64,000 nt of DNA, from the NCBI GenBank assembly GCA_017387685.1, contig JAFOEU010000055.1, forward strand, positions 89,989 to 153,988, given 5' to 3'. A program made the position numbers and the translations under genes. The stretch comes from Clostridia bacterium. GTDB taxonomy: Bacteria; Bacillota; Clostridia; Oscillospirales; CAG-272. The notes beneath the pieces are model-generated. The model worked only from the letters and a program-made list of their open reading frames with translations, was not told where the DNA came from and ran no database searches. Below, in pieces: positions 1 through 64,000 of the stretch. Numbering within the stretch: position 1 is the first letter of the stretch; every line of letters starts with the position of its first letter.

Positions 1-1051
1 CACCCAGCTCTTCGGTGAGAGAATGTACATCTCCAATGCAACCGGATGCTCCTCTATCTGGGGCGGCTCCGCACCTGCAACTCCTTACACCGTTAACCGT
101 GAGAGCGGCCGCGGTCCCGCTTGGGGTAACTCCCTCTTCGAGGACAACGCAGAGCACGGTCTCGGTATCTCGATCGGTCAGAAGACCATCCGTGAGAAGC
201 TCATCAACAAGGTACGCGCTCTCGAGACTCCTTGCGAGCACTGCAAGTCCGTAATCGACACCTACCTCAATACTCTTGATGACGGTGAGGCTAACGCTCC
301 CGCAACCGCTGCACTCGTTGAGCTCCTTGAGGGCTGGGCAGCAGAGGGCTGTGAGGCATCCAAGGAAATCCTCGCAGAGAAGGAATACCTCGCTAAGAAG
401 TCCGTTTGGATCTTCGGCGGCGACGGATGGGCATACGATATCGGCTTCGGCGGTCTCGACCACGTTCTCGCATCGGGCGAGGATGTAAACGTAATGGTAT
501 TCGATACCGAGGTTTACTCCAACACCGGCGGACAGGCATCCAAGGCTTCCCAGATCGGTCAGGTAGCACAGTTCGCAGCTGCAGGTAAGGCAATCGGCAA
601 GAAGAATCTTGCAGAGATCGCAATGTCCTACGGTTACGTTTACGTAGCACAGGTTGCTATGGGTGCTGATATGAACCAGCTCCTCAAGGCACTCTCCGAG
701 GCTGAGGCATACCACGGTCCTTCTCTCGTTATCGGTTACGCTCCTTGTGAGATGCACGGTATCAAGGGCGGCATGTTCAACTGCCAGCTCGAGATGAAGA
801 GAGCGGTTGACGCAGGCTACTGGCAGATGTTCCGCTACAATCCTGCACTCAAGGCAGAGGGCAAGAATCCTCTCACCATCGACTCTAAGGAACCCACCGG
901 CGACTACCGCGAGTTCATCACCTCCGAGACTCGTTACAGCCGTCTTGCACAGCAGTTCCCCGAGAGAGCAGAGGCACTCTTCGCTAAGGCTGAAAACGCA
1001 GCTAAGGAAAAGTACGCAAGACTTGTTAAGTACGGCAAGCTCTTTGAGTAA
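1..1051 (+). CDS. nifJ: pyruvate:ferredoxin/flavodoxin oxidoreductase, C-terminal part (5' end lies outside the window)
   Basis: ORF 23..1051 stays open to the window edge. GGDGWAYDIGFGGLDHVLASGEDVNVMVFDTEVYSNTGGQASKA is the PFOR TPP-binding signature. A strong hairpin terminator follows. Confidence 0.9.
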   Translation, partial: TQLFGERMYISNATGCSSIWGGSAPATPYTVNRESGRGPAWGNSLFEDNAEHGLGISIGQKTIREKLINKVRALETPCEHCKSVIDTYLNTLDDGEANAPATAALVELLEGWAAEGCEASKEILAEKEYLAKKSVWIFGGDGWAYDIGFGGLDHVLASGEDVNVMVFDTEVYSNTGGQASKASQIGQVAQFAAAGKAIGKKNLAEIAMSYGYVYVAQVAMGADMNQLLKALSEAEAYHGPSLVIGYAPCEMHGIKGGMFNCQLEMKRAVDAGYWQMFRYNPALKAEGKNPLTIDSKEPTGDYREFITSETRYSRLAQQFPERAEALFAKAENAAKEKYARLVKYGKLFE

Positions 1052-1056
1052 GAGAT

Positions 1057-1098
1057 AAAACAACAAAACTCACCGCTTTGGCGGTGAGTTTTGTTGTT
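1057..1098 (+). terminator. intrinsic terminator of the PFOR gene
   Basis: An 18-bp stem AAAACAACAAAACTCACCGC / GCGGTGAGTTTTGTTGTT with loop TTTG, 6 nt after the stop codon. Confidence 0.8.
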
Positions 1099-1314
1099 AG
1101 TTGCTAGTTGCTAGTTACTAGTTGCTGGTTGAAGGTGAATTTCCGAGCCGACGGCTCGGAAATTTTTGATTTTATCAAAAACAGCGGAAAAGTTTTTGAG
1201 GTTTCTTAAGGAACTTTTTTCAAAAAGTTCCTTAAGTCGAGCTCCGCAGAGCTCGAAACTCCCTTTTGCGCTTCGAAGCGACGGCGCCCCGCCGGCGTTT
1301 CGGAAGGAGTAAAA
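1094..1314 (+). repeat. composite modular repeat: 6x TTGCTAG-type heptamers, AAGGTGAATTT junction hairpin, palindrome CTTAAGGAACTTTTTTCAAAAAGTTCCTTAAG, CCGCAG-loop hairpin and a conserved tail
   Basis: Heptamers lie at 1094-1135 and the junction hairpin at 1131-1167. The downstream modules recur in reverse orientation at 19198-19289, 25515-25656, 29104-29225 and 49300-49392. Confidence 0.85.
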
Positions 1315-1337
1315 CCACCGCTTTGGCGGTGGTTTTT
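1311..1337 (-). terminator. intrinsic terminator (usable on both strands) downstream of the AAA ATPase gene
   Basis: AAAACCACCGCTTTGGCGGTGGTTTTT. It has the same CACCGCTTTGGCGGTG core as the hairpin at 1071-1086. Confidence 0.7.
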
Positions 1338-1360
1338 GGTTCAGAAGTAAAAATATTCGA

Positions 1361-2575
1361 TTATATAGCGGAATCAAGCAAAAAATCTCGTATATTCATA
1401 TGAATTATTCCGTCTCGGCTGAAATCGAATTCATCCATTGAGAGCACGTATTTGGGATAATTGTCGGCAACACCGACGTATGCTCCAAATTCACGCTCCG
1501 CCGTTTTATCCGATGCCAGCATATAGCAGACTTGAATATATATGCGTTTCCCGTTTTTGTCGCAAACAAGATCAATTTCCTTGTCGCCGTTTTTGCCGAT
1601 GCTTATCTTGTAGCCTCGTCGGAGCATTTCGAGGCAAACGATGTTTTCGAGGATCAATTCTATATCGCGCGTGTTGTTACCGTATAACGCCTGACGAAGA
1701 CCGTGATCGGAAAGATAATATTTTTCGTTGATCTTAAGAATTTCCTTGCCTTGCAGATCCATTCGGTTGATCTTATAAAATAGGAATGCTTTTTCGCATG
1801 CGGCTAGGTAATTTATTATCGTATCCACCGAAGCAGGACGCTTTTCGCTTTTTAAATATGAGGCGATGCTGCTTGCCGAAAAGGTTCGTCCGATATTTGC
1901 GATCGCGTAAGCCATAATGCGCTCGAGCAGGTCGATATCGCGCAAATTGTTTCTTTTAACAATATCCTTTATGACAACAGAAGCATAAATATCCTTCAGA
2001 TACTGCATTTTTGCATTTTCATCGAAAGGTGCGGTCGCGAGGAAGGGAAGACCGCCGTATTTGACATATTGAGTGAAATATTCGCCGATGCCGAGCTTTT
2101 CTCCCGCGGCATTTCTCGCTTCACAATACTCGGAAAAGGAGAAAGGATATATAGAAAATTCAACGTAACGCCCCGAAAGAAGAGTCGCATATTCTCCGGA
2201 CAGCATTTTTGCATTAGAACCTGTGATATAAATGTCAACGTCGGAGTTTACGCGCAGGGAATTGACACATTTTTCCCAATCGGATACCTCTTGGATCTCA
2301 TCGAGAAACAAATAAACGCGTCCTTTTATATCATCTATCCGCTTTTTTAGATGATCGTGTAAAGCCTCAGCGTTCGTCAGACTCGAGTAAGTCATATCCT
2401 CAAAATTAATGGATATGAACTGCTCGGGTTCTATGCCAGAAGCCATCAATTCTTTCTTAATAAGCTCAAGCATTATTGATTTTCCGCTTCTGCGGACTCC
2501 GACAATAACCTTGATAAGCTCGGTTTGGTTGATAAAAGGCCTTATTTGTGAAATATAGCTGTCTCTGTTAATCAT
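1361..2575 (-). CDS. AAA+ ATPase, DUF4143-type
   Basis: Walker A is GVRRSGKS and Walker B is VYLFLDEIQ. ORF 1361..2638 is trimmed to the ATG at 2575, which is preceded by a GGGGTGA RBS. Confidence 0.75.
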   Translation of the reverse strand: MINRDSYISQIRPFINQTELIKVIVGVRRSGKSIMLELIKKELMASGIEPEQFISINFEDMTYSSLTNAEALHDHLKKRIDDIKGRVYLFLDEIQEVSDWEKCVNSLRVNSDVDIYITGSNAKMLSGEYATLLSGRYVEFSIYPFSFSEYCEARNAAGEKLGIGEYFTQYVKYGGLPFLATAPFDENAKMQYLKDIYASVVIKDIVKRNNLRDIDLLERIMAYAIANIGRTFSASSIASYLKSEKRPASVDTIINYLAACEKAFLFYKINRMDLQGKEILKINEKYYLSDHGLRQALYGNNTRDIELILENIVCLEMLRRGYKISIGKNGDKEIDLVCDKNGKRIYIQVCYMLASDKTAEREFGAYVGVADNYPKYVLSMDEFDFSRDGIIHMNIRDFLLDSAI

Positions 2576-2937
2576 TGATATCACCCCGCTTTGATTCAGA
2601 TCAATAAATATTATATCAAAAATATAATAGAAAGTCAAGTCCGATTTTGATAAATTATCGACTATAATCGAAATTATAGCGCATAATGCGAAAAGTTTCG
2701 ATTATAATCGAAATTAATAGTTTGCGTGTTAAGGCTTGTTTTGAGTAAAAAGCCTCATTAATATTTGATTCGTATCGCAATTAATGTCTTCCAAATGGCA
2801 ATTACACGTGCAAAAAAATGAAGCCGTGTTTGCTCGGCGCATTCATAAATTCGGGCAAAAATGAGTCAAAACGGCGAAAATGGGCAAAAATATGCAATAA
2901 AATGTTCGAATGAGTTGCAAAAAATTGCAAAAAGGTA

Positions 2938-2966
2938 TTGACAAATGAAGATAATTGTAGTATAAT
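2938..2966 (+). promoter_or_regulatory. sigma-A type promoter of serC-serA
   Basis: TTGACA (2938-2943), a 17-nt spacer, then TATAAT (2961-2966). Phased A-tracts lie upstream. Confidence 0.7.
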
Positions 2967-3007
2967 TTCAGCAATAACATTTTACCGCGTTAAAAAGGAG
3001 AAATATT

Positions 3008-4093
3008 ATGAGCAGAGTATATAACTTTTCCGCAGGTCCTTCCATGCTTCCCATTCCCGTTCTTGAGCGCGCGGCGGCAGAAATGCTTGAGTACGGCACA
3101 AGCGGTATGTCCGTTGCCGAGATGTCGCATAGATCAAAGGATTTCGAGCCCATCATCGCAAAGGCAGAGGCTGATCTGCGCAAGCTTATGAACATTCCCG
3201 ATGACTACGCCGTCCTCTTCCTTCAGGGTGGAGCTTCGACTCAGTTCGCCGCAGTACCCCTCAACCTTCTCCCCGTTGGCGGAACTGCTGACTATATCGT
3301 TTCGGGTCAGTTCTCGGGCAAGGCTTACGAGGAAGCTAAGAAGTACGGCGACGTTCGCCTTGTTGCCACATCCAAGCCCGACGGATTCTCCTATATCCCC
3401 GAGGTAAAGCGCGAGGATATCAATCCCGATGCCGCTTACGTTCACATTTGCTATAACAACACCATTTTCGGTACTAAATATAACTACATCCCCGATACCG
3501 GCGACGTTCCGCTCGTTGCCGATATGTCCTCCTGCATCATCTCCGAGCCCGTTGACGTAACTAAATTTGCCGTTATCTACGCGGGCGCGCAGAAGAATAT
3601 GGCTCCCGCGGGTATGACTCTCGTCATCGTCCGCAAGGATCTGCTTGGTAAGGCTCGTCCCGAGTGCCCCTCGATGCTCGATTGGAATATAATGGCTGAG
3701 AACGGCTCGATGTATAACACTCCCCCCTGCTACACCATCTATATGGCGGGACTCGTCTACGAGTGGATCGAATCGCTCGGCGGTCTTGAGGTTATGAAGG
3801 AGATGAACGCGAAAAAGGCGGCTCTGCTTTACGATTACCTCGATTCGCAGGACTATTACATCGCTCCCGTAAGAAAGGATTGCCGTTCGATGATGAACGT
3901 AACCTTCGTCACAGGAAACGCAGACCTCGACAAGAAATTTGCCTCCGAAGCTGAAAAGGCGGGACTCAAGAACATCAAGGGCCACCGCGTAGTCGGCGGT
4001 ATGCGCGCCTCGATCTACAACGCAATGCCCTACGAGGGCGTCGAAGCGCTCGTCGCGTTTATGAAGGACTTTGCAAAGAACAACCCCAAGTAA
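3008..4093 (+). CDS. serC: phosphoserine aminotransferase
   Basis: The N-terminus MSRVYNFSAGPSMLPIPVLERAAAEM and the 361-aa length are typical of SerC. The RBS is AAGGAG. Confidence 0.92.
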   Translation: MSRVYNFSAGPSMLPIPVLERAAAEMLEYGTSGMSVAEMSHRSKDFEPIIAKAEADLRKLMNIPDDYAVLFLQGGASTQFAAVPLNLLPVGGTADYIVSGQFSGKAYEEAKKYGDVRLVATSKPDGFSYIPEVKREDINPDAAYVHICYNNTIFGTKYNYIPDTGDVPLVADMSSCIISEPVDVTKFAVIYAGAQKNMAPAGMTLVIVRKDLLGKARPECPSMLDWNIMAENGSMYNTPPCYTIYMAGLVYEWIESLGGLEVMKEMNAKKAALLYDYLDSQDYYIAPVRKDCRSMMNVTFVTGNADLDKKFASEAEKAGLKNIKGHRVVGGMRASIYNAMPYEGVEALVAFMKDFAKNNPK

Positions 4094-4105
4094 GAGGAAA
4101 GAGCT

Positions 4106-5272
4106 ATGAAGAATATCAAGTTAATGAATAAAATCGCCGCTTGCGGTACCGATATTTTTGACCGCGCGGTATATAACGTCGCTGACGACTGTGCGGCGCC
4201 CGAGGCGATAATGGTTCGCTCCGCCGCGCTTCACGATATGGAATTCAACCCCGAGCTTCTCGCGATCGCGCGTTGCGGTGCGGGTGTCAACAATATTCCG
4301 ATCGACCGCTGCACCGAGGCGGGAGTTGTAGTTTTCAACACCCCCGGCGCGAATGCGAACGGCGTTAAGGAGCTCGTTATCTGCGCGCTGATGCTTGCAT
4401 CGCGTGACGTTATCGGCGGCGCAAATTGGTCCGAAACGCTTACAACCGACGTTGCAAAGACGGTAGAGAAGGGCAAATCCGCTTTCGCAGGCTGTGAGCT
4501 TCGCGGTAAGACTCTCGGAGTTATCGGTCTCGGCGCGATCGGAGCAATGGTCGCAAACGCCGCGATCGACCTTGGTATGAAGGTTATCGGCTACGACCCC
4601 TACCTGACCGTTGACGGAGCGTGGAGAATTTCCCGTGCGGTAGGCCACGCGGTCACAACCGACGAAATTTTTGAAAAGAGCGATTATATCACCCTCCACG
4701 TTCCCGCTGTTGAGGCAACGAAGGGTATGATCCGCAAGGAAAATATTGATAAGATGAAGGATGGCGTCAAGATCATCAACCTTGCGCGCGCGGATCTCGC
4801 GATCGCGGCTGATATCAAGGACGCAATCGCGGCGGGCAAGATCTCGGCGTACGTCACCGACTTCCCGACCGAGGAAACCCTCGGTGTCAAGGGCATCGTT
4901 AATATCCCCCACCTTGGTGCATCCACGGGTGAGAGCGAGGATAACTGCGCGATCATGGCGGCAAATCAGCTCGTTGAGTTCCTTTCCACGGGTAATATCA
5001 AGAATTCCGTCAACTTCCCCGCGATCGATCTTCCTCCCCACGACGGCAGAAACGTCCTTGTCCTCCACGCAAACGTACCCGCGACCATCGCAAAGATCAC
5101 GACCGCCGTTGCGGAAAAGGGCGTCAACATCGAGCACCTTTCCAATAAATCCCGCGGCAACAACGCTTGCACACTCCTTGCCCTCGCCGTCGGCACCACC
5201 GACGCAGAGATCGCCGAAATGAAGAAGGCTATCGAAGCAAACGCAGGCATCTGGAGAGTAGTCGTTATTTAA
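4106..5272 (+). CDS. serA: D-3-phosphoglycerate dehydrogenase with a C-terminal ACT-like domain
   Basis: 2-hydroxyacid dehydrogenase NAD site GVIGLGAIGAMVA. The protein is 388 aa and the gene lies directly downstream of serC. Confidence 0.88.
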   Translation: MKNIKLMNKIAACGTDIFDRAVYNVADDCAAPEAIMVRSAALHDMEFNPELLAIARCGAGVNNIPIDRCTEAGVVVFNTPGANANGVKELVICALMLASRDVIGGANWSETLTTDVAKTVEKGKSAFAGCELRGKTLGVIGLGAIGAMVANAAIDLGMKVIGYDPYLTVDGAWRISRAVGHAVTTDEIFEKSDYITLHVPAVEATKGMIRKENIDKMKDGVKIINLARADLAIAADIKDAIAAGKISAYVTDFPTEETLGVKGIVNIPHLGASTGESEDNCAIMAANQLVEFLSTGNIKNSVNFPAIDLPPHDGRNVLVLHANVPATIAKITTAVAEKGVNIEHLSNKSRGNNACTLLALAVGTTDAEIAEMKKAIEANAGIWRVVVI

Positions 5273-5575
5273 GTGCAGAGTTAAGAGTGCAGAGTGCAGA
5301 GTTGAGGTGGATTTTCAAGCTCCGCTTGAAAATCATTGGTGCTTTAATTTTGTGCGGTGCTGATGCAATTTACTGCTGTGCTGAAATACAGAGAATAAAA
5401 TAAAAATCTCGGATATTTCGAAGCTTCGCTTCGGATATCCGAGATTTTTTAATTTGTTATGACTTTGGCTATGTGAAATTTAATCAGCACATCACAAAAT
5501 TATTAATATGGAATTTTCGCCACGGCGAAAATTTCCCTTCAACTCTGCACTCTGCACTCTTAACTCTGCACTTGA
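5273..5575. repeat. complete foldback element filling the serA / lipoprotein convergent spacer
   Basis: 5273-5305 is the exact reverse complement of 5539-5571 (33 bp of GTGCAGA-type heptamers). Junction hairpins lie at 5310-5335 and 5511-5535. A nested inverted repeat surrounds the central terminator. Confidence 0.9.
5402..5450. terminator. bidirectional intrinsic terminator
   Basis: AAAAATCTCGGATATTTCGAAGC-TTCG-CTTCGGATATCCGAGATTTTTT, with an A-run and a T-run flanking a long stem. Confidence 0.85.
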
Positions 5576-7153
5576 TCATTCCTCTTCCTCTTCGTCAACG
5601 TCGATAAAAATGACCTTTACCTGCGCGCTGCCGCGCTTGGTGACCTTGAGGGAGCGGTTGCGCGATACGGTGTAGGTCTTTCCGTCCGCCGTTACGCGCG
5701 CGGAGAAGCTGAAGCCGACCGAGGCAACGTGTCCGTTTGAATCGAAGTTTATATAGGCTTTGGCATCGTCGCAGGAGGTAACGCTGATCACGTCGGCATA
5801 AATTCCCGCGGCAAGCAGAGCTTCGCGTGCGAGCATTATTTTACCTTCTTGATTGATCGAAAAGGAAAGTCGTTCCGCCGTGTATTCCTCTATGCGGGCG
5901 AAAGCCCAAAAGGGAAGCATTGAACGGTCAAAGGGCGCGGTCAGAGTAGACTCGAGATTTTTTGCATTAAAGGTTGTGTCGACGAATATGCTTCCGCTAT
6001 TTATCTGCGAGAAGGCACGGCGGCGGTTGAAATGCGTTAAAACACGCGTTTTGCCCGAGCCGGTGTCAAACACTCTCTCAAATGTCGCTCCGATCTTTTT
6101 GGCGTATGCGTAATCGATTTTTTCACTCAAATGGCGTTCAGCCGTGCCGCCGATACGGATATCGTCGTTCTCCTGCAGCTCGAAAGCCTGATATCGCCCG
6201 AAAAACGAGTCGACGTCAGCAAGCGCGGCTTCATAAATCGTGAGCGCGGCGGAGTCGGGGATCAGAACGTATGAGGTCATCGCGGGGAGCGTGAGAGAGT
6301 TCTTTTCGTTAATGCCGCTCTGCTCGGTGCGCGAGGTAAGACGAAAAGACAAAACGTGATTGCCACCCCGCTCCACATCCGCCTCGAGAGATAACACCTT
6401 CTCCCTCATATGCGCCGCGGTGTCGGTGACGTAGAGAAATTCGGCTTTGGTGATCCTGAGCTCATATTTCTCGGTCAAGCCGAGCATTTTAGCGATCTCG
6501 CCAATACCCTCGGTGGTGATCTTATCAAATTTCAAGGTTATATTCTCGCTGTCGACTTCAACAGTCCCGTCCTCGAAGGCGGTCATGGGAAAATAATTTC
6601 CCGCCAGCTTGGAGAAGGACGAGATATCGTATCCTCCGAAGCGGTAGTTGCCGAATTTTCCGCCGTAACAGAGAAATCCGTCGATCAAGAAATATTCCTC
6701 ACTCTCGCCGTCCGATGTGCGCCTGAATGAGGCGTTTCCATCGCTTGTGAGAAGCTCGGAGAAGATTTCGTGGCGTGAGTTTACCCCGCCCTGAACGATC
6801 TCGGTCACGGTTTGTGTTTTTCGTGTACACGACGTGTATACCTCAGAGAATCTTTCCGATACCTCAAAGATCGTCTGTGCGGGAAGAGTTGCCATTACGT
6901 CCACAAGGGAGGTTTCCTCGGGCTCGGTATACTCTGGCTCGGTATACTCGGGCTCGGTTTCTATCGGCTCTGTCTTTGGAGGCTCGGTCACTTCTGTTTC
7001 GGGGGAAGTGGTTTCGGGAGCGAGGGTGGTTTCGGGCTCGGGGAGCTCCGTGATAGATGCGCTGATGACCTCGCCCTCATAGGGCGGCGTCTCGACCGCA
7101 CATGCAGACAAAAGCAATGAGCACGCGAGGACGAGCGGGATCAGGCGCTTCAT
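5576..7153 (-). CDS. lipoprotein of unknown function with a Thr/Glu/Pro-rich linker
   Basis: Signal peptide and lipobox MKRLIPLVLACSLLLSAC. Contains a TEPEYTEPEYTEPE repeat. The start overlaps the upstream gene by 4 nt. Confidence 0.7.
   Translation of the reverse strand: MKRLIPLVLACSLLLSACAVETPPYEGEVISASITELPEPETTLAPETTSPETEVTEPPKTEPIETEPEYTEPEYTEPEETSLVDVMATLPAQTIFEVSERFSEVYTSCTRKTQTVTEIVQGGVNSRHEIFSELLTSDGNASFRRTSDGESEEYFLIDGFLCYGGKFGNYRFGGYDISSFSKLAGNYFPMTAFEDGTVEVDSENITLKFDKITTEGIGEIAKMLGLTEKYELRITKAEFLYVTDTAAHMREKVLSLEADVERGGNHVLSFRLTSRTEQSGINEKNSLTLPAMTSYVLIPDSAALTIYEAALADVDSFFGRYQAFELQENDDIRIGGTAERHLSEKIDYAYAKKIGATFERVFDTGSGKTRVLTHFNRRRAFSQINSGSIFVDTTFNAKNLESTLTAPFDRSMLPFWAFARIEEYTAERLSFSINQEGKIMLAREALLAAGIYADVISVTSCDDAKAYINFDSNGHVASVGFSFSARVTADGKTYTVSRNRSLKVTKRGSAQVKVIFIDVDEEEEE
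6919..6960 (-). repeat. in-frame 15-bp tandem repeat encoding EPEYT units
   Basis: GGCTCGGTATACTCT GGCTCGGTATACTCG GGCTCGGTTTC on the + strand. Confidence 0.7.
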
Positions 7154-7641
7154 TCCGCGTCTCCACAGCCCGCTGAGCGGAGGATATTGATCATTTCAGA
7201 GTCGGGCGAGAAGCGGATATAAGCGTGCGTCTCGCGCTCGGATACCTCGAATATCCAATGATCCTTGATAAAAATGCTCGGGCGGTGATCGAAAACGGGC
7301 GCGCCGTCGGGATTGAAGCCGTCGGACTTGATAAGTCTTGCGCCATCGAGCGAAACGCGAGAGAGGATTCGGCTCGTTTTGCCCCGGTTCTCGCGAACAA
7401 CGAGATCGGGTGCTCTGCCGTCCTCATTCGATTCGATCGAGTAGGTGAAAGAGAGCATACAGCGCGACCAGACGAGTATCGAGCCGAGTATCAGCGCGAA
7501 GGCGGCAACGTGAAGTGCGCTCGCCGCGGCGGGGATGATCTCCGCGATTATCGCAAGGATAAGACCGACGCCCGCGAGCGAATAAATGAGAATATTGCTG
7601 ATCTTGTCGCCGCGCTCGGGTGTGTAGGAGTAAATTATCAT
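7150..7641 (-). CDS. small membrane protein, unknown function
   Basis: ORF 7150..7740 is trimmed to the ATG at 7641, 1 nt after the tmk stop. Two hydrophobic helices are present (NILIYSLAGVGLILAIIAEII and LHVAAFALILGSILVW). Confidence 0.55.
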   Translation of the reverse strand: MIIYSYTPERGDKISNILIYSLAGVGLILAIIAEIIPAAASALHVAAFALILGSILVWSRCMLSFTYSIESNEDGRAPDLVVRENRGKTSRILSRVSLDGARLIKSDGFNPDGAPVFDHRPSIFIKDHWIFEVSERETHAYIRFSPDSEMINILRSAGCGDAE

Positions 7642-7642
7642 A

Positions 7643-8281
7643 TTATTTACCGATCGAGAGGGCAGAGAAGACCTGTGCCTTGATATCCTCGGAGACCTCG
7701 TCGATTCCGCGCGAGGCATCGATAACGACAACCTGTTCACCCTGCGCCTTCAGAAATTCGATCGCTTCAAGATAATTGCGGCGAATGCGCGCCTGCTTGT
7801 CATCGCCGTCGTAGATTTCCTTATCCGCGCGGTTTGCGTCGCGGCGAGCCTTGGTGACCTCGGTTGGGACGTCAAGGAAGACGAAAAGGTCGGGCTTCAT
7901 CGCCTCGATGCAGGGCTTGTTCATCGCGTAAATATCCGCCATCGAGATGCGCGACGTGGTGTTGTACGCCATATTCGAAAGATAATAGCGGTCGCAGACG
8001 ATGCTCGTGCCCGCCTCGACGAGGGGACGCATAAATTCGATGTGCTCAAGACGGTCGGCAACGTGGAGATACGCCATACTTTCGGTCAGAAACTTGACGC
8101 CGCCGTAAAGTCCCGAGCGAATGATCGCGCCCGCGGCGTTGCGTTCGTTCGGCTCGCGCTCATAAAGACAAGGTCTGCCCGTTGCCTCGGCAACAGCGGC
8201 ACGAAGACGCTCGGTCTGCGTGGTCTTGCCGCAACCGTCACAGCCCTCAAAAACTATAAAATATCCGCGTGTGTTTGTCAT
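7643..8281 (-). CDS. tmk: dTMP (thymidylate) kinase
   Basis: P-loop FEGCDGCGKTTQ. The protein is 212 aa and the RBS is AAAGAGG. Confidence 0.92.
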   Translation of the reverse strand: MTNTRGYFIVFEGCDGCGKTTQTERLRAAVAEATGRPCLYEREPNERNAAGAIIRSGLYGGVKFLTESMAYLHVADRLEHIEFMRPLVEAGTSIVCDRYYLSNMAYNTTSRISMADIYAMNKPCIEAMKPDLFVFLDVPTEVTKARRDANRADKEIYDGDDKQARIRRNYLEAIEFLKAQGEQVVVIDASRGIDEVSEDIKAQVFSALSIGK

Positions 8282-8315
8282 GGGATATACCTCTTTACAT
8301 ATTAATACAGTTTAT

Positions 8316-8344
8316 ATTATACCATATTTGTTGGGGTATGTCAA
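8316..8344 (-). promoter_or_regulatory. sigma-A type promoter of the tmk operon
   Basis: On the minus strand: TTGACA, a 17-nt spacer, then TATAAT. Confidence 0.65.
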
Positions 8345-8402
8345 GCATAATCACGTTCCGCCCACGGAACACTTTTCGGGGGTTGCACCGCCTGCGGGCG
8401 GC

Positions 8403-8517
8403 GCGCGATATGCCTTCGGCACGATATATCCGCTTCGCGGATACGATATACCTGAAGGCACGATATATTTCGCAGAAGCGAAATGTTAAGGTAAATTTCC
8501 GCCAAGGCGGAAATTTT
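8403..8517 (+). repeat. repeat arm variant: ACGATATAT word + mini-hairpin units ending in TTAAGGTAAATTTCCGCC-AA-GGCGGAAATTTT
   Basis: The units are GCCTTCGGC, CCGCTTCGCGG, CCTGAAGGC and TTCGCAGAAGCGAA, each preceded by a CGATATA word. The junction hairpin lies at 8486-8517. Confidence 0.8.
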
Positions 8518-8538
8518 CCGATTTTATATCAAAAAAGG

Positions 8539-8568
8539 TTTGACTTTTGCCCGAAAATGTTATATAAT
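8539..8568 (+). promoter_or_regulatory. sigma-A type promoter of araB
   Basis: TTGACT, a 17-18 nt spacer, then TATAAT. The near-palindrome GTATAAATATATAC (8574-8587) downstream could be an operator. Confidence 0.55.
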
Positions 8569-8607
8569 TATTCTGTATAAATATATACTTTTAAAAGGAC
8601 CAAAACT

Positions 8608-10263
8608 ATGAAAAAATATACCGTTGGAATAGATTTCGGAACGCTTTCGGGCAGAGCTGTGCTCGTTGACGTTATGACGGGCGAGGAGTGCGCAAGCGTC
8701 GTGATGGACTACCCTCACGCCGTCATCGACAGCATCCTTCCCGCGAGCGGTGAGGTGCTCCCGATCAATTGGGCACTCGAAGACCCGCGCGATTATCTCG
8801 CAGTTCTCGAATTTCTTTTCCCCGCGCTCTGCCGCGAGGCGGGCATCGAAAAGGAGCAGATCGTCGGTGTCGGCATCGACTTCACCTGCTGTACGATCCT
8901 TCCGATCAAAAAAGACGGCACCGCGCTCGTTTCTCTGCCCGAGTTTGAGCAGAATAAGCACGCCTACGTCAAGCTCTGGAAGCATCACGCCTCCCAGCCG
9001 TGGGCGGACCGTATGAACGAGGTTGCCGCAGAGCGAGGCGAGACCTTCGTCAATTATTTTGGCGGTAAGATATCGAGCGAATGGCTCTTCCCGAAGCTTC
9101 TCCAAACCGCAAAGGAAGCCCCCGAGGTCATAGAGGCGGCTGATTACTATATCGAGGCGGGAGATTGGCTCAATTTCTTGCTCACCGGCGTGCAGAAGCG
9201 CGGATATCTTTTCGCGTCCTACAAGGCGGAGTATCTGCCGGACGTCGGATACCCCTCCGACGAATATCTCGCGGCGGTCGATCCCGAGCTACCCGAGCTC
9301 GCGCACCGTCTGCTTGACGCCCCCATCGCGCAGATGGGCGAGTGCGTCGGTCGCGTTACCAAAGAGGCGGCTGAAAGATTCGGTCTTGCCGAGGGTACTG
9401 CCGTTGCCGCGTCGATCCCCGATGCCCACGTTGCCGCCCCCGCTGTTGGACTGACCAAGCCCGGCGATATTTACGGCATTTTCGGCACTTCCAATTGCTA
9501 TTTTACACTTGCTGATATTTACAGAGATATTGGCGGAATCTGCGGATACGTTCCCGACGGTCTTATGCCGGGTTACTTCGGCGTTGAAGCGGGACTTTGC
9601 GCCGTAGGCGACCATTTTGCGTGGGTTGTGGACAATCTTGCAACCGCAGAGGACAAGGCGGAAGCCGAGCAGCTCGGAATTCCCGTCATTCAGCTCCTCG
9701 TCCGCCGCGCGGCAAAGAAAAAGCCGGGCGAAACCGGACTTCTCGCCCTCGACTGGTGGAACGGAAACCGAAACATCCTCGTTGACGGCAATCTGACGGG
9801 ACTTTTGATCGGTATGACGCTCCGCACCAAGACCGATGATATCCTCCGCGCCCTTATTGAGGCGACCGCGTTTGCGACCAAGGTCATCATCGACCGTATG
9901 GAGGAATGCGGAATGAAGATCGACAGCCTCATCGCCGCGGGCGGAATCGCGCGCAAGGACGCATTTACGATGCAGGTCTACTCCGACGTCCTCGGCATCC
10001 CGATCAATGTAATTTCCTCAAAACAGGCTCCCGCACTCGGCAGTGCTATCTACGCCGCCGTTGCCGCAGGCGAATACCCCGACATTTTTGCCGCCTCCGA
10101 CGCTATGAAGAGCCCGATCTACAGCAGTTATACCCCCAATAAAGAGAACGAAAAGGTCTACTCCGCACTCTACCGCGAATACCTCACCCTTCACGACTAT
10201 TTCGGTCGCGGCGGGAACGACGTTATGAAGCGTTTGCTTAAGATCTCGCAGGGGGAGATTTAA
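8608..10263 (+). CDS. araB: FGGY-family sugar kinase, most likely L-ribulokinase
   Basis: The N-terminus GIDFGTLSGRAVLV and the 551-aa length match ribulokinases as I remember them. Confidence 0.75.
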   Translation: MKKYTVGIDFGTLSGRAVLVDVMTGEECASVVMDYPHAVIDSILPASGEVLPINWALEDPRDYLAVLEFLFPALCREAGIEKEQIVGVGIDFTCCTILPIKKDGTALVSLPEFEQNKHAYVKLWKHHASQPWADRMNEVAAERGETFVNYFGGKISSEWLFPKLLQTAKEAPEVIEAADYYIEAGDWLNFLLTGVQKRGYLFASYKAEYLPDVGYPSDEYLAAVDPELPELAHRLLDAPIAQMGECVGRVTKEAAERFGLAEGTAVAASIPDAHVAAPAVGLTKPGDIYGIFGTSNCYFTLADIYRDIGGICGYVPDGLMPGYFGVEAGLCAVGDHFAWVVDNLATAEDKAEAEQLGIPVIQLLVRRAAKKKPGETGLLALDWWNGNRNILVDGNLTGLLIGMTLRTKTDDILRALIEATAFATKVIIDRMEECGMKIDSLIAAGGIARKDAFTMQVYSDVLGIPINVISSKQAPALGSAIYAAVAAGEYPDIFAASDAMKSPIYSSYTPNKENEKVYSALYREYLTLHDYFGRGGNDVMKRLLKISQGEI

Positions 10264-10325
10264 GTGGCTAGTGACTAGTGGCTAGTGACTAGTGAAGGTG
10301 AATTTTCGCCAAAGGCGAAAATTTT
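10264..10325 (+). repeat. repeat arm: GTGGCTA/GTGACTA heptamers + AAGGTGAATTTTCGCC-AAA-GGCGAAAATTTT
   Basis: The arm starts on the nucleotide after the araB stop. It has five heptamers and then the junction hairpin. Confidence 0.85.
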
Positions 10326-10422
10326 CCGAATTAATTAATATACAAGTGCGAACATAGGCGCACTTGTATAGTACGAGTTACTATTTAACAAACGCATACA
10401 CCACCTTTCAAGGAGGATCATA

Positions 10423-10782
10423 ATGAAAAAACTCCCCCGCGAATCGGGCGTCGTGGTCGCTTGCGATTACAAAAAGATGCTTGCAATTCTGGATCATATC
10501 TTTTTCGATATATTTGACTCCAACGACAATTGCCTCGCCGCACTTTTGGGTGCTTGGTCACTCGACGTTATGTCCGACGGTGCGCCCGCCGATCTCGGTG
10601 ACTATGAAATCTGGCTCGAGTGCGAGTCGGAAAACAAGGATGCAGACGTCCGCACAAAAACTCTCGCCTTCCTCAACCGTTTCATTGAAACCTTCGGCTT
10701 CGATGAACTCAACAGCACCGTCGAAGAAGTGAAAAAACTCCCCGACACTCAAATCAAAATCCTGACCGAAAATATCAAATAA
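10423..10782 (+). CDS. hypothetical acidic 119-aa protein
   Basis: Strong RBS AAGGAGG. I recognise no motif. The gene is bracketed by two repeat arms. Confidence 0.55.
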   Translation: MKKLPRESGVVVACDYKKMLAILDHIFFDIFDSNDNCLAALLGAWSLDVMSDGAPADLGDYEIWLECESENKDADVRTKTLAFLNRFIETFGFDELNSTVEEVKKLPDTQIKILTENIK

Positions 10783-10786
10783 AATA

Positions 10787-10861
10787 CTTTTCGCCCACGG
10801 CGAAAAGTTACCATACCTTTTCCCTTTTCCCTTTTCCCTTTAACCTTTCCCCTCTTTCCCC
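10787..10861 (-). repeat. repeat arm (reverse orientation): hairpin CTTTTCGCC-CAC-GGCGAAAAG + GTTACC + CCTTTTC heptamers
   Basis: Heptamers occupy 10816-10861. The arm ends 10 nt before the ATG at 10872. Confidence 0.8.
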
Positions 10862-10871
10862 ATTTCAAACA

Positions 10872-11939
10872 ATGAACACCCTCAAAAAATACCTAAAGCG
10901 CTACTTCATCACCGCCATGTCCGCTATGGCGCAGGGACTTTTTGCCTCGCTTCTGATCGGAACGATTTTTAAAGCGCTCGGAATGATACCGCATCTCGGC
11001 GTGCTTGCCGATATCGGTGCATTTGCGCAGGCTGTCGCGGGTCCCGCGATGGCGGCGGCTATTGCTTTCGCGCTGAAATGTGATCCCCTTGTCATATTCT
11101 CTGCGGCGGCTGTCGGTTATGCCGCAAACGCGCAGGGCGGCGCGGGCGGTCCGCTTGCCGTGTTCTTCATCGCGATCATCGCGGTTGAGCTCGGTCAGCT
11201 CGTTTCAAAAAAGACAAAAGTCGATATCATCGTCACGCCCTTTGTGACGCTCCTCGTCGGCGGACTGCTTTCCGTGTTCGTCGCGCCCTCGATCGGCACG
11301 CTTGTCGGCTACGTCAGCACCTTCATCGGATGGGCGGCGACTCAGGCACCCTTCTTCACGGGACTTGCGGTTTCCGTCGTTATGGGAATCGCGCTGACAC
11401 TCCCGATTTCGTCTGCCGCAATCTGCGCGGGACTTGTCCTGACGGGTAGCATCGTTGCAGTAGGCTCGTCCGAGGGACTCGCAATCGCCGGCGGCGCGGC
11501 TGTTGCCGGATGCTGTGCGCAGATGGTGGGCTTTGCCGTCATCTCCTACCGCGACAACGGCGTCGGCGGTCTGCTCTCTCAGGGCATCGGCACAAGTATG
11601 CTCCAGATGCCTAATATAATAAGGAAGCCAATTATCTGGCTGCCCCCCATCATCGCCTCGGCGGTGACGGGACCGCTCGCGACCTGCACCTTCTCTATGA
11701 AAATGTACGGCGCGGCGATCAACTCGGGAATGGGCACTTGCGGTCTGCTCGGTCCTGTCGGTATCGTCCTCGGTTGGCTCGATCCCGCAAACGGATATCC
11801 GAGCGAGGTCGGAGCACTCGACTGGATAGGTCTTGCGCTCATCTGCTTCATTCTCCCCGCAGCTATTTCATACATTGTGTACATTCCGATGCGCCGTTTC
11901 GGTCTGATCAAGGACGGCGATATGAAGCTCGATAAATAA
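10872..11939 (+). CDS. PTS EIIC-domain membrane protein (PfoR / COG3641-like)
   Basis: A polytopic, Gly/Ala-rich 355-aa protein. The MGTSMLQMPNI region resembles the PfoR-type EIIC family from memory. There is no clear SD, and the start is preceded by the repeat arm. Confidence 0.55.
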   Translation: MNTLKKYLKRYFITAMSAMAQGLFASLLIGTIFKALGMIPHLGVLADIGAFAQAVAGPAMAAAIAFALKCDPLVIFSAAAVGYAANAQGGAGGPLAVFFIAIIAVELGQLVSKKTKVDIIVTPFVTLLVGGLLSVFVAPSIGTLVGYVSTFIGWAATQAPFFTGLAVSVVMGIALTLPISSAAICAGLVLTGSIVAVGSSEGLAIAGGAAVAGCCAQMVGFAVISYRDNGVGGLLSQGIGTSMLQMPNIIRKPIIWLPPIIASAVTGPLATCTFSMKMYGAAINSGMGTCGLLGPVGIVLGWLDPANGYPSEVGALDWIGLALICFILPAAISYIVYIPMRRFGLIKDGDMKLDK

Positions 11940-11954
11940 GAAAGGAATTTTATT

Positions 11955-12725
11955 ATGGCTGAAGATTACATCTACGATGATTACGAAGAAGAAGGCCCAC
12001 CCGCCCCGCTTTTCTGGAGGATACTCGGTAAGGTCATCAAATACTCTTTCATAGCTCTCATCGTTTTCATAAACGCATTTCTTCTCTGGCGCGTGCTTTT
12101 CTCGACCAACGAGCCGAGCGCGATCAAGACGGTCGCGGGCAATTCCTCGCTTGCGGCGGCTTGGGAGCAGTACGGCGGCGATGGATTTGCCCGTTATCAG
12201 GCGGAGCAGGACAATATCGCCACCGACGAGGACTGGCACGATCAGTTCGAGCTTGCAGAAGGCGAGATCAAAAAGAACGAATTCGCACAGTTTTTCCTGA
12301 CCGACGTCGTTTTCTTCCCCCGTGCGAATCAGACGCAGATCGTTCTGCGATATAACAAGAGCCTTCTCCCCCACATCGCGAAGGACTACGAGCTTGATGA
12401 AATTCCCGGCAAGAAGGACGATCTCTTTGACGTTACCCTTGTTGTTTATTACAAGAACGAGGAAGGCGACACAAAAAAGACTCGTATTGCATCAAACCTC
12501 GCCGAAATGGACACCACCTCGCTCTACACCTTCCGTCAGTACTATTTTGAGTCGATACCCGAGTTTTCGAGTATCAACAAGATGCAGGTGGAAATATACT
12601 ATAAGGGCGACGTTGATTATGGCGCAAAGCCCTATTCGGTAATCGAAATTTATGACAAGCTGCTCGAGCTGCAGAATTATCCCCTCGACAGTAAGGATAT
12701 CGCCGCTATCGAAGGCGCGAAATAA
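11955..12725 (+). CDS. membrane-anchored hypothetical protein
   Basis: Acidic N-terminus followed by one TM helix (YSFIALIVFINAFLLW). The RBS is AAAGGA. Confidence 0.55.
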   Translation: MAEDYIYDDYEEEGPPAPLFWRILGKVIKYSFIALIVFINAFLLWRVLFSTNEPSAIKTVAGNSSLAAAWEQYGGDGFARYQAEQDNIATDEDWHDQFELAEGEIKKNEFAQFFLTDVVFFPRANQTQIVLRYNKSLLPHIAKDYELDEIPGKKDDLFDVTLVVYYKNEEGDTKKTRIASNLAEMDTTSLYTFRQYYFESIPEFSSINKMQVEIYYKGDVDYGAKPYSVIEIYDKLLELQNYPLDSKDIAAIEGAK

Positions 12726-12734
12726 GGAGTCAAT

Positions 12735-13583
12735 ATGCATATTAATATCAATATCGGTACAAGTGAAAAGGATTTCAACACCGAAAAGAAGAAAAAGCTC
12801 ACACCCGAGCAGAAGACGAAGATCAAAAATGCGGTAAAATCGGGTTATGGAAAGCTCCGCGTTGCCGCGGGCAGACTTTATTCGACCGTTGAGGACAAGG
12901 TCTTTGACGGCAGATGCTTCCTCTCCGAGCTGAAAGAGGGGATCCTTGAAGACGTTGCTGCCGTCCGTGAGCGAGACCCCGCGGCGAGAAGCGACATTGA
13001 GGTCATGCTTCTCTATTCGGGCGTTCACGCGATGCTCGCATACCGCGTGGCGCATAAGCTTTACGTCAATGAAAAATTTCTCCCCGCGAGAGCGGTTTCA
13101 CAGCTTGCGCGATTCCTGACGGGAATTGAGATCCACCCCGGCGCGCAGATCGGTAAGCGACTTATGATCGACCACGGCTCGGGCGTCGTAATCGGCGAGA
13201 CCTGCATCATCGGCGACGATTGCACGATCTATCAGGGCGTAACCCTCGGCGGTACGGGTAAGGACACGGGCAAGCGACACCCCACACTCGGCAATAATGT
13301 AATGGTCGGCTCGGGCGCAAAGGTCCTCGGACCGTTCAAGATCGGCGACGGCGCGAAGATCGCGGCGGGCGCGGTGGTACTCAAAGAGATCCCCGCGGGC
13401 GCGACTGCAGTCGGCATCCCCGCGAAGGTAGTGCGCCGCAAGGGCGAACGCGTTGAGGAACAGCTCGACCAGATCCACATCCCCGACCCCGTATCGCAGC
13501 AACTCGGAGAGCTTGAGGCGAAGATAGCTGAACTTAAGAGCGAGATCGAGGAGCTCAAGAAGGGCGAGGAAAGTGCAGAGTGA
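12735..13583 (+). CDS. cysE: serine O-acetyltransferase with N- and C-terminal extensions
   Basis: RERDPAARS and hexapeptide repeats (IHPGAQIGKRLMIDHGSGVVIGETCIIGDDCTIYQGVTLGG). The RBS is AAGGAG. The last codons and the stop lie inside the heptamer repeat. Confidence 0.88.
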   Translation: MHININIGTSEKDFNTEKKKKLTPEQKTKIKNAVKSGYGKLRVAAGRLYSTVEDKVFDGRCFLSELKEGILEDVAAVRERDPAARSDIEVMLLYSGVHAMLAYRVAHKLYVNEKFLPARAVSQLARFLTGIEIHPGAQIGKRLMIDHGSGVVIGETCIIGDDCTIYQGVTLGGTGKDTGKRHPTLGNNVMVGSGAKVLGPFKIGDGAKIAAGAVVLKEIPAGATAVGIPAKVVRRKGERVEEQLDQIHIPDPVSQQLGELEAKIAELKSEIEELKKGEESAE

Positions 13584-13741
13584 AGAGTGCAGAATGCAGA
13601 GTTAAGGAGAATTTCCTTGCCTGCGGCTGCGGAAATTTTCAATTCTGATATAAACTCAACTCAAACTTTATAATAAAATTATTTTTCGCTTCAGCGAAAA
13701 ATTACCGTAACTCTGCACTCTGCACTCTGCATTCTGCACTG
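13573..13741. repeat. complete foldback element (GTGCAGA arms) between cysE and the GDPD gene
   Basis: Left heptamers lie at 13573-13607 with a hairpin to 13640. The right hairpin is at 13681-13703 and CTCTGCA heptamers at 13711-13741. Confidence 0.85.
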
Positions 13742-13807
13742 TTATGCTCAACAAAATCAAGAAAAACAAATTAAAATACAAAATACATCCGAAAGGAAAC
13801 AAAGAAA

Positions 13808-14554
13808 ATGGCAAAGACACTTACAGAACGCACACTCATCATCGCGCACCGCGGTGCTTCCGCTTACGCGCCCGAAAACACCATGCCCGCTTACGAGCTC
13901 GCAGCTAAAATGAAGGCTGACGGTATCGAAACCGACGTTCACTTCACCGCTGACGGCAAGATCGTAACCCTCCATGATGAAAAGATCGACCGTACCTCCA
14001 ACGGTCAGGGTCTCGTTACCGAGTACACCTACGAGGAGCTTCTTAACTTCGACTTCGGCCGCAAGTTCTCCCCCGACTTCAAGGGCACCAAGCTTCCCCT
14101 TATGGAAGACCTCTTCAACCTCTGCCGCGAGAACAATATGGTTTGTAACGTAGAGATCAAGTCCGCTGACCCCAAGATGCCCGCGGCTCTCCACGCTCTC
14201 GCAGAGAAGACCGGTATGCTCGATCTCGTTATCTACTCCTCCTTCGACCACGCTCAGCTCGAGCGTATGCTTGAGGTTAATCCCAAGGCGTTCGTAGCTC
14301 CCCTTTACAGCTTCAATATGGTCAAGCCTTGGGACTACGCTGAGAATATCGGCGCGCTTGCTTCCCACCCCAAGCACAACCAGCTCAAGCTTTACCCGAG
14401 CTACGTTGAGAAGTGCCACGAAAAGGGCATCCGCGTTCATCCTTGGACCGTTGACGATCCCGAGATCGCACAGTGGCTCGCAGACGTTGGCTGTGATGCA
14501 GTTATCACCAACAAGCCCGACCTCATGCGCGAGGTTTACGGTCTTACCGACTAA
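13808..14554 (+). CDS. glycerophosphodiester phosphodiesterase
   Basis: IAHRGASAYAPENTMPAY and ETDVHFTADGKIVTLHD are GDPD motifs. Confidence 0.85.
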   Translation: MAKTLTERTLIIAHRGASAYAPENTMPAYELAAKMKADGIETDVHFTADGKIVTLHDEKIDRTSNGQGLVTEYTYEELLNFDFGRKFSPDFKGTKLPLMEDLFNLCRENNMVCNVEIKSADPKMPAALHALAEKTGMLDLVIYSSFDHAQLERMLEVNPKAFVAPLYSFNMVKPWDYAENIGALASHPKHNQLKLYPSYVEKCHEKGIRVHPWTVDDPEIAQWLADVGCDAVITNKPDLMREVYGLTD

Positions 14555-14561
14555 TTTCTGA

Positions 14562-15584
14562 ATGAAAGAGATCATCACCGAGGCGCAGTTCCGCCGAAAT
14601 ATAAAAACGCCCGATGCGGCTTACATATTCTTCGGCGACGAGGATTACCTCAAGGGTAACGCGCTCTCGGTGGCGAAGAGTGAGCTTGTATCCCCCGAGG
14701 CGGAGATGTTTGACTACGTTCGCATCGAGCAGGCGGATTTTTCGCCCGAAAGCGTATCCGCCGCGCTCGCCGCGCCCCCGATGTTCGGGGAATACAGGCT
14801 CGTTGTCGCGTCCCTCGCCTTCACCGACCTCCGTGCCGCCGAGATAAACGCGCTTTGTGAGATCCTCGGCTCGCTCGAGGGGGAATCGGGCAACGTGTTC
14901 ATCATCTCGATTCCCGCGGGCGGTATCAACGTCGGAACGCCGAAAAAGATATCCTCGGAGCTCAAAAAGCTCTGCGAATATGCGCAAGGCGTGCGGTTTG
15001 ACCGCGTTCCCGCGGGCAAGCTTGCGGGATGGTGCGCTCGCCACTTCAAGGAAAACGGAGTTGACGCCGATGCGCGCGTCTGCGCCGCAACCGTTGATTT
15101 TTGCGGTACCGATATGTTCACCCTCGCCTCCGAGATCGACAAGATCTCCTATCTCGTTCTCGCGAGAGGACGGAAGGCGGTAATGGAGGACGACATTCGC
15201 GAGGCGGCGTGCGCTACCGAGGAATTCGATTCCTTCGCGCTTGCAAATGCCATCCTTGCGCGGAATATCCCGACCGCACTTGCCGTTCTTGACAAGATGA
15301 AGGCGGAAAAAGCCGAGCCCGTCCGTATTATGGCGGAGCTCATCCGCGTTATCTGCGATATGAATACGATCCTCGCCTGCCAGACGGCGGGTATGAATCA
15401 GAACGATATCGCCGCTGCAACGGGCATCAAGCCCTATCCGCTGGCGAAATACATCGGAGCGATGAAGAATATCGGCGCCGACGCCCTCACGCGCACGCTC
15501 GACCTCTGCACCGCCGCCGATGCGCAGACCAAAGGCTACGGCAAAGGCTACGTTCCGATCGAGCAGCTTATTTGTTCGATATAA
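14562..15584 (+). CDS. holA: DNA polymerase III delta subunit
   Basis: The 340-aa length and the N-terminal YIFFGDEDYLK region are typical of HolA. The SD is weak. Confidence 0.75.
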   Translation: MKEIITEAQFRRNIKTPDAAYIFFGDEDYLKGNALSVAKSELVSPEAEMFDYVRIEQADFSPESVSAALAAPPMFGEYRLVVASLAFTDLRAAEINALCEILGSLEGESGNVFIISIPAGGINVGTPKKISSELKKLCEYAQGVRFDRVPAGKLAGWCARHFKENGVDADARVCAATVDFCGTDMFTLASEIDKISYLVLARGRKAVMEDDIREAACATEEFDSFALANAILARNIPTALAVLDKMKAEKAEPVRIMAELIRVICDMNTILACQTAGMNQNDIAAATGIKPYPLAKYIGAMKNIGADALTRTLDLCTAADAQTKGYGKGYVPIEQLICSI

Positions 15585-15635
15585 AAAAACACTACCCTCA
15601 GCGCCTCGTTCACGACGCTAAGGGTAGTGTTTTTC
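15585..15635. terminator. bidirectional terminator between holA and the mgtC-like gene
   Basis: AAAAAACACTACCCTCAGCG...CGCTAAGGGTAGTGTTTTT. Confidence 0.8.
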
Positions 15636-15647
15636 ATTAGGTGGGTC

Positions 15648-16328
15648 CTAATACTGCACGGGGAGCGCCACAACGACGTCCTCGTTTTCCCCGGAGACCA
15701 AAAGGAGGGACTCGTAATCCTCGGGGGTTTTGAATTTGAATTCGAGACCGATATGATTGGCGATTCCGCTTTTCGCCGGCACAATATCTATCTTTTCAGC
15801 GTATTGCTTGGCAATTACGCAGAATTCCTTTGTTTTTGCCGAGTCAAAAAGCTCGACGTAGCAATAGTTAGTTTCTGTTTTCTTCGACTTCTTTTCAAGA
15901 TGGATAAAGAGCGTGATCGTAAGAAAAACTACTAAAAATGCCATAATGGCGGCTATGTAAAATCCGATTCCGATGGCAAGACCGATGCTTCCGGTTGCCC
16001 AAAGACCGGCGGCGGTGGTAAGTCCCGTGACTTGAGAGCGATTGCGCACGATGATCGTTCCGACGCCGAGGAATCCGATACCCGATATTACCTGCGCACC
16101 GACACGGAGCGGATCGGCGGTAAATCCGAGCACGCCTACCTCGTATATACCCGTCATAGCGGCTATACACGCACCGACGCAAACGAGAATGTGGGTGCGA
16201 AGACCCGCGGCGCGACCGTGGTATCCGCGCTCCATACCGATACAACCGCCGACGAGAAGCGCCAAGAGGATTCGAACCGGTACGCTTATAATATTAAGCT
16301 CTGTAAGAGTTTCGATGATTTCTTCCAA
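15648..16328 (-). CDS. MgtC/SapB family membrane protein
   Basis: GMERGYHGRAAGLRTHILVCVGA. The start is TTG with a GAGGA RBS inside the end of the upstream gene. Confidence 0.8.
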   Translation of the reverse strand: MEEIIETLTELNIISVPVRILLALLVGGCIGMERGYHGRAAGLRTHILVCVGACIAAMTGIYEVGVLGFTADPLRVGAQVISGIGFLGVGTIIVRNRSQVTGLTTAAGLWATGSIGLAIGIGFYIAAIMAFLVVFLTITLFIHLEKKSKKTETNYCYVELFDSAKTKEFCVIAKQYAEKIDIVPAKSGIANHIGLEFKFKTPEDYESLLLVSGENEDVVVALPVQY

Positions 16329-16334
16329 AGGATG

Positions 16335-16952
16335 TTATTCCTCACTTTCGATGTTGATCGGTACAAATTCGTGACCATCCGTTGCGTGATTTCCCCAAGC
16401 AAAGAACCAAGTCATAAATATAAGGCTTGCCAAAATGGTAAACACGTAGCTCGCCATACTTGTTATCTGTAAAAAGCCGTAGCAGAAAGTCGAATATATT
16501 ACAAAAATTGTAGTACTGATAGCAAATATTCTGAAATCGTATGTTGCTATCAGTGAAAGACCAACGAGGAATAGCATCAGCCCCGAAAGCTCGCCGATCT
16601 CCTCGCCAAACCAAAGATGGTTGCCCCAAAATATTGAAAGAAGGAAGAATACCATTCCAAAAACCAACATCAATGCGCCCGCAACCGTTTTCGGCTTGAA
16701 GTTGAGAGTAAGCTGGGGAATTATCTCAGCGGGCGGCTCTTTTTTTATTTCGGGCTTTTTTCCGAAAACGAGCTCGTCAAGTGAGATCTCAAAAAGCTCG
16801 CTCATTTTGATGATTCTATCCAGATCCGGAACAGCGGAATTGTTTTCCCATTTGGAAACCGACTGTCTTGAAACGTCGAGCGCGTTTGCAAGATCGGTTT
16901 GTGACATCGATTTTTTCGTTCGACAGTTATATATATTTTCGCCTAAATTCAT
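16335..16952 (-). CDS. XRE-family HTH regulator fused to a membrane domain
   Basis: HTH MSQTDLANALDVSRQSVSKWENNSAVP followed by about 4 hydrophobic helices. Trimmed to the ATG at 16952, which has a GGAGG RBS. Confidence 0.8.
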   Translation of the reverse strand: MNLGENIYNCRTKKSMSQTDLANALDVSRQSVSKWENNSAVPDLDRIIKMSELFEISLDELVFGKKPEIKKEPPAEIIPQLTLNFKPKTVAGALMLVFGMVFFLLSIFWGNHLWFGEEIGELSGLMLFLVGLSLIATYDFRIFAISTTIFVIYSTFCYGFLQITSMASYVFTILASLIFMTWFFAWGNHATDGHEFVPINIESEE

Positions 16953-17144
16953 TATTGCCTCCGTGAGGATCATTTTACTGCATATATTATACCACTATTT
17001 TGGTGTAAAGTCTACCAACCACGCTTGAAAATTTAGCAACCGGCGGTTTACATAGCTCAAAATCATAGTATTTTAGGCTAAAACCCTTGACTTTTTGCTA
17101 TAGGAGTGGTAGAATTATAAAAAATCGGTCACGGAGGCGAGACT

Positions 17145-18173
17145 GTGAAACAGTATCTTTTGCCCGAGGGGGGCAAGTTCTATAAAGTAAATATGCACAG
17201 CCATTCTACCTACTCCGACGGTCAGCAGACTCCGGAGGAATTGAAGGAATTATACAAATCCCGCGGATATTCCGCAATCGCATACACCGAGCACGAGGCG
17301 CTTTTCGATTTCACTCGCCTCAACGACGAGGACTTTCTCGCGATCACCTCATACGAATACGCGCTCGGCAATTACTCAAATCCCGCGCACTCCTTCTACG
17401 AGGGCAAGCCCACCTGCTTTTCCGACGTTGAGCAGATGCACCTGAATCTCTACGCGAAGGATCCTCATAACACGAAGCAGATATGCTTCAATCCGAAATT
17501 CATCGGCGAAAAGCAGAAGGCTTTGATCGGCGAGCCCGAATACGTCGGCACGCCCGATTACGAAAAGGTCTGGTCGATTGATTGCATCAACGAGATCATC
17601 AAAACAGCGCGAGAGAACGGATTCCTCGTTTGCTACAATCACCCCAACTGGTCGCTCAACACCTATGAAACCTATTCGAAGCTTGAAAATCTCAATATGC
17701 TCGAGATCAACAACGGCGCATCTAACCGGGGATCGGATATGGATTACACGCCCTACGTCTACGATCAGATGCTCCGACTCGGCAAGCGGATCGCCTCTGT
17801 TGGCGGTGACGACAACCACAGCACCATCCATTTCTTCAAGGCGTGGACGATGGTCAAGGCGGAATCCTTGACGCACGAAAATATTCTGAACGCTATCGAG
17901 GCAGGCGACTGCTACGCATCGTCGGGTCCCGAGATATACGAGCTCTACTACGAGGACGGCAGAGTTTATATCAAGTGCTCGGAGGCAGATGCCGTCCACC
18001 TCTACACCGCCGGCAGACGCCGCTCGCGCACGAACGAGGTCAAAAACAATGAATACGTCACCGAGGCGTCCTTCGAGATACTGCCCACCGATCAGTATTT
18101 CCGCCTGACAGTCAAGGATAAAAACGGAAAATACGCGAATACGAGAGCGTATTTTCTTGATGAATTGAAATAA
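17145..18173 (+). CDS. PHP-domain metal-dependent phosphoesterase
   Basis: VNMHSHSTYSDG is the PHP N-terminal motif. The start is GTG with a GGAGG RBS. Confidence 0.7.
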   Translation: MKQYLLPEGGKFYKVNMHSHSTYSDGQQTPEELKELYKSRGYSAIAYTEHEALFDFTRLNDEDFLAITSYEYALGNYSNPAHSFYEGKPTCFSDVEQMHLNLYAKDPHNTKQICFNPKFIGEKQKALIGEPEYVGTPDYEKVWSIDCINEIIKTARENGFLVCYNHPNWSLNTYETYSKLENLNMLEINNGASNRGSDMDYTPYVYDQMLRLGKRIASVGGDDNHSTIHFFKAWTMVKAESLTHENILNAIEAGDCYASSGPEIYELYYEDGRVYIKCSEADAVHLYTAGRRRSRTNEVKNNEYVTEASFEILPTDQYFRLTVKDKNGKYANTRAYFLDELK

Positions 18174-18176
18174 AAG

Positions 18177-18206
18177 CAAAACGGCTGATCATTGAATCAG
18201 CCGTTT
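18177..18206. terminator. bidirectional terminator
   Basis: AAAACGGCTGATCATTGAATCAGCCGTTTT. Confidence 0.75.
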
Positions 18207-18210
18207 TCGA

Positions 18211-18534
18211 TTAAATTTTCGCAAGGATTTGAAGGTCTTCAATCATTTGATTGAATTTTTCCATTCCCCAAAGTTCAATGAGTTTATCTATCGGGCAGAG
18301 GGAATCTTCCGTCAGATATTTTTGCGCAAACTCGCCGCCGTCATCAATACCTCGGTCATATTTCAAGTAATGAAGTATCAGCTCGGTCAATTCGAGAGGA
18401 TAAAGTGCCGAAGCTATATAAGCATAATCGCGTTCGCCGATAAGCTCGCGGAGCAGGTCGCATAGTGGGAGTGAAAGAAACAAGGGAGAATTTTCTTCGA
18501 GCTTATTAAAACCGGGATATTTGCAGTTTGCCAT
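18211..18534 (-). CDS. hypothetical 107-aa protein
   Basis: ORF 18211..18648 is trimmed to the ATG at 18534, which has a GAGGAG RBS. The upstream part of the ORF covers a terminator hairpin. Confidence 0.5.
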   Translation of the reverse strand: MANCKYPGFNKLEENSPLFLSLPLCDLLRELIGERDYAYIASALYPLELTELILHYLKYDRGIDDGGEFAQKYLTEDSLCPIDKLIELWGMEKFNQMIEDLQILAKI

Positions 18535-18745
18535 TTTTCTTCTCCTCAAATAAAAAGTGTTAAACAAAAAGTGCGCAGCCGAAGCCACGCACAAAAAACG
18601 TAGCTCCTTTTGCTGCGAAACAAGAAAACCTATACCTGAATTTAACACCCAAAGTATACGAAAACAGAGCGTACATTTTTATCATAGATAAAATGTACAC
18701 TTCAAGTGTATTCAATTCAGGAAACATATAGTTTTCCTGTTTCGC
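18535..18745 (-). promoter_or_regulatory. structured 5' leader L1 with an intrinsic terminator (riboswitch/attenuator-like, class unknown)
   Basis: Promoter TTTACA-17-TATAAT (18752-18780). Closing helix CUGCGAAACAGGAAAAC / GUUUUCUUGUUUCGCAG. Terminator GUGCGUGGC-UUCG-GCUGCGCAC-UUUUU (18566-18592). Confidence 0.55.
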
Positions 18746-18886
18746 AGATTTATTATATCACATTTTCTTTGATTTGTAAACAGTTTTTTGAAAAATGGAT
18801 TTAAGTTTTAGAAACTATATTTTATAAAAACGGATTCATAGCAGGGCGAGTTGCATCTTATATTTTTTCCAAAAACAACAGCACGT

Positions 18887-19070
18887 GTCATCCTGAGCGA
18901 AGCGTAAGCGTAGTCGAAGGATCTCGCGAAGCGTCCGGCACGTGGGTTTGGATGTGAATAATATCTCTGTAATAATTTTATTGATTCATATTGATAAAAT
19001 TCACAGCAGACATCAATATTGACCCGCTTCGCGAGATCCTTCGGCTACGCTTTGCTCCGCTCAGGATGAC
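18887..19070. mobile_element. MITE-like inverted repeat (about 46-bp arms, AT-rich centre)
   Basis: The left arm is GTCATCCTGAGCGAAGCGTAAGCGTAGTCGAAGGATCTCGCGAAGCG (18887-18933). The right arm (19025-19070) is its imperfect reverse complement. No ORF lies inside. Confidence 0.5.
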
Positions 19071-19127
19071 AGCGAAATGGAGTTTTTGCTAAAAATTCAA
19101 TTTACGGCTCGTAATAAAGTTATGTAT

Positions 19128-19174
19128 AAAAAAACTACGGATACCGCAGTCTGAACTCGGTATCCGTGGTTTTG
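19128..19174 (-). terminator. intrinsic terminator of the 22995-19316 operon
   Basis: On the minus strand: CCACGGATACCGAG...CGGTATCCGTAG followed by TTTTTT. Confidence 0.75.
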
Positions 19175-19197
19175 TATATGGAAAGAGTGAAGCGCAT

Positions 19198-19317
19198 TGG
19201 AGAGTTTCGCGCTCTGCGGAGGTCGACTTAAGGATATTCAAAAGCTTTCCCTCTGCTGTTGTCTTTTATTTGAATGAAAATTCACATTACCTCTGCCCTC
19301 TAACCTCTGCCCTTCTC
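19198..19317 (-). repeat. composite repeat (reverse orientation) ending in CCTCTGC heptamers that overlap the stop codon at 19316-19318
   Basis: GGAGAGTTTCG-GCGCTCTGCGGAGG-CGACTTAAGG...CTGCTGTTGTCTTTTATTTGAATGAAAATT, then CCTCTGC CCTCTAA CCTCTGC CCTTCTC. The junction hairpin is deleted in this copy. Confidence 0.75.
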
Positions 19318-20188
19318 AAAGGCTTGTTTTCGAAACGAGGTGCTTTGCTCTCTTTACCATAAATTCTACCGCGGTGGGGAAGAATTCGTTGTCGAATCCC
19401 TTGAGGAAGGCGTCAGCCTCGTAGGTGAATTCGCCGTCGTACTTGATATCCTCGAATGCCTTCATAATGTTATCCCAGTTCATCAGACCGAGTCCGGGGA
19501 TGGTGTGGCGGTCGCCCTGATAATCGTTATCGTGGAGGTGGACCGACTTGAGTCTGTCGTGACCGAGGATGCGGATGGTGTCCTCTGCCTCCTCGCCGAC
19601 GAGCGAGCAATGTCCGACGTCGAGGCAGGCAACTACCCACTCGCTGTCGATCGCGTCGATGAGCGCGGCGTGATCCTTCGCGAATCCCGCAACGTCGGTG
19701 CAGATGCACTTACGCTTGATTTCCTTCTGCCACATATTCTCAAGCGCGATCTTTACGCCGAGATTGCGTGCAAGCGGAACGAGCGACTTGTAATACTGAA
19801 TATTCAGCTCATTGATCTCATCCTCGTGACCGAGATAGGGCATCCAGTGGAGGGGATGAACGACCGCGATCTTAACGCCCATCATCGCGCTGATCTCAAG
19901 CGACTGCTCGACGCGGGGCTTCGCGATATTTTCGCGGATGTTTTCGTCTGCCCAAGCAAAGGAGAAGGGCGCGTGCGACTGATTGAAGATGATTCCGTTT
20001 GCATCGCAAAAAGCCTTTCGCTCTTCAACGAGCTTTCTCCAATCGCCTGCAATATAGGGGCTGTCATCGCGGATCATCTCGAAGAGGGAGAGATCGAGGC
20101 AATCGTAGCCCGCGTTTTTAAGGGTGAGGACTCCCTGTTCGAATCCAAGTCTGCCAACCGAATGACCGGTCTGTGTTGAAATAAGCAT
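19316..20188 (-). CDS. sugar phosphate isomerase/epimerase (xylose isomerase-like TIM barrel)
   Basis: A 290-aa protein with a family-typical pattern (HAPF...VVHP...ALEN...DVGH...HLHDN). Confidence 0.75.
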   Translation of the reverse strand: MLISTQTGHSVGRLGFEQGVLTLKNAGYDCLDLSLFEMIRDDSPYIAGDWRKLVEERKAFCDANGIIFNQSHAPFSFAWADENIRENIAKPRVEQSLEISAMMGVKIAVVHPLHWMPYLGHEDEINELNIQYYKSLVPLARNLGVKIALENMWQKEIKRKCICTDVAGFAKDHAALIDAIDSEWVVACLDVGHCSLVGEEAEDTIRILGHDRLKSVHLHDNDYQGDRHTIPGLGLMNWDNIMKAFEDIKYDGEFTYEADAFLKGFDNEFFPTAVEFMVKRAKHLVSKTSL

Positions 20189-20206
20189 GATTTTTGTTCC
20201 TTTCGG

Positions 20207-22246
20207 TTATTTCTTCTTGAAGTTTGCTGTAAAGGTTGTCGCTTTAGCGATCTTGACGTTGCCCGTTCCGGTGAGCGCACCGTCAGCGGTGGACCAACCC
20301 TCGAAGACGTAGCCGTCGAGGGGGATGACCTTGACGATAACGTTGCCCTTGCCGTCGTTTTCAAGCTCGATGCGTCCGCCCTCGCTTGCAACGATGCTTT
20401 GTGACTCAGCTATTGAGAAGACCAGCTTTGCCGTAGTGCCGTCGGGGTGCGTGATCTGAATATACTTACTGCACGCACGGGAGGTGAAGGTGATCGTTTC
20501 TGCCTTGACACCGTTTACGACGCTGTGTGTGGAAAGTCCGAGGATGCCCTCGTCCTTCTGGCTGAAATTGCAGGACTCGAGCTTTATGTCGTTGTTTTCA
20601 AACTTCAAGCCGTAAACGCCCTGGAATTTGAAAATGCCGTCCTTGACAGCGGGCTGACCGTTGCAGGTGACCTTATTGTCGGTGAAATTGATATTTCCCA
20701 TGTAATTCGTTGCCTTGAGATAACCCGAGAGCATATAGGGCTTGCTGTTGTAAGTATCCTGACGGAGAACGTTCTCTCTGAAAATGATGCCGGGAGTAAC
20801 GCTTGTGCCGGTTACGAGGATTACTCTCTTGTCCGAGCCTCTTTCGATCGTGAATTCGTTATTCGAAATATTCACGTTATGCGTGCCCGCCTGCTCAAAG
20901 GCGAAAGCTTTGGTGATCTTTTTGCCGTCGACGACGTTATTATAGGTCACGTCTGAGGTGTTGGGATAAAGAATTATAAACGCGGGGTTCGCTTCGGTGC
21001 AGAATTTATTGGAATCCTTGGTGGCAATAAAGGTGTTGCCCGTGATCTCAACGTTCGTGATGCTCGCGAAGCGGATCGCGGCGTAGGTCGGGCGGTCAAA
21101 GACGTTGTTGGTGATCTTGAAATTGTCCGCGACAGCCTCGTGTGCCGTTCCGTGGTGACCGATCGCGATGTGCGCGCCGGGGAGCTCATCGGAGGGGCCG
21201 AAATAGCAGGAGTCGATGGTGATATTTTTGCATCCGTAGAGCTCGCCGTAATCAAAGCGGACGGGAGCATTCTCGTGGTTGCTGCTGTGCGCGCCGGGAT
21301 GCGACTGCTCGATCTGAATGGTCTCGCGGGTAAAGGTATCGCCCCACTCAAAGCCCGCGAAGATGCAGTTGCGGATGGTGACGTCCTCACAGCCCGTCAC
21401 CTGAATGACGTGGTTGTTCTTGATATCCTTGAATATCATATTTTCGATCGTAATACCCTTACTCAAACCGAAAAGGAGGGTCGACTGGGTCGAATGATCG
21501 TTATCAATTACACCGCCGCTGACCGTGAAGTTAGAGGAACCGTTTCTGCCGAATTCCTTCATTTTCGTGTTGAGAATACGCGCAAGGATCAAAACGGTGA
21601 CCTCACCGTTCTTTACCTTTTCTGCAAGCTCGTCGGTGAAGCCTTCGCCCGCATCGGTGAAGCCCGAGTACATCTTCAGAGTTACGCCTTCGCGCATGGT
21701 GATGACCTTGATATTATAAAATCCGGGGTAGATAAAGATGGTACCGCCGCCCTTTTTCGAGGTACTGTCGATGAGGGACTGAAGCTTTGAGGACTGATCA
21801 GTCAGATTTGTCGATGTCTTGCTTCCCGTAATGCCGTATTTTGCGGCGCTGATGAATTCTTCCTCGCAAGGAAAAGCTTCATAAGTGATGCCGCCGTCTT
21901 CCGCAACCTTTGCCTTGATAGACGCCTTGTGACCGAAGCAGTCGAGAACCGCTATTTCGGTCTCGCCGACGTGGAGCGAGGTCAGGGTTACGTTGTAAGA
22001 ACGCGGAACAAGCTCCGCCGAGAGAATATTGGGGTCTGCGATCTCGAGAGAATACGCAGGAAAGCCCCAACCGGGATTGTTAACCGTTACGGTTGTGGAT
22101 TCAACGGGAATAAGCGCCGTTGTTTCGGGCGCGGGCGCGGTGGTGTCGGCTACCGTTGTTTCGACGGGCTCACCGTCGCCGCCGCAGGATACCGAAATCA
22201 ATGCAGTGAGGAGCAAAATAATTATTAAACTAAACTTTTTCATCAT
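20207..22246 (-). CDS. secreted lipoprotein with a right-handed beta-helix domain and a C-terminal Listeria/Bacteroides-type repeat
   Basis: Lipobox LLTALISVSC. Beta-helix repeats (VIQVTGCEDVTIRNCIF, ITIDSCYF). C-terminal GYVFEGWSTADG motif. Confidence 0.7.
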   Translation of the reverse strand: MMKKFSLIIILLLTALISVSCGGDGEPVETTVADTTAPAPETTALIPVESTTVTVNNPGWGFPAYSLEIADPNILSAELVPRSYNVTLTSLHVGETEIAVLDCFGHKASIKAKVAEDGGITYEAFPCEEEFISAAKYGITGSKTSTNLTDQSSKLQSLIDSTSKKGGGTIFIYPGFYNIKVITMREGVTLKMYSGFTDAGEGFTDELAEKVKNGEVTVLILARILNTKMKEFGRNGSSNFTVSGGVIDNDHSTQSTLLFGLSKGITIENMIFKDIKNNHVIQVTGCEDVTIRNCIFAGFEWGDTFTRETIQIEQSHPGAHSSNHENAPVRFDYGELYGCKNITIDSCYFGPSDELPGAHIAIGHHGTAHEAVADNFKITNNVFDRPTYAAIRFASITNVEITGNTFIATKDSNKFCTEANPAFIILYPNTSDVTYNNVVDGKKITKAFAFEQAGTHNVNISNNEFTIERGSDKRVILVTGTSVTPGIIFRENVLRQDTYNSKPYMLSGYLKATNYMGNINFTDNKVTCNGQPAVKDGIFKFQGVYGLKFENNDIKLESCNFSQKDEGILGLSTHSVVNGVKAETITFTSRACSKYIQITHPDGTTAKLVFSIAESQSIVASEGGRIELENDGKGNVIVKVIPLDGYVFEGWSTADGALTGTGNVKIAKATTFTANFKKK

Positions 22247-22995
22247 GATTTTACAAATTTAGCAGCTTCAAATGCCGCGCTGTAGAACTCATCGAGGCTC
22301 ATTTCGGGGATGCGCTTGACTTCAAGCGAAATTATGCCCTCGTAACCTTCAAGATTCTTTCGGACGTAATCCCAATCAACGCCCGTGCCGCGTCCGGGGA
22401 GGAGGTGTTCGTCGGCGTTGTAGATTCCGCTGTTATCGTGCAGATGGAGCGCGGCGAGCCTTGAGCGGTACTTCGGGAGCGCAAGCTTGGTCTGCGAGAA
22501 GCAGGACTCGTGACCGCTGTCGTAGCAGAATTTCAGGCGCGGGCAGTCGAGCTTGGCGTAAATGTAGTCGATAAAGTGGAAAAATCTCTGATTTTCAAGG
22601 CAGATATCGACGTTTGCGCGGTCGGCAACCTCAATAAGCCTTGCCATTCTGTCCATACCGATCTCGGAGATGGGCGGGTAATCGTTGCCCGAGGAAATAT
22701 GGAGAACCGCGCGCGGAATGCCAAACTTGCCGCACTCGGTAAAGTTTTCTTCAAGCATTTTGTAGGCAGCCTCGCCGTCAAGGTTGTCGCGCCAGAAGTT
22801 GTTGATGCCGTTCCAGGGCGCGTGGCAGTTGTTGATCTCAAGACCAACCTTGTGGATAATGTCGACCTGCTTTGCGTTGTCAAAAGTACCGCTGAGGCTG
22901 ATAAGCACCGCATCAAATCCCGCGCGCTTGATAGCCTCAAATGTAGCAGTAGGATCAGATTTCTGTTTTCCGGTATGAATGCCGTATTTGATCAT
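22243..22995 (-). CDS. sugar phosphate isomerase/epimerase (TIM barrel)
   Basis: A 250-aa protein with the pattern HAPW...VLHISSG...CLEN...DSGH...HLHDN. It overlaps the downstream gene by 4 nt. Confidence 0.75.
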   Translation of the reverse strand: MIKYGIHTGKQKSDPTATFEAIKRAGFDAVLISLSGTFDNAKQVDIIHKVGLEINNCHAPWNGINNFWRDNLDGEAAYKMLEENFTECGKFGIPRAVLHISSGNDYPPISEIGMDRMARLIEVADRANVDICLENQRFFHFIDYIYAKLDCPRLKFCYDSGHESCFSQTKLALPKYRSRLAALHLHDNSGIYNADEHLLPGRGTGVDWDYVRKNLEGYEGIISLEVKRIPEMSLDEFYSAAFEAAKFVKS

Positions 22996-23025
22996 AGTAA
23001 TGTCTTCCTTTTTGTGCTGTTATAG

Positions 23026-23150
23026 TCGGCTTCGCCGAGTGATAATCTCGCTTCGCGAGAGTGATAATCCGCCTGCGGCGGAGTGATAATTTCCGCTGCG
23101 CGGAAAATAAAGGTGAATTTTCTCGCCTTCGGCTCAAAAATTATTAAATT
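23026..23150 (+). repeat. repeat arm: 3x AGTGATAAT + mini-hairpin units, then AATAAAGGTGAATTTT and a degenerate hairpin
   Basis: TCGGCTTCGCCGA GTGATAAT CTCGCTTCGCGAG AGTGATAAT CCGCCTGCGGCGG AGTGATAAT TTCCGCTGCGCGGAA. Confidence 0.8.
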
Positions 23151-23230
23151 ACGGGAATTAAGTAATATTTTTAGTCTCTTTATACTGCGCCGTCCCCTAC
23201 AAGCTTTGGGTGAAGATTTAATTGAAATAT

Positions 23231-23264
23231 AAAAACGGAGCAACGCCAAAAAGACGTTGCTCCG
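23231..23264 (-). terminator. intrinsic terminator of fba
   Basis: On the minus strand: CGGAGCAACGTC-TTTTTGG-CGTTGCTCCG followed by TTTTT. Confidence 0.8.
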
Positions 23265-23273
23265 CAAACGAAA

Positions 23274-24233
23274 TTAAAGGGTATTGGAAGAGCCGAGAAC
23301 GTTGACGATCTTGTGGCGGACCATCTTCTTAACTTCCTCACGAGCAACCTTGAGATACTCTCTGGGGTCGAACGCTGCGGGGTTCTCGTTGAATACGCGG
23401 CGGATACCCGCGGTCATAGCGAGACGGATGTCGGAGTCGATGTTGATCTTACAAACAGCCATCTGAGCTGCGCGGCGAAGCTGCTCCTCGGGAATGCCTA
23501 CTGCATCGGGGAGCTGACCGCCGAGGGCATTGATCTCTGCAACGTATTCCTGGGGAACGGAGGATGCGCCGTGGAGAACGATGGGGAACTCGGGAAGACG
23601 CTTGCCGATCTCTTCAAGAATGTCAAAACGGAGAGGAGGAGGAACAAGGATGCCCTTCTCATTTCTGGTGCACTGTGCGGGAGTGAACTTATATGCGCCG
23701 TGGGAGGTACCGATGGAGATAGCGAGGGAGTCAACGCCGGTGCGGGTTACGAAATCCTCAACCTCTTCGGGACGGGTGTAGGAGGAGTGCTCAGCTACAA
23801 CGTCATCCTCAACGCCTGCGAGAACGCCGAGCTCGCCCTCAACAACGCATCCGCGTGCGTGAGCGTACTCAACGACCTTCTTGGTGAGAGCGATATTGTC
23901 TTCGTAGTCGAAGTGAGAACCGTCGATCATAACGGAGGTAAAGCCGCCGTCGATGCAGGACTTGCAGATCTCGAAATCTGCGCCGTGGTCAAGGTGAAGA
24001 GCGAAATCAACGCCGCTGTCCTCAGCTGCTGCGCGAGCGAGGCCCATGAGGTATGCGTGCTTAGCATACTTACGAGCGCCTGCGGAAACCTGAAGAACTA
24101 CGGGGGACTTCTCCTCTGCAGCTGCCTCGGTGATCGCCTGGATAATTTCCATGTTGTTAATGTTGAAAGCGCCGATAGCATAGCCGCCGGCATAAGCCTT
24201 CTTGAACATTTCCTTGGTTGTTACAAGTGCCAT
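23274..24233 (-). CDS. fba: class II fructose-1,6-bisphosphate aldolase
   Basis: The N-terminus MALVTTKEMFKKAYAGGYAIGAFNINNMEIIQAI, followed by LHLDHG. The protein is 319 aa and the RBS is AAGGAG. Confidence 0.92.
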   Translation of the reverse strand: MALVTTKEMFKKAYAGGYAIGAFNINNMEIIQAITEAAAEEKSPVVLQVSAGARKYAKHAYLMGLARAAAEDSGVDFALHLDHGADFEICKSCIDGGFTSVMIDGSHFDYEDNIALTKKVVEYAHARGCVVEGELGVLAGVEDDVVAEHSSYTRPEEVEDFVTRTGVDSLAISIGTSHGAYKFTPAQCTRNEKGILVPPPLRFDILEEIGKRLPEFPIVLHGASSVPQEYVAEINALGGQLPDAVGIPEEQLRRAAQMAVCKINIDSDIRLAMTAGIRRVFNENPAAFDPREYLKVAREEVKKMVRHKIVNVLGSSNTL

Positions 24234-24487
24234 TTTAAATCTCCTTGTGAGTTAATTTATTTCCACTCTATATTATACACTTTTTTTGTTAAGAAATCAA
24301 GATTTTCGGGGAATATTGTTTGGATATTTGAGAAAAAAACAGAAAAATCCCGCAATATGACGGGATTTTGGACAGAGCGCCATCTGTAGGCGAATTTTTT
24401 TATCTTAATTATATTTAGCACTTGGTTTTGCCCAGACAAGATCGAGAGCTTCTGTTCAGGTAATATTTAATGAGTGTTACAAAAATT

Positions 24488-24757
24488 TTACTCAGAAATA
24501 GCCTCTGTCAACATTTTTACTGCAAGCGAAAAGCCTTTGATAAATGAAACTTCCGCCTCGGTTAATGAGATCTCTGTGTGACAGGTACGAAGCCGATCGA
24601 GAACTTGTTTTCCGTCCGCGTCGAGCTTGTTCCATAGAATATTATAATAAGCATCGACCTTTTTATTCAACTCTCTTATTTTCTCATCGTCAGCATCTGT
24701 TTTATCTTTTATAGGGTGGATGTCTCCGCGCCAGAGTTCGGACAGTGTCTCTTTCAT
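24488..24757 (-). CDS. hypothetical 89-aa protein (resembles a small Firmicute DUF family from memory, unverified)
   Basis: The RBS is GGAGG. The protein is helical and charged. It is preceded by leader L2. Confidence 0.55.
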   Translation of the reverse strand: MKETLSELWRGDIHPIKDKTDADDEKIRELNKKVDAYYNILWNKLDADGKQVLDRLRTCHTEISLTEAEVSFIKGFSLAVKMLTEAISE

Positions 24758-24986
24758 TTTTCCGCCTCCAATACAAAAAGTGCGCAGCCGAAGCCGCGCA
24801 CCGAAAAACGCAAACTCCGATTGCTGCTACACAAACCGAAGTTAGATCTCAACCTTTTGGGTTCACTCCAACCGCGTGGAATCTGCGTTTTTGCCGATTT
24901 CATACGAATGGAGTGTTCGCCAAAAAAGGGTATAGTTATACAACTATGCCAAAAGATAGGAGATCATTTTATTCAGTTTGTGTAGC
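24758..24986 (-). promoter_or_regulatory. structured 5' leader L2 with an intrinsic terminator (paralogue of L1)
   Basis: Promoter TTTACA-17-TATAAT (24993-25021). Closing helix UUGCUACACAAAC / GUUUGUGUAGCAG. Terminator GUGCGCGGC-UUCG-GCUGCGCAC-UUUUU (24774-24802). Confidence 0.55.
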
Positions 24987-25116
24987 AAATATATTATAGC
25001 ATATTTTGGGCACTTTGTAAACACTTAATTGAAATTTTAGCGTAGTTTATAAAGTTTAACAAAAAGAAAATTCCCGCCGAAGCGGAAATTTTCTATATGC
25101 AAAATTATAAAAAGGA

Positions 25117-25145
25117 TTGACAAAATATAAAAACCGGTGTATAAT
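25117..25145 (+). promoter_or_regulatory. promoter of the candidate antitoxin sRNA
   Basis: TTGACA (25117-25122), a 17-nt spacer, then TATAAT (25140-25145). Confidence 0.65.
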
Positions 25146-25151
25146 AATAAC

Positions 25152-25237
25152 GTAGGAGCACCGATACGGTTGCTTCCTTACATGATTATCAAAAAGATAA
25201 CCGCAGTGTTGGTAGCAGGGCGGTTATCTTTTTTTGT
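25152..25237 (+). ncRNA. candidate antisense sRNA (type I antitoxin-like)
   Basis: It runs from the promoter at 25117 to the shared hairpin AGATAACCGC...GCGGTTATCT and its T-run (25195-25236). It is complementary to the 3' end of the toxin mRNA. Its 5' module CGUAGGAGCACCGAUACGGUUGCUUCC resembles the toxin 5' UTR. Confidence 0.5.
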
Positions 25238-25313
25238 TTTTAAAACAGGTTATAATGGCAATAATAAGCATAGCGATCTTAATAAGATCGTCCCATGTAA
25301 TATATTCTTCCAT
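25224..25313 (-). CDS. 29-aa hydrophobic peptide MEEYITWDDLIKIAMLIIAIITCFKNKKR (type I toxin / holin-like toxin candidate)
   Basis: Not in the ORF track because it is under 60 aa. The RBS GGAGGGAGG is sequestered in a 9-bp hairpin (25321-25342). It has its own promoter, TTGACA-17-TATAAA, at 25422-25450. The stop codon lies inside the shared terminator stem. Confidence 0.6.
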   Translation of the reverse strand: MEEYITWDDLIKIAMLIIAIITCFKNKKR

Positions 25314-25421
25314 AATACCACCTCCCTCCATACGGAGGAAGGCAAAAAAGATTACACTTCCTCCGAATTGAGAGGAAGCAACCGCACCGATATGGTACTC
25401 CTACGGGCTTTCGCCGAGTAT

Positions 25422-25450
25422 TTTATAGCACACTTGATATTTTTTGTCAA
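25422..25450 (-). promoter_or_regulatory. promoter of the toxin mRNA
   Basis: On the minus strand: TTGACA, a 17-nt spacer, then TATAAA. Confidence 0.6.
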
Positions 25451-25514
25451 TAAAAACGTTATGATAAGTAAAAAAGAAATGAAGGAGCAAAAATCTCCCG
25501 CAAGGGGAGATTTT

Positions 25515-25738
25515 ACTCCTTCCGAACAGCCGCCGGGGCGGCGTCTGTTCGAAGCGCGGAGGGAGTTTCGCCGTCTGCGGACGGCGACTTAAGGCTCTGC
25601 CTTAAGAAACCGCAAGTTTTTGAAAAAACTTGACTAAAACTTTCCCGCTATCTTTATTTCGCCGCAGGCGAATTATCACTCTCGCGAAGCGAGATTATAA
25701 CTCTGCCGTAGGCAGATTATCACTCGCGCTCTGCGCGA
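25515..25738 (-). repeat. composite repeat (reverse orientation) ending in ATTATCACT + mini-hairpin units
   Basis: ACTCCTTCCGAA...TTCGAAGCGC..GGGAGTTTCG-CCGTCTGCGGACGG-CGACTTAAGG...AAAACTTTCCCGCT, then the array at 25657-25738. The mazF ORF ends inside the array. Confidence 0.8.
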
Positions 25739-26156
25739 CAACCCCCGCCTCCGCCACAGCCGCAGGCTGTACCTCCACTCCCTCCCCATACGCTCCTGCG
25801 GGAGGCAGCACTATACCAAAGCTCACCGCGATCGCGTTGTTGACTCTATCCATCATCTCATCGTCGAGGTGTCCCATCCGCTCGCGCAGGCGGCGTTTGT
25901 CGAGCGTTCTGATCTGCTCGAGCAGTATCACCGAATCCCTCGCCAGTCCCGCGCGCTCGGCGTATATGTCGATATGTGTGGGCAGGCGCGTTTTGCTCAT
26001 TCGCGATGTAATTGCCGCCGCTATCACGGTCGGACTGTATTTATTCCCAACGTCGTTTTGTATTATCAGCACGGGCCGAAGTCCGCCCTGCTCCGAGCCG
26101 ACGACGGGCGAAAGATCTGCATAATATATATCCCCTCTGCGTATCTGCGAGTTCAT
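25695..26156 (-). CDS. mazF: MazF/EndoA-type endoribonuclease toxin with a ~35-aa C-terminal extension
   Basis: [44 protein letters not shown]...LPTHIDI...[17 protein letters not shown] is very close to B. subtilis EndoA as I remember it. The tail [37 protein letters not shown] has no counterpart there. Confidence 0.85.
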
Positions 26157-26339
26157 TTTCTTTCTCTTCCTTTCCTTGGTCTATCACTATTCTTGACCGC
26201 ATACGCATGTTTCAAACACCGAAGAAAGCTTTCGCTCTTGGAAATTTTTCCTCATTGTCATTATATGTCGGAAGAAAAGATATTGACTTTGAGATCGGAT
26301 GGTGATATAATTATAAAAAACTCACTCGGAGGTTCTGCT

Positions 26340-27149
26340 ATGAATTACTGGACACAATCAAAGGATAATATATACGTTGCCGCTCATCGCGGATGGAGCA
26401 CCGTTTACCCCGAAAATACTCTCCTCGCATTTAAAAAGGCTATCGAGATCGGTGTTGACCAGATCGAGACCGACGTTCGCATCACCCGCGACGGCGAGCT
26501 TGTCTGCATCCACGATGCCGCCGTCGACCGCACCACAAACGGCACGGGTAAGGTCTGCGACAAGACTCTCGCCGAGCTCAAAACTCTCGACGCAGGCTCT
26601 TGGAAGGGCGCGGAATTCGCGGGCGAGCGCATCCCCACCTTCATCGAGTTTATGGAGCTCGTCAAGGATCATCCCACGATGACCCTCGATATTGAGCTTA
26701 AGGAATACCCCGTTGACGGACGTGACGAGATCGCATACGAGGTCTGCGACCGCGTGCTTAAGATCATAGATGATTACGGCTTTACCGACCGCGTGGTCAT
26801 CAACACCTTCAACGGCAAGCTCCACGAATATATGGAAGAGAAGTACGGCTCGAAATACCGCCGCCACATCTACTACCCCCTCACCCACATGGGCAAGGTC
26901 AAGCGCGACCCCTACACCTCCTCGGCGTACTGCTGCTGTATGTTCCGCGCACTTTACAGCCCGATCAATATGGCGACAAAGGAGGAATTCGACCGTATGA
27001 TCGCTCTCGGAGTCCGTCCTTGGGCACCCGCGGGAGTCAAGACTCAGGAGCACGTTGACGAGGTCATCGCCTGCGGCGGCGAGCTTATCACTTGCAATAA
27101 TCCCGATGAGATCCTTGCATTTTTGAGAAACAGAGGAAAGCATAATTAA
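26340..27149 (+). CDS. glycerophosphodiester phosphodiesterase (second copy)
   Basis: ORF 25869..27149 is trimmed to the ATG at 26340, which has a GGAGG RBS and the promoter TTGACT-17-TATAAT (about 26284-26312). Contains the motifs AAHRGWSTVYPENT and ETDVRITRDGELVCIHD. Confidence 0.85.
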   Translation: MNYWTQSKDNIYVAAHRGWSTVYPENTLLAFKKAIEIGVDQIETDVRITRDGELVCIHDAAVDRTTNGTGKVCDKTLAELKTLDAGSWKGAEFAGERIPTFIEFMELVKDHPTMTLDIELKEYPVDGRDEIAYEVCDRVLKIIDDYGFTDRVVINTFNGKLHEYMEEKYGSKYRRHIYYPLTHMGKVKRDPYTSSAYCCCMFRALYSPINMATKEEFDRMIALGVRPWAPAGVKTQEHVDEVIACGGELITCNNPDEILAFLRNRGKHN

Positions 27150-27208
27150 GTGCAGAGTTCAGAGTGCAGAATGCAGAGTTAAGGTAAATTTTCGCGTTGC
27201 GAAAATTA
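27150..27208 (+). repeat. repeat arm: GTGCAGA heptamers + TTAAGGTAAATTTTCGC-GTT-GCGAAAATT
   Basis: The arm starts on the nucleotide after the stop codon. The AATTTTGTGCGGTGCTGAT module also seen at 5350 follows it. Confidence 0.85.
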
Positions 27209-27275
27209 TTTCTGCGATAATTTTGTGCGGTGCTGATAAGATTTTGTGCTGAATTGAAATTGGAAGAGTAAATTG

Positions 27276-27323
27276 AAAAACTCGGATATTTTGAAGCTGG
27301 GCTTCTCGATATCCGAGTTTCTT
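27276..27323. terminator. bidirectional terminator
   Basis: AAAAACTCGGATATTTTGAAGC...CTCGATATCCGAGTTTCTT. It has the same CTCGGATAT stem as the terminators at 5402 and 45224. Confidence 0.75.
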
Positions 27324-27329
27324 ATTTAT

Positions 27330-29090
27330 TTAGGGAAGGACTATCATAAGTCCGTTCGCGACTGCACGGAGTGAGCCGGCGGAGGGGCTGTTTTCGGTTA
27401 CGAGCTCTCCCTTTTCGTTTTTGAGGATGAAGGTACTCGATCCGCCGCCGTCGAGGTTGATCGCGTTGACGCAATCGAGGGTGGACATGATGTACGCGAG
27501 GTCGGCGAGAGACGCGCCGTTCGAGATCTCGGGCTGTCTGCCGTCAACGACGATGAGCACGATCGTTCCGTCCGAGGTCACGCCCGCCGCGGTACGGGGA
27601 TGGCGGGTGTCGGAGAATTCTGTTCCGATCGAGAGGTTGTCAGTGCCGCCGTTTTTGAGGATTATGTGCGAGCCGCCGACAGCGGTGAAGAGCTTGTCCT
27701 TATAGTTCGCGTATTCGGCAGAAGTACCCATAACGGCGTTGCCGTCGTTTGTGATTCCGAACCAGGGGCGTTCACCGGTGCCGCTGATAAACACGCCGTC
27801 CTTGATGCAAAGACCGCGCATCACATTCGTTCCGCCCATATCGAAGAAGTCGGCGTTGACTCCCGCGATAACGTTTTTGCCGTTCGAGATCGCGGAGGTG
27901 AGCTGTTTCTTCATATTTGCAACTGTACCCTTCTTGTCCGCGCTGTCGGAGGGCATCGTGGTCAGGATAGTCGCCGCGCCCGGCTTTATGCTGATAGCAT
28001 AAGCGCGAACGTTTGCGGAATTTTTATCGGTATAAACGATCTCGGTGTAGATGACGCCGGGTGCGACCTCGACCGAGGTTCTTGTTGCCTCGCGGAGCTT
28101 ATTCGTTCCGTTTGGAACGTGGAGTCCCGAGAGGTTTCGGCTGCCTGAAAGCTCGATCTTATATTCGCCCGAAACGCCTGTGGGCATATATTCATAGAGG
28201 AATCTTTGCGCGCCTGCCGCGCCTGCAGAATCGCCCTTGAAGTCGATAAAGATATTACCGTCCGCTTCTGTGATAAAATAGCGGTTTGTAGCGAAATACT
28301 TCTGATCGCCGTGGCTTCCGTCGGGCTTGCCACAGCCGTAGAATATCGCGGGACCGCCCTTATAGTTCGCAATCGGAACGGTTTTGAGGTTGACTCCGCA
28401 GACCTTGCTGATGCCCTGAATGATCAGATCGATATTCTTGCCGTTCTTTGTTGCATCGACGATCGAGTATTCGGAGATCTCGCGCTCGCCGAGCTGGAGG
28501 GAGGTTATCGGATAGCCATTTGTATAAAGCTGATTTTGACCTGCCTTGAGCTCTGCCGCCGTGCCCTCAGACGTGACCTTGCCGTTCTTGTCCTCGGTGT
28601 AGCCGAAGATATCCTTGAGGAAGTTTTCAACTGCGGTAACGGTCGATTCGGGCGAGCCGCCGCAGATGACGATCACGTTTTCGCTGACGATCTTATAGGT
28701 CCAATCGTAGTATGTAAGCGACTCGCGTGCCGCAACGGAATCGGCGCGGTTGGTTGCACCGACAAGTATTTCGTATTCGTTCGGAACGACCTCGGCACCC
28801 TTTTTGGTGAAGTCGGTCGTCATCGGGAGCTTGAAGCCCATCGCGCTTTCAAGACCGCGAGAGAGGAGCTGTATTGCCGCCACCTCGCTTGAATCCGAAT
28901 CGTCGGGTCGGACGAGTTTATAATCCGCCGTCAGGGAAAATGAGGGAGATTCGGTTTCGGGAGCGTCGGTGATAGCTTCGGTTATCTGTTCTGTTGTGAT
29001 CTCACCTTCGCCGCCCGTGCAGGATACAGCACCGAGCAGGATGCAGGCGAGCATAATAAGAGAAAGTAATCTCAAAAATTTATTTTTCAT
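27330..29090 (-). CDS. lipoprotein with a C-terminal phosphodiester glycosidase (NAGPA/DUF2233-like) domain
   Basis: Lipobox LLGAVSC. The C-terminal region GVNADFFDMGG...RTAAGVTSDGTIVLIVVDGRQ...NLDGGGSSTF is present. Confidence 0.7.
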   Translation of the reverse strand: MKNKFLRLLSLIMLACILLGAVSCTGGEGEITTEQITEAITDAPETESPSFSLTADYKLVRPDDSDSSEVAAIQLLSRGLESAMGFKLPMTTDFTKKGAEVVPNEYEILVGATNRADSVAARESLTYYDWTYKIVSENVIVICGGSPESTVTAVENFLKDIFGYTEDKNGKVTSEGTAAELKAGQNQLYTNGYPITSLQLGEREISEYSIVDATKNGKNIDLIIQGISKVCGVNLKTVPIANYKGGPAIFYGCGKPDGSHGDQKYFATNRYFITEADGNIFIDFKGDSAGAAGAQRFLYEYMPTGVSGEYKIELSGSRNLSGLHVPNGTNKLREATRTSVEVAPGVIYTEIVYTDKNSANVRAYAISIKPGAATILTTMPSDSADKKGTVANMKKQLTSAISNGKNVIAGVNADFFDMGGTNVMRGLCIKDGVFISGTGERPWFGITNDGNAVMGTSAEYANYKDKLFTAVGGSHIILKNGGTDNLSIGTEFSDTRHPRTAAGVTSDGTIVLIVVDGRQPEISNGASLADLAYIMSTLDCVNAINLDGGGSSTFILKNEKGELVTENSPSAGSLRAVANGLMIVLP

Positions 29091-29103
29091 TCTTTACCTC
29101 TGA

Positions 29104-29225
29104 GTTTTCCGCGGGGGGTTCGCGCTCTGCGGAGCGCGACTTAAGGAACTTTTTGAAAAAAGTTTCAGCCTGCTTGCAGGCATAGGATCATTCAAAAACT
29201 TTTCCGCTGATGTTTTTGCTTTTGG
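29104..29225 (-). repeat. composite repeat copy lacking the word array
   Basis: GGTTCG-CGCTCTGCGGAGCG-CGACTTAAGGAACTTTTTGAAAAAAGTT...AAAAACTTTTCCGCTGATGTTTTTG. Confidence 0.7.
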
Positions 29226-29227
29226 GG

Positions 29228-29791
29228 TTAGTCTATGGGGTTGCCTTCTTTGTCGAAGAGGGGGAGCTTTTCGAGGTAGATGAGGTCATCGCGCTTGGTC
29301 GCGTCGCCCTCGGCGAGGATCGCCATTCTGCCGCAGATGATACCGCCCGCCGCGTTTACGAGCTTTTCGATAGCAAGGAGGGATTCGCCCGTCGAGATAA
29401 CGTCATCGACGATGAGGATGCGCTTGCCCTTCATAAGGTCAGCATCCGCCTTATCAAGATAAAGCTTCTGCTCCTTTGCGGTGGTGATGGAGTTTACTGT
29501 GACCTCGAAAACGCCCGTCATATAGAGCTTTGCCGCCTTGCGCGCGAGGAAGTATTTCTGATTTCCCGCAAGTCTTGCCATTTCGTGAACGAGCGGAATG
29601 CCCTTCGCCTCGGCGGAGATGAGGTAATCGTATTCGGGCGCGAGATCGAGCATCTTCTGCGCGCAAGCGGTGGTCAGCTCGGGGTCACCGAAGATGACGA
29701 ATGCGCCGATCTGGAGATCATCGTTGAGCTTGCAGAGAGGGAGCGCGCGGTCAAGTCCCGCGATATTCATATTGTAATGTGTTTTAGCCAT
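29228..29791 (-). CDS. phosphoribosyltransferase family protein (purine PRTase-like)
   Basis: PRPP loop ILIVDDVISTGES. ORF 29228..29959 is trimmed to the ATG at 29791. Confidence 0.65.
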   Translation of the reverse strand: MAKTHYNMNIAGLDRALPLCKLNDDLQIGAFVIFGDPELTTACAQKMLDLAPEYDYLISAEAKGIPLVHEMARLAGNQKYFLARKAAKLYMTGVFEVTVNSITTAKEQKLYLDKADADLMKGKRILIVDDVISTGESLLAIEKLVNAAGGIICGRMAILAEGDATKRDDLIYLEKLPLFDKEGNPID

Positions 29792-29881
29792 GGTTTTTAC
29801 CGTCCTTGAATGAATTTTTCTTCCATATATAATTATACACGCGTGTGCGAAAAAGTCAAGTCCTTTTTGAATAAAAATGTG

Positions 29882-29910
29882 TTGACAAAGCCTTTTTGGT
29901 ATGGTAAAAT
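29882..29910 (+). promoter_or_regulatory. sigma-A type promoter
   Basis: TTGACA, a 17-nt spacer, then TGG-TAAAAT (extended -10). Confidence 0.6.
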
Positions 29911-29940
29911 AAATTATCCCTATGAAAGGAATGACATTTG

Positions 29941-31005
29941 ATGAAAAAGCTGTTTTCAATCTTCGCCATTATCCTGACCGCAATAATTTTTACAACTTCG
30001 GCTTTCGCCGCGCCGCGTGACGAGGCAGAGCCCGGCGAGGCTTACAATATAATCTACTACGAAGAATTTAATTACGACAATACGCAGGGCAACGATGCCG
30101 TGCTGAAGCTTCTCGGATGGAGCGCGCTTTCGAAGTCGGCTAAGACCGCGGTCACCGATCCGACGGCGAAGCTCTCTATCGTAAACGGCAAGCTTTACGT
30201 TAACAATAATATTAGCGGAGGCAAGGACTCCTATTTTATGATCCTGAACGATGATCAGATGACGTCACCGTGGATGGGGGACTACACCGTTCAGTTCGAC
30301 GTTACGCTTACATCGTCGGGCGACAATGCGCGCTATATCGCGCTTCTGACCGATTATGACGAGAGCACGAAGGGATATTATCATTCCTTCCACCTGCGCA
30401 TCAACGGCTCGGCGAATAATCAGGCGAGAATCAACAGCAATTGGACTACCTTTGACGCGCCCGGCAAGTATTACGCCGCCGATCAGGACGATACCGACGG
30501 CACGAGCACGATCGCAAAGAAGCTCCTCGGCAAGGATTTCGACGGCTCGCCTTTGCTTAAAAACGTCAGCCTGACCGTCAGAGTAGTCAATGAAAAGATG
30601 GATATCGGACCGCGAGTTTATATCAGAAACAATTCCGCGGGCGGAGATTTCGTTCTCGTTTCCCGCGCGGGCGGCGTTGAGGAGAGCGATATAACGAGCG
30701 GCGCGTACAGACAGACGGGCGGCAAGGCGATTACGCTTAAGGCGGGCGGTACGATCAACGGGTTCGTCGACAATATAGTCGTCTATCTCGGCAACGGAGA
30801 GCCCGTTTGGGAGGAGATCAAGATGCCCGAGACTACCGCAGAGCCCGAAACAACGACCGTGCCCGAGACTGTGGCACCCGAAACAGCATCCGCACCCGAA
30901 ACCGAACCGATGCCCGAATCTGAGGGATGCACCTCGACCGTATCCGCATCCGCGATAGTATTGATCGCTGTCGGCGCGGCGTTTGTGATGAGGAAAAGAA
31001 GATAA
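29941..31005 (+). CDS. secreted protein with a Pro/Glu/Thr-rich linker and a C-terminal TM anchor
   Basis: Signal peptide MKKLFSIFAIILTAIIFTTSAFA. The C-terminus is IVLIAVGAAFVMRKRR. No LPXTG motif was seen. Confidence 0.6.
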   Translation: MKKLFSIFAIILTAIIFTTSAFAAPRDEAEPGEAYNIIYYEEFNYDNTQGNDAVLKLLGWSALSKSAKTAVTDPTAKLSIVNGKLYVNNNISGGKDSYFMILNDDQMTSPWMGDYTVQFDVTLTSSGDNARYIALLTDYDESTKGYYHSFHLRINGSANNQARINSNWTTFDAPGKYYAADQDDTDGTSTIAKKLLGKDFDGSPLLKNVSLTVRVVNEKMDIGPRVYIRNNSAGGDFVLVSRAGGVEESDITSGAYRQTGGKAITLKAGGTINGFVDNIVVYLGNGEPVWEEIKMPETTAEPETTTVPETVAPETASAPETEPMPESEGCTSTVSASAIVLIAVGAAFVMRKRR

Positions 31006-31012
31006 TAAAGAT

Positions 31013-31048
31013 CAACCGCATTCCGAAAAAAGGAATGCGGTTGTTTTT
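31013..31048. terminator. bidirectional terminator
   Basis: CAACCGCATTCC-GAAAAAA-GGAATGCGGTTG followed by TTTTT. Confidence 0.8.
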
Positions 31049-32541
31049 CAGCAATAGTATATTTTTCCCTCGCGGTCGCCGAGGATTTCTTTTACGGCTT
31101 TTTCGGCGTTTTCGTCGAAAATGAGATCGTCGGGCTCGGAAATTTTGTTCTCGCCGTAGCGGCCAAGCACACCACCGCGATGTTGGATATAGGTATTTCC
31201 ATCCATTTTGGGGCAGGATGCTCCATCGAGTGCCACCGTGTGGATCATCCTATAAGCCGCGCGGTCGAAAATATTATTGCGGATGACGAAATTCCGCGCC
31301 GTGTTTGTGTAGCTCCAGCCTTTGATATGCGCGGGGGTGTGGGTATTGTGCCTCTGCTGACCCCAGCCGAAGCCGGAGCGACGGAGGATATTTCCCTCGA
31401 TCAAGCAACCGTCGATAACGCTGCCGTCCACGCCGCGGTTTTCGTCGAGAAAATACTCGATCGAATAAACGCAGTTTTCCACAAGGTTGCCGATGTATTT
31501 TATATTTTTCAGCTCGAAGGGCTTGCCGTTCGTAGTGATCTGATGCGTGATGCTCGCATCGTAGACCTGATAAATATAGCAATCCTTGACCGTATAACCG
31601 TCGCAACCGCCGTAGATCTCAATGCCGTTGCCGTAGCGGGTCACGCTGCCGCGACGTCCTTCGGGGTAGTTCGGGTCGGTACCCGCATAGTGCTGTATCG
31701 CTCCACCGATCCAGCCGATCTCACAGCCTTCAACGCGGAGATTTCGCGTTGTTCCCGCTGAAATTGCATGCGTTCCGACGTATTTTATGCAGATATTTTC
31801 GATAGTCACGCCCTCGTTTCTACCGACGAAAAACATATGTCTGCGCGTGAGGGATTCGATCGAACTGAAAACTTCACCCGGATTTCCCGCGTCACAGCGA
31901 AGATAAAGCTCGCCTCGCGACTCCCAATCGAGCGCGGGGATCGGAAAATCCTCGCCCTTGGAGGGCTTTTCGGTCAAAACCGAGTCGATCTTACAAAAAA
32001 CGTCAAGATCTTCGGTCATTTCCTCGGATATGATGAATTCTTTTTCCTCATCGTAACGGCAGACAAATCTGCCGCCGCGGTAAGAGGGTATCAGCTTGCG
32101 CGAGTGCGCCTCGCCGCCGTTGAAAACGAGCGTGCCGCAATCGAGCGCTTTTTCTTGCAGTTTCCAAACGTGCTTTTCAGAGTCGTAAATTTCCCACAGA
32201 TCAGGATCTGCATAGTTCTTCTCCGAGCCGTAAAGCCGTGGCTTTTCGCCCACTCCGTAAGCGCAATATTTAACCGACGGGCGGGTTTTGACGAATCCTC
32301 GGAAGACGTCACCGCGGCGGAATCGTACCTCGTCGCCCTCGGCAAACTCAAAGGACGAAACGCGGGAGAGGTTTTTCCAAGGGGTTGCCTCGCTTTTGCC
32401 GTCATTTTCATCGTCGCCGTCCGCACTTACGAAATATACACACCCGCACGACGTGGGTGCGTCGGGCAGGGTGAGGATTTCATTTTTACGTTTTTCGGCA
32501 AGCTTTTCTATCTCGGAGAGTATATTTTTGCCGTTTTTCAT
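31048..32541 (-). CDS. right-handed beta-helix repeat protein (no signal peptide seen)
   Basis: Repeated motifs of the GVTIENICIKY, NLRVEGCEIG and YTVKDCYIY type. The gene is translationally coupled to pepF (TGAttATG). Confidence 0.6.
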   Translation of the reverse strand: MKNGKNILSEIEKLAEKRKNEILTLPDAPTSCGCVYFVSADGDDENDGKSEATPWKNLSRVSSFEFAEGDEVRFRRGDVFRGFVKTRPSVKYCAYGVGEKPRLYGSEKNYADPDLWEIYDSEKHVWKLQEKALDCGTLVFNGGEAHSRKLIPSYRGGRFVCRYDEEKEFIISEEMTEDLDVFCKIDSVLTEKPSKGEDFPIPALDWESRGELYLRCDAGNPGEVFSSIESLTRRHMFFVGRNEGVTIENICIKYVGTHAISAGTTRNLRVEGCEIGWIGGAIQHYAGTDPNYPEGRRGSVTRYGNGIEIYGGCDGYTVKDCYIYQVYDASITHQITTNGKPFELKNIKYIGNLVENCVYSIEYFLDENRGVDGSVIDGCLIEGNILRRSGFGWGQQRHNTHTPAHIKGWSYTNTARNFVIRNNIFDRAAYRMIHTVALDGASCPKMDGNTYIQHRGGVLGRYGENKISEPDDLIFDENAEKAVKEILGDREGKIYYC

Positions 32542-32543
32542 AA

Positions 32544-34328
32544 TCAGATAAGCTTTGCGAGCTCGTCGACGGTCTCGTCGAAGATCTTCATCGCATCGCG
32601 AACGGTGTCGGGCTTGGTTAGATCGACACCCGCGATCTTGAGCTCCTCAAGCGGATAATCTGAGCCGCCGGTGGTGAGGAACTTGAGATAGTTCGAGGGA
32701 TCGCCGCCCTCCGCGATCTTGCCCGCGATTGCAACTGCCGAGCAGAAGCCGGTGGAGTACTGATAAACGTAGAACGCGCGGTAGAAGTGGGGGATATAGG
32801 ACCACTCGTACTGCATTACGTCATTGATCTCCGCGCCCTCGTAGTATTTGGTGATGAGTGCCTTATAAACTGCGTTAAGTGCCTGTGCAGTCAGGGGCTT
32901 GCCCGCCTCGCACATAGCGTGCGACTCGCGCTCAAATTCTGCAAAGAGTGTCTGACGGAGTACGGTGCCGCGGAAGCCCTCAAGGAAGTGGTTGAGGATA
33001 TACGCGCGCTTCTTCGGATCGGTCTCGGTCTTGAGGAGATACTTGGTGAGAAGGACCTCGTTGACGGTCGATGCGACCTCGGCAACCATTATGCGGTAGT
33101 CGTGGTTGACGTAATCCTGAGCCTCGCTCGAGAAGTAGGAGTGCATAGCGTGGCCGAGCTCGTGCGCGAGGGTGAAGGCATCGTCGAGGGTGTCGGTGTA
33201 GTTGAGCATAACGTAGGGGTGAACGCCGTAAACGCCCGCGGAGAACGCGCCGGTCGATTTGCCCTTGTTCTCGTAAACGTCGATCCAATGGTTGTTGTAC
33301 GCCTCGTCAAGGAGCGCAACGTATCTCTCGCCAAGGGGAGCGCAAGCCTTCTTTACGAGCTCCTTTGCGTTTTCGTAGGGCAGAGTTTCTGCAACGCCCT
33401 CAACGATCGGAACGTAGAGATCGAACATATCTACCTTTTCCTTGCCGAGTGCGCGAGCGCGGAGCTCGATATACTTCTTCATCGTGGGGATCGCCTCGTG
33501 GATCTCGTCGATGAGGTTGTTATAGACCGAAAGCGGAACGTTGCCTGCGGAAAGAGCCGCCTCGAGAGCCGAAGAATATCCGCGAGCCTTTGCGCGGAAG
33601 CAGTCGAACTTGACAGAACCGCCGTAGGTTGCCGCGATAGTGTTGATGAACTTCTTGTAGGTGCCGAACATCTTCTCGAAAGCGTCCTCGCGCACCTTGC
33701 GGCACTCGCTCTCGCGGTAAACGCCGAAGTTTCCGCCCGTGAGGGGAAGTTCCTCGCCATTCTCACCGATGACGTTCGGGAATTCCATATCAACGCCCGT
33801 GAGCATATCGTAAGCATCGCCGGGCGAAGACGCGCCCTCGCTCATACCCGCGAGAAGTGCCTCGCTCTTTTCGTCGAGAACGTGCTCTGCGGAGCGGATG
33901 AGGTCGGTGATCGTGAAGCGGTATTTTTCAAGGCGCGGGCAGGTGTCGAGGTAGGAAAGGAGCGTTTCCTTGCCGAGGGTGAGCATTTCAGGCTCGGAAT
34001 AGGAAACTGCGGTGCTGAACTTGACGTAAAGGCTCATTGCGCGAGCGGACATATCCTGATATTCGGGATCTGAGTTGTCGGCTTCCTTGTGAAGGAACGC
34101 GTAGCTGTAAGCCTTCTCAAACTTCTCGGCAACGCCGTAGATAGCGTCAAGACCGTCGGCGAGAGCTTCGGCGGATGCGGTGAGCTTGCCCTTATAGGAC
34201 GCGGCAACCTCGATAGCCTTTTCAGCCTCAACGAGCGCGGCTTCCCAATCAGCCTTTGTGGCAAAAATGTGCGAAAAATCCCACATAAATTCGGGATTCA
34301 TATCTTTTCTCTGTTTAGGTTCTTGCAT
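32544..34328 (-). CDS. pepF: oligoendopeptidase F (M3B)
   Basis: HELGHAMH zinc motif. The protein is 594 aa and the RBS is GGAGGA. Confidence 0.9.
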   Translation of the reverse strand: MQEPKQRKDMNPEFMWDFSHIFATKADWEAALVEAEKAIEVAASYKGKLTASAEALADGLDAIYGVAEKFEKAYSYAFLHKEADNSDPEYQDMSARAMSLYVKFSTAVSYSEPEMLTLGKETLLSYLDTCPRLEKYRFTITDLIRSAEHVLDEKSEALLAGMSEGASSPGDAYDMLTGVDMEFPNVIGENGEELPLTGGNFGVYRESECRKVREDAFEKMFGTYKKFINTIAATYGGSVKFDCFRAKARGYSSALEAALSAGNVPLSVYNNLIDEIHEAIPTMKKYIELRARALGKEKVDMFDLYVPIVEGVAETLPYENAKELVKKACAPLGERYVALLDEAYNNHWIDVYENKGKSTGAFSAGVYGVHPYVMLNYTDTLDDAFTLAHELGHAMHSYFSSEAQDYVNHDYRIMVAEVASTVNEVLLTKYLLKTETDPKKRAYILNHFLEGFRGTVLRQTLFAEFERESHAMCEAGKPLTAQALNAVYKALITKYYEGAEINDVMQYEWSYIPHFYRAFYVYQYSTGFCSAVAIAGKIAEGGDPSNYLKFLTTGGSDYPLEELKIAGVDLTKPDTVRDAMKIFDETVDELAKLI

Positions 34329-34430
34329 GGTTTTTTCCTCCGTGGATTTATTATACGGTATAATTATATCAAATTAATCGTAGGAATGCAATAGTTTTGG
34401 CGAAAAGAATGAATAAAAGGATAAGGTGAG

Positions 34431-34645
34431 AGGGGATAATAGAGATAAGTTGCTCCCGAAGGGAGCAGTGATAATCTCGCTTCGCGAGAGTGATAATCCG
34501 CCTTTCGGCGGAGTGATAATTTGCCTGCGGCAAAGTAAAGGTAAATTTCCTCGCTTTGCTCGGAAATTATCGAATGATTTATTTACTTTCAGCGAAGCTG
34601 AAATTATCACTCTCGCGAAGCGAGATCATCACTGCCCCTCGGGCA
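34431..34645. repeat. foldback element with AGTGATAAT + mini-hairpin arms (about 4 left units, 2 right units)
   Basis: The left arm is 34431-34535. The junction hairpin AAGGTAAATTTCCTCGC-TTTG-CTCGGAAATT is at 34536-34568. The right arm TTTCAGCGAAGCTGAAATTATCACTCTCGCGAAGCGAGATCATCACT is at 34587-34645. Confidence 0.8.
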
Positions 34646-34697
34646 CCTTATTCGGCGTGCGGTTTTTACATATTAAATTCACGAAAGGCATTTGATT

Positions 34698-35375
34698 ATG
34701 AAAAATCCTACACATTCCGCGCGCCGATTTCGCACTGCTGCATTTCTCACCTGCGCTTTGATCACGCTTTTGCTCATTTGCTTTCTCATTTTTTCGCTGA
34801 AATGGAACTCATTCTCAACCGATCCGATCTATTCGTCGGTTTTTCGTCTGCACATCCGCGCAAATTCCGATTCGGAGACGGATCAGGCACTCAAGCTCCA
34901 AGTCCGCGACGAGCTTTTGCCGTTCACGGCGGAGATTTTTGCCGAATGTAACGGTCTCGACGATGCCGTGTGCGTGGCAAATGACGAAAAGGATGCCATC
35001 ACCGATCATATAAACTCAACGCTTGCAAGCCTCGGATCCGATTATACGGCAAACGTTCGCATCGGTCGCGAAGAATTTCCCGAGCGCAACTACGGCGGTG
35101 AGATCTACCCCGCGGGCGAATACACCGCGTTGATCGTTGAGCTTGGTGAGGGCGAGGGACAAAACTGGTGGTGCGTGCTTTTTCCCTCGCTCTGCCTCTC
35201 GGCTGTCAAGGGTGAGGATTCGGTCGAAGCCTCGATCACGCCCGAGCAGTACGATGCAATATGCGCCCCCGCCAACAGCTCCGTTGAAACGCGCCCCGCA
35301 GATGCCGTGCCTATACCGAAATACCGCATAAAGTTCAAATTTCTCGAGCTGATCGGCGAGCTTTTTGAGAGGTAA
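34698..35375 (+). CDS. spoIIR: stage II sporulation protein R
   Basis: FRLHIRANSDSETDQALKLQVRDELL and GEGQNWWCVLFPSLCL are SpoIIR signatures. The ATG at 34698 is preferred over the TTG at 34692. Confidence 0.85.
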   Translation: MKNPTHSARRFRTAAFLTCALITLLLICFLIFSLKWNSFSTDPIYSSVFRLHIRANSDSETDQALKLQVRDELLPFTAEIFAECNGLDDAVCVANDEKDAITDHINSTLASLGSDYTANVRIGREEFPERNYGGEIYPAGEYTALIVELGEGEGQNWWCVLFPSLCLSAVKGEDSVEASITPEQYDAICAPANSSVETRPADAVPIPKYRIKFKFLELIGELFER

Positions 35376-35441
35376 GTATTGAAAAACTCTGTTTTCTGTG
35401 ATATAATAACTATATATTTTCAGAAAACAGAGGAAAAAATA

Positions 35442-36122
35442 ATGGCACACAAGAAACAGATTTCCCCCAGCCTGATGTGCGCGGATCTGCTCAATCTCGG
35501 CGCGGAGCTGAAGCTCCTTGAAAAGGCGGGCATTGAGTATCTCCACATCGACATTATGGACGGCGTTTACGTCCCCAACTACACCCTCGGAACCGATTTT
35601 GTAAAGCGCGTCAAGGCGGCAACGAGCATTCCGCTTGATATCCACATGATGGTAGAGCATCCCGGCTCGAAGCTCGATTGGTTCGAGTTCGGCGAGGGCG
35701 ACTACGTCTGCTTACATATCGAATCCGAGCCCCACATCCAGCGCGCGCTTCAGGCGATCAAGGCACGCGGCGCAAAGCCGATGGTGGCACTCAACCCCGG
35801 CACACCCATCACCGCGATCGAGGAGCTTCTTGACGTTATCGACGGCGTGCTTATTATGACCGTAAATCCCGGATTTGCGGGTCAGAAGCTCGTTCCCTCC
35901 ACCCTTTCGAAGATCACCCGTATGCGCGAGTACCTTGACGCGCACGGCTATCCCGATATCGAGATCGAGGTCGACGGCAACGTAAGCTTTGAAAATGCAA
36001 AGCTTATGACCGAGGCGGGCGCGGACATATTTGTCGCGGGCACCTCCTCCATCTACGCCAAGGGCGGCGATATGTTCGCAAACGCGGAGAAGCTCCGTGC
36101 GATCATTAACGGCAAAGAGTGA
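35442..36122 (+). CDS. ribulose-phosphate 3-epimerase family protein (Rpe/AlsE-like)
   Basis: ISPSLMCADLLNLGAELKLLEKAGIEYLHIDIMDGVYVPN, MTVNPGFAGQ. Trimmed to the ATG at 35442. Confidence 0.8.
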   Translation: MAHKKQISPSLMCADLLNLGAELKLLEKAGIEYLHIDIMDGVYVPNYTLGTDFVKRVKAATSIPLDIHMMVEHPGSKLDWFEFGEGDYVCLHIESEPHIQRALQAIKARGAKPMVALNPGTPITAIEELLDVIDGVLIMTVNPGFAGQKLVPSTLSKITRMREYLDAHGYPDIEIEVDGNVSFENAKLMTEAGADIFVAGTSSIYAKGGDMFANAEKLRAIINGKE

Positions 36123-36132
36123 TTTTAATAAC

Positions 36133-36168
36133 AAAAAATCCGGCTTGCAGGACGTAAGCCGGATTTTT
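36133..36168. terminator. bidirectional terminator
   Basis: AAAAAATCCGGCTTGCAGGACGTAAGCCGGATTTTT. Confidence 0.8.
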
Positions 36169-36170
36169 CT

Positions 36171-36776
36171 TTATAAAATTCCAAGTTTATTAAGTTCTTC
36201 GCGCAAGCACTCGGTCGTTGTAAACTGATGCGCGCGGAGTCCGCATTCGCGGGCGGCTTCGATGTTGAGCCCGAGATCGTCGACAAAGTAGGATTCCTCT
36301 GCCTTCAGATTATAGCGGTCAAGCATCAGCGGAAACGCCGTCCGCTCACGCTTGCGGGAGTGAAGCTCGTAGGAAACGCCTCTGCCGTCGAAGATCTGGA
36401 AGAAGTCGGCGAATTTTCCCCAATTGTATTCAAAACATTCGGGATAATCGGAAAGCAGATAAATTCCGTAGCCCTTCGCCTTCAGCTCCGCAAGAAGCTC
36501 GGGAATGCCCGCAATCATCGTATGATGGCGATACCATTCGTCAAAATAGCGGAGTCCGAGCTCACAGTCGCTATCATCAAGCGAGGCTTTGAGCCTTGAC
36601 TTGACCGTCTCTCCGTCGATCTCGCCGCGGTCGTAGACCGCCCATTCAGGAAGCAGAAACATCGCGCGGTGGATGCGCATTGCGCGTTCCTCATCCCCCG
36701 CCGCTTCGCGAAGCCAATCGAGTCCGCCAAAGCGCATAAGCGTGTCCGAGTAGTCGAAAATCAGATTTTTTATCAT
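36171..36776 (-). CDS. HAD-superfamily hydrolase
   Basis: The N-terminal motif IFDYSDTL is present. The protein is 201 aa. Confidence 0.7.
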   Translation of the reverse strand: MIKNLIFDYSDTLMRFGGLDWLREAAGDEERAMRIHRAMFLLPEWAVYDRGEIDGETVKSRLKASLDDSDCELGLRYFDEWYRHHTMIAGIPELLAELKAKGYGIYLLSDYPECFEYNWGKFADFFQIFDGRGVSYELHSRKRERTAFPLMLDRYNLKAEESYFVDDLGLNIEAARECGLRAHQFTTTECLREELNKLGIL

Positions 36777-38158
36777 TTTTTAGCCTTTTTCTTAAAGATC
36801 TTGCTTCTGAAAAGTAGGATATTCATTCCGGCAAAGAAGAGAACGAAGATGATGAAAACGAGGTAGGGCTTTGTGGGCGCGAGGGTTGCAAGGAACATCA
36901 TAGGGAATCCGAAGACGATCGCGGGGAAATTCTGGTATACCATATTATCCGACGCGGGGGTCTTGAATTCGCCGTCGATCTCACGAAGGAGGATTATACC
37001 CGTGCTCGCCGTGCCCGTCAGCATACCGTACATCATAAGGAACTGCTCCTCGTAATAGTCGGGGAAGAGCTTCTTCGCAATTATGCGGTTATAGATAAAG
37101 GTTGAAATCGCTCCGATTGCGCCGATAATGAGGATGATACCCCAAGAGCTCTCGAGAATGTCAAGTCTGATAGCCGCAACTCCCGCAACGACCATAAGGT
37201 CAAAGAAGAAATTCGACGCGCGGGTCATAAGGAAGTTGTTGGTGTATCTGCGGTGAATGATCTGCTTTTTGTGCAGAAAATTCATAACGAGCTTGATTAT
37301 GGTTGCGGTAAGTACGCCGAGGAGGAAGTTGAAGCCGTAAATGACCGATCTCATACCCGGAAGCAGATTTCCGAGCAGGAACATAAGCAGATAGGTTGCA
37401 ACGTAAGCCACGATGATGAGCGCGACCTGAACGGTGAACTTATCGATACTCTCCTGAAGCGGAATTTCTCCCTCGGGATCGACCTCTTCGGAGTGCGTGC
37501 TTCCGTCCGAACGCTTCGAAAGAACTATTCTGCCCCTCTTTTTCATAACGTTGAGGTGGACGACTCCGCCGATAGATGCGGAAAGGAATCCGAGCGCCGC
37601 GATAGTCAGACCAAAGCTCTTGCCGCCGACAAATCCGTGCTCGACCTCATAGATCGTGCCGTAGTTGAGCGCCTGACCCGTACCCTGACCGTAACCGAAG
37701 GGGAGAAGCACGCCTGCAGCCGCAAAGAAATCCTTGATAATGAAGGTACAAAGGATAGTGATTCCAAGTCCGAGTATACCCTGAAGCAGGTAGGTCGAAA
37801 CCGTTGTTACACCCGTGTTGAATATCTCGACCGAGCGTTTCTTTGTCAATTTTGAATTAGTCGTTTTGAATGACGATGCAATAAATCCGAGTGCCAGCGC
37901 GTGATATGTAATGACCTCAAGATGCGCTGTGCCGTTTGTGCCGAATGCCGCAGTGTCAAACATAACCTCGCCGGTTATTGCCTTATAGATCGCGGCAACG
38001 ATCAGAAGGATGATACCACCGATGACGGACGTAGGAGTCAGAGAGTCGCGAAGGAAGGGGATGCTGCGCTTGAGCATATTGCCCACGAGAAGGCTTCCGA
38101 GGAGCACCGCGAAGGTGTTGATCCAAGCCCATACACTAAAGTCCCAAAAATTGCTCAT
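36773..38158 (-). CDS. polytopic transporter, sodium/glutamate symporter (GltS/ESS)-like
   Basis: A 461-aa protein with about 10-12 hydrophobic segments. The family assignment is from memory of N-terminal similarity. Confidence 0.5.
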   Translation of the reverse strand: MSNFWDFSVWAWINTFAVLLGSLLVGNMLKRSIPFLRDSLTPTSVIGGIILLIVAAIYKAITGEVMFDTAAFGTNGTAHLEVITYHALALGFIASSFKTTNSKLTKKRSVEIFNTGVTTVSTYLLQGILGLGITILCTFIIKDFFAAAGVLLPFGYGQGTGQALNYGTIYEVEHGFVGGKSFGLTIAALGFLSASIGGVVHLNVMKKRGRIVLSKRSDGSTHSEEVDPEGEIPLQESIDKFTVQVALIIVAYVATYLLMFLLGNLLPGMRSVIYGFNFLLGVLTATIIKLVMNFLHKKQIIHRRYTNNFLMTRASNFFFDLMVVAGVAAIRLDILESSWGIILIIGAIGAISTFIYNRIIAKKLFPDYYEEQFLMMYGMLTGTASTGIILLREIDGEFKTPASDNMVYQNFPAIVFGFPMMFLATLAPTKPYLVFIIFVLFFAGMNILLFRSKIFKKKAKK

Positions 38159-39356
38159 TTTCGTCTCCTTTGGTTATGTTTTTATATCTGTGATAGATAT
38201 GTACGTATTTCAGCGCGTTGAAGCGTTTCGAGCCCTTGAGCTGATAGATCTTTCCGCCGTGGTAGATATTTGCCTTATTCTTACCGAGGACGGTGACTGC
38301 TGTCGTTTCGTCAAAGGGAAATTCGAGATCGACTCCCTCTCCGCGTGCCGTTATGCGGTTTCCGCAGAGAGTGATCTCGGCATCCTCGCAGAGCGGGACC
38401 TTGCGATCGTAAACGATAACCTCGGAGATACGCGCGCGGTCGGTGTAGATAGCATCCGAGCCGTATGCAGTGATATCGAGTGAGTTCATAAAGTCCTTTT
38501 GCGCATCGTACCAATTTGCAATAAACTTGAAGGGGAACTCAAATCCCACGCCCTCAAGCGTTTTGTTGGGAAGATATCTGATCTCGCGGTTACATTTCTT
38601 ACATTTAATTATATCGTCGTGGCTCTCAAACTCGGAAAGACCGCAATAGGGGCAGTAGTAGACCGCGCGCTCAAGATATTCGGCGAGCTTTTTGTGCTTG
38701 TATTCAAAATCCTCGCAAGCCTCGTCGATGTAAAGCGTGTCGCGGATGACGGCAAAAAGCTCGTCGTCGGTCATATTCGCATATTCCTCGGGCTGAACGG
38801 CGCGAGCGCAGTAAACCTTTATGTTGCCCTTGCGCACAACGTCACTCCAGCGCGGCTCGCTTCCGTAGCCGCCCTCGATGCGGTAGAGCAGAATCGGCAT
38901 GCCGAGCTTGCGGGCAAGCGAAACGATAGAGGGGTTCATATACTCGGTTCGTCCGCTGTAGGTGCGGTTGCCCTCGGGAGCGATGCAGATCGATCCGCCC
39001 TCCTTGGCTACCTTCAGGCAGTTGAGGATCGCGCGGATGTCCGTGGTCTGCTTCTTGATCGGGATCGGCGCGACAAGGTATTTGATCACCTTGGAGATCC
39101 ATCCGTTTGAGAAGATATCCTCGGTTGCCATATAGTAGACGGTTCCCTTCAGTGTCATACCGACGAAGAACTGGTCAAAGGGGGTCTGATGGTTGAGCAG
39201 AATGAGGTAGGGACGCTTTTCCTGCTCCTTGTATTTTTCTATCTTGATGCCGTACTTGAAATGAACGTAGGGTCTGACGATACAGTAAGCGATGTTCCGC
39301 ACGGCAAGATGCCGCCATTTACACCATTTTGTATCCTTTTTCTTCTTGTTCTTCAT
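38136..39356 (-). CDS. PlsC-type acyltransferase with a C-terminal zinc-ribbon-containing domain
   Basis: Acyltransferase motif LLNHQTPFDQ (HX4D). It also contains CPYCG...CKKC. Trimmed to the ATG at 39356. Confidence 0.7.
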   Translation of the reverse strand: MKNKKKKDTKWCKWRHLAVRNIAYCIVRPYVHFKYGIKIEKYKEQEKRPYLILLNHQTPFDQFFVGMTLKGTVYYMATEDIFSNGWISKVIKYLVAPIPIKKQTTDIRAILNCLKVAKEGGSICIAPEGNRTYSGRTEYMNPSIVSLARKLGMPILLYRIEGGYGSEPRWSDVVRKGNIKVYCARAVQPEEYANMTDDELFAVIRDTLYIDEACEDFEYKHKKLAEYLERAVYYCPYCGLSEFESHDDIIKCKKCNREIRYLPNKTLEGVGFEFPFKFIANWYDAQKDFMNSLDITAYGSDAIYTDRARISEVIVYDRKVPLCEDAEITLCGNRITARGEGVDLEFPFDETTAVTVLGKNKANIYHGGKIYQLKGSKRFNALKYVHIYHRYKNITKGDENEQFLGL

Positions 39357-39530
39357 ACTAACTCCAAACTTTATAATTAATAATATTATATAACATTTTC
39401 CCGCAATTGTCAAGAAAAACCGAATTTATGAATTATTATCACGAATTGTTGACCTATTTTGAGCTGAAAATATAGATTTTACGGTAAAAATGTGGTATAA
39501 TTGATTCAATATCAACTATGGAGCAAAATC

Positions 39531-41285
39531 ATGCATTCTATAAAACAGTCAATGCGGCGTCCCGCGAGGACTCTGCTCGGAATATTACTTATAACTCTCG
39601 CCGCGGCGGTGCTTTGCGTCTGCCTCGGACAGAGTCTTGCGGCGGGAGCGACGGACAGCCTGCTCGATGAAAAGTACCTCACCGTCGCATTCCCCTCCGA
39701 CCTCTACTCCCCCGAGGCACACGAATGGGCAGTTGCATACGCGGCAGAGCATCCCGAAATTATCAAGGAAATACGTTCCTCGGTCCTCGCATCGGCATAT
39801 ATTCAGAGTCTGGAGCACGAAAACTTCACCACACGCCTTCACTACACCGATGAGGACGGCGTGCGCGATATTTCCTACGCCCCTTTTGACCGAGCGGTAT
39901 TTGAAATCGAAGTAAAAGATATTGAAAAAGCGGGGACCGTTGTAGGCGAGATCATTTCGGTTATCGCGCTTGAAGACGGCTATTCCGATCCAACGGGATT
40001 TACGGTCAGATTTTCTTTGGAAAACGAGCTGACCGTCGGTGCGCATTACCTTGTTTCGACGGCGAATTACGTTGATCTCGACTATGTGCTCCGAAATTCG
40101 CTCTCGCAAAAGAAGCGTATCGAGCTTTTTCCCGCCTTCGATCACGAAAAGATCGAAATGCGCAGACAAGGCGCAAGGATAAAATACGGTCACCTTTTCA
40201 CAATGATATCCGATCAGGATCTCGAATACTACCGCCATGCGGAGTTCGAATGCGGTCCTATAGCTCCAAAGCAACTGGACTCTTCCGCAGAAGCGGCAAT
40301 CCTGAATTCGGAATGGGCAAAATACATTTCCGATCTTGAAATTTCCTATAATACCTTCCCCACCGTTGGCGTCGATTCCCTCGACGATCTCGCGCATTTC
40401 GCACGCGGCGGCGCGATGATCACAAGCGGACGAGCCTTTAGCGATGCCGAAACTGCAGACGGCGAGAAGGTCTGCATCATTTCCGAGGAGCTTGCGCTTC
40501 GCAACTCGCTTAAAATCGGCGATCGGATCGACGTCGCCTACTATCCAACTCCCGACGGCGAGCAATTCAACCCCGCCAATCCCGCTCCCGCGGTTTACGG
40601 CGGCGATGAGATCTGCGAAGCTATCTCCTATGAGATCGTCGGAATATACCGCAAGGGCGACCCTTGGGCGGTTACCGATTATCAAAATTTCACTCCGAAC
40701 ACGATTTTCGTACCTAAAAATTCGATAAATGCGCCCTATGCCGAGCCCGTCGGCGGTCTTTTCACCCTTTTTGTCCTTGAAAACGGTACTATGGAAGCTT
40801 TTGCACACGACGTGGCAGAGGCGGGATTTGACGAATACCTTTTCTTTGATGACAACGGATGGAGCGATATGCAACGCGGTATTTCGGAATACGGCGAGAG
40901 CGCAAACAAGATCGTTCCGCTCGGATTCGCCGTATGGAGCGTTGTTATTGCGCTGTTTCTGCTGCTCTACCCTGCGCGGCTCGGACGAGAGCTTGACACG
41001 ATGGATTCGCTTGGAGCCACGCGTGTCGGCAGAATCGGATTCGTGCTTTCATCATCCTCGATCATCCTTTTCGCGGGCAGTGTCCTTGGCTTCGGTGCCG
41101 GACTTCTGCTTTGGGATGTAGTCACCGCATTTCTTACCGCTTCGATAGACGGAGGACTCTCCCTCGGCGCATCGCTTACGGATTTTCTCGCGATAAGTGC
41201 GGCGCAATTTGCTATCGCGATCATCGCAGTTGCGATCCTATCCGTGCCGCTCACCCACTCGCGCGGACTCAAGCGCAGAAAGTGA
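39531..41285 (+). CDS. ABC transporter permease, FtsX/MacB-like
   Basis: N-terminal TM helix, a large extracytoplasmic domain and C-terminal FtsX-type helices. Trimmed to the ATG at 39531, which has a GGAG RBS. The promoter has the extended -10 TGGTATAAT (about 39493-39501). Confidence 0.75.
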   Translation: MHSIKQSMRRPARTLLGILLITLAAAVLCVCLGQSLAAGATDSLLDEKYLTVAFPSDLYSPEAHEWAVAYAAEHPEIIKEIRSSVLASAYIQSLEHENFTTRLHYTDEDGVRDISYAPFDRAVFEIEVKDIEKAGTVVGEIISVIALEDGYSDPTGFTVRFSLENELTVGAHYLVSTANYVDLDYVLRNSLSQKKRIELFPAFDHEKIEMRRQGARIKYGHLFTMISDQDLEYYRHAEFECGPIAPKQLDSSAEAAILNSEWAKYISDLEISYNTFPTVGVDSLDDLAHFARGGAMITSGRAFSDAETADGEKVCIISEELALRNSLKIGDRIDVAYYPTPDGEQFNPANPAPAVYGGDEICEAISYEIVGIYRKGDPWAVTDYQNFTPNTIFVPKNSINAPYAEPVGGLFTLFVLENGTMEAFAHDVAEAGFDEYLFFDDNGWSDMQRGISEYGESANKIVPLGFAVWSVVIALFLLLYPARLGRELDTMDSLGATRVGRIGFVLSSSSIILFAGSVLGFGAGLLLWDVVTAFLTASIDGGLSLGASLTDFLAISAAQFAIAIIAVAILSVPLTHSRGLKRRK

Positions 41286-41293
41286 GGCGAAAA

Positions 41294-42547
41294 ATGTTTA
41301 CCTATATTATTAAAAGACTCAAAAAAGGCGGACTTGCCACCTTTGGCGCATTCTTTTTCGCCGCGTTGATGACCTTTTCGCTCTGCGGACTCAGCGCCGC
41401 GGGCGAGGCAGAGATCAAAAAATACGAGGAAGCCTACAATACCCTCCCCGTCACGATGACGGTCACGAGCCTGACGGGCATCCGCCGCGACGGTCTTGAG
41501 ATCCCCTCTTGGGGCGTGAATGTCTTCAGCGATCCGTCAATTAAGAATCTCGTCAAGGACGTTGAGATCAAAATGACTCTTTCGGCGGGCGCGGACGGCG
41601 TGAAAGCCGCAAATACGGGCTTCGGTGCGACCGATGATGCGGAATTTGCGCTGAACGTAAAAAAGCTGATCGGATTGACCTCCCCCGCGCTCGATGGCGA
41701 CCTCGGCGAGGACGGCGTGACCTATTACGGCAATTATGATGCTTCAATGTTTCGCGTCGAAGCCGACAACACCTACGTTTCGGGCTCGGCGGGTGAGCAA
41801 AGAGAGCCGCTTTACATCGTTATTCCGCTCGAAATCTACGAAAAAGGCTGTGCGGCGGTCAATATGACCTTTTCCTACGATGATGCATTCGATTCCTTCC
41901 CGCGCTCAACCGTCACACGCGATTTTTACGTGATGGGTACGCACACGCTCGGCGACGGCATCTATTATTGCCCCTACAACACTCTCGTTCGAATAATGAA
42001 GGACATCGGAATGCCTCGTTACGCGGATTCGCTGACGGTCACGGTCGCTGATAACCACAAGCTCGACAAGGTCAAGGAGCACACCGCCGGGTGGTTTACC
42101 AAGCCGAGCCTCACCGCCAAGCGCGTTCCTTGGAATTATTCCTACTATTATTACTACCCCTTCGCGCTTGACATTGACGAATCCGCGCTCATCCGCGCGG
42201 GCGAGGTGATGAAAACGAATATTATGATCAATAAGCTCGGCACGGCTCTCGTCTTTGCGCTCTCTGCGGGCGCGGGATTCCTCGTCGGTTTCTTGATCGT
42301 CAACCGCCGAAAGCGCGAGATCATGCTGATGCGCACGATGGGCATGCCCGACCGAAGCGTTTTCCGCGATCTTTTCCTCGAGCAAGGACTTTGCTCCCTC
42401 GCGGGCGGACTCTTCGGCGGAGCCTTCTTCCTCTGGCATCCGCCGCTCAGGATAGCGCTCTTTTTGCTCCTCAATTACGCAGGACTTGCGCTGTCGCTTG
42501 TGATCTTCTTGAAGAAGAATCTCCTCACTGCGATAAAAGAAGACTGA
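41294..42547 (+). CDS. second FtsX-like ABC permease
   Basis: ORF 41111..42547 is trimmed to the ATG at 41294, which has a GAGG RBS. The C-terminus has REIMLMRTMGMP followed by TM helices. Confidence 0.7.
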   Translation: MFTYIIKRLKKGGLATFGAFFFAALMTFSLCGLSAAGEAEIKKYEEAYNTLPVTMTVTSLTGIRRDGLEIPSWGVNVFSDPSIKNLVKDVEIKMTLSAGADGVKAANTGFGATDDAEFALNVKKLIGLTSPALDGDLGEDGVTYYGNYDASMFRVEADNTYVSGSAGEQREPLYIVIPLEIYEKGCAAVNMTFSYDDAFDSFPRSTVTRDFYVMGTHTLGDGIYYCPYNTLVRIMKDIGMPRYADSLTVTVADNHKLDKVKEHTAGWFTKPSLTAKRVPWNYSYYYYYPFALDIDESALIRAGEVMKTNIMINKLGTALVFALSAGAGFLVGFLIVNRRKREIMLMRTMGMPDRSVFRDLFLEQGLCSLAGGLFGGAFFLWHPPLRIALFLLLNYAGLALSLVIFLKKNLLTAIKED

Positions 42548-42548
42548 C

Positions 42549-43058
42549 CGAGATCGGGTTAATCTCGCTTCGCTCGAGTTATAATCCGCCTTCGGCGGAG
42601 TGATAATCGCCTTGCGGCGAGTGATAATTTGCCTTCGGCAAAATGAAGGTAGATTTTCGCCGAGGCGAAAATCTTTGATTTAAATAATAAGCGATGTTAC
42701 AAATAAGCCTTCCCCGGCGGGGAAGGTGGCAGCCCTTGCGGCTGCCGGATGAGGGGATCGCCGTCTGTACCGCAGACACGACAAGCGTATATGCATTTTC
42801 ATATAATTGAAAATTTCCGCCTCGGCGGAAATTCACCTTTATTTTTCGCGCAGCGAAAATTATCATTCTCGCGAAGCGAGATTATCATTTTGCCGAAGGC
42901 AGATTATCACTCGCCGCAAGGCGATTATCACTCCGCCGAAGGCGGATTATCACTCGAGCAAAGCGAGATTATCACTCCGCCGAAGGCGGATTATCACTCG
43001 AGCGAAGCGAGATTATCACTCCGCCGAAGGCGGACCATCACTCGAGCGTCAGCGAGAT
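42549..43058. repeat. large foldback element inside the ABC transporter operon (3 left units, structured core, 9 right units)
   Basis: Left words start at 42577, 42599 and 42620, with the junction hairpin at 42645-42673. The right junction hairpin is at 42809-42841. Right words ATTATCAYT start at 42859, 42881, 42903, 42924, 42946, 42968, 42990, 43012 and 43034. Confidence 0.9.
42686..42790 (+). ncRNA. conserved structured motif, copy 1 (function and functional strand unknown)
   Basis: H1 is CCTTCCCC-GGC-GGGGAAGG (42708-42726). H2 is GGCAGCC-CTTGC-GGCTGCC (42728-42746). GGATGAGGGGATCGCC follows. H3 is GTCTG-TACCG-CAGAC (42763-42777). Confidence 0.4.
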
Positions 43059-43074
43059 AGAAAGGACTTCAAAA

Positions 43075-43743
43075 ATGAGCATTCAACTAAAAAACGTATC
43101 ATACAGCTACCGCGGCAAGTACCAGACCGTTCGCGCGGTGAATTCGGTCAGCTTTGATTTTGACGAGGGCAAGGTCTACGCCGTAATCGGCAAATCCGGT
43201 TCGGGAAAGACCACTCTCCTCTCGCTTATGGCGGGGCTTGATCTGCCGACCGAGGGTGATGTGATCGTTGACGGAAAATCGACCCGCAAATGGGATCGAA
43301 ACCGTATGCGCCGCGAGGCTGTCTCGGTAATTTATCAGAATTATAACCTTTTTCCGCTTTTGAGCGTAATTGAAAATATCCGCTACCCGCTTGATCTGCG
43401 CAAGGTAAAGCGCGCGAAAGCCGACGAGATTGCACGCCGTATGCGCGAGCGCGTCGAGCTTTCCGAGTCATACGACGACCGCCTCCCCGCGCATCTTTCG
43501 GGCGGTGAGCAACAGCGCGTCGCAATCGCACGCTCCCTCGCGCAGGGCAGTAAGATCATACTCGCAGACGAGCCGACGGGTAATCTTGACACCAAAAACA
43601 CCGAAAATATCGTAAATATCCTCAAAAAGCTTGCCCACGAGGACGGTGCGACCGTTATTATCGTCACACACGATCTCGCCGTCGCCGAAAAAGCCGACGT
43701 GGTTCTCCGTATGAGCGACGGTGAACTTGTTGACAAAGCTTGA
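43075..43743 (+). CDS. ABC transporter ATP-binding protein (MacB/LolD-type)
   Basis: Walker A GKSGSGKTT, signature LSGGEQQRVAIARSL, Walker B IILADEPT. Confidence 0.9.
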   Translation: MSIQLKNVSYSYRGKYQTVRAVNSVSFDFDEGKVYAVIGKSGSGKTTLLSLMAGLDLPTEGDVIVDGKSTRKWDRNRMRREAVSVIYQNYNLFPLLSVIENIRYPLDLRKVKRAKADEIARRMRERVELSESYDDRLPAHLSGGEQQRVAIARSLAQGSKIILADEPTGNLDTKNTENIVNILKKLAHEDGATVIIVTHDLAVAEKADVVLRMSDGELVDKA

Positions 43744-43779
43744 ATTTTGTGATATAATGTAGAAAATGGAGGTGAGAAT

Positions 43780-44541
43780 ATGATCTTAGCACTTGATATC
43801 GGCATTTCGATCATCAATATAGGCGGATTCGAGGGCGCCGCGCCGTCCTTTGTTGCGCATATTGCCTCGGATACCCGAAAAACCTCTGACGAATACGCCG
43901 TTTCTCTGCTGTCCATACTCTCGCTTCACTCTGTCGACCGCTCGGCGGTCACGGGCACCGTCATTTCGTCGGTTCTTCCCGAGCTGAATCCCGTCATCAA
44001 AAATGCTCTCGCCTTTCTGTTTGGAAAAGAGCCTCTGACGGTCGGCCCCGGTGTCAAGACGGGGATCGGCATCAGATGCGATATTCCGTCCTCGGTCGGC
44101 GGCGACCTCATTTGCGCCTCGCTTGCCGCGCATAAGCTCTACGGCTCGCCCTCGCTCATAGTCGATATCGACACGGCAACTAAAATGACGCTCGTCAATT
44201 CGGACGGCGCATTCGTCGGAACCTCGATCCTCCCCGGTATCCTTATGGGACTCGGCGCGCTTTCAAGCTCCGCGGCACTGCTGCCGACGGTCGAGCTCTC
44301 CGCGCCCGCACGCGTGATCGGCAAAAATACCGCCGACTGTATGCGCTCGGGAGTGATCTACGGCAACGCCTCGATGATCGACGGTATGATCGACCGCATA
44401 TTTGCCGAAAACGGCGAAATGCAGGTCATCGTCACGGGAAGTCAGGCTCACCTCGTCACGCCCTACCTCGCGCATTCCTTTATTTCCGACGAACACCTCG
44501 TCCTTCGCGGACTTTATCTTATTTATAACAAAAATAATTGA
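43780..44541 (+). CDS. coaX: type III pantothenate kinase
   Basis: The N-terminus MILALDIG and the 253-aa length match CoaX. The RBS is GGAGG. Confidence 0.8.
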   Translation: MILALDIGISIINIGGFEGAAPSFVAHIASDTRKTSDEYAVSLLSILSLHSVDRSAVTGTVISSVLPELNPVIKNALAFLFGKEPLTVGPGVKTGIGIRCDIPSSVGGDLICASLAAHKLYGSPSLIVDIDTATKMTLVNSDGAFVGTSILPGILMGLGALSSSAALLPTVELSAPARVIGKNTADCMRSGVIYGNASMIDGMIDRIFAENGEMQVIVTGSQAHLVTPYLAHSFISDEHLVLRGLYLIYNKNN

Positions 44542-44616
44542 ATATTTTCCCGATAGGGATGATATAAATTTATTCAGCGTTGTATCGCGAAAGCGAACGA
44601 CAGCAAGGAGGAATTT

Positions 44617-45213
44617 ATGAAAAACACCAAAAACTCTCAGCGCACCCGCAAGCTTGTTCTGAGCGCGATGATGACGGCTCTCGTTATCGTCTTTCAGCTG
44701 CTTGCAACCTACACAGCATTCTTCGGCCCGTTCTCGACCGCGATCGGACTCATTCCTATCGCAATAGGCGCGTGTCTGCTCGGCCCGCTCGTCGGCGCGT
44801 GGCTCGGATTTATATTCGGAATCATAGTTCTCGTAACCGGCGGCGCGACGCTCTTCTTCGCTTTCAGCGTTCCGGGAACAATAATTACCGTGCTTCTCAA
44901 GGGCGCGGCTTGCGGCTTCGTGGCGGGACTCGTATTCAAGCTTCTTGAGCCCAAGCTCAAATTCTTCGCGGCAATAATCGCATCGCTTCTTTGTCCTATC
45001 GTCAACACGGGCGTATTTCTGCTCGGAAGCGCGGTGTTCTTTATGCCCTACGCAGAGGCGATCGGCGAACTTGTTGGCATTGATAAAGCAGGCTTCGGCG
45101 TATTCATCGCCCTCGCATTCGGCAATTTTGTCATCGAAGTGCTTATGAACGGACTCCTTTCCCCCGTATTTGTAAGAATCTTGAAGATCGTTCAGCTGAC
45201 AAAAACAAAATAA
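44617..45213 (+). CDS. ECF transporter S component (substrate unknown; pantothenate is plausible from the coaX context)
   Basis: A 198-aa protein with about 6 TM helices. The N-terminal TRKLVLSAMMTALVIVFQ is typical of S components. Confidence 0.65.
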   Translation: MKNTKNSQRTRKLVLSAMMTALVIVFQLLATYTAFFGPFSTAIGLIPIAIGACLLGPLVGAWLGFIFGIIVLVTGGATLFFAFSVPGTIITVLLKGAACGFVAGLVFKLLEPKLKFFAAIIASLLCPIVNTGVFLLGSAVFFMPYAEAIGELVGIDKAGFGVFIALAFGNFVIEVLMNGLLSPVFVRILKIVQLTKTK

Positions 45214-45223
45214 ATACTTAAAC

Positions 45224-45264
45224 CGCTCGGATATTTTGACTTTTTCAGAATATCCGAGCTTTTT
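45224..45264 (+). terminator. intrinsic terminator
   Basis: GCTCGGATATTTTGACTTTTTCAGAATATCCGAGC followed by TTTTT. Confidence 0.8.
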
Positions 45265-45313
45265 ATTATCGTGATTTACAATATGTTCATAGAATGGTTA
45301 CAGAATGTTGATG

Positions 45314-45369
45314 TAAGAATGATTCCTATTTGATATAATAATGTCAGTAGGAAATAGGAACGATTCCTA
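45314..45369. promoter_or_regulatory. two Fur-family (PerR-like) 7-1-7 operator boxes
   Basis: TAAGAAT-G-ATTCCTA (45314-45328) and TAGGAAC-G-ATTCCTA (45355-45369) flank a TATAAT at 45334-45339. Confidence 0.55.
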
Positions 45370-45406
45370 CTTTAACGGAGAATCTTTTTCATGGGAGGAT
45401 GCGCGG

Positions 45407-45784
45407 ATGTCAAAGCAGAAAAAACTGATAACCGAAATACTTGCCGCGTCATACGCGCATCCGACCGCGTCGCAGATCTTTGAGGAGGCGCGAAAGCAAA
45501 TGCCGAACATCGCACTCGGCACGGTCTACCGCAATCTCGGAGTCCTCGTTGACGAGGGGACGATAGTCCGTCTATCGGTCACGGGTCAGCCCGACCGATT
45601 CGACCTTCCCGACGACGCGCATTGGCACGTTATCTGCGATAAGTGCGGGCAGGTCAAGGACATTCCCGTTGACCGCGACATTCTCGCGCGAATCGAGCGC
45701 GATGCGGACGAGGAGATAACTTCCTATCTGCTGACCGCGCACTGTACCTGTAAAAAATGCCGAGAGGCAGAATTAAATCAATAA
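45407..45784 (+). CDS. perR: Fur-family peroxide-responsive regulator
   Basis: A winged-helix region followed by the CxxC pairs (CDKCG, CTCKKC). Trimmed to the ATG at 45407, which has a GGGAGGA RBS. It lies upstream of rubrerythrin. Confidence 0.75.
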   Translation: MSKQKKLITEILAASYAHPTASQIFEEARKQMPNIALGTVYRNLGVLVDEGTIVRLSVTGQPDRFDLPDDAHWHVICDKCGQVKDIPVDRDILARIERDADEEITSYLLTAHCTCKKCREAELNQ

Positions 45785-45819
45785 ATTAAAAAATAAAGAT
45801 ATTTTTGGAGGACACAAAA

Positions 45820-46359
45820 ATGGAACTTAAGGGTTCAAGAACAGAACAGAATCTTCAGGCGGCTTTCGCAGGCGAATCGCAGGCGAGAAACAAGTACACC
45901 TACTACGCATCCAAGGCAAGAAAAGAGGGCTACGTTCAGATCGCTGACCTCTTTGAGGAGACCGCTAACAACGAAAAGGAGCACGCAAAGATCTGGTTCA
46001 AGCTCCTCCACGATGGCGAAGTACCCACCACTTCCGTCAACCTTCTCGATGCAGCAGAGGGCGAGAACTACGAGTGGACCGATATGTACGCAGAGTTTGC
46101 ACGCGTAGCAAAGGAAGAGGGCTTCACCAAGATCGCTTTCCTCTTTGAGAAGGTTGGCGAGATCGAGAAGCATCACGAAGAGAGATACCGCAAGCTTCTC
46201 GCAAACGTTGAGGGCGACCTCGTATTCTCCCGCGAGGGCGACACCGTATGGCAGTGCGCTAACTGCGGTCACATCGTAATCGGCAAGAAGGCGCCCGTAA
46301 AGTGCCCCGTTTGCGATCATCCTCAGGCATATTTCCAGGAGCTTGCACAGAATTATTAA
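45820..46359 (+). CDS. rbr: rubrerythrin
   Basis: Di-iron domain [18 protein letters not shown] and EKEHAKIW. The C-terminal rubredoxin is CANCG...CPVC. Confidence 0.92.
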
Positions 46360-46364
46360 TTAAA

Positions 46365-46432
46365 GTTACTAGTTGCTAGTTATTAGTTACTAGTTAAAGG
46401 TAAATTTCCGCCCCGATGGGGCGGAAATTTTT
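46365..46432 (+). repeat. repeat arm: GTTRCTA heptamers + TTAAAGGTAAATTTCCGCCCC-GAT-GGGGCGGAAATTTTT
   Basis: The arm begins 5 nt after the rbr stop. It matches the reverse-oriented arm at 48087-48153 at about 42 of 48 positions. Confidence 0.85.
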
Positions 46433-46439
46433 GATTTTA

Positions 46440-46469
46440 TTGACAATTACCTCTTTTTTATGGTATAAT
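46440..46469 (+). promoter_or_regulatory. sigma-A type promoter
   Basis: TTGACA, an 18-nt spacer, then TGG-TATAAT. Confidence 0.6.
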
Positions 46470-46505
46470 AAATATAACTATCCCCCATCCGAAAGGAAAA
46501 TTACG

Positions 46506-47012
46506 ATGTCTAAAATTAAAACTCTCTCGCTTTTCTTTGCTCTGACCTTGCTTCTCTGCGCTCTCGTTTCCTGCGCGGACGATCCTTACTACAAATTCGA
46601 CCGCAAGCTTGAACCCTTGACCGACGAGCAGATCGAGGAATGCAACTCGGCTTACAGAGAAGATTATTTCGGAGCTTACGACGAATATATTGCTTCCAAA
46701 TCCGAGGATATGCGCGAGCAGGCGGAAAAGGCATATTTCGGTATGAAATTCATTCAGAATAGCGTTTACAACCCCTATCTCGGCACCTTCAGCGGAGCGA
46801 TCGTCGTCGGCACTTCGATCCGCAACGAGAAAGAAACCTATATCATCGGCGTTACCGAATTTGAAATGGGCTCGCTGAAGAAGATCACCGTCTATAAGAA
46901 CGGTGAGTTTGTGTCGCTCTCGCAGGCATATAACAGCGGCTGGCTGACCGACGAGGATATCGCGGGCTTATCCGCAAGAATCGAAAAGTACGAAAAGGAA
47001 ATGAAAAAATGA
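46506..47012 (+). CDS. lipoprotein, unknown function
   Basis: Lipobox LLLCALVSC. Trimmed to the ATG at 46506. Confidence 0.65.
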   Translation: MSKIKTLSLFFALTLLLCALVSCADDPYYKFDRKLEPLTDEQIEECNSAYREDYFGAYDEYIASKSEDMREQAEKAYFGMKFIQNSVYNPYLGTFSGAIVVGTSIRNEKETYIIGVTEFEMGSLKKITVYKNGEFVSLSQAYNSGWLTDEDIAGLSARIEKYEKEMKK

Positions 47013-48088
47013 GATTCATATTCCCTCAAAACGGCGACTGCATAAATGCAAATGACGGCTTACCGCTCAAAGTACTCGTTGAAGCACCTGCCGATGGCGA
47101 TATTTACGTCGGCGGCGTGAAAGCCGAATTTTCGGACGGCGTGTGGAGTACAACCGTGCCGATTTCCGCATATAAAACCACTCTCACAGCCGAAAACAGA
47201 AAAAACGGCGATAACTGCGCCGTCACTCTGCTGAAATTTGCCGATCCCGTGGGCAAGTTCCGCCTCTCATCCGATGATAACATCCTCTTTTTGCAGGATA
47301 TTACGAAAAATCAGGATAAATACACCTCGATTTTCGATAACCCCTACCTCGCGCTTTACAAAAAAGCGCACGATCTCTACGGCGCGTGCATTCATCTCAA
47401 TCTGTTTTACGAATATATCCCCGACGAAAAATATTTCGCCGCCCATCCCGATTATTTCAATCTCTCGATGATGACGGACAAATTCAAGTCGGAATTCGAG
47501 GCGAATTCGGATTGGCTCAAGCTCGCATTCCACTCAAATGCCGAATTCCCCGATAAGCCGTATAAATTCGCGACCGCAGAGCAGATCACCGAGGATTTTC
47601 TCAAGATTCGCCGCGAGATCGTTCGCTTCGCGGGGGAGAGCTCGACGACGAACTCGACCACCGTTCATTTCGGTGCGGCGAACCGCGAGGTCGTCCGCGC
47701 ACTCCACGCCCTCGGTCTGCGCTCGCTGACGGGGTATTTCAGACGCAATGCAAAGGGCGAACCGAGCGTTTCCTACTATTTTGAGGACGAAAGGCTTGAA
47801 CATATCGGCTCGCGCGACTTCTGGTACGATGAGAGCGAGGATATGATCTTCGCGCAGATCGATCTTGTGCTCAATGAAAAGACCTACTCCGACGTGATGG
47901 AAGCCCTCCCGAGGATCGCGGACGATCCGCACCGCGGCGGTTTCATCTCGCTGATGATCCACGAGCAGTATTTCCACCCCGACTACCGCCGCCACCTCCC
48001 CGATTTCGAGGCACGCGTGCTTGATTCTTGTGCATTCTTGCATAAGAGGGGATACATTGGCGAGCATATATCAAATATTACAAAATAA
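47009..48088 (+). CDS. hypothetical 359-aa protein
   Basis: It overlaps the upstream gene by ATGA. I recognise no motif with confidence. Confidence 0.5.
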   Translation: MRFIFPQNGDCINANDGLPLKVLVEAPADGDIYVGGVKAEFSDGVWSTTVPISAYKTTLTAENRKNGDNCAVTLLKFADPVGKFRLSSDDNILFLQDITKNQDKYTSIFDNPYLALYKKAHDLYGACIHLNLFYEYIPDEKYFAAHPDYFNLSMMTDKFKSEFEANSDWLKLAFHSNAEFPDKPYKFATAEQITEDFLKIRREIVRFAGESSTTNSTTVHFGAANREVVRALHALGLRSLTGYFRRNAKGEPSVSYYFEDERLEHIGSRDFWYDESEDMIFAQIDLVLNEKTYSDVMEALPRIADDPHRGGFISLMIHEQYFHPDYRRHLPDFEARVLDSCAFLHKRGYIGEHISNITK

Positions 48089-48153
48089 AAAATCCGCTCG
48101 AAAATCGAGCGGATTTTTACCTTTAACCAGCAACTAACAACTAGCAACTAGCA
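48087..48153 (-). repeat. repeat arm (reverse orientation): hairpin/terminator AAAAAATCCGCTCG-AAAA-CGAGCGGATTTTT + ACCTTTAACC + AACTAGC-type heptamers
   Basis: The arm ends 7 nt before the stop of the minus-strand transporter gene. The hairpin also serves as terminator for the + gene ending at 48088. Confidence 0.85.
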
Positions 48154-48160
48154 ACTTTTA

Positions 48161-49150
48161 TCAGAACGCTCCTCCCATACGAAGCAGGAAGGTTACGAGG
48201 AACACGGTGAGTGCCGATGCGAGGGTGGACCAGACTACGAGCTGACCCGCAAGGGTGACGTCGCCGCCCATTTCCTGTACCATAGGTACGCTGGGAACTG
48301 CAACGGGGGTTGCGAATGCCGCAACGAGGGTTGCGAACTGCGCGGGAGTAAAGCGGTCGCGCAGGAAAATGAATGCAATGCCGAGGACGAGTGCGGGAAC
48401 GATAACGGTACGGGTGAGAGTACCGAAAATGATCTCCTTTTTGAGTGCCGCAACTGCGGAGAACTCAAACTGCGCGCCGAGAACGAGGAGTGCAAGCGGG
48501 ATCGCGAGGTCTGCGAGGTAATTGAGTACCTGGAAGAGCGGTCCGATGTTCGAGAGCTTGAAGGTGATTCCCGCAGGCTCGAATATAAATGTGCGTACCG
48601 CAACGCAAGCGAGTGCGGCAAAAATACCGATGATAAGAGGGTTCTTGATGATGTCAAGAACGATCTTGAGGGGCGAAACCTTTTCGCCGCTGTCGTTGCC
48701 GAGCGCGGAAAGGCTGATGACTGCGAGCACGTTGAAGCAGGGGATAAGCGCGGCGGAAAGAATGGTCGCCGCCATCATACCCTCGTCACCGTAAAGCGAG
48801 CCTGCAAGCGGAATACCGATCAGGGAGTAACCCGAGCGGAAGATCGCCTGAACGAGAACGCCGACGCGGTCCTTTTTGCCCGCGATGAGCAGACAAGCGG
48901 GGATGGAAAGTCCGAAAATAACGAAAAGCGCGATAAGACAGTAGCCGATGAAGCCGAAATCGACGTCCGAAAGCTTCATATCGTAGATCTTAACGAAGAG
49001 CATTACGGGCATGAACGCGCGGAAAACGAGCTTGTTTGCCTTCTTGGCAAAATCCTCATCCATCATGCCGATCTTTTTGAAGAAATAGCCGACAACAACG
49101 GCGAGAACGATGGGCGCAACTGCGGAAAGAGCGAAAATTAACGAATCCAT
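48161..49150 (-). CDS. AEC (auxin efflux carrier) family transporter
   Basis: A 329-aa polytopic protein. The N-terminus is MDSLIFALSAVAPIVLAVVVGYFFKK. Trimmed to the ATG at 49150. Confidence 0.75.
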   Translation of the reverse strand: MDSLIFALSAVAPIVLAVVVGYFFKKIGMMDEDFAKKANKLVFRAFMPVMLFVKIYDMKLSDVDFGFIGYCLIALFVIFGLSIPACLLIAGKKDRVGVLVQAIFRSGYSLIGIPLAGSLYGDEGMMAATILSAALIPCFNVLAVISLSALGNDSGEKVSPLKIVLDIIKNPLIIGIFAALACVAVRTFIFEPAGITFKLSNIGPLFQVLNYLADLAIPLALLVLGAQFEFSAVAALKKEIIFGTLTRTVIVPALVLGIAFIFLRDRFTPAQFATLVAAFATPVAVPSVPMVQEMGGDVTLAGQLVVWSTLASALTVFLVTFLLRMGGAF

Positions 49151-49299
49151 AGAATTTACCTTTCTTCCTATTTTATATAACCACAATATTTTACCACTTT
49201 TTCCCCCGCGCTTCAAGTACAAATATTGACGATTTTATACATTTTATGCTAATATTTTTGTGCCAAGTGCTGTTGCGCCGTCTGTGGTCGGCACGGGGT

Positions 49300-49455
49300 G
49301 ACAAGACAGAGTCGCAGCTTGCCGCAGGCAAGTGTGAACTTCTTGAAAAAGTTCGATCAAAACTTACCGCTGCTGTTGTCTTTTATTTGATTGAAAATTT
49401 CCGAGCAAAGCGAGGAAATTCTCCTTAACTCTGCACTCTGCATTCTGCACTCTGT
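49300..49455 (-). repeat. composite repeat (reverse orientation) ending in CTCTGCA heptamers
   Basis: CTTGCCGCAGGCAAG...GAACTTCTTGAAAAAGTTC...AAAACTTACCGCTGCTGTTGTCTTTTATTTGATTGAAAATTTCCGAGC-AAAG-CGAGGAAATTCTCCTTAA, followed by the heptamers. Confidence 0.8.
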
Positions 49456-49473
49456 ATTTTGCCTCCTCAAATA

Positions 49474-49502
49474 TTGACAACTCGCCAAAATAATGATATA
49501 AT
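49474..49502 (+). promoter_or_regulatory. sigma-A type promoter of the sulfatase gene
   Basis: TTGACA, a 17-nt spacer, then TATAAT. Confidence 0.65.
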
Positions 49503-49531
49503 TAATTGTAAAAAATTCCACGGAGGCAGAA

Positions 49532-50992
49532 ATGAAACCCAAGCATATACTTATCATAATGACCGACCAGTGCCGCGCCGATGCGCTCGGTGCTTACGGC
49601 AACACATACGCGCAGACGCCCGCTATCGACGAGATCGCCGAGGGTGCCGCGATATTTAACCGCGCCGTCACGCCCTCACCCGTTTGCGTTCCCGCGCGTC
49701 TTTCGCTCCTTGCGGGACAGTACGTCAACCGCACGGGTAACGCCAACAATAATCCCAAGACCTGCTACACCGGCGAGGGATTCTATTCTATGCTGACAAA
49801 GGCGGGCTTTGAGTCCTGCTGTGTCGGCAAGATGCACCACGTCTGGGACAGATACGGTCTGATGGGCTTCGGAAGCCGTCATACTCAGGAGGAGCTTTCA
49901 CACCCCGATGACGATTACACTCAGTATATTATGAATTCGCCCTATAAGAACGTCTTCGACTACAACGGCATGCGCAGCGAGATGTATTACGTTCCGCAAG
50001 TCAGCCAGCTCCCCGCAGAGGCGCATCCGACACAGTGGATCGGCGACCGCTCGGTTGAGTTCATCGAGAAATGCGATCCCGAAAAGCCGATGTTCCTGAT
50101 GTCCTCCTTCATTCATCCGCATCCCCCGTTCTGCCCGCCCGCGCCCTGGCATAAGCTTTTCCGTGAAATGCCCGAGGCTCCTTTCGTTCCCGAGGAGACG
50201 CCCGATCTGAAATATCTCTTCCCGCCCGCGTTCGATCTTGATAATTCGATGGATATGACCGATATGGATATCCGCCGCGCGAAGAATTTCTACTACGCCT
50301 GCGTTTCCTTTATGGACTATCAGATCGGAAGGATCACCGATGCGCTCAAGGCTAAGGGAATGTACGACGACACCGCCATCCTCTTTATTGCCGACCACGG
50401 TGAGACTCTCGGCGACTACCGCCACACGGGCAAGCGCACGATGCTTTCCTGCGCAAACCGAATCCCCTTCATCCTCCGCGTGCCCGGAATGGAGGGCGGC
50501 GAGAGGAGCGATCCCGTTTCGCTCGTTGACGTCGCGCCCACTCTCCTTTCGCTCTTCGGAGTGGACTACGATCCCGCCGAGTTTGACGGAATCGATATCC
50601 TCTCGGGCAAGCATTCCGAGGTATATTCGCAGTACGAATGCGGCGAGAAGGCTTGCTATATGGTCGCGGGAGCCGAGGATAAGCTGATCTATAACGCCTC
50701 GAACAATAAATACGCTTATTTTGCCGAATGCCCCGAGCATATCGACCGCTACGCCGAGGGCGGCGAGCGAGTTGAATATCTCAAGGCTCTGCTTGACGCG
50801 CACATCGCGGCGGACAGATGCTCCGAGGCAAAGAACCCGAACAAGGGTGCCGGAAAGGCAGAGAAAAAGGAAAAGATCCACGGCTTCGGCCACGCGCGAA
50901 TGGACCATCAGGCGCGCCACGACGAGGAAGCTGCATGCATCCCCCCACAGTATAAGATCGACCTCCGCAGATTTGTGGGGGACGATACGTAA
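49532..50992 (+). CDS. Cys-type sulfatase (no signal peptide seen)
   Basis: ILIIMTDQCRADALG and the formylglycine motif CVPAR. Confidence 0.85.
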   Translation: MKPKHILIIMTDQCRADALGAYGNTYAQTPAIDEIAEGAAIFNRAVTPSPVCVPARLSLLAGQYVNRTGNANNNPKTCYTGEGFYSMLTKAGFESCCVGKMHHVWDRYGLMGFGSRHTQEELSHPDDDYTQYIMNSPYKNVFDYNGMRSEMYYVPQVSQLPAEAHPTQWIGDRSVEFIEKCDPEKPMFLMSSFIHPHPPFCPPAPWHKLFREMPEAPFVPEETPDLKYLFPPAFDLDNSMDMTDMDIRRAKNFYYACVSFMDYQIGRITDALKAKGMYDDTAILFIADHGETLGDYRHTGKRTMLSCANRIPFILRVPGMEGGERSDPVSLVDVAPTLLSLFGVDYDPAEFDGIDILSGKHSEVYSQYECGEKACYMVAGAEDKLIYNASNNKYAYFAECPEHIDRYAEGGERVEYLKALLDAHIAADRCSEAKNPNKGAGKAEKKEKIHGFGHARMDHQARHDEEAACIPPQYKIDLRRFVGDDT

Positions 50993-50998
50993 TTGAAT

Positions 50999-51042
50999 AA
51001 AAATCAGGTAGCTTTTACTAAGGTCAAAGCTACCTGATTTTT
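50999..51042. terminator. bidirectional terminator
   Basis: AAAAATCAGGTAGCTTTTACTAAGGTCAAAGCTACCTGATTTTTT. Confidence 0.8.
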
Positions 51043-51044
51043 TA

Positions 51045-51515
51045 TTAATTTCTCTGTTCCTTCTCCGCATCGATCGCGATGACGAGCGCGAGTGCGGGGA
51101 GGGCGTCGGATTCGCTCGCTACGTCGATGGAGTAGGTGTCGGTCCAGTTGAAAAGCTCCTTTGAAATTACCGCCCTTTGAGTGCCGTCTGCGCCGCAGAT
51201 CGAGTAATCCCATTCCATAAAGTCGCCCTCGATGTCCCATCCCTTGTAGTCTATGGTGAAACGCGGATGGAAGAAGGAAAATTCCTTGCGGACACAGCCG
51301 ACTTGTTCCTCACCGATGTAGATATCAAAGGTCGTAAGCCAAGAAAACAGTCTTTGCTCAACCGTCGCAACCTCGTTTTCGTAGCGATCAAAGATCTTGA
51401 GGCATTTGCCCCACGATAGCTGACCCTTGACGGTGAAGACGGTATTGCCGCAATCGTCATAGACGTCGTAGCTGTCAAACCACGAAAAGGCTCTCTGCTT
51501 GAAAAGTAGCTTCAT
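51045..51515 (-). CDS. LURP-one-related / tubby C-terminal-like (DUF567) protein
   Basis: A 156-aa protein. The pattern FSWFDSYDVYDDCGNTVFTVKG...FDIY resembles this family from memory. Confidence 0.55.
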   Translation of the reverse strand: MKLLFKQRAFSWFDSYDVYDDCGNTVFTVKGQLSWGKCLKIFDRYENEVATVEQRLFSWLTTFDIYIGEEQVGCVRKEFSFFHPRFTIDYKGWDIEGDFMEWDYSICGADGTQRAVISKELFNWTDTYSIDVASESDALPALALVIAIDAEKEQRN

Positions 51516-51517
51516 AT

Positions 51518-52357
51518 TTATACCTTCTTGGTCTCGCCGGGCGCGATCGAGGAGATCTCTCCGTTATAGAAGTACCAGAGCGTGCGCGCGGTGGGGTTCA
51601 TGACGATCGAGCCGTCGACCGAGTAAACGAGGCTTTCGAAGTCCTTGACGTATTCGAAAATTTCGATGTTGGTAGCGTACCAGATATCCTCTCTGCCGCC
51701 CATAAACTCTGCGAATTCCTCGATGACGTTCCAGTTGTCGTCGCCCTCGAACTCGTAGGTGTGACCCCAGACGTAGAAGAGCTTTGCGGGGTCCTTGGTG
51801 ACCTTCATATCGGCAAACTTACGGGCGTATTCCATAAGCTTCGGGTCGGTATGCTTGCAGGTTGCGGGCAGACGGAGCCAGTCGCGCGGGATGTTGAAGC
51901 TGCCGGTGACGGCGGTGGTGCGCGCGTAGAGAATGCCGCAAGCGCGGAGAACCTCTACCACGGTATCGTTGTGAGTTCCGTAAGGATAAGCCATACCGCG
52001 GATGATCTTGCCGAAGAGAGATTCGAGGTTTTCGCGGTCCTTGACGATCTCGTAAGCGATGCGCTCTGCGGGCATGTGCTCGAGGCGGGGATGAGTCAGC
52101 GCGTGAACGGCAACCTCGTGACCGCCCTTCGAATAAAGCTCTGCGACTTGTTTTTCGTTCATGGGGCGATGGATCTGACCGGGCGCGTAAACCTTGCCCT
52201 CGGGAGCAAATCTGCCCGAATTGAGGTTGAATGTACCCTTAAGTCCGTTTTTGTCAAGAATTTCGATGAACTTAATGTCCTGATCGACGCCGTCGTCGTA
52301 GCTGAAGGTCAGCGCTTTCGCAACGCCGCCGGGATATCTCATAAATAACTGTGCCAT
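51518..52357 (-). CDS. polysaccharide deacetylase (NodB/CE4) family protein
   Basis: FSYDDG and HALTHP motifs. ORF 51518..52534 is trimmed to the ATG at 52357, which has an AAAGGAGG RBS. The upstream part of the ORF is repeat array. Confidence 0.75.
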   Translation of the reverse strand: MAQLFMRYPGGVAKALTFSYDDGVDQDIKFIEILDKNGLKGTFNLNSGRFAPEGKVYAPGQIHRPMNEKQVAELYSKGGHEVAVHALTHPRLEHMPAERIAYEIVKDRENLESLFGKIIRGMAYPYGTHNDTVVEVLRACGILYARTTAVTGSFNIPRDWLRLPATCKHTDPKLMEYARKFADMKVTKDPAKLFYVWGHTYEFEGDDNWNVIEEFAEFMGGREDIWYATNIEIFEYVKDFESLVYSVDGSIVMNPTARTLWYFYNGEISSIAPGETKKV

Positions 52358-52588
52358 AGTATGACCTCCTTTGAGTGTTGAGATAATTGTATCACAAAAC
52401 GGAGGAAAATGCAATAGGGTAGGGGAAATATCTCGCGAAGCGAGAGTTATAATCTCGCTTACGCTCGAGTGATGATCCGCCTTGCGGCGGAGTGATAATC
52501 TCGCTTCGCTCGAGTGATAATTTGCCTGCGGCAAAGTTAAGGTGGATTTTCGCCGAGGCGAAAATCTCGATTTTTATTAAAATAATTT

Positions 52589-52695
52589 GCAAGTCTGTCA
52601 TATCTGCGGTACAGACTTCGATCTCCTCATCCACCACTGCCGTGGTCCCCCTTCCCCGCTGGGGAAGGCTGATTTTGAACATCGCTTATCATTTC
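52589..52695 (-). ncRNA. conserved structured motif, copy 3 (inverted relative to copies 1 and 2)
   Basis: The reverse complement reads GCCTTCCCC-AGC-GGGGAAGG, then GACCAC-GGCA-GTGGT, then GGATGAGGAGATCGAA, then GTCTGT...ACAGAC. H2 has a different sequence but still pairs. Confidence 0.4.
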
Positions 52696-52824
52696 TAAAC
52701 TTCGTTAAGTACGCTAATCATATCAAGAAAATGATAAAAACAAAATATATTTACAACTATTTTGCTAATTATGAGTAAGGAAATATAATTATCGAGTCTT
52801 TCTGCGGTGCTATATCACTATAAC

Positions 52825-52916
52825 ATATGTTCGCAGTTGCTATATAAGCCTTCCCCAGCGGGGAAGGTGGCAGCCCTTGGGGCTGACGGATGAGGAGACC
52901 GAAGTCTGTACTAGAC
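52825..52916 (+). ncRNA. conserved structured motif, copy 2
   Basis: CCTTCCCC-AGC-GGGGAAGG (52849-52867), GGCAGCC-CTTGG-GGCTGAC, GGATGAGGAGACCGAA, GTCT-GTACT-AGAC. Confidence 0.4.
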
Positions 52917-53147
52917 GAGGAATAGAGGCACTTATTATTTAATAAATATCGAAGATTTTCGCCGAGGCGAAAATCAACCTTAACTTTGCCGCAGGCAAAT
53001 TATCACTCGAGCGAAGCGAGATTATCACTCCGCCGAAGGCGGATTATCACTCTCGCGTAAGCAAGATTATCACTCCGCCGCAAGGCGGATTATCACTCTC
53101 GCGTAAGCGAGATTATCACTCCGCCGCAAGGCGGATTATCACTAAAT

Positions 53148-53180
53148 AAAATCAACCGAGCCTCGGCTCGGTTGATTTTA
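53148..53180 (-). terminator. intrinsic terminator of ftsH
   Basis: AAAATCAACCGAGCC-TCGG-CTCGGTTGATTTT. Confidence 0.8.
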
Positions 53181-53181
53181 T

Positions 53182-55188
<2,007 letters not shown>

Positions 55189-55209
55189 ATGGGTGTGTAG
55201 CCTTTCGTA

Positions 55210-55758
55210 TTAGTTCGAGTATACTTCTTCTTTAAGCACTCCGATGAAGGGAAGAGTGCGGTATTTTTCATCGTAATCAAGACCGTAGCCGACGACGAAT
55301 TCATCGGGAATGATCTTACCGACGTAGTCGGGAGTGAAGTCAACGACGCGGCGGTCGGGCTTGTCGAGCATAGTGCAGGTTTTTACGCTTCTTGCGCCCG
55401 CAAGCTTGAGGTATTCAACGAGATAAGAGAGCGTACGTCCGCTGTCGATGATATCCTCGATAACGAGAATGTCGAGGTTGGCGAGATCTGAGCGATGGAG
55501 GTCGAGCATAATATTGATCTTACCCGAGGATGCGGTTCCGCTACCGTAGGAGGATACCTTCATAAAGTCGATCTCAACGGGACGCTCGATCTTCTTCATA
55601 AGATCGCCCATAAAGACGACGCTTCCCTTGAGGATGCAGAGGAGGAGGAGACCCTTTGAGCGGTCGGCGTAATCGCGGTCGATCTCTGCGGCGATGCGCG
55701 ATACGGTGGCGTCTATTTCAGCCTCGGAAACGAGGGTGTAAGCAATGTCGTTCTTCAT
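55210..55758 (-). CDS. hpt: hypoxanthine phosphoribosyltransferase
   Basis: PRPP loop ILVIEDIIDSGRTL. The gene sits between tilS and ftsH. Trimmed to the ATG at 55758. Confidence 0.88.
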   Translation of the reverse strand: MKNDIAYTLVSEAEIDATVSRIAAEIDRDYADRSKGLLLLCILKGSVVFMGDLMKKIERPVEIDFMKVSSYGSGTASSGKINIMLDLHRSDLANLDILVIEDIIDSGRTLSYLVEYLKLAGARSVKTCTMLDKPDRRVVDFTPDYVGKIIPDEFVVGYGLDYDEKYRTLPFIGVLKEEVYSN

Positions 55759-55774
55759 TTTTTCTCTCCTTATA

Positions 55775-56773
55775 TTATATATGTTTTTCGATTTCCGCAA
55801 TCACGCCCGCGGCGTATTCCGCAAAGCCGAGATCGTTCGGGTGGAGTCTGCCGTCCCAGAAGAATTCGGGACACTGCGGCATAAAGGGGCGGGCGTCGAT
55901 AACGGTAAATCCGTTTTTCTCTGCGACCTCTCTGATAAACTCGCAAGCCTCGTCGAGTGATCCCTCGTATTTCTGCTTGCCCGATTTTGCATCGGCGCGC
56001 CAGATGGGAAGGATGGCGAACTTCTTCGCATCGGGGTATGTGCGTCCCGCTTTTGCGAAAAATTCCTCACAGCGGGGATGGAAATAGGATTTCACGGTGC
56101 CCGACCAGTCGTTGGTTCCGTATGCGACGGTGACAACGTCGGGGCGGTATTCGGTGTCCTCAAGCACGATCTCGGGAACAAAACGCTCGCCGCCGATCGC
56201 CTGATTGACCGTGTATGCATCAAAATGAGAGGTGATGCGGTTAACGTAGGACTTTGAAGCAAATGCGGCATCATAGCCCTGAGTGATCGAGTCGCCGAAG
56301 CAGAGGAGCTTCATCTTGTAATTGATGGGGGTGAAGCTTGCGCCGTCGTCGAGCTCGATATTCGAGAGCCTTGCCGAGGCGAGATTGGGCAGCCAAAGGG
56401 TGATGCGGTGCTCCTTACCGTCGGGGACGATGTAATCGGAGACCTTCAGCGAGATGTGACCGCGCTTGATCCACGCTACTTCCTCACCGAGATGCTTGCG
56501 GATGATACCGTCGACGCAGACGTCGAAATAATAGTATGTGCGGCTTGAGCCGTAATCTGCAGAAAAATCGGCTTCAAATTTGTCCGAGTCGGTCATAAAG
56601 TCAAGTCTGATGCTCGAGGTTGCCTTCGATTTGAGGCGTAAGCCAGCAGAACCGCCGTTATAGTGCTCGCGGGCTTTTGCTTCAAAGCGGTGGAAGACGA
56701 ATTCGCCGCCCTCCTCGGTGATCTCAAGCGCACCCGCAGTTATCTTTTTTACGTCATCAAGTGTAAGCTTCAT
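55775..56773 (-). CDS. SGNH/GDSL hydrolase (carbohydrate esterase-like)
   Basis: Block I LLCFGDSITQG. Trimmed to the ATG at 56773, which has a GGAGG RBS. Confidence 0.7.
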   Translation of the reverse strand: MKLTLDDVKKITAGALEITEEGGEFVFHRFEAKAREHYNGGSAGLRLKSKATSSIRLDFMTDSDKFEADFSADYGSSRTYYYFDVCVDGIIRKHLGEEVAWIKRGHISLKVSDYIVPDGKEHRITLWLPNLASARLSNIELDDGASFTPINYKMKLLCFGDSITQGYDAAFASKSYVNRITSHFDAYTVNQAIGGERFVPEIVLEDTEYRPDVVTVAYGTNDWSGTVKSYFHPRCEEFFAKAGRTYPDAKKFAILPIWRADAKSGKQKYEGSLDEACEFIREVAEKNGFTVIDARPFMPQCPEFFWDGRLHPNDLGFAEYAAGVIAEIEKHI

Positions 56774-56786
56774 TTGAGCCTCCTGA

Positions 56787-58094
56787 TCAATCAAGAAAAT
56801 ATTGTAATGTTAAGGTGTTGCCTCGGTATCCGTCGGCAACGCCGAGGAAGGGAACCCAGACGATCTCGTCACCCGAGCAGATGACGGGGAGAGAATGGCG
56901 TTCGGAAAGCCCGATATGAGAGGCTTTTTCGGAGATCAGCTTTTTAACGCTTCGGTGCATACCGCCGATGAGGATGCGATCCCCCTCGCGCCGTGGGCGT
57001 GCGTGTAGCTGTCCTTTTATTTTATCAGCATTAATAAGAGCCGATGTTGATAAATTGTAAACATGCGCGGAAGTATTTGTCAATTCGCCGCTAACAAGAA
57101 TCAACTTTCCGTGAGGTAGCGTATTTTCGCCCTCGCGGAGAGCGATCTCCCGCCAATCGGGATAGGTCGCGGATGCTTTTTCTCTTGCGTCGGCACGGAA
57201 AACCATACGCCCGCCCGAATATTCTGCAATGACCGAGCCGGGGAGCGTTACCGCACCGCATTTTGCCTTTGCTATCTCGAGCATTTTTGAGACGTGGATC
57301 GCTTCGGGCGAAGCGCCCGCGCGGTAAGCTCCGAGAGCCACGGCGCGCGCCGCGATCGGTCGGGGAAGGGATGCGACAGTGTCGCAATCAAGCGGATCCG
57401 CATATTTTTGAGCCTCGGCATCGAGATATTCCGCATCGAGCCGCGCGGATTCGGTGAAGCGGAGAAAAGCCGAGAGAAATTCGGGATTGATCTCGCAAAG
57501 CTCGGGCAGGATATTCCTCCGCACGCGGTTGCGCGGATAAGAAACGTCCGAGTTGGTGGAATCCGTAACGAAAGCGAAGCCGTTTTCGCGGCAGAAGCAT
57601 ATAATTTCTTCCTTTTTATATATAAGCAAGGGTCTTTGCACCTCACCGAAGGCGAGAGGGCGCGCGGGCGCTATCCCGCAAGCACCCGAAAGAGTGCATC
57701 CACGAGTCAGCGAAAGAATGAGTGTTTCGGCGTTGTCATCCGCATTGTGTGCGGTGAGCAGAACGTCGATCGAGCCCTCGCGCATAACCTTTTCGAAAAA
57801 GGAATATCGCACGCGCCTTGCGGCTTCCTCAAGGCTCTCGCCCTCAGCCTTTGCCTCGGCGGGGACGTCTGCACGGAGGAGATGAAGCTTTACCGAATGC
57901 TTTTCGCAAAGCTCGCGGCAAAATGCCTCATCGCGGTCGGCTTCCTCGCCGCGGATGCCGTGGTTTATGTGCGCGGCTGAAAAGTCGTATCCACCGCCAC
58001 GCAAAAGGTGAAAAAGGCAGACCGAATCCGCGCCGCCCGATAGCCCGAGGAGATACTTTTTTCCCCGTTCGAGCGAGAGGGTGGGATATTTCAT
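56787..58094 (-). CDS. tilS: tRNA(Ile)-lysidine synthase
   Basis: PP-loop LGLSGGADS. The protein is 435 aa. Confidence 0.88.
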   Translation of the reverse strand: MKYPTLSLERGKKYLLGLSGGADSVCLFHLLRGGGYDFSAAHINHGIRGEEADRDEAFCRELCEKHSVKLHLLRADVPAEAKAEGESLEEAARRVRYSFFEKVMREGSIDVLLTAHNADDNAETLILSLTRGCTLSGACGIAPARPLAFGEVQRPLLIYKKEEIICFCRENGFAFVTDSTNSDVSYPRNRVRRNILPELCEINPEFLSAFLRFTESARLDAEYLDAEAQKYADPLDCDTVASLPRPIAARAVALGAYRAGASPEAIHVSKMLEIAKAKCGAVTLPGSVIAEYSGGRMVFRADAREKASATYPDWREIALREGENTLPHGKLILVSGELTNTSAHVYNLSTSALINADKIKGQLHARPRREGDRILIGGMHRSVKKLISEKASHIGLSERHSLPVICSGDEIVWVPFLGVADGYRGNTLTLQYFLD

Positions 58095-58097
58095 ATT

Positions 58098-59498
58098 TTA
58101 CATACCCGCAGGCGGCTCTGCGGGCAGGGGTGCGCCACCGCCGGGAGCTCCGCCGTCATCGCGTTTGTCGATAGAGTAGAAGGTGGTGTAGCGTCCGATC
58201 CAGTTGAGATAGACCGTACCCGTCGAGCCGTGACGGTTTTTCGCCACAATGATCTCGGCGACGGGAGTCTGATTCATATCTACCTTCTTTTTATCACCCG
58301 CATCCTGATAGTATTCGTCGCGGTAGATGAAGATAACGGTATCCGCGTCCTGCTCGATAGATCCCGATTCACGAAGGTCGGAGAGCATCGGTCGCTTCGA
58401 GGTGCGTCCCTCGGTACCTCTGGAGAGCTGTGAGCAGCAGATGATCGGAACGTGAAGCTCCTTTGCCATCAGCTTGAGGTTACGCGAGATGTCGGCAACC
58501 TCGTTTACACGGTTGTCGGTGTGCTTGTCGCCCTGCATAAGCTGAAGGTAGTCGATAACGACGAGACCGATCTTGCCCTCGCGGCGAAGCTTTGCCTTCA
58601 TACCCGACGCGGTGATGTTCGCGGTATCGTCGATGAGCACGTTTACGCCCGCGAGGTCAACGACCGAGTTTGCGAGCTTCTGCCAGTCCTCGGAGGAGAG
58701 GCGGCCGGTACGCATATTGTAGCTGTCTACCATCGCGTAGGATGAGAGCATACGCTGAACGAGCTGCTCGGCGGACATTTCGAGCGAGAAGATCGCGACC
58801 TTTTCCTTCGTTCTGCGCGCGTAGTTGAGCGCGATATTCAGACAGAAGGAGGTCTTACCCATACCGGGACGCGCACCGACGAGCACAAGGTCACTCTGGC
58901 CGATGCCCGCGAGGGTGGTGTCGAGGTCGCCGTAGCCCGTCTGAATACCGTCGAAGGCGTTCGGATCGTCGTAAAGGATCGAGAGATTGCGGAAGATCTG
59001 CTCGAGCATCGCGGTCATCGTGACGAAGCCGCGGCTGTCGCGTCCCATTGCGATCTCGGACATCTGTGCGGCGGCGTATTCGATAAGCTCGCCGACGTTT
59101 TCCTGCTCGGAATAAGCGCGTTCACTGATATTTCCGCAGGTCTCGATAAGACGGCGCATAAGGCTCTTTTCGATAACTATGCGCGCGTAATCCTTGATAT
59201 TGAGCGCGTTGGGAACCGCATCGGCGAGCGTTTTGAGGTAGACCTCTGCCTCGTCGCGGCGGTATACGTTATCCTTTTCGAGCACGTCGAGAAGCGTGAC
59301 GTGGTCGATGTCGTGGTTGAGGAGCGAGAGCTGCTTCATTGCCGCGTAGATCTGACGGTGCTCCGAAAGATGAAAATCCTCGGGGCGAACGGTATCCGAG
59401 ATCTGCGAGAGCGCGGGCGGGTCGATAAGGATCGAGCCGAGAAGCGCCTGCTCCGCAAGCATCGAAAAGGGAAGCTTTTTGATAATATCCTGATTCAT
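58098..59498 (-). CDS. dnaB: replicative DNA helicase
   Basis: Walker A GARPGMGKTSF and the N-terminal LPFSMLAEQALLGSIL region. The protein is 466 aa. Confidence 0.93.
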   Translation of the reverse strand: MNQDIIKKLPFSMLAEQALLGSILIDPPALSQISDTVRPEDFHLSEHRQIYAAMKQLSLLNHDIDHVTLLDVLEKDNVYRRDEAEVYLKTLADAVPNALNIKDYARIVIEKSLMRRLIETCGNISERAYSEQENVGELIEYAAAQMSEIAMGRDSRGFVTMTAMLEQIFRNLSILYDDPNAFDGIQTGYGDLDTTLAGIGQSDLVLVGARPGMGKTSFCLNIALNYARRTKEKVAIFSLEMSAEQLVQRMLSSYAMVDSYNMRTGRLSSEDWQKLANSVVDLAGVNVLIDDTANITASGMKAKLRREGKIGLVVIDYLQLMQGDKHTDNRVNEVADISRNLKLMAKELHVPIICCSQLSRGTEGRTSKRPMLSDLRESGSIEQDADTVIFIYRDEYYQDAGDKKKVDMNQTPVAEIIVAKNRHGSTGTVYLNWIGRYTTFYSIDKRDDGGAPGGGAPLPAEPPAGM

Positions 59499-59523
59499 TT
59501 TAAAGTCCCTTGAGTAATTTTAA

Positions 59524-59970
59524 TTACTTTTTGCAAACGAGGACGTTGATCTTGGCTACAACATCGGTGTAGAGCTTTGCCTCAACGGTATAGTTGCCGT
59601 AGGAGCGGATGGGATGCTCGAGGTTCATCTTGCGGCGGTCGATGTCGATGCCGTGCTGAGCCTTGAGCGCTTCGGCGATGTCCTTTGCGGTGATCGAGCC
59701 GTAGAGCTTTTCGTCAGCTCCGCAGGCTACGGGGATCTTTACGAGAACCTCGGCGAGCTTCGATGCGATCTCCTGCGCAGCTGCGCGCTCTGTCTCGATC
59801 TTATGAAGGCGGGAAGCCTCCTTGTTCTTTGCCTCATTGAGTGCCTTTGCGTCTGCGATGATAGCGAGCTTGCGCGCGAGAAGGAAGTTGCGCGCGTAGC
59901 CGTCGGAAACCTCGATGATGTCGCCCTTTTTGCCCTGAGCCTTTACGTCCTGTGTAAGAATTACTTTCAT
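59524..59970 (-). CDS. rplI: 50S ribosomal protein L9
   Basis: [30 protein letters not shown]. Confidence 0.95.
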
Positions 59971-60000
59971 TGTTTATATTCTCCTTGTGATGTTATTCAA

Positions 60001-62025
60001 TCAGTTATTCTCGCTGTCGAGATAGGTGTCGATGGCTTTCTTGAGCTTTTCGATCACCTCGCGAGAGGTTGCGTTCTTGAGTTGTGCTCCGGCGGAATCG
60101 TAATGTCCGCCACCGCCGAGCTTTTCAATAATGAGCTGTACGTTTATTCTGCCGTTTGAGCGCGCAGAGATGACTATCGAATCGTCGGTGCGGATAAGTA
60201 CGAACGATGCGTCGATATTTTGTATGGTAAGAAGTGTGTCTGCCGTCTTCGATGCCGCGATTCGGTCGTCCGAGCTTCCGTCGCTTTCGTGAACGGTTAT
60301 AGCGATTCGTTCGCGGTAAAGCCGAACCTCGCTTCCGAGCCTCGACTCGGTCATAAAGCTTTCGAGATCGGCAAAGAAGAAGGTCCGCGCGAATTCGGGA
60401 TCGGCACCCATACTGCGAAGGTAAAGCGCGGCTGAGAAGGTGCGCTCGGATGTGGTTCGTGTGAAATTCTTTGTGTCGAGCATAATGCCCGAGAGAAGCA
60501 GATTTGCCTCGTGGCGCGAGAGCTTGGCATTTCCCGCAGCCTCGCCCATAGCGGCGATCTCGATGATCTCGCTGACGAGCTCACTTGCCGAGGAGGCGGA
60601 GGGCTCGATGTAGGCAATGAGCGGCTCCCTGTCAAATTCCGCGATCTTGCGGTGGTGGTCTATAATGATTCTGTTGTAAACGCCGGATACGATCTCGGGA
60701 GCCTCAACGATGCTAAGGTTATTTACGTCAGAGAGGATGAGAAGTGTATCCGAGCGTATGAGATCGAGTCCGCGCGCTGTTCCGATAAAGATATCCTCGT
60801 ATTCGGGGTGTGCCTCGATAAGCTTTTCAGTCGACCGCTTGTAGTTGGAATTTTGCTTATCCATAACGATCTTGACGTTCTGATTGTAGCTGAGCGCGAG
60901 TCGCGCGATTCCGACCGCCGAGCCGATCGAGTCGAAGTCGGGGGTTCGGTGTCCCATTATCAGCACGTTGCCTGCTGAGGAGATATGCTCGATAAGCTTA
61001 TCCGTGATAACACGGGAGCGTATTTTGGTTCGTTTTTGCTTGATTTTTGTTTTTCCGCCGAAAAATTCGATTCCGCTTTCGGTACGTACCGCCGCTTGAT
61101 CGCCTCCGCGCTGAAGTGCGGTTTCAAGAGCCGCGAGAGCGTTTCTGTTTCGCTCCTCAAGGTCGGCGCCGGCGTTACTTACACCCATCGAAATAGTGAC
61201 CGACATTCCCCCGTCGCCGAAATGCACGTCACGAACGCGGTCGAGTATGTCAAAGTGGCTTTCAAGGCAATCGGAGAGACGGTTTTTGGGGAATACAGCG
61301 AGATATTTTTCTCGGTCATATTCACGAAGAAGACCGCCGATGGAGAGCACCCACTCGGAAATGATCTCCTCAACCTGTGCTGCTGCCTCTCGATATGAGC
61401 CTTTGACGTATTGGGTCAGATCCTCGAGGTTATCAACCGTGATATAAGCAAATACGGGGCTTTCCGAGTCGACCTTTTTCTCAAGTGCTTCGATTTCTGA
61501 GCGATCCTCGAGCGTGGTCATCCAATAATCGCGGTCGTGCGCCTCCATAAGGTAGGCGTAGGTATAGAACTTTTTATCGGAAACGGTAACGATCTTTCTG
61601 CCGGTTGCGGTGATGATCTCGCTCATCGGCACGCCCGAAATCACGGAAAAGTTCTTTCCCGAAAGCGCCATCTGGTTCGCGGCGCCACAGAGCTCAAGCA
61701 TTTTTTTGTTAGCCCAGAGGATCTTTCCCTCTGAGGTGGTCACCACGGAGGGGAAATCCACCTCGCGGACAACCTCACTGATAAGGTGCTCGAGTGATTT
61801 TGCCGTTTCCTCGGTTTTGATTTTTTTATGCGCGAGGTAAGCGAAATAGCAGATCAATACCTCAAATGCGAGAAAAACGATGATGAAAACGAGTGCGATC
61901 AGTATTACGGGTATCTCGGTAAGCGCCGCCGCAAGCAGGGCTACGATCAAAAGCACGAGACCCGTGCCCGCGCTCATCAGCGTCAGATCGAACGAGCTGA
62001 TATCGTAATGTTTGTTTGAAGACAT
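60001..62025 (-). CDS. gdpP: DHH/DHHA1 phosphodiesterase of the GdpP (YybT) type, cyclic-di-AMP phosphodiesterase
   Basis: Two N-terminal TM helices, a central degenerate GGDEF-like region, a DHH motif (IIIDHHR) and a GGGH motif. The yybS-gdpP-rplI-dnaB synteny supports the call. Confidence 0.85.
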   Translation of the reverse strand: MSSNKHYDISSFDLTLMSAGTGLVLLIVALLAAALTEIPVILIALVFIIVFLAFEVLICYFAYLAHKKIKTEETAKSLEHLISEVVREVDFPSVVTTSEGKILWANKKMLELCGAANQMALSGKNFSVISGVPMSEIITATGRKIVTVSDKKFYTYAYLMEAHDRDYWMTTLEDRSEIEALEKKVDSESPVFAYITVDNLEDLTQYVKGSYREAAAQVEEIISEWVLSIGGLLREYDREKYLAVFPKNRLSDCLESHFDILDRVRDVHFGDGGMSVTISMGVSNAGADLEERNRNALAALETALQRGGDQAAVRTESGIEFFGGKTKIKQKRTKIRSRVITDKLIEHISSAGNVLIMGHRTPDFDSIGSAVGIARLALSYNQNVKIVMDKQNSNYKRSTEKLIEAHPEYEDIFIGTARGLDLIRSDTLLILSDVNNLSIVEAPEIVSGVYNRIIIDHHRKIAEFDREPLIAYIEPSASSASELVSEIIEIAAMGEAAGNAKLSRHEANLLLSGIMLDTKNFTRTTSERTFSAALYLRSMGADPEFARTFFFADLESFMTESRLGSEVRLYRERIAITVHESDGSSDDRIAASKTADTLLTIQNIDASFVLIRTDDSIVISARSNGRINVQLIIEKLGGGGHYDSAGAQLKNATSREVIEKLKKAIDTYLDSENN

Positions 62026-62040
62026 CGGATGGTTGCTCCT

Positions 62041-63168
62041 TTATCTGTTGATTTTGGACTTGATCCTTTTTGCAAGCTCGGAATAGAAGGGCATCAGCGA
62101 TTTTGCCGTGCCGAGGGACATGAAAAATGCAAAGGCGAGGGAGGATGCGAGAATGAATATCATAGCGATTGCCGCGCCCGCGACCTTTCTGCGCGCGGGG
62201 AGGTGCGCGAAAAGCTTATTAGTAAGGAAGGAGTATGCAGTCTGCGTGCCGAGCACCGTAAAGGGAAGCGCGAGTGCAACGACAACGTTGTCGCAAACGG
62301 CGCCCCACATCTCAAATTTTCCGCCCTCAATAGAGAATGCCGCAGAAAGGAAAAAGCAGGCGAGAAATACGAAGCCGTTGATGGGCGAGATCGAGACGGT
62401 GCGCATCTCCTCGGGAATATCCTCGCTGAGGCCTGAGGAGTTGAGAAGCGATACGGTAAGCGTTGCAGCGAGAAAGCAGATCGCCGTTGCCGCGGTAAAG
62501 ATCAGCGCCGGAAGAATGTTGACGAGGTAAGCCGCGAGCATTTGAGCGGTTTCCTCCTCGATGATGTAGAATTGCTCGTTGATGCTCATATAGAGATCGG
62601 TGATGTATGTGCGCACACTCTCGCCGACAGCGGCAAGATCACCGCCGAGGCAGAGGAATATTACAACGCCGCAGGTTGAGAGAAGAACGGCGGAGATTCC
62701 CGCGGTCGATCCGATTCCGTAGCGCGGTAGCATAAGAGCAAGGAGAAAGCCGAACGCGACACAGGCGATCGCGATGAGGGCAATGGTAGGATTGAGCACG
62801 AATGCGCCGCAAGCATAGGCAACGACGGCTGCACCGAGGGCAAAATACCATTTGCCGATGAGGGTGAGGTAAGCGGTTGAGGCAACCGCAAAGATCGCGC
62901 CGACGTAGAGCGCGGGGAGGGAAAGACTTCCCGTTGCCATCAGCTCAAGGAGAGCGGGCAGAAGTATGCCGCAAACGGGCAGGATGTCGCGCGCGATCAT
63001 AAAAATGAGCGCGGAAGCAATGAAAAGTGCTATCCCGCAAAATACGGGGACCTCAAAAAAGAGAGGGGTGAGCGTGCATATAAGAATGGCAACCGAAAAG
63101 ATCAGCACAAGCGCCGTCTTCGGCTTGTAGCTGCCGAATATTCTGTTTTCGCTTTTTGTGTTTTGCAT
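62041..63168 (-). CDS. DUF2232 (YybS-like) membrane protein
   Basis: A polytopic 375-aa protein at the conserved position upstream of gdpP. Confidence 0.7.
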   Translation of the reverse strand: MQNTKSENRIFGSYKPKTALVLIFSVAILICTLTPLFFEVPVFCGIALFIASALIFMIARDILPVCGILLPALLELMATGSLSLPALYVGAIFAVASTAYLTLIGKWYFALGAAVVAYACGAFVLNPTIALIAIACVAFGFLLALMLPRYGIGSTAGISAVLLSTCGVVIFLCLGGDLAAVGESVRTYITDLYMSINEQFYIIEEETAQMLAAYLVNILPALIFTAATAICFLAATLTVSLLNSSGLSEDIPEEMRTVSISPINGFVFLACFFLSAAFSIEGGKFEMWGAVCDNVVVALALPFTVLGTQTAYSFLTNKLFAHLPARRKVAGAAIAMIFILASSLAFAFFMSLGTAKSLMPFYSELAKRIKSKINR

Positions 63169-63370
63169 AAGCGATATTACTCCGATTATATAATATTACA
63201 TTATAATATTGTATCATATTTTTTTATATTTGTAAATAGTAAAATATTGAATATGGAATGAATTTTGAGTGAAAGAGCGAATTTTATTACGATCATGCGA
63301 CATCCGACACAGGTTTTGCAAAAAAATTCGCGAAAATTTCTAAAATACAGGTATTTTTTTCGCAAACCTC

Positions 63371-63399
63371 TTGCATTTTTATAATTCTTGTGATATAAT
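63371..63399 (+). promoter_or_regulatory. sigma-A type promoter of the rimP operon
   Basis: TTGCAT, a 17-nt spacer, then TATAAT. Confidence 0.6.
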
Positions 63400-63422
63400 A
63401 TATATGTACGATTAGAGTGATT

Positions 63423-63456
63423 GAGAGTGGGCGCCAAGTCCACTCTCATTTTCTCG
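63423..63456 (+). promoter_or_regulatory. leader hairpin (possible attenuator) upstream of the rimP operon
   Basis: GAGAGTGG-GCGCCAAG-TCCACTCTC followed by ATTTTCTCG. Confidence 0.4.
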
Positions 63457-63483
63457 AATAGATATTTTTGTCGGAGGTGCGAA

Positions 63484-63786
63484 ATGAAACCTCAAAAGGC
63501 ACAAAAACCGCAGAAGCCGGGGAAGCCGATCGAGCCGCAGCCTATGCATCCCGCGCAGCCGCCGCAAAAGCCGCAGAAACCTCTGCGCCCACTCGTAAGC
63601 CTCCCCGAGCTCATCGCGGAGAATATCGAGAACAAAAAGCGTCTTAAAAAAGAGCTGAAGAATTTTAAGAAAACTCTTAAAAGAGAAGAAAAGACGGCGA
63701 AGGCAACCCTCAAATGGGTCAAGCGGGAAAAGAAAAATCTTAAAAAACTGAAAAAACAGAAGAAAAAAGAGAAAAAGAAGAAATGA
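63484..63786 (+). CDS. 100-aa low-complexity protein (Pro/Gln-rich N-terminus, Lys-rich C-terminus)
   Basis: RBS GGAGG. The sequence runs KPQKAQKPQKPGKP...KKLKKQKKKEKKKK. Its stop overlaps the rimP ATG. Confidence 0.45.
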   Translation: MKPQKAQKPQKPGKPIEPQPMHPAQPPQKPQKPLRPLVSLPELIAENIENKKRLKKELKNFKKTLKREEKTAKATLKWVKREKKNLKKLKKQKKKEKKKK

Positions 63787-64000
63787 AGAAAGAGCTTACG
63801 GGAGTTGCCGCGAGAGTTTACCCCCTGATCGAAAACACCGTGCGCGAGTGCGGCTGTGAGATCTGGGACCTTGAATTTGTCAAGGAAGGCGCGGACAGAA
63901 TACTCCGCATCACCATCGACACCGACCGCGAGGGCGGCATCGGCATTGAAGACTGCGAGCGCGTAAACCGCGCAGTCGATCCCATTCTCGACGAGACCGA
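63783..64000 (+). CDS. rimP: ribosome maturation factor RimP, N-terminal part (3' end outside the window)
   Basis: My own translation gives MKKELTGVAARVYPLIENTVRECGCEIWDLEFVKEGADRILRITIDTDREGGIGIEDCERVNRAVDPILDET. The frame is open to the window end, so it is absent from the ORF track. Confidence 0.8.
   Translation, partial: MKKELTGVAARVYPLIENTVRECGCEIWDLEFVKEGADRILRITIDTDREGGIGIEDCERVNRAVDPILDET

What the first reader, a model, noticed from the sequence alone, without database searches (positions are those of the whole stretch)
1094..1314. Family-level grammar: about 18 clear copies in 64 kb of [word array]-AAGGTGAATTT-[hairpin with variable stem], plus optional conserved modules
By eye, junction plus hairpin occurs in + orientation at 11 places.
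- 1131-1167, 5303-5335, 8486-8517, 10294-10325, 13602-13640, 23110-23150
- 27179-27208, 34536-34568, 42645-42673, 46394-46432, 52536-52565
It occurs in reverse orientation at 7 places.
- 5511-5540, 10787-10815, 13681-13710, 42809-42841, 48087-48130, 49393-49427, 52954-52984
Degenerate copies lie near 19270, 25655 and 34587. The flanks (T)TAAGGTRAATTTY and RAAATTTT are conserved. The stems differ while still pairing: CCGAGCC/GGCTCGG, CAAGC/GCTTG, CGCC/GGCG, CCGCC/GGCGG, CGC/GCG and CCGCCCC/GGGGCGG. The word arrays also differ between copies.
- TTGCTAG/GTTRCTA, GTGCAGA, GTGRCTA, CCTTTTC and CCTCTGC heptamers
- AGTGATAAT + 13-nt hairpin units
- ACGATATAT + hairpin units
Longer copies add further modules: AAAACTTTTCCGCTG, the perfect palindrome CTTAAGGAACTTTTTTCAAAAAGTTCCTTAAG (1205-1236), a hairpin with a CTGCGG/CCGCAG loop, and TTTTACTCCTTCCGAA...TTCGAAGCGC..GGGAGTTTCG. 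These modules are shared by 1168-1314, 19198-19289, 25515-25656, 29104-29225 and 49300-49392. Conserved scaffold with compensatory stems and interchangeable word sets points to selection on structure or to a copy-and-diversify mechanism, not to simple decay of a single MITE.
Basis: seen in the sequence. Interest (0 to 1): 0.85.

Follow-up and report, generated by a model that had tools for sequence, protein, structure and literature searches.

The report
Modular terminator-bearing repeat family in gut Clostridia
The window comes from an uncultured ruminant-gut Clostridium whose gene ends carry a very abundant, modular repeat (a short word array, a fixed junction and a terminator-like hairpin); one module matches the orphan "Gut-1" RNA motif, and the family turns over quickly between close relatives.

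Summary
All 18 listed copies have the form [tandem array]-AAGGTRAATTT-[GC hairpin clamped by AAATTT]-T-run, and the three listed degenerate copies and the optional modules are also present.

- **Chance:** the junction occurs 12 times against 1.2 expected. The stems covary strongly.
- **Arrays:** they come in two interchangeable kinds. One is about four in-phase heptamers (RTKNNNA) that usually start 0-7 nt after the stop codon of the co-oriented gene. The other is 22-nt units (9-nt linker plus 13-nt mini-hairpin) that are sub-threshold relatives of Rfam Gut-1. A relative carries an above-threshold Gut-1 hit followed by the same junction and hairpin.
- **Architecture:** arms often occur as mirror pairs forming 300-700-nt palindromes. 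Copies at different loci share 73-87% identity over 77-304 nt, so they spread by copying.
- **Turnover:** among relatives 85-97% identical, a pair is present or absent at the same site. At two sites the array is replaced while the orthologous hairpin stays.
- **Range:** the family was found only in a narrow clade of animal-gut Clostridia MAGs.

Best reading: a REP/BIME/MITE-like mosaic repeat family whose core acts as a bidirectional intrinsic terminator at gene ends. The mobilising activity is unknown. I rate it a new variant of a known kind, of moderately high interest.

The parts
1093..1167 (+). E1 arm. Array GTTGTTA/GTTGCTA x5 (1093-1127), junction GTTGAAGG TGAATTT (1128-1142), hairpin 1137-1165, then T-run. 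It lies downstream of the PFOR gene and that gene's own terminator hairpin (1065-1093).
1168..1340 (+). Long module. Contains AAAACTTTTCCGCTG (reverse complement), palindrome 1205-1236, the CCGCAG-loop hairpin and the AACTCCC...TTCGAA / TTCGGAAGGAGT helix enclosing a GC hairpin. It ends in the terminator-like hairpin 1312-1340.
5270..5335 (+). E2 arm. Stop codon TAA (5270-5272), 4 heptamers (5273-5300), junction (5301-5314), hairpin CAAGC/GCTTG.
5336..5510 (.). Interior of the E2/E3 palindromic composite. Mirror copies of TAATTTTGTGCGGTGCTGAT and a central bidirectional hairpin at about 5414-5453. Homologous to 27209-27329.
5511..5575 (-). E3 arm, mirror of E2. The array is identical to E2 over 35 nt but the hairpin differs (CGCC/GGCG). 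It starts 4 nt after the TGA stop of the gene at 5576-7153.
8386..8517 (+). E4. ACGATATAT-linker mini-hairpin units, junction GTTAAGGTAAATTT, hairpin CCGCC/GGCGG. It sits in a divergent intergenic region just upstream of the FGGY promoter (TTGACT-17-TATAAT, 8540-8568).
10261..10325 (+). E5. TAA stop of the FGGY kinase gene, GTGGCTA/GTGACTA x4, junction GTGAAGG TGAATTT, hairpin. The array is replaced by RTGCAAA x3 in relative L125.
10786..10860 (-). E6. GGGAAAA-type heptamers (CCTTTTC on the + strand), junction GGTATGG TAACTTT, hairpin with a compensated clamp (AACTTTTC/GAAAAGT).
13572..13640 (+). E7. GTGCAGA-type x4. The TGA stop of the upstream gene lies inside the second heptamer. Junction GTTAAGG AGAATTT, then hairpin.
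13681..13740 (-). E8. Mirror arm of E7, GTGCAGA-type x4, junction GTTACGG TAATTTT, hairpin CGC/GCG.
19198..19317 (-). E9, degenerate. AGAGGGC/AGAGGTT heptamers beginning at the stop of the gene at 19316-20188, junction remnant AATGTGAATTT (19278-19288), hairpin core deleted, partial long module.
23029..23150 (+). E10. AGTGATAAT-linker mini-hairpin units x3.5, junction AATAAAGGTGAATTT, decayed hairpin.
25476..25740 (-). E11. Four AGTGATAAT-type units (25657-25740; sub-threshold Gut-1 hit at 25646-25725) joined directly to a complete long module, which ends in the terminator-like hairpin at about 25483-25510.
27147..27329 (+). E12. TAA stop, GTGCAGA-type x4, junction, hairpin (to 27208). The interior is homologous to 5336-5454, including the CTCGGATAT...ATATCCGAG hairpin. 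There is no second arm.
29104..29225 (-). E13. Partial long module only (CAGCGGAAAAGTTTTTG ... CTTAAG palindrome ... CCGCAG-loop hairpin).
34451..34568 (+). E14a. Mini-hairpin units x4, junction AGTAAAGGTAAATTT, hairpin of the YCTCGC-NNN-GCTCGR subtype (2x2 internal loop).
34587..34650 (-). E14b. Mirror array of mini-hairpin units without its own junction hairpin.
42548..42673 (+). E15. Mini-hairpin units starting right after the FtsX TGA stop, junction AATGAAGGTAGATTT, hairpin. Sub-threshold Gut-1 hit at 42576-42654 (30.4 bits).
42674..42808 (.). Interior of the E15/E16 composite. It contains a copy of a second repeat (GCCTTCCCC..GGGGAAGG..GGATGAGG).
42809..43058 (-). E16. Mirror arm with about 10 mini-hairpin units, ending 17 nt before the ABC-transporter start codon. 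Sub-threshold Gut-1 hits of 32.5 and 26.3 bits.
46360..46432 (+). E17. GTTRCTA x4 beginning 5 nt after the rubrerythrin TAA stop, junction GTTAAAGG TAAATTT, hairpin CCGCCCC/GGGGCGG. Against L134 the array has 4 substitutions in 28 nt (14%) while the hairpin is identical.
48087..48160 (-). E18. GTTGCTA x4 beginning 5 nt after the Mem_trans TGA stop, junction GTTAAAGG TAAAAAT, hairpin CCGCTCGA/TCGAGCGG. In L134 the same hairpin carries a compensatory change and follows four mini-hairpin units instead.
49223..49462 (-). E19. ATACAGA/GTGCAGA x4 (49428-49462), junction, hairpin (49393-49427), rearranged long module (49223-49392). About 105 nt are some 95% conserved in L135, against about 85% genome-wide.
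52432..52565 (+). E20. Mini-hairpin units, junction AGTTAAGGTGGATTT, hairpin.
52566..52953 (.). Interior of the E20/E21 composite. AT-rich core flanked by two inverted copies of the second repeat. The whole composite is absent in L134, L135 and L136.
52954..53143 (-). E21. Seven mini-hairpin units after FtsH's own terminator hairpin, junction AGTTAAGGTTGATTT, hairpin.

Best explanation
This is a lineage-specific superfamily of non-coding, modular, dispersed intergenic repeats in an uncultured spore-forming Clostridia clade from ruminant and other animal guts.

**Anatomy**
- Core: the motif AAGGTRAATTT running into a GC-rich hairpin. The base of the hairpin is the self-complementary clamp AAATTTYC/GRAAATTT, followed by 1-3 more T. 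That is the anatomy of a bidirectional Rho-independent terminator.
- 5' of the core sits one of two interchangeable arrays. One is about four in-phase heptamers RTKNNNA, usually starting 0-7 nt after the stop codon of the co-oriented gene. The other is tandem 22-nt units made of a 9-nt linker (AGTGATAAT, AATGATRRT or GTGAAAT) and a 13-nt mini-hairpin; these correspond to the Rfam Gut-1 motif.
- 3' of the core there may be a roughly 170-nt multi-hairpin module with its own terminator. Alternatively there is a mirror-image second arm, giving 300-700-nt palindromic composites.

**Shown**
- Copies at different loci are homologous over 77-304 nt, so they arose by copying.
- Close relatives differ by presence or absence of whole pairs, by unit number, and by replacement of the array while the hairpin is kept.
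- The hairpins covary.

**Inferred**
- The core hairpin serves as the transcription terminator and 3'-end protecting structure of the gene it abuts.
- Mirror pairs insulate neighbouring or convergent genes.
- Spread and module exchange occur by recombination or template switching at the conserved junction and hairpin flanks, possibly helped by an unidentified transposase.
- Stems drift while staying paired, through compensatory or palindrome-correcting mutation.
For: **Family is real and enriched.** Junction 12 matches against 1.2 expected. The covariance model recovers 18 window copies plus about 25 in relatives.

**Hairpin.** Covariation is shown. Predicted stems are -4 to -21 kcal/mol and are followed by T-runs.

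**Position.**
- For about 17 heptamer arms, the distance from the stop codon to the model hit is 22-31 nt, that is a gap of 0-7 nt.
- Unit number is 4 in 17 of 28 arms by the automatic count, and about 20 of 29 after hand correction.

**Copying.** Inter-locus identity is 80.6% over 304 nt (42703-42998 vs 52844-53143), 77% over 190 nt (5266-5454 vs 27143-27327), 86% over 77 nt (E1 vs E17), and 73.5% over 170 nt for the long module.

**Turnover.**
- The E20/E21 composite (about 650 nt) is absent in L134, L135 and L136, which keep only 1-2 hairpin units there.
- L132 and L133 carry a pair right after the GdpP stop where the window, L130 and L131 are empty.
- L125 has one heptamer fewer in E3.
- The array is replaced at a conserved hairpin at E5 and E18.

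**Palindromic composite.** 5270-5575 folds at -155.6 kcal/mol, z = -17.5.

**Link to Gut-1.** Hits in the window score 25.8-32.5 bits. L052 has a 53.6-bit hit, above the cutoff of 50, followed by GTTAAGGTAGAAATTTGCC...hairpin.

**Clade restriction.** The junction-hairpin model finds copies in relatives with FtsH at least 82% identical (L130-L137). It finds none in 22 kb of a 71% relative or in four unrelated loci. In the GTDB scan, true members occur only in Clostridia/Eubacteriales gut MAGs.
Against: - There are no expression or 3'-end data, so termination is inferred from anatomy only.
- No transposase was found in the window or the fetched loci, and no target-site duplication was seen.
- Roughly half of the arms, mostly mini-hairpin arrays and the distal arms of pairs, are antisense to or upstream of the neighbouring gene. 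They cannot be that gene's terminator.
- The near-constant four heptamers and the exact abutment to stop codons are not explained by a terminator-plus-selfish-spread model alone.
- A pair sits inside what looks like the GdpP-L9 operon in L132.
- The covariation controls do not exclude mutational palindrome correction, and the alignment used was fitted to the model.
Confidence: 0.55

Rival explanations
1. A purely selfish element that transposes through single-stranded DNA hairpins (REP/REPIN-RAYT or IS200/IS605 PATE-like). It is mobilised in trans by a Y1 HUH transposase encoded elsewhere in the genome and has no host function. Its position at gene ends reflects only where insertions are tolerated in a compact genome.
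For: - The elements are high-copy, extragenic and palindromic, and occur as mirror pairs like REPINs.
- Sites show presence/absence polymorphism.
- Mini-hairpin loops are strongly strand-asymmetric. On the element strand 41 of 43 are TNC or TTNC, which reads as GNA triloops or GNRA tetraloops on the other strand. From general knowledge, these include the very stable d(GCGAAGC) type. That fits selection on a single strand.
Against: - No Y1 or other transposase was found in 64 kb or in about 150 kb of relatives.
- There is no GTAG or CGTC tag next to the hairpins.
- Units are in direct, not alternating, orientation.
- No target-site duplication was found.
- Hairpins at orthologous sites are better conserved than their surroundings.
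- Heptamer arms abut stop codons far more tightly than tolerance alone predicts.
Confidence: 0.2
2. An RNA-level protein-binding platform. The four heptamers (NAG-UG-NN, period 7) or the single-stranded linkers between mini-hairpins (AGUGAUAAU, GUGAAAU) are multivalent sites for an oligomeric RNA-binding protein. That protein would tune termination at the adjacent hairpin or the fate of the mRNA 3' end, in the manner of HutP, TRAP or Csr/Rsm-type sponge RNAs. The long module would be a small RNA.
For: - There is a strong mode of four units, in phase with the junction.
- A conserved A|GTG core gives NAG every 7 nt, the spacing of HutP sites (general knowledge).
- Its authors rated Gut-1 as certainly an RNA (PMC2864571).
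- G-U pairs occur on the element strand 14 times against 3 on the opposite strand.
- The long module keeps a U-G pair in 3 of 4 copies, shows compensatory changes in 11 of 45 pairs, and ends in a terminator.
Against: - Words differ between copies, and some lack NAG (ATGCAAA).
- Arrays of the two kinds replace each other at one site.
- Many arms are antisense to their neighbours.
- L137 has arrays of 7 and at least 18 units.
- No candidate binding protein was identified.
- Most of the G-U excess comes from one position.
Confidence: 0.15
3. Unrelated ordinary terminators that merely look alike, or an assembly artefact.
For: A/T-flanked GC hairpins are generic. The whole-collection scan with the junction-hairpin pattern was dominated by chance matches in unrelated taxa.
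Against: - The junction is tenfold enriched.
- Homology extends well beyond the hairpin, up to 304 nt.
- Ordinary terminators without the junction coexist in the window.
- The same elements appear in independent assemblies from ENA, Logan and NCBI MAGs.
Confidence: 0.02

Closest known systems
Gut-1 RNA motif (Rfam RF01706; Weinberg et al. 2010, PMC2864571)
   Same: Both consist of tandem short GC hairpins with UNCG-like loops separated by a conserved single-stranded linker (GUGAAAU). The window arrays align end to end with the 77-nt model. L052 has an above-threshold hit followed by the family junction and hairpin.
   Different: - Window arrays use the linker AGUGAUAAU and score 26-32 bits, against a cutoff of 50.
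- Gut-1 was described as a stand-alone non-coding RNA from the human gut with no host organism.
- Here the arrays have a variable number of units (1 to about 10), are one interchangeable module of a dispersed repeat, occur in both orientations relative to genes, and sit in identifiable Clostridia MAGs.
REP / BIME / REPIN elements with RAYT transposases (Enterobacteria, Pseudomonas; PMC2817692, PMC3116915, PMC3733652)
   Same: Both are hundreds-per-genome extragenic palindromes. Both have a mosaic of conserved linkers and hairpins, inverted doublets, a location at gene ends and a proposed role in termination and mRNA stabilisation.
   Different: - There is no GTAG or CGTC tag.
- Units are direct rather than alternating.
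- Stems vary while flanks are conserved, the reverse of REPs.
- Heptamer arrays have no REP counterpart.
- No RAYT was seen.
- The host is a Firmicute.
Modular MITE-like repeats that carry terminators or promoters: Neisseria Correia elements and pneumococcal BOX elements (boxA-boxB(n)-boxC). This comparison is from general knowledge.
   Same: Both are small non-coding dispersed elements with inverted ends. Both have a variable number of an internal or subterminal module and can affect transcription of neighbouring genes.
   Different: There is no TA or other target duplication, no sequence similarity and no known parent IS. The arms share words but have different hairpins.
Intergenic tandem heptamers: cyanobacterial STRR sequences (general knowledge) and TAACTGA repeats of Beggiatoaceae (PMC4679880)
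   Same: Both are short arrays (2-6 units) of 7-nt words in intergenic DNA, found at many loci per genome, of unknown function, and cause contig breaks.
   Different: The known arrays use one or a few fixed words, lie mostly just upstream of start codons (TAACTGA) and are not coupled to a junction and hairpin. Here the words vary between loci, the number is about 4, and arrays start at stop codons and run in phase into a conserved hairpin.
HutP and TRAP RNA targets (general knowledge)
   Same: Both have NAG triplets repeated with fixed spacing (7 nt for HutP) immediately upstream of a terminator hairpin.
   Different: The known targets are single loci regulated by a dedicated protein. Here there are dozens of sites per 64 kb, some words lack NAG, and no hutP-like gene was seen.

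Membership tests
Rfam Gut-1 (RF01706) | Covariance-model score at or above the curated gathering score of 50 bits | tested here: not met
   Window arrays score 25.8, 32.5, 30.4 and 26.3 bits, and the gathering-threshold scan of the window found nothing. A relative meets the cutoff: L052 438-521(-) scores 53.6 bits.
Rfam Gut-1 (RF01706) | Three or more tandem GC hairpins separated by a conserved GUGAAAU-like single-stranded linker | tested here: met
   The arrays align over the full model (positions 1-77) with all three stems paired. The linker is AGUGAUAAU in the window and GUGAAAU in L052 and L125.
REP / BIME / REPIN | High-copy extragenic imperfect palindromes of 20-40 nt | tested here: met
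   There are 18 core hairpins plus more than 40 mini-hairpins, all intergenic, in 64 kb.
REP / BIME / REPIN | Conserved GTAG or CGTC tetranucleotide at one end of the palindrome | tested here: not met
   Hairpins are preceded by GTRAATTT or by ATAAT, with no GTAG or CGTC.
REP / BIME / REPIN | A RAYT (Y1 HUH) transposase gene in the genome, typically flanked by REPs | not testable with these tools
   No such domain appears among the window ORFs or in the gene tables of the fetched loci. The rest of the genome could not be fetched.
MITE | Terminal inverted repeats and no coding capacity | tested here: met
   The mirror pairs are 5270-5575 (38-bp perfect outer stem), 13572-13740, 42548-43058 and 52432-53143. 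Their interiors are 40-390 nt and contain no ORF.
MITE | Target-site duplication and a related autonomous IS | tested here: not met
   No direct repeats flank the pairs, and none appear at the filled versus empty site after GdpP. No parent element was found. The 27-nt similar hairpins flanking E1 (1065-1093 and 1312-1340) are the only duplication-like feature.
Rho-independent (intrinsic) terminator | A stable GC-rich stem-loop followed directly by a U-tract, downstream of a stop codon | tested here: inconclusive
   - Predicted stems are -4 to -21 kcal/mol, with an AAAUUU(U)n 3' side.
- Twelve of about 22 arms follow a co-oriented gene.
- A simple scan scores only some of them, because part of the T-run is inside the stem.
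- Function was not measured.
HutP-type antiterminator target | (NAG-N4)x3 sites next to a terminator, together with a hutP gene | tested here: inconclusive
   NAG with period 7 is present in most words through the conserved A|G boundary but absent from ATGCAAA-type words. No HutP domain was found in the window.
Heptamer LSSR / STRR-type tandem repeats | Head-to-tail 7-nt units in intergenic DNA at many loci | tested here: met
   TRF reports 12 period-7 rows of 3.9-6.3 copies that fall in family arrays (the 2.1-copy row at 13773-13787 is excluded). No word is shared with STRR or TAACTGA.

The most novel reading that the evidence does not exclude
The segment between a gene's stop codon and the conserved AAGG junction may be a cassette that a dedicated activity actively rewrites. 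That activity could be hairpin-primed or template-switching synthesis, or a recombinase acting at the junction. A second version is that this segment is the multivalent docking site of an oligomeric RNA-binding protein that sets read-through at hundreds of gene ends, that is, a genome-wide terminator-tuning system. Three observations keep these readings open: the length is nearly fixed at 4 x 7 nt, the words change freely, and arrays and their stop codons are swapped at orthologous hairpins (E5, E17, E18).
Probability: 0.12. Interest if true: 0.9.

Novelty: new variant of a known kind. Interest (0 to 1): 0.64.

Why it matters
- **Gut-1 gets a context.** Gut-1 has been an orphan "certainly RNA" motif since 2010, with no host and no function. 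Here its relatives are placed in identifiable Clostridia genomes, as one interchangeable module of a terminator-bearing repeat that fills about 5% of the window.
- **Size of the family.** If the density of about one arm per 3 kb holds genome-wide, this is one of the densest interspersed repeat systems known in a Firmicute. It would shape the 3' ends of a large fraction of transcripts.
- **Unusual features.** The stop-codon anchoring, the fixed number of heptamers and the array swapping at conserved hairpins are not features of described REP, BIME or MITE families. They give concrete hypotheses that metatranscriptomes and Term-seq can test.
- **Practical consequences.** The elements break short-read assemblies: Logan contigs end inside arrays. 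They also create spurious ORF calls, such as the 80-aa "gene" called over E4.

Tried and rejected
1. **GTDB genome scan** with AAGGTRAATTTYC-N(4-24)-GRAAAT.
2. **Metagenome scan** with the FGGY kinase. It gave only one close relative, L125.
3. **Viral-contig scans**. The linker pattern hit unrelated coding repeats, and the word-plus-junction pattern hit nothing, so there is no sign of phage carriage.
4. **Rfam at gathering threshold** on the window found nothing. The heptamer composite has no meaningful weak hit either.
5. **Bacteroidetes origin**, considered because of TAnnTTTG-like strings, was rejected. Genes have strong AAGGAGG ribosome-binding sites and the window encodes SpoIIR.
6. **Other element types** were considered and dropped on anatomy. 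These were integron attC (GTTRRRY core), type III toxin-antitoxin repeat arrays, CRISPR, and mini-ORFs re-initiating at the GTG after the stop. The reasons were housekeeping gene context, no toxin or cas genes, no conserved reading frame, and frame not conserved between orthologues.
7. **Three-frame stop arrays** fit GTTGCTA and GTGRCTA but not GTGCAGA or ATGCAAA.
8. **Target-site duplications** were not found.
9. **Transposase search by Pfam** found none.
10. **Literature search by sequence strings** found nothing relevant.
11. **Strand choice from G-U counts** gave only a weak signal, mostly from one position.
Full report
**Source and context**

The window is a chromosomal stretch of an uncultured bacterium.
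- An identical 20-kb segment is on ENA metagenome scaffold XIEF21-1_SAMN15829842, and identical pieces are on Logan contigs of SRR12529331 and SRR12529397.
- Genes are housekeeping: PFOR, FtsH, DnaB, ribosomal protein L9, TilS, fructose-bisphosphate aldolase and rubrerythrin. The window also encodes SpoIIR, and start codons are preceded by strong AAGGAGG sites. The host is therefore a spore-forming member of the Clostridia.
- No transposase domain was found in any window ORF.

**Check of the observation**

- The junction AAGGTGAATTT with at most 1 mismatch occurs 12 times against 1.23 expected; 0 of 100 shuffles reach that.
- Printing the 18 listed sites shows the same grammar in every one.
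- TRF independently reports the 7-nt and the 22-23-nt arrays.
- A covariance model of junction plus hairpin recovers all 18 window copies and about 25 more in relatives.
- The hairpin base is the self-complementary clamp AAATTTYC/GRAAATTT. The Y:R position covaries (UA 10, CG 7), and the GC core differs from copy to copy while staying paired. In the 18 copies, 87% of cells pair against 77% in shuffles (0/500), and the slid controls collapse to 59% or less.
- With relatives included, 90.5% pair against 77.6%. That alignment was fitted to the model and contains orthologues and both strands of palindromes.
- The palindrome at 1205-1236 and the five long-module copies are as described.

1. *Phase.* The heptamers are in phase with the junction, which itself reads as two more 7-nt units (GTTAAGG TRAATTT). 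The array ends in a partial unit whose first 3-4 nt follow the local word: ATG-words give ATGAAGG and GTTG-words give GTTGAAGG. The truly invariant part is AAGG-TRA-ATTT.
2. *Unit number.* It is four in 17 of 28 arms by the automatic count, and about 20 of 29 after correcting four miscounts by eye. The range is 3-7, with one array of at least 18 units at a contig end in the most distant relative that has the family.
3. *Stop-codon anchoring.* Heptamer arms begin 0-7 nt after the stop codon of a long, Pfam-supported, co-oriented ORF in about 17 cases. In two further cases the stop lies inside the array.
4. *Mirror pairs.* Arms often come as mirror pairs: 5270-5575, 13572-13740, 34451-34650, 42548-43058 and 52432-53143. 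In most pairs the two arms carry the same word, for example 35 identical nt at 5273/5572, but different core hairpins. The 306-nt composite at 5270-5575 folds into one long hairpin with a 38-bp perfect outer stem (z = -17.5).
5. *Mini-hairpin loops.* The loops of the 22-nt arrays are strongly strand-asymmetric. On the element strand 41 of 43 are TTC, TGC, TAC, TTGC, TTTC or TTAC, which read as GNA or GNRA loops on the other strand.
6. *Long module.* It has four or five hairpins, shows compensatory changes in 11 of 45 pairs among only four copies, keeps a U-G pair in three of the four, and ends in its own terminator-like hairpin.

**Link to a known motif**

- The 22-nt arrays give full-length but sub-threshold matches to Rfam Gut-1 (RF01706): 25.8-32.5 bits against a cutoff of 50.
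- In a goat-caecum Clostridia MAG, a match of 53.6 bits is followed directly by GTTAAGGTAGAAATTTGCC-AAG-GCAAATTTC, the family junction and hairpin.
- Weinberg et al. 2010 listed Gut-1 as certainly an RNA, not cis-regulatory, and found only in human gut metagenomes (PMC2864571).
- The array module of this family is therefore the previously described Gut-1 motif or a close sister of it, now with a host and a genomic context.

**Distribution**

The matches that also had an upstream array were all from Clostridia or Eubacteriales gut MAGs: RGIG1801, JAZSOQ01, JAZSMP01, JAZSLM01 and JAZQJB01.
- I used FtsH as a ruler. The junction-hairpin model finds copies in relatives at 99, 96, 95, 91 and 82% protein identity. 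The 87% relative (L132) gives only weak matches at 21-24 bits, but its arm after the GdpP stop is clear by eye.
- The model finds nothing in 22 kb around FtsH of a 71% relative or in four unrelated loci.

**Evidence for copying**

Copies at different loci are homologous well beyond the hairpin:
- 80.6% over 304 nt between the two Gut-1-type composites;
- 77% over 190 nt between 5266-5454 and 27143-27327;
- 86% over 77 nt between E1 and E17;
- 73.5% over 170 nt for the long module.

In relatives the same interior scaffold (TAATTTTGTGCKGTGCTGAT ... CTCGGATAT hairpin) carries other words: GTTGYTA in L131 and ATGCARA in L028.

**Evidence for turnover**

- Against L125 (92-96% nucleotide identity), the E2/E3 composite is retained almost unchanged but has one heptamer fewer.
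- At E5 the hairpin and downstream DNA are orthologous, but the array is GTGRCTA x4 in the window and RTGCAAA x3 in L125, and the stop codon also differs.
- E4 is replaced in part by a small-gene cassette in L125.
- Against L134 (96-97%), E17 keeps an identical hairpin while its array has 4 substitutions in 28 nt (14%) and a different stop codon.
- At E18 the unusual AAAAATCC hairpin is orthologous and carries a compensatory T:A to C:G change. It follows four heptamers in the window but four mini-hairpin units in L134.
- The roughly 650-nt E20/E21 composite is absent from L134, L135 and L136, which keep one or two mini-hairpin units at that site. L130 has it.
- L132 and L133 carry a pair inserted immediately after the GdpP stop codon. 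The window, L130 and L131 have a 31-33-nt spacer there, and no target duplication is visible.
- E19 points the other way. It is about 95% conserved over 105 nt against L135, with a 61-nt run identical, where the genomes are about 85% identical.

**Interpretation**

- The core has the anatomy of a bidirectional intrinsic terminator. Stems are -4 to -21 kcal/mol, the 3' side is AAAUUU plus further U, and for many genes it is the only hairpin after the stop codon. Ordinary terminators lacking the junction coexist in the window.
- Homology between loci and presence/absence polymorphism show a dispersed, copied element.
- The mosaic of modules and the array swaps point to recombination or template switching at the conserved junction and hairpin flanks.
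- The identical stem and loop in the two hairpins that flank E1 (1065-1093 and 1312-1340) differ from the usual stem of that module. This hints that hairpin cores can be copied between neighbours.
- I therefore read the family as a Firmicute counterpart of REP/BIME/MITE-type mosaic repeats that supplies terminators and 3'-end structures.
- Three things remain unexplained: the preference for four heptamers, the exact abutment to stop codons, and the strand-specific loops.
- These features keep two rivals alive. One is a single-stranded-DNA transposon mobilised by an unseen Y1 enzyme. The other is an RNA platform for an oligomeric binding protein, with NAG spaced at 7 nt as in HutP sites (general knowledge).
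- There are no expression data, so terminator function is an inference.

**Comparison with known systems**

- Heptamer arrays at many intergenic loci are known from cyanobacteria (STRR, general knowledge) and from Beggiatoaceae (TAACTGA, PMC4679880). Those use fixed words, lie mostly before start codons and lack the junction and hairpin.
- REP/BIME/REPIN elements share copy number, palindromy and mosaic structure. They have a GTAG or CGTC tag, alternating orientation and RAYT genes (PMC2817692, PMC3733652). Where testable here, those features were not found.

**Verdict**

The family is a new variant of a known kind (interspersed palindromic mosaic repeats; Gut-1) and not a categorically new system. 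Several of its features are unexplained and testable.

Noticed in passing
window 42703-42760 (+), 52640-52694 (-), 52844-52900 (+); L125 1-50 and 6953-7010; L052 540-600: A second, unrelated repeat family lies inside or next to the Gut-1-type composites. Its sequence is AAGCCTTCCCCnGCGGGGAAGGTGGCAGCCCTTGnGGCTGnCGGATGAGG, and relatives carry ...CCCTCATCACCCGCTGCGGCGGGAGCTTCTCCCAGGAGAAGCC.
   Followed up: no
window 18886-18933 and 19025-19071: A 47-nt inverted repeat, GTCATCCTGAGCGAAGCGTAAGCGTAGTCGAAGGATCTCGCGAAGCG, flanks an AT-rich 90-nt spacer. It looks like another small palindromic element.
   Followed up: no
window 24488-24757 (-) and 18211-18534 (-), with leaders at 24775-24801 and 18564-18592; L125 about 4590-4960: Two small genes, one of them DUF6809 (Pfam E = 1.6e-16), are each preceded by the same hairpin leader AAAAAGTGCGCAGCCGAAGCCRCGCAC. 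A third such cassette is inserted in L125 exactly where the window has the end of element E4.
   Followed up: partly
window about 25150-25405: A 29-codon hydrophobic peptide ORF on the - strand (MEEYITWDDLIKIAMLIIAIITCFKNKKR) has a strong ribosome-binding site and its own terminator. It is bracketed by an inverted repeat of about 30 nt and looks like a type I toxin.
   Followed up: no
window 53185-55176 (+) over ftsH; 23313-24389 (+) over the aldolase gene; 4121-5137 (-); 39585-40874 (-): Several housekeeping genes carry a nearly full-length open reading frame on the opposite strand. The two scanned against Pfam (53185-55176 and 23313-24389) have no hit. These are probably a codon-usage by-product, but there are unusually many.
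   Followed up: partly
L130 9240-9430; L131 9431-9642; L132 2660-2878: A third MITE-like repeat, containing TTGTAAAACGCAGTTTTACAA, is present in relatives between genes that are adjacent or overlapping in the window.
   Followed up: no
L137 1-130 and 11690-11740: In the most distant relative that has the family, the heptamer arrays are much longer: at least 18 units at a contig end and 7 units in one arm. The preference for four units is therefore not universal.
   Followed up: partly
window 1065-1093 and 1312-1340: The PFOR terminator and the last hairpin of the long module 250 nt downstream share an identical stem and loop (CACCGC-TTTG-GCGGTG). Other copies of that module end in CTCCCC-TTGC-GGGAG. 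The stem may have been copied between neighbouring hairpins, or the target terminator may have been duplicated.
   Followed up: partly
window 8338-8580 (+): An 80-aa gene called in the public assembly lies entirely over the E4 hairpin array and the FGGY promoter. It is almost certainly a spurious ORF. Logan contigs also end inside arrays (window 8425, 10293, 13737 and 34496).
   Followed up: partly
window 2652-2716 and 2853-2891: A 19-nt tandem repeat (AAATTATCGACTATAATCG x3.3) and (GGGCAAAAAT)x4 lie upstream of the AAA_14/DUF4143 ATPase gene.
   Followed up: no

Follow-up and report, generated by a model that had tools for sequence, protein, structure and literature searches.

The 303-nt spacer between a serA-like gene and a convergent lipoprotein-like gene appears to represent one full copy of a palindromic cassette, ~300 bp long, that occupies dispersed intergenic sites in an uncultured lineage of spore-forming gut Clostridia. 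With moderate confidence, we interpret it as a dispersed terminator cassette of the REP/BIME type, kept palindromic by copying at the DNA level. The Clostridia cassettes are a new form of the heptamer-repeat pairs known from Xanthomonas and cyanobacteria. We found no evidence that the serA spacer is a Foldback-type transposon.

Architecture of the serA spacer

Within the 64-kb window (the whole stretch of DNA analysed), the serA-like ORF (4106-5272, whose homologues are annotated as D-3-phosphoglycerate dehydrogenase) and the 525-aa lipoprotein-like ORF converge on a spacer with the following features.

5270-5272, + strand: TAA stop codon of the serA-like gene; the left array begins at the very next base
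5273-5307, + strand: left arm array, GTGCAGA GTTAAGA GTGCAGA GTGCAGA and the end word GTTGAGG (4+1 units)
5310-5334, + strand: hairpin 1, GATTTTCAAGC-TCC-GCTTGAAAATC, with a perfect 11-bp stem, a 3-nt loop and an A/T foot
5346-5364, + strand: left inner box AATTTTGTGCGGTGCTGAT, which recurs at 27219-27237 and in L075 and L109
5402-5449, no strand assigned: central bidirectional intrinsic terminator, with an A-run, 15-nt perfect arms CTCGGATAT.. and a T-run
5483-5501, - strand: inner box of the right half, AATTTTGTGATGTGCTGAT
5512-5533, - strand: hairpin 2, AATTTTCGCC-AC-GGCGAAAATT, with a 10-bp stem whose upper part is unlike that of hairpin 1
5537-5571, - strand: right arm array, the reverse complement of the left arm (33/33 over 5539-5571), with one unit fewer in strain L292
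5576-5578, - strand: stop codon of the convergent lipoprotein-like gene (5576-7153), lying 4 nt beyond the end of the right arm

The segments 5273-5305 and 5539-5571 are exact reverse complements over all 33 positions, and over the 45 nt of the extended arms (5271-5315 and 5529-5573) 91% of positions are complementary. Folded as RNA, the entire spacer forms a nested palindrome (-155.6 kcal/mol, z = -19.3), and folding as ssDNA gives -94.1 kcal/mol (z = -18.8). These results bear out the earlier note in its description of a single nested palindrome with arms of tandem 7-nt words, in placing five words right after the serA stop and the right arm 4 nt before the convergent stop, and in recognizing an inner inverted pair and a central bidirectional terminator, the perfect arms of which lie at 5402-5416 and 5435-5449. 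Both of the hairpins that it described are present, with differing stems, and only their limits change: hairpin 1 has a 3-nt loop and ends at 5334, rather than a 4-nt loop and an end at 5335, and hairpin 2 spans 5512-5533 rather than 5511-5535.

The central element combines a G+C stem-loop and a following T-run with an A-run upstream, the features by which terminators are recognized, and is homologous to the terminators of a half cassette in the window (copy E, about 27274-27318) and of L109. Hairpins 1 and 2 lack a good T-run and are not terminator-like. Read from the outside in, each half-module would comprise TTAA or TTGA, which in many cases is the stop codon of the host gene itself or directly follows it; four 7-nt words and a GTTRAGG end word (about 35 nt, C-poor); a hairpin of 9-13 bp that is perfectly paired and has an A/T foot; and a GATAATTT...TGAT box, and the two halves would meet at the strong bidirectional intrinsic terminator. 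Functionally, like REP/BIME elements and the heptamer pairs of Xanthomonas and cyanobacteria, the cassette would be a non-coding, structure-forming repeat that provides both convergent genes with 3'-end and terminator structures, a putative terminator function that we deduce from sequence features.

That the cassette instead encodes two convergent small RNAs, each starting past a hairpin at the GATAATTT box and ending at the shared terminator, is very improbable. A -10-like GATAAT/TTTAAT box does lie 9-12 nt past hairpin 1 in many copies, with a strong terminator about 60-90 nt downstream. However, a promoter scan yielded no sigma-70-like promoter at 5150-5700 or 27000-27450, a -35 element at workable spacing is absent, and a small-RNA promoter after hairpin 1 was rejected for want of a promoter-like site. 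Rfam 15 returned nothing at the gathering threshold across the whole window; in e-value mode over 5200-5650 and 49180-49480, no hit reached a family's gathering score, and most of the hits below threshold at 5200-5650 coincide with the central terminator. We also rejected pairing in RNA between the array and a downstream UUUUGUGC/GUGCUGA box, which is predicted through weak, G-U-rich helices for only A (the left arm) and E, and is absent or different in B (the right arm) and the other copies.

A recurrent module family

The earlier note treated the spacer as a singular archetype; its arms instead belong to a module of which the window contains about 17 copies. Eleven heptamer arrays occur there, each comprising four words that are followed by a GTTAAGG-like end word and a perfectly paired hairpin, and the end modules (GTTAAGGT and hairpin) come to about 17 when arrays of roughly 20-22-nt units are counted. 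Word-array matches number 19, against 0.22 expected by chance, and the 11 arrays at period 7 compare with 0-3 at periods 5, 6 and 8-11. No period-7 excess is found in control loci from unrelated Clostridia (381 kb); these are SerA relatives from a metagenome scan, the best only 50-67% identical, which were too distant for spacer comparison and therefore served as the control set. The further members in the window are listed here.

1093-1165, + strand: copy G, an array of GTTGCTA words, GTTGAAGG and a hairpin, called terminator-like
10263-10323, + strand: copy H, a GTGGCTA/GTGACTA array from the stop codon of an FGGY kinase gene, then a hairpin
10786-10857, - strand: copy K, a hairpin and an array of GGGAAAA words, antisense to the flanking genes
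13572-13740, no strand assigned: inverted pair C (13572-13638, +) and D (13681-13740, -), with GTGCAGA words in both
27149-27320, + strand: copy E, a half cassette with the array at a stop codon, a hairpin, the AATTTTGTGCGGTGCTGAT box and the homologous terminator, adjoining a convergent gene
42560-43058, no strand assigned: inverted pair of 22-nt-unit arrays (AGTGATAAT and a small hairpin), each ending in the family's GAAGGT and hairpin module
46364-46429, + strand: copy I, a GTTACTA/GTTGCTA array 4 nt past a rubrerythrin stop and a terminator hairpin; its strain variation was examined
48087-48156, - strand: copy J, a GTTGCTA array and a hairpin acting as a predicted bidirectional terminator
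49396-49457, - strand: copy F, a GTGCAGA array and a hairpin within a divergent promoter region
52444-53143, no strand assigned: another inverted pair of 22-nt-unit arrays, again with the family's end module, on either side of a 380-nt GC-hairpin insert

The two genes bracketed by copies I and J gave no Pfam hit, and the first begins with a lipoprotein signal peptide; they were dropped as candidates for an associated enzyme.

Modules occur solo, paired around other interiors, or with units of roughly 20-22 nt in place of the 7-nt words, about nine being solo and eight paired (four inverted pairs in 64 kb). Of the 11 arrays, seven begin across a stop codon or 0-5 nt past one, and the cysE-like ORF (12735-13583) terminates within array C. 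The array always separates the hairpin from the neighbouring ORF, even beside the 5' end of a gene (copies D, F, K and the one at 43058), and is antisense to the adjacent gene in 4 of 13 array-bearing modules. The 5' flank of the hairpin is GTTAAGGT(A/G), with GTAG in none, and the module hairpins of G, K and D were called terminator-like. Across 109 GTGCAGA-class arrays, 66 have exactly 4 units, and the triplet before the array is TAA in 20 cases and TGA in 18.

All words (GTGCAGA, GTTGCTA, GTGACTA) share a periodic NAG/AGT core and vary at the remaining positions. None of the three contains a GGG run, and without G-tracts they cannot form G-quadruplexes. The hairpins of 32 distinct modules differ in stem sequence and comprise 343 Watson-Crick pairs, one G-T and no A-C; because the stems are almost purely Watson-Crick, the asymmetry between G-U and A-C is uninformative as an indicator of the transcribed strand. 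GTGCAGA is not a universally privileged word, since exact triple arrays in viral contigs number 13 for GTGCAGA and 11 for GTTGCTA, compared with 2, 1, 7 and 34 for scrambles of the same composition.

The sharp peak at four units and the periodic NAG/AGT core would suit a periodic binding platform of 4-5 units, each bound by one subunit or domain of an oligomeric protein that tunes termination, 3'-end stability or local DNA structure. HutP recognizes NAG triplets 4 nt apart in RNA beside a terminator, and the omega repressor and other ribbon-helix-helix proteins bind contiguous 7-bp heptads in DNA. By analogy, HutP-type recognition of NAG-N4, cold-shock domains or S1 could act on the RNA and omega-like heptad binders on the DNA; the likeness to HutP and omega (7-nt periodicity, a conserved 2-3-nt core, few units, a neighbouring terminator hairpin) is a resemblance only, and the Clostridia sites, unlike theirs, are not confined to one operon and likely number hundreds per genome (about 17 per 64 kb). 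The position of arrays directly 5' of the hairpin, starting at stop codons, and the constancy of unit number at copy I in ten strains also fit such a platform, as does the four-unit preference shared by the Xanthomonas arrays (PMC4692102); S1, Csp and CsrA have been proposed as candidate binders of the TAACTGA repeats (PMC4679880). Because the Clostridia arrays cannot form G-quadruplexes, these are not the shared reason for four units. Nevertheless, we consider a binding platform distinctly unlikely. No candidate protein was identified, orientation to transcription is mixed (the 4 of 13 antisense modules), a 3-unit arm is tolerated in strain L292, the 22-nt-unit arrays use the same end module, and the variable positions are homogeneous inside one array, which points to duplication and not to selection on the motif.

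Dispersal, turnover and strain variation

Full cassettes of ~300 bp stand at non-orthologous loci of other gut Clostridia MAGs (L027, L058, L109), with an orthologous one in L211, and copies have spread to new intergenic sites. The homologous cassettes keep the same architecture, with an inner distance of 229-240 nt, 70% column identity and 115 nested pairs, 39 of which show compensatory double changes. Every arm opens with TTAA or TTGA. In L061 and L111, the same arrays bracket a different, second family of interiors, and array word orders recur across species, those of A and B (the arms of the serA spacer) in L068 and L080 and that of E in L065. Copying of modules between loci is already suggested by this comparison of cassette sequences. 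Paired arms resemble each other more than random arrays do (28.9 vs 26.3 of 35, permutation p = 0.0003, against a background that mixes genomes).

The earlier note had proposed comparing the spacer downstream of serA in relatives, and sister species with 83-93% identical SerA show turnover there. At this site, L211 carries the same palindrome with GTGCAAA/GGGCAAA words on both arms, L210 a solo GTGACTA array exactly at the stop codon, and L205-L209 and L212 plain terminators; the spacers of the sister species differ and cannot be aligned. Within the species, every assembly that spans the spacer carries it. Three independent assemblies (L001, L002, L291) contain the 303-nt spacer, and a fourth (L292) contains a slightly different version. 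Across the spacer, L001 differs from the window by two SNPs at the mirror positions 5309 and 5535, whereas L292 has both of these SNPs and one further, and one of its arms is short by one 7-nt unit, leaving a 3-unit arm and unequal arms. At copy I, unit number stays constant in ten strains despite base changes, the hairpin loop flips between GAT and ATC, and one rearrangement has its breakpoint at a module. Such polymorphisms point to copying at the DNA level. As to the process, the complementarity of the arms would be kept by template switching or gene conversion, both between arms and between copies, and occasional 7-nt slippage may alter unit number.

Several short contigs (L003-L005, L294, L295) break inside arrays, and the frequent ending of short-read contigs there could raise the suspicion that the palindrome is an assembly artefact, which the earlier note had named as a refutation. 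The chance of this is practically negligible, given the spacer's presence in four other independent assemblies, complete with strain-level SNPs and a unit indel, and a diverged L211 orthologue of the same architecture.

The unit loss in L292 could also be read as a sign of neutral simple sequence repeats, in which polymerase slippage in situ on 7-nt units beside pre-existing terminators generates the arrays, and the palindrome is two such arrays at convergent genes. Heptamer arrays of many words are found across phyla and viruses, and heptameric SSRs are over-represented in many bacteria, with slippage proposed as their source (Mrazek et al. 2007, as cited in PMC4692102). This origin is nonetheless improbable. 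Whole-array word orders recur between species (A/B in L068 and L080, E in L065), the peak at four units is tight and copy number is stable across the ten strains at copy I, and conservation of the end word, the hairpin foot, the box and the terminator shows that entire modules and cassettes share a common descent.

A different case is that of a non-autonomous mobile element, MITE-, REPIN- or foldback-like, whose array and hairpin ends would be recognized by an enzyme encoded in trans, possibly one that works on hairpinned ssDNA. Insertion beside TTAA or TTGA would then place copies beside stop codons. The full cassettes of constant size at non-orthologous loci of several genomes, the TTAA or TTGA at the start of every arm, and the same arrays around different interiors (L061, L111, and the 22-nt-unit pairs that flank GC-rich inserts) are what such an element would leave, as are the perfect, covarying hairpins, the covarying arms, and rapid gain, loss or replacement at the serA site between sister species. 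However, we found no direct target-site duplication: the serA spacer is flanked by TTAA|...|TTGA, and the ATTGA|...|TCAAT flanks in L109 belong to the inverted repeat and so are not direct repeats. Pfam scans of the ~50 window ORFs detected no transposase, HUH, RT or other mobility gene, and no clean empty-versus-filled polymorphism was seen among strains at the serA spacer or copy I. In addition, copies are only about 70% alike, which gives no sign of recent bursts, and solo modules are as common as paired arms in the window. In our judgement, a mobile element is rather unlikely.

The same observations bear on the kinship with eukaryotic Foldback transposons that the earlier note had proposed. 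Terminal inverted repeats of tandem sub-repeats, by which Foldback elements are recognized, are present in the serA spacer and recur in the homologous cassettes, and the long inverted arms, variable centre and dispersed copies of roughly constant size are likewise shared with Foldback transposons and MITEs. Unlike these, the Clostridia cassette has neither a direct target-site duplication nor a transposase, HUH or RT gene in the window, its two arm hairpins differ, and its arms occur solo, differ between copies and are unequal in one strain. The kinship is not upheld.

The dispersed terminator cassette copied at the DNA level, which we favour, does not explain the anchoring at stop codons (0-5 nt), the preference for four units, or the constant order in which the array lies between hairpin and ORF. 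It is equally conceivable that the near-perfect Watson-Crick hairpins and the conserved boundaries TTRA and GTTAAGG serve an enzyme acting in trans as recognition sites. As a speculative and rather unlikely extension, the four-unit array and perfect hairpin may constitute the recognition end of a novel bacterial system, either a hairpin- or ssDNA-acting enzyme that copies cassettes beside TTAA/TGA stops or a tetrameric reader of the 7-nt array, with the same machinery behind the four-unit convergent pairs of Xanthomonas and cyanobacteria.

Relation to known repeats and implications

REP elements are short, multicopy extragenic palindromes that frequently sit at 3' ends and between convergent genes. 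They form inverted doublets and mosaics whose linkers are conserved, compensatory changes keep the doublet evolving as one unit, and they are not known to carry a target duplication. The Clostridia family is alike in its ~17 extragenic modules in 64 kb and in its inverted doublets with covarying arms and hairpins. In contrast to REP, BIME and REPIN, its modules lack a GTAG-type 5' tetranucleotide, no RAYT gene lies within the 64-kb window, its arms bear tandem arrays of 7-nt or 22-nt units, which REPs do not, and a cassette of about 300 bp compares with about 100 bp for a REPIN. It also differs from pneumococcal BOX, with an array-hairpin-box-terminator order as opposed to boxA-boxB(n)-boxC, and has no Rfam or family match.

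To our knowledge, bacterial intergenic heptamer repeats, known since 1990, have neither an established function nor an established mechanism of origin. Our literature searches for a named Clostridia repeat with this type of heptamer-array cassette found nothing, and BLAST against a plasmid collection gave no match. The assertion that no bacterial analogue has this grammar does not hold, because GGGAATC arrays of Xanthomonas are published (PMC4692102). The STRR heptamers of cyanobacteria (Mazel et al. 1990, as cited in PMC4692102) are a further precedent, as are the TAACTGA repeats (MacGregor 2015, PMC4679880), which occur in Beggiatoaceae, Cyanobacteria and Bacteroidetes. The Xanthomonas arrays, mostly of four units and with 70-75 convergent close pairs (Rehm et al. 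2015, PMC4692102), are ~90% intergenic, occur genome-wide, and lie on average 28 nt from the upstream ORF and 160 nt from the downstream one; their sequence and length differ between sister species, and their function was not found (PMC4692102). In Nostoc, the intergenic heptamer word is GGGGAYT (PMC4692102), and heptamer repeats lie near recF and recO (bioRxiv 10.1101/2022.06.06.494920).

The Clostridia arrays resemble those of Xanthomonas and Nostoc as tandem, dispersed intergenic 7-nt words with a four-unit mode, convergent pairs and proximity to the upstream ORF. They differ in their host, a gut Clostridia lineage, in lacking the G-tract words found there, in their conserved GTTAAGG end word and perfect hairpin, in starting 0-5 nt from stop codons, in whole ~300-bp cassettes with a conserved box and terminator, and in a 22-nt-unit variant that shares the end module. 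With the STRR, TAACTGA and Nostoc heptamers they share several words per genome, 2-6 copies per set, an intergenic position and a postulated binding partner. However, most of those repeats are found at promoters or directly before a start codon, most Clostridia arrays directly after a stop codon, and for the former no conserved hairpin module or palindromic cassette has been described.

The Clostridia words cannot form G-quadruplexes and yet obey the Xanthomonas rules of four units, convergent pairs and position downstream of an ORF, which weakens the G-quadruplex explanation of these rules; a shared cause other than G-quadruplexes for the array rules of both groups becomes testable. The family is an unusually clean heptamer system, with fixed 4+1 units, a conserved end word and hairpin, stop-codon anchoring and a sister form with 22-nt units, and its 300-bp cassettes can be compared whole across species and strains. 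In practical terms, short-read assemblies fragment at these elements, which also mark the breakpoints of rearrangements in gut MAGs. If the version with a hairpin- or ssDNA-acting enzyme were true, the cassette would be a true prokaryotic foldback-type element.

A nested palindrome between serA and a convergent lipoprotein gene

The serA-like ORF (4106-5272) stops with TAA at 5270-5272, and the words GTGCAGA GTTAAGA GTGCAGA GTGCAGA GTTGAGG adjoin it at 5273-5307. As the earlier note had read it, 5539-5571 is the perfect reverse complement of 5273-5305, and this right arm stops 4 nt short of the stop codon of a convergent ORF (525 aa, with a lipoprotein signal). With a repeat finder the arms reach 45 nt at 91% (5271-5315 / 5529-5573), and the interior resolves as follows.

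Inverted repeats inside the 303-nt spacer
5310-5334: hairpin 1, 11-bp stem
5512-5533: hairpin 2, 10-bp stem
5402-5416 / 5435-5449: central inverted pair, perfect 15-nt arms
Inner inverted pair: 27 nt, 85% complementarity

The loop sizes and end coordinates first assigned to both hairpins were wrong by 1-2 nt; all else in that description stands, including the claim that the spacer is a single nested palindrome, the form it takes when folded as RNA (-155.6 kcal/mol, z = -19.3) and likewise as ssDNA (-94.1 kcal/mol, z = -18.8). An assembly artefact is ruled out by recovery of the spacer in three independent assemblies (L001, L002, L291) and, with minor differences, in a fourth (L292). Five short-read contigs of the species (L003-L005, L294, L295) end less than about 30 nt past serA or the lipoprotein gene, within heptamer arrays; the heptamer-array family breaks up MAG assemblies.

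A dispersed family of modules

A scan for the word array yields 19 matches in the window against 0.22 expected, and from the match sites and the tandem-repeat table we read 11 heptamer arrays that share one plan: four words of 7 nt are followed by an end word (GTTAAGG, GTGAAGG or GTTACGG) and, 1-3 nt on, by a perfect hairpin whose 5' arm opens (A/G)(A/C)TTT(T/C)C.

Heptamer arrays in the window
5273, plus strand: GTGCAGA (copy A, left spacer arm)
5571, minus strand: GTGCAGA (copy B, right spacer arm)
13572, plus strand: GTGCAGA (copy C)
13740, minus strand: GTGCAGA (copy D)
27149, plus strand: GTGCAGA (copy E)
49457, minus strand: GTGCAGA (copy F)
1093, plus strand: GTTGCTA/GTTACTA (copy G)
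46364, plus strand: GTTGCTA/GTTACTA (copy I, after a rubrerythrin gene)
48156, minus strand: GTTGCTA/GTTACTA (copy J)
10263, plus strand: GTGGCTA/GTGACTA (copy H)
10857, minus strand: GGGAAAA (copy K)

Period 7 is singled out in the window, with 11 arrays where periods 5, 6 and 8-11 have 0-3; loci from unrelated Clostridia, 381 kb in total, show no period-7 enrichment. Seven of the 11 arrays adjoin a co-oriented ORF and start 0-5 nt past its stop codon or include that stop, the others being inverted partners or solo copies antisense beside the 5' side of a gene, and the order ORF-array-hairpin holds throughout. Over all loci, 66 of 109 GTGCAGA-class arrays have exactly four units, and the preceding triplet is TAA in 20 and TGA in 18. 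Words are similar inside one array and differ from array to array; that the array is a binding platform appears quite improbable.

A cysE-like ORF (12735-13583) extends into array C, where heptamer words provide its final codons and TGA stop (13569-13583). GTGCAGA was rejected as a privileged word: viral contigs hold 13 exact triple arrays of it, against 2, 1, 7 and 34 of same-composition scrambles.

Longer-unit arrays mostly share the terminal GAAGGT + AATTTYC hairpin module of the heptamer arrays and bring the total to about 17 modules per 64 kb. The 22-nt unit consists of AGTGATAAT and a small GC hairpin (4-5 bp) whose stem changes unit by unit.

Tandem arrays of 22-nt units (GAAGGT + hairpin module in those at 23029, 34467, 42560, 43058, 52444 and 53143)
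23029-23150
25668-25729
34467-34570
42560-42680
42810-43060
52444-52570
52950-53143

Two inverted pairs among them face outward. The centres of the pairs (42680-42810, 52570-52950), and also L210:520-880 in a relative, hold GC-rich palindromic inserts made of GGGGAAGG..., GGCAGCC... and GTCTGTAC... hairpins, inverted repeats in their own right, which look like a further small repeat family nested within. A third array type (8395-8515) has CGATATA + hairpin units and terminates in GTTAAGGT and the hairpin module common to the family; L292 has this spacer swapped for other repeats and an inserted DUF6809 gene, and similar CGATAT-hairpin arrays lie downstream of serA in another locus, L206. The gap from copy F to the start of a Mem_trans gene (48161-49222) holds a conserved stretch, CGACTCTGTCTTGTCACCCCGTGCC... 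(49240-49340, minus strand), which lacks an Rfam match, recurs after a module in L121 (near 7870) and may be a leader element. Unlike the remaining window, 53200-64000, with minus-strand essential genes (FtsH, HPRT, TilS, DnaB, L9, GdpP), is module-free.

Cassette conservation and turnover

Two inverted modules around a central terminator form a cassette of about 300 bp. Copy E (27149-27320) shares the box AATTTTGTGCGGTGCTGAT with the 303-nt spacer, and its terminator CTCGGATAT...ATATCCGAG is homologous to the central one. The cross-species scan for the word array, with one genome per species, matched more than 119 loci, and gut/rumen Clostridia MAGs (labelled Eubacteriales, Acutalibacteraceae, Oscillospiraceae and Clostridia RGIG) have the array architecture of the window, whereas in other phyla heptamer arrays are longer, and a hairpin is often built with two of them as its arms. 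In Planctomycetes, Acidobacteria, Gemmatimonadetes and some viral contigs (e.g., L056, L098, L115, L231), array, short core and inverted array make one hairpin, with various words and often equal unit numbers on the two sides.

Full cassettes occur in L027, L058 and L109 between different flanking genes, at inner distances of 234-240 nt versus 229 in the window, and align full-length with the window cassette (70% column identity). Their consensus folds into the nested palindrome seen in the window, with 115 pairs, 39 of which stay paired through two-sided changes in at least one sequence. A second cassette family (L061, L111) has the same arrays around different interiors. In 20 inverted pairs, arm likeness is 28.9 of 35 versus 26.3 for random arrays (permutation p = 0.0003), and four reach at least 33/35 versus 2.4% of background, a background that in both comparisons mixes genomes. 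Stems of 32 distinct modules contain 343 Watson-Crick pairs, one G-T and no A-C, while stem sequences vary. The family is dispersed, with hairpins and arm complementarity maintained.

Among strains, L001 differs from the window spacer by two SNPs at mirror positions (5309 and 5535), each yielding the family consensus GGTA; L292 has both and one additional SNP, and its right arm, and only that arm, is one 7-nt unit short. At copy I, compared over ten strains with identical rubrerythrin, unit number is invariant, units carry single or clustered base changes (AGTTATT/AGGCGCT), and the hairpin loop (46410-46422) is flipped, CCCCGATGGGG/CCCCATCGGGG (L215, L220, L221), which amounts to a hairpin-top inversion. 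Directly past this module, a structured element of about 181 nt (CAAAAACAGCGGAAAAG...GGAGTAAAAC-hairpin-...TTTTTAT, with TTTTAT at both flanks) is present depending on strain (L215, L216, L218, L221); it also follows copy G (1166-1345). L215:3040-3550 fuses the rubrerythrin 3' module (window 46360) to the region after copy G, upstream of serC (1160-3008), a genome rearrangement whose breakpoint falls on two module copies, G and I. Slippage, mirror SNPs, loop flip and module-associated rearrangement thus occur among strains. Such changes are characteristic of palindromes and repeats that evolve at the DNA level by slippage, by template switching or conversion, and by recombination from one copy to another.

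The serA site in relatives
L211 (SerA 91%): syntenic; same nested palindrome, GTGCAAA/GGGCAAA words in both arms, hairpin tops differ
L210 (SerA 93%): solo GTGACTA array beginning at the stop codon
L205-L209, L212 (SerA 83-92%): plain terminators, different neighbours

Because relatives differ in site state, turnover between species is rapid; where both arms are kept, they co-vary.

Proposed role and precedents

Judging from sequence, the cassette would be a bidirectional terminator and 3'-end structure serving both convergent genes, probably copied, with its palindrome upheld, through template switching or gene conversion. That it is instead a mobile element seems unlikely: the roughly 50 ORFs of the window, ordinary chromosomal genes (e.g., SpoIIR, DnaB, L9, FtsH, TilS, GdpP, PTS and ABC components), include no transposase, HUH or RT gene, and the cassette flanks show no direct target duplication. 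Rfam gave no family match for window or cassette, the plasmid search no match, and the promoter scan no promoter-like site in the cassette. The mobile-element and binding-platform readings are the interesting ones.

The claim of an unprecedented grammar fell: the grammar is already in print, because Xanthomonas, cyanobacterial and other heptamer families have been published. Xanthomonas genomes carry about 185 GGGAATC arrays each (Rehm et al. 2015, PMC4692102), most with four units, a preference tied there to G-quadruplex formation; 70-75 instances are two nearby, convergently oriented arrays, about 90% of arrays are intergenic (mean distance 28 nt to the upstream and 160 nt to the downstream ORF), and they differ among sister species, their function not found by the authors. 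As cited in that paper, heptameric repeats are generally over-represented, with polymerase slippage proposed (Mrazek et al. 2007), and cyanobacterial heptamers were described by Mazel et al. 1990. Further families, their partners unidentified by their authors, come from MacGregor 2015 (PMC4679880) and a Nostoc preprint.

The finding is real and belongs to a kind already described yet mechanistically unsolved. New here are the host lineage, adherence to the four-unit rule by non-G4-forming words, a conserved end word with a conserved hairpin, the anchoring at stop codons, the sister form with 22-nt units and the conserved 300-bp cassette.

Follow-up and report, generated by a model that had tools for sequence, protein, structure and literature searches.

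Tandem repeats of heptamers have reportedly been recognized as over-represented in bacterial genomes since 2007, and the long simple sequence repeats (SSRs) of Mrazek et al. 2007 are said to be of this heptamer type. We know of no function or cause for such repeats in bacteria. The STRR heptamers of cyanobacteria are likewise tandem intergenic arrays. Other dispersed repeats share some of these features. MITE-like elements (BOX, RUP, Correia, ERIC) are non-coding, 100-300 bp long and bounded by inverted ends; they are found in the ends of mRNAs and may carry terminators. The HutP site of the Bacillus hut operon is composed of NAG triplets separated by 4-nt spacers (period 7) and lies next to or in a terminator hairpin after the stop codon. 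HutP is a single-locus regulator with 3+3 sites, and cold-shock proteins cover about 7 nt each.

Among the closest described arrays are the GGGAATC and GGGGA(C/T)T heptamers of Xanthomonas and Nostoc, which are tandem and intergenic (Rehm et al. 2015; PMC4692102). Their G-richer strand is found on the coding strand, 0-50 nt from a stop codon or overlapping it; arrays of four units are the most common, inverted pairs occur, array length varies between relatives, and the function is unknown (PMC4692102). TAACTGA heptamers are distributed amongst Beggiatoaceae, cyanobacteria and Bacteroidetes and show 7-nt indels between strains (MacGregor 2015; PMC4679880). Those of the Guaymas 'Maribeggiatoa' are located mostly just upstream of start codons, and a hairpin module is not described in that study (PMC4679880). 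Finally, many REP elements lie within 15-20 nt of a stop codon and can affect translation of the upstream gene (PMC12306157, PMC2817692).

The window considered here is a stretch of 64,000 nucleotides from a Clostridia bacterium. Its cysE gene (12735..13583, plus strand), identified by Hexapep and SATase_N matches and by homologues, encodes a serine O-acetyltransferase of 282 amino acids. The ORF ends in the codons GAA AGT GCA GAG TGA, with the TGA at 13581-13583. A period-7 array in the forward (F) orientation, consisting of the units AGTGCAG, AGTGAAG, AGTGCAG and AATGCAG followed by AGT, occupies 13572..13602 (plus strand; TRF period 7, 4.4 copies of AGTGCAG), so that the last 12 nt of cysE lie inside the repeat. 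The initial annotation had read the final residues S-A-E and the stop from the heptamers AGTGCAG AGTGAAG, which the analysis places at 13572-13585, and the coordinates of ORF and array bear this out: units 1 and 2 supply S-A-E and the TGA because the array, from 13572, covers the end of the ORF at 13583. The TGA comes from unit 2, AGTGAAG, which is a C-to-A variant of AGTGCAG.

Missed at that stage was an inverted copy of the 13572-13602 array at 13706-13743, from which it follows that 13572..13740 is a single palindromic module of 169 bp with 43-nt arms that are 84% complementary. As RNA, it is predicted to fold into one long stem around two small hairpins (-80.1 kcal/mol, z = -10.5). In each arm, about four heptamers are joined to AGTTAAGG, which is invariant, and to a terminator-like hairpin that covaries. 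The junction motif AGTTAAGG (13600..13607, plus strand) is nearly invariant in 18 aligned copies. Hairpin A (GAGAATTTCC...GGAAATTTTC; 13607..13640, plus strand) is delimited by an inverted repeat and by the predicted fold, and shows compensatory changes in 5 of its 9 pairs across copies. An AT-rich interior (13645..13674, plus strand) matches a promoter consensus as CTGATA-18-TATAAT. Hairpin C (ATTTTTCGCT GAAG AGCGAAAAAT; 13681..13702, minus strand) is terminator-like when read on the minus strand. The inner-facing (R) array, found at 13706..13743 (minus strand) by repeat and inverted-repeat searches, is the reverse complement of the F array (TRF period 7, 4.4 copies, 13710-13740) and ends 65 nt before the start of the GDPD gene at 13808. 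The combination of AGTTAAGG and covarying hairpin recurs in 18-22 distinct copies; REP/REPIN elements, too, pair a hairpin with a short conserved motif and are repeated many times. Three hairpins fit a terminator pattern of a GC-containing stem-loop and a T-run (1137-1165(+), 10808-10786(-), 13702-13681(-)), as does the core (5430-5443(+)) of a central hairpin in the 5272 module, and hairpin A was not called by it. Rfam at gathering thresholds gave no match in the whole window.

In total, 11-12 heptamer arrays are present in the 64 kb, at about one intergenic region in four. Their copies run head to tail, as in long SSRs and STRRs, and all 12 arrays are intergenic or extend at most 12 nt into an ORF end. 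Each of the 12, read in its own orientation, is followed by (T)TAAGG and a hairpin. A 301-bp copy of the family (5272..5572) lies where the SerA-like gene and a 525-aa gene converge, and its two arms abut their stops. Its arms of about 34 nt are, by eye, identical inverted copies, including the position of a variant AGTTAAG unit, and its predicted fold has -156.9 kcal/mol (z = -17.2). The copy at 27149..27330 (plus strand), which begins on the final base of a GDPD stop, has no R arm and retains the F array, hairpin A, the conserved interior and a predicted central terminator hairpin. Composites of about 300 bp with the same order of parts occur at 5272, 27149 and at the loci L049, L012, L029 and L057, and the family is multi-copy both in the window and in other Eubacteriales MAGs. 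Inverted doublets, as in REP/REPIN elements, are formed by 13572/13706, by 5272/5539 and by pairs in L012, L024, L029 and L049. Paired arms need not match, as the 10263/10811 pair and the pair in L126 have unlike units.

Other array pairs enclose ORFs. At 10263..10860, an F array (AGTGRCT) with hairpin and a hairpin with R array (CCTTTTC) flank a 119-aa ORF (10423..10782). At 46364..48160, an F array (AGTTACT/AGTTGCT) with hairpin and a hairpin with R array (AGTTGCT) flank two unannotatable ORFs (46416..47012 and 47009..48088), and the R array abuts the stop of the 48161..49222(-) gene. None of the three enclosed ORFs has a Pfam, NCBIfam or PADLOC match. Single arrays are found at 1093..1165 (plus strand), where an AGTTGCT F array with a terminator-like hairpin lies after another predicted terminator 40 nt past a stop; at 19283..19318 (minus strand), with units of the GAGGGCA/GAGGTTA type; and at 49390..49458 (minus strand), where a solo AGTGCAG array with hairpin occupies a divergent intergenic region away from any stop. 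The 12 arrays are divided equally between the two orientations (six each), by which a replication-strand bias is rejected.

The arrays are placed at stop codons far more often than chance allows. Seven to eight of the 12 start within -11 to +5 nt of the stop of a gene reading into the array, while 0.4-0.8 would be expected given 57 genes and 7,681 intergenic nt (P ~3e-8 to 1.5e-7). Arrays follow directly on the stops of the SerA-like 2-hydroxyacid dehydrogenase (ending at 5272), the FGGY kinase (10263) and a 426-aa GDPD (27149), continuing with GTGCAG or GTGGCT, as first noted; the final A of TAA is equally readable as the first base of AGTGCAG. The last CCTTCTC unit of the 19283..19318 array overlaps the TGA of the xylose-isomerase-like gene 19316..20188(-), also as described. 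A further example, the PemK/MazF ORF 25695..26156(-), does end inside a repeat, but the one in question has a 22-nt period and is of another family. The suggestion that abutment is non-random is strongly upheld, and the effect is specific to orientation; the bias towards the sense direction is found across phyla.

In this wider sample, sense stop abutment of AGTGCAG was seen in 39 of 119 arrays and in 2 of 119 at the other array end; another count gave 13/36 and 27/83 against 0/36 and 2/83. AGTTGCT arrays in JGI metagenomes gave 28/91 against 8/91. Because the bias is shared by two unrelated units and spans many phyla and habitats, its explanation must be general, involving the ribosome, RNA polymerase, Rho or replication. 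In 27 of 31 non-AGTGCAG heptamer arrays that abut a stop, the sense strand has more G than C. As in the class of Rehm et al. 2015, it is the coding strand near or over the stop that is richer in G. The preference of that class for four units is also shared: in a search requiring three perfect units, four was the modal length in Firmicutes (19/43), in other phyla (22/106) and among the AGTTGCT metagenome arrays (26/91). The sense bias (39/119 vs 2/119) and the four-unit mode across phyla look more like constraint than neutral slippage, an observation that does not sit easily with an SSR view of the module. The junctions T|AGTGCAG, TG|AGTGCAG and TA|AGTGCAG occur in several phyla. Outside Firmicutes, the 60 nt after an AGTGCAG array contain a significantly stable fold in only about 21% of cases, compared with 4-6% of ORF controls. 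The picture of the array as a spacer before a terminator is therefore not general, although an array precedes a hairpin in every window copy. AGTGCAG is common but not unique, because permuted controls are also found in IMG/VR (AGTCGAG at 7 loci and AGGTGCA at 2, against 13 for (AGTGCAG)x3), and it was rejected as a uniquely special heptamer.

Orthologous loci indicate how the arrays change. The SerA end, where stop and TTGAAGG junction are shared, has no unit in L127, two in L124 and five in the window. At the orthologous site upstream of PTS-EIIC, the window and L002 have CCTTTTC, L001 has ACTCTGC, and L124 has a 2-unit stub of ACTC[AT]GC. Copy number thus changes in 7-nt steps, as in long SSRs, between 0, 2 and 5 units at SerA and between 2, 4 and 6 at the PTS site. 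Two loci of L001 carry identical 36-nt arrays. Arrays are lost in L002, L130 and L125-127 and reduced to 2 units in L124. In L157, the module interior has been deleted from arm to arm, and just 19-22 nt separate the cysE and GDPD genes in relatives without the module. Across these loci, arrays are gained, change size by multiples of 7 nt, are exchanged between copies and collapse by arm-to-arm deletion. The initial annotation had proposed, as one possibility, insertion targeted to gene 3' ends. This is not borne out: no target-site duplication and, among the Pfam families listed, no transposase was seen, and an orthologous site in which only 2 units separate the shared stop from the shared junction motif argues for growth in place. 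Inspection by eye of the flanks of 13572/13740, of 5272/5572 and of copies in other loci gave no target-site duplication of the kind MITEs leave, the window holds no autonomous IS with the same ends, and neither a transposase nor an integrase is among the 25 listed of 49 Pfam families for the 56 window ORFs. These absences of a duplication and of a listed transposase, and the 21% of stable folds outside Firmicutes, were also counted against the module as an explanation.

The same comparison suggests selection at the cysE end. The unit 2 variant AGTGAAG, which gives the TGA, is invariant in L001, L155, L156 and L157; the AATGCAG variant, unlike it, shifts between units 3 and 4 across lineages. 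In four lineages spanning 88-100% CysE identity, the length at cysE is always exactly 4 units, and the array is therefore not hypervariable there. In L130-132, 1.5 units are left, yet S-A-E* is retained. The boundary GAGGAA|AGT is common to the window (AGTGCAG) and L124 (AGTTTAT), and the CysE tail follows the repeat: S-A-E* with AGTGCAG, S-L* with AGTTTAT (L124), N-A-E* in L157, and KNKK*, KNKN* or KNN* in relatives without the array. The comparison of C-termini with orthologues that had been called for thus has two outcomes. The CysE tail is encoded by the array and varies with it, but the ends of SerA (...WRVVVI*) and of the FGGY kinase listed as AraB (...SQGEI*) are unchanged in relatives with 0, 2 or 5 units, and a general rule by which arrays replace native 3' ends does not hold.

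The best explanation, to which we give about an even chance, is that the 13572-13740 segment belongs to a multi-copy family of REP/MITE-like palindromic intergenic modules and that its overlap with cysE is a tolerated by-product. An arm would be built of about four tandem heptamers (A-G-K-N4, here AGTGCAG), the invariant AGTTAAGG and a terminator-like hairpin, and its heptamer part would be a long SSR in the short transcribed, untranslated spacer between the stop codon and the first hairpin. Copying from one side of the palindrome to the other may maintain, or create, the complementarity of the arms, and the outer edge of the array may be pinned where selection on the protein begins, so that it would end up on the stop codon. 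At cysE this edge would lie 12 nt inside the ORF, with the C-to-A variant of unit 2 providing the TGA and probably held by selection in every lineage with an array, which points to a by-product rather than a translation-stopping device. The module may serve as a two-way transcription terminator or insulator between the cysE and GDPD genes, with the G-rich, largely unstructured array as a putative spacer or stem extension before the hairpin. The inverted arms, the folds at z = -10.5 and -17.2, the hairpin in 12 of 12 arrays and the covariation were counted in favor of the module, as were its dispersal in many copies, the turnover in place, the non-random abutment and the precedents of Rehm et al. 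and MacGregor, and the invariant unit 2 and the unchanged SerA and FGGY C-termini in favor of selection at the edge.

Constancy of length and orientation may also reflect function in the RNA. The arrays would then be 3' UTR cis-elements in which A-G(-U), presented every 7 nt in about four copies right before a terminator hairpin, is recognized by an RNA-binding oligomer, which would adjust termination or read-through, or mRNA decay, by analogy with HutP and cold-shock proteins. S1, Csp or CsrA were proposed for the TAACTGA repeats (MacGregor 2015; PMC4679880). The unit types of the lineage (AGTGCAG, AGTTGCT, AGTGRCT, AGTTKAT, AGTGGTC, AGGGCAG/AGGTTAG and AGGGAAA) have A-G-K in common, in the same phase, and differ at positions 4-7, AGTGCAG-type arrays alone are largely unstructured, and the strict sense orientation, the mode of four units in Firmicutes, other phyla and metagenomes, and the fixed length at cysE are consistent with such a platform. 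However, no candidate protein has been identified, HutP itself is taxonomically narrow, arrays are lost (L002, L130, L125-127) or cut to 2 units (L124) without visible compensation, about half of the window arrays face away from any gene end, and across phyla AG is found in only about two-thirds of the stop-abutting units by our own reading of the list. Such a cis-element is considered unlikely. A broader proposal, that sense arrays of about four units on or near stops are a phylum-spanning, G-quadruplex-independent cis-signal at the handover from translation to termination (e.g., a periodic binding platform or a zone resisting R-loops or Rho), of which the Eubacteriales module would be one lineage's elaboration, is quite doubtful.

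Position and orientation could, less plausibly still, be the product of mutation. G-rich transcripts can expose the non-template strand in R-loops, and Rho loads on C-rich RNA. Ribosome-free, G-rich RNA past the stop might therefore form R-loops and promote 7-nt slippage from the stop onward; in a version based on selection, C-rich arrays would be removed as Rho-loading sites and G-rich ones tolerated. Translation ends at the array edge, the sense bias is strict, and the excess of G in 27 of 31 arrays agrees with the G-rich coding strand next to stops in the arrays of Rehm et al. However, R arrays upstream of genes (10811, 13706, 49424) place the C-rich strand in the sense direction, and the identical arrays at different L001 loci indicate copying and not independent local expansion. 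The reading is thus distinctly improbable.

The initial annotation had also suggested that the arrays were inserted or selected at gene 3' ends, or replaced native ends, and could be stops in all frames; as such they would be a fail-safe against read-through or frameshifting. Part of this stands: units AGTTGCT, AGTTACT and AGTGRCT close all three frames within 20 nt, as the 19283-19318 array also closes all three, the cysE stop does come from the array, the T|, TG| and TA| junctions with AGTGCAG recur in several phyla, and among 91 long ORFs that run into AGTTGCT arrays in JGI metagenomes, 15 terminate at T|AG in the first unit. For stop-containing units, however, ORF ends at -2, -9 or -16 arise automatically, and do so on both sides of an array. 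The pure AGTGCAG unit, the commonest here, contains no stop in any of six frames, nor does AGGGAAA, and each of the window's six AGTGCAG-type arrays leaves at least one of three frames open (0-2 closed). For the AGTGCAG family the idea is already contradicted, and with the native SerA and FGGY C-termini unchanged it is highly improbable as a whole. An assembly or ORF-calling artefact, or chance, has practically no likelihood: assemblies of relatives sometimes have contig breaks at or close to arrays (L129), but the same module and the same cysE end recur in the independent assemblies L001, L128, L129, L155 and L156, genes on both sides are supported by Pfam, and the abutment statistics argue against chance.

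For future work, the Eubacteriales sites with 0, 2, 4 or 5 units, swapped unit types and collapsed modules provide a tractable series in which the mutational process is directly testable. For annotation, it matters that a gene can take its final residues and its stop from such an array, and that these arrays break short-read assemblies.

Amongst known systems, integron attC sites are rejected, as the GTTAAGG/GTTGAGG junction has G where GTTRRRY needs Y and no integrase is listed for the window. The arrays resemble the HutP site in presenting CAG or UAG every 7 nt, 4-5 times, up to a hairpin, where at least three NAG with 4-nt spacers by a terminator define such a site; they differ in occurring at many intergenic regions and not at a single locus, and no HutP-family protein is among the Pfam families listed for the window. 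With BOX, RUP, Correia and ERIC the module shares dispersal, non-coding character and inverted ends, but its ends are variable-length SSRs and not fixed terminal inverted repeats, with neither a target-site duplication nor a matching IS seen. Like the REP/BIME/REPIN elements of E. coli and Pseudomonas, it is a multi-copy extragenic palindrome with hairpin and short motif, often in inverted doublets; REPs, however, have no tandem heptamer arms and are unrelated in sequence, and no Y1_Tnp (RAYT) is among the 25 Pfam families listed for the 56 ORFs of the 64-kb window. Also similar are the TAACTGA, STRR and long-SSR heptamers, which are likewise intergenic, of 2-6 units or longer, with 7-nt indels and a patchy phylogeny. 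TAACTGA, reverse-complemented and rotated to AGTTATC, follows the AGT-N4 pattern found here, and one Flexibacter array of this type lies directly after a stop in the AGT-N4 orientation (PMC4679880). The heptamers of Rehm et al. share several features with the arrays: tandem 7-nt units, intergenic position, stop bias, four-unit mode, inverted pairs and length variation. The host here is a Firmicute, and the arrays are tied to a conserved AGTTAAGG and hairpin module. Their units also differ in having no G-tracts; AGTGCAG, AGTTGCT and AGTGRCT have no run of two or more G and therefore cannot form G-quadruplexes. That such units show the same four-unit mode and sense stop bias undercuts the only structural explanation offered so far. 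The observation itself is real, and it represents a new variant within a known class of heptamer repeats.

The serine O-acetyltransferase gene cysE (ORF 12735..13583; Hexapep and SATase_N domains) ends in ...GAG GAA AGT GCA GAG TGA. Its final three codons and stop (13581-13583) are units 1 and 2, AGTGCAG AGTGAAG, of a period-7 array at 13572-13602 (AGTGCAG, 4.4 copies by Tandem Repeats Finder), as the initial annotation had proposed, and the TGA exists only because unit 2 carries a C-to-A change. The complement of this array is found by the same program at 13710-13740. The two serve as arms of a single inverted repeat (arm length 43 nt, complementarity 84%), and two small hairpins lie between them (13607-13640 and 13681-13702). 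Folded as RNA, 13560-13750 forms one long stem enclosing both hairpins (-80.1 kcal/mol, z = -10.5 against shuffles).

This module belongs to a multi-copy family. Twelve arrays lie in the window, 11 found by a period-7 scan and the twelfth at 19283-19318; the unit is AGTGCAG in six, AGTTGCT/AGTTACT in three, and AGTGRCT, GAAAAGG and GAGGGCA/GAGGTTA in one each. Each array, taken in its own orientation, has (T)TAAGG on its 3' side and after that a hairpin, the base of these hairpins being AATTTYC...GRAAATT. Alignment of 18 distinct copies shows AGTTAAGG to be almost invariant and the hairpin to covary, 5 of its 9 stem pairs having compensatory changes. Several of the hairpins fit a simple pattern for intrinsic terminators. 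A 301-bp copy between two convergent genes (5272-5572; fold z = -17.2) has two arms of about 34 nt that are, by eye, identical when inverted, including the position of a variant AGTTAAG unit, and a truncated copy at 27149-27330 has the same interior. The parts of the composite are ordered as array, junction, hairpin A, ATAATTTTGTGCGGTGCTGAT, a strong central terminator-like hairpin, hairpin C, junction and array, and this order recurs at four other Eubacteriales MAG loci. Two arm pairs enclose ORFs, one at 10263-10860 (10423-10782) and one at 46364-48160 (46416-47012 and 47009-48088), and searches of Pfam, NCBIfam and PADLOC gave no match for these three ORFs. Gene content between the FGGY kinase, cysE and GDPD genes varies among relatives, with PTS-EIIC, histidine phosphatase and ORFs of 235-300 aa coming and going, so the array-flanked gaps fall where genes are gained and lost. 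Non-coding segments GCTGCTGTTGTCTTTTATTTGA... are common to the flanks of two arrays (19250-19290 and 49375-49400), and GC-rich palindromic pieces resembling GCCGTCTGCGGACGGC lie nearby (19200-19240, 25550-25600 and 49270-49330); both could be additional components of composite intergenic elements.

Another repeat family, with no relation to the heptamers, is built from 22-23-nt units in tandem, up to about 10 per array, in both orientations (23029-23104, 25668-25729, 34467-34520, 42560-42639, 42847-43058, 52444-52532 and 52988-53143). Each unit combines a short GC hairpin, its loop 3-4 nt long (CCGCC-GAAG-GCGG and CTCGC-GAAG-CGAG are examples), with a conserved linker ATTATCACT(C), and no Rfam match was found at gathering thresholds. 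The last 40 or so codons of a PemK/MazF toxin ORF (25695-26156, minus strand; 153 aa), whose Pfam domain stops at residue 113, enter the 22-nt-period repeat at 25668-25729. This ORF is overlapped by the GTG-start long ORF of GDPD (25869..27149), and GDPD therefore probably has its true start at a more downstream position.

Seven of the 12 window arrays begin -2 to +6 nt from the stop of the gene reading into them, or 8 of 12 once cysE (-11) is included. Were the arrays placed at random over the 7,681 intergenic bases, 0.4-0.8 would be expected to do so (P ~3e-8 to 1.5e-7), an excess that bears out the earlier suggestion of precise abutment at gene ends. Searching 185,579 species genomes for (AGTGCAG)x3 yielded at least 120 loci; among the matches listed are Eubacteriales/Clostridia, Gemmatimonadota, Acidobacteriota, Planctomycetota, Chloroflexota, Bacteroidota, Cyanobacteriota and others. 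Genes were taken as raw ORFs no shorter than 100 codons, and all counts from collection scans are samples of the matches listed and lower bounds on totals. Among these AGTGCAG matches, the array 5' end lies within -2 to +6 nt of the stop of a long sense ORF in 39/119, versus 2/119 for the array 3' end and the stop of a convergent gene (Fisher P = 3e-11); the two ends of the same arrays serve as an internal control unaffected by gene-call accuracy. Start codons show no enrichment at either array end in the same matches. The usual junctions are TA|AGTGCAG, TG|AGTGCAG and T|AGTGCAG. For an independent unit, (AGTTGCT)x3 in JGI metagenomes, the counts among matches listed are 28/91 versus 8/91, with ORF ends at -2, -9 and -16 being partly automatic because TAG lies inside the array. 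Among the matches listed, four units is the commonest array length in all three samples, and G exceeds C on the sense strand in 27 of 31 stop-abutting heptamer arrays other than AGTGCAG.

Orthologous loci show turnover of the arrays. Synteny is kept for CysE homologues at 80-98% identity, and ENA ERZ28654171 scaffold_144 is identical to the window. The window and three relatives (L001, L155 and L156; CysE 88-100%) carry a four-unit array at the cysE end, in which the stop-giving AGTGAAG is invariant as unit 2 while an AATGCAG variant shifts between units 3 and 4. Locus L124 (CysE 87%) has the same boundary, GAGGAA(GAA)|AGT, with units AGTTTAT AGTTGAT giving ...E-S-L-TAG. At L157 (CysE 91%; 1490-1560) the module interior is gone and the arms are fused (AGTGCAGAGTGCACTGTTAC), an example of palindrome-mediated collapse in which the array-encoded end, N-A-E-TGA, is still kept. 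Only AGTGCAGAGTAA, about 1.5 units, is left in L130-132 (CysE 96%), with S-A-E-stop retained. Arrays are absent from L002 (CysE 92%; tail KQEKSEG-stop), where a histidine-phosphatase gene occupies the gap, and from L125-127 (CysE 80-84%), where the tail is KNKK, KNKN or KNN and the next gene follows after 19-22 nt. At the end of SerA the units number 0 in L127, where convergent genes share a single hairpin, 2 in L124 and 5 in the window; the C-terminus is ...WRV(V/I)VI in all three. The FGGY kinase likewise ends in ...SQGEI with or without an array. Thus the coding end is remodelled only at cysE, and the idea that arrays replace native 3' ends holds for the CysE tail, which varies with the array among aligned orthologues, and fails for SerA and the FGGY kinase. 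Upstream of PTS-EIIC the hairpin is conserved and the adjoining array variable: CCTTTTC-type in the window and L002, ACTCTGC-type in L001, where it is identical over 36 nt to that genome's cysE-GDPD array, and a 2-unit stub in L124. Such differences indicate that arrays change size in situ, are swapped between copies and disappear.

The supposition that arrays act as frame-independent stops applies to some units. Arrays of AGTTGCT, AGTTACT and AGTGRCT, and that at 19283-19318, supply a stop in each of the three frames within some 30 nt. Pure AGTGCAG has no stop in any of six frames and encodes the heptapeptide SAECRVQ in all three forward frames; the six AGTGCAG-type window arrays close 0-2 of 3 frames, and AGGGAAA is likewise open in every frame. 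All-frame stops therefore cannot be the common function of heptamer arrays. In two Clostridia MAGs (L085, 5166-5746, and L073, 6474, both minus strand) AGTGCAG arrays recur every 87-96 nt or so, each after ...CCCGCGCTTGA; these may be part of a repetitive coding region, where the unit could be tolerated because it is open in all frames.

With moderate confidence, we regard the feature as a palindromic, REP/MITE-like terminator module in which a heptamer simple-sequence repeat forms the outermost part. Transcription would terminate at the hairpins, the repeat would fill the short untranslated spacer between stop and first hairpin, the matched arms may arise by copying across the palindrome, and selection at the coding boundary would place the array edge on the stop. 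A significantly stable fold lies 3' of only 21% of arrays outside Firmicutes, so the spacer-before-terminator picture is lineage-specific. The terminator module does not account for the strict sense orientation, the four-unit mode or the constancy at cysE, and these three features keep three alternatives alive. It is unlikely that periodic A-G(-U) serves as a platform for a putative oligomeric RNA-binding protein. Expansion in ribosome-free RNA, which would be driven by R-loops or shaped by Rho, appears less likely again. A fail-safe stop, as first proposed, is improbable, and the open frames of AGTGCAG count against it.

Heptamer repeats of this kind have been described before. Rehm et al. 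2015 (PMC4692102) reported GGGAATC and GGGGAYT in Xanthomonas and Nostoc, with the G-rich strand as the coding strand, at most 50 bp from or overlapping a stop codon; some form inverted pairs, and length differs between relatives. No function was identified, and four units were tied to G-quadruplex formation. The TAACTGA arrays of MacGregor 2015 (PMC4679880) lie mostly before start codons and show 7-nt indels between strains. In the window, the PTS-EIIC gene starts 12 nt past the CCTTTTC array and has no Shine-Dalgarno sequence (10811-10874), recalling the genes without one that are preceded by TAACTGA repeats; in L001 (1062-1118) this gene has GGAG and an ACTCTGC array instead. REP elements at most 15 nt from stops affect translation (PMC12306157). 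The window arrays share the defining features of the heptamer class, but they lack its G-quadruplex feature and, in a Firmicute lineage, add a conserved module of junction and hairpin.
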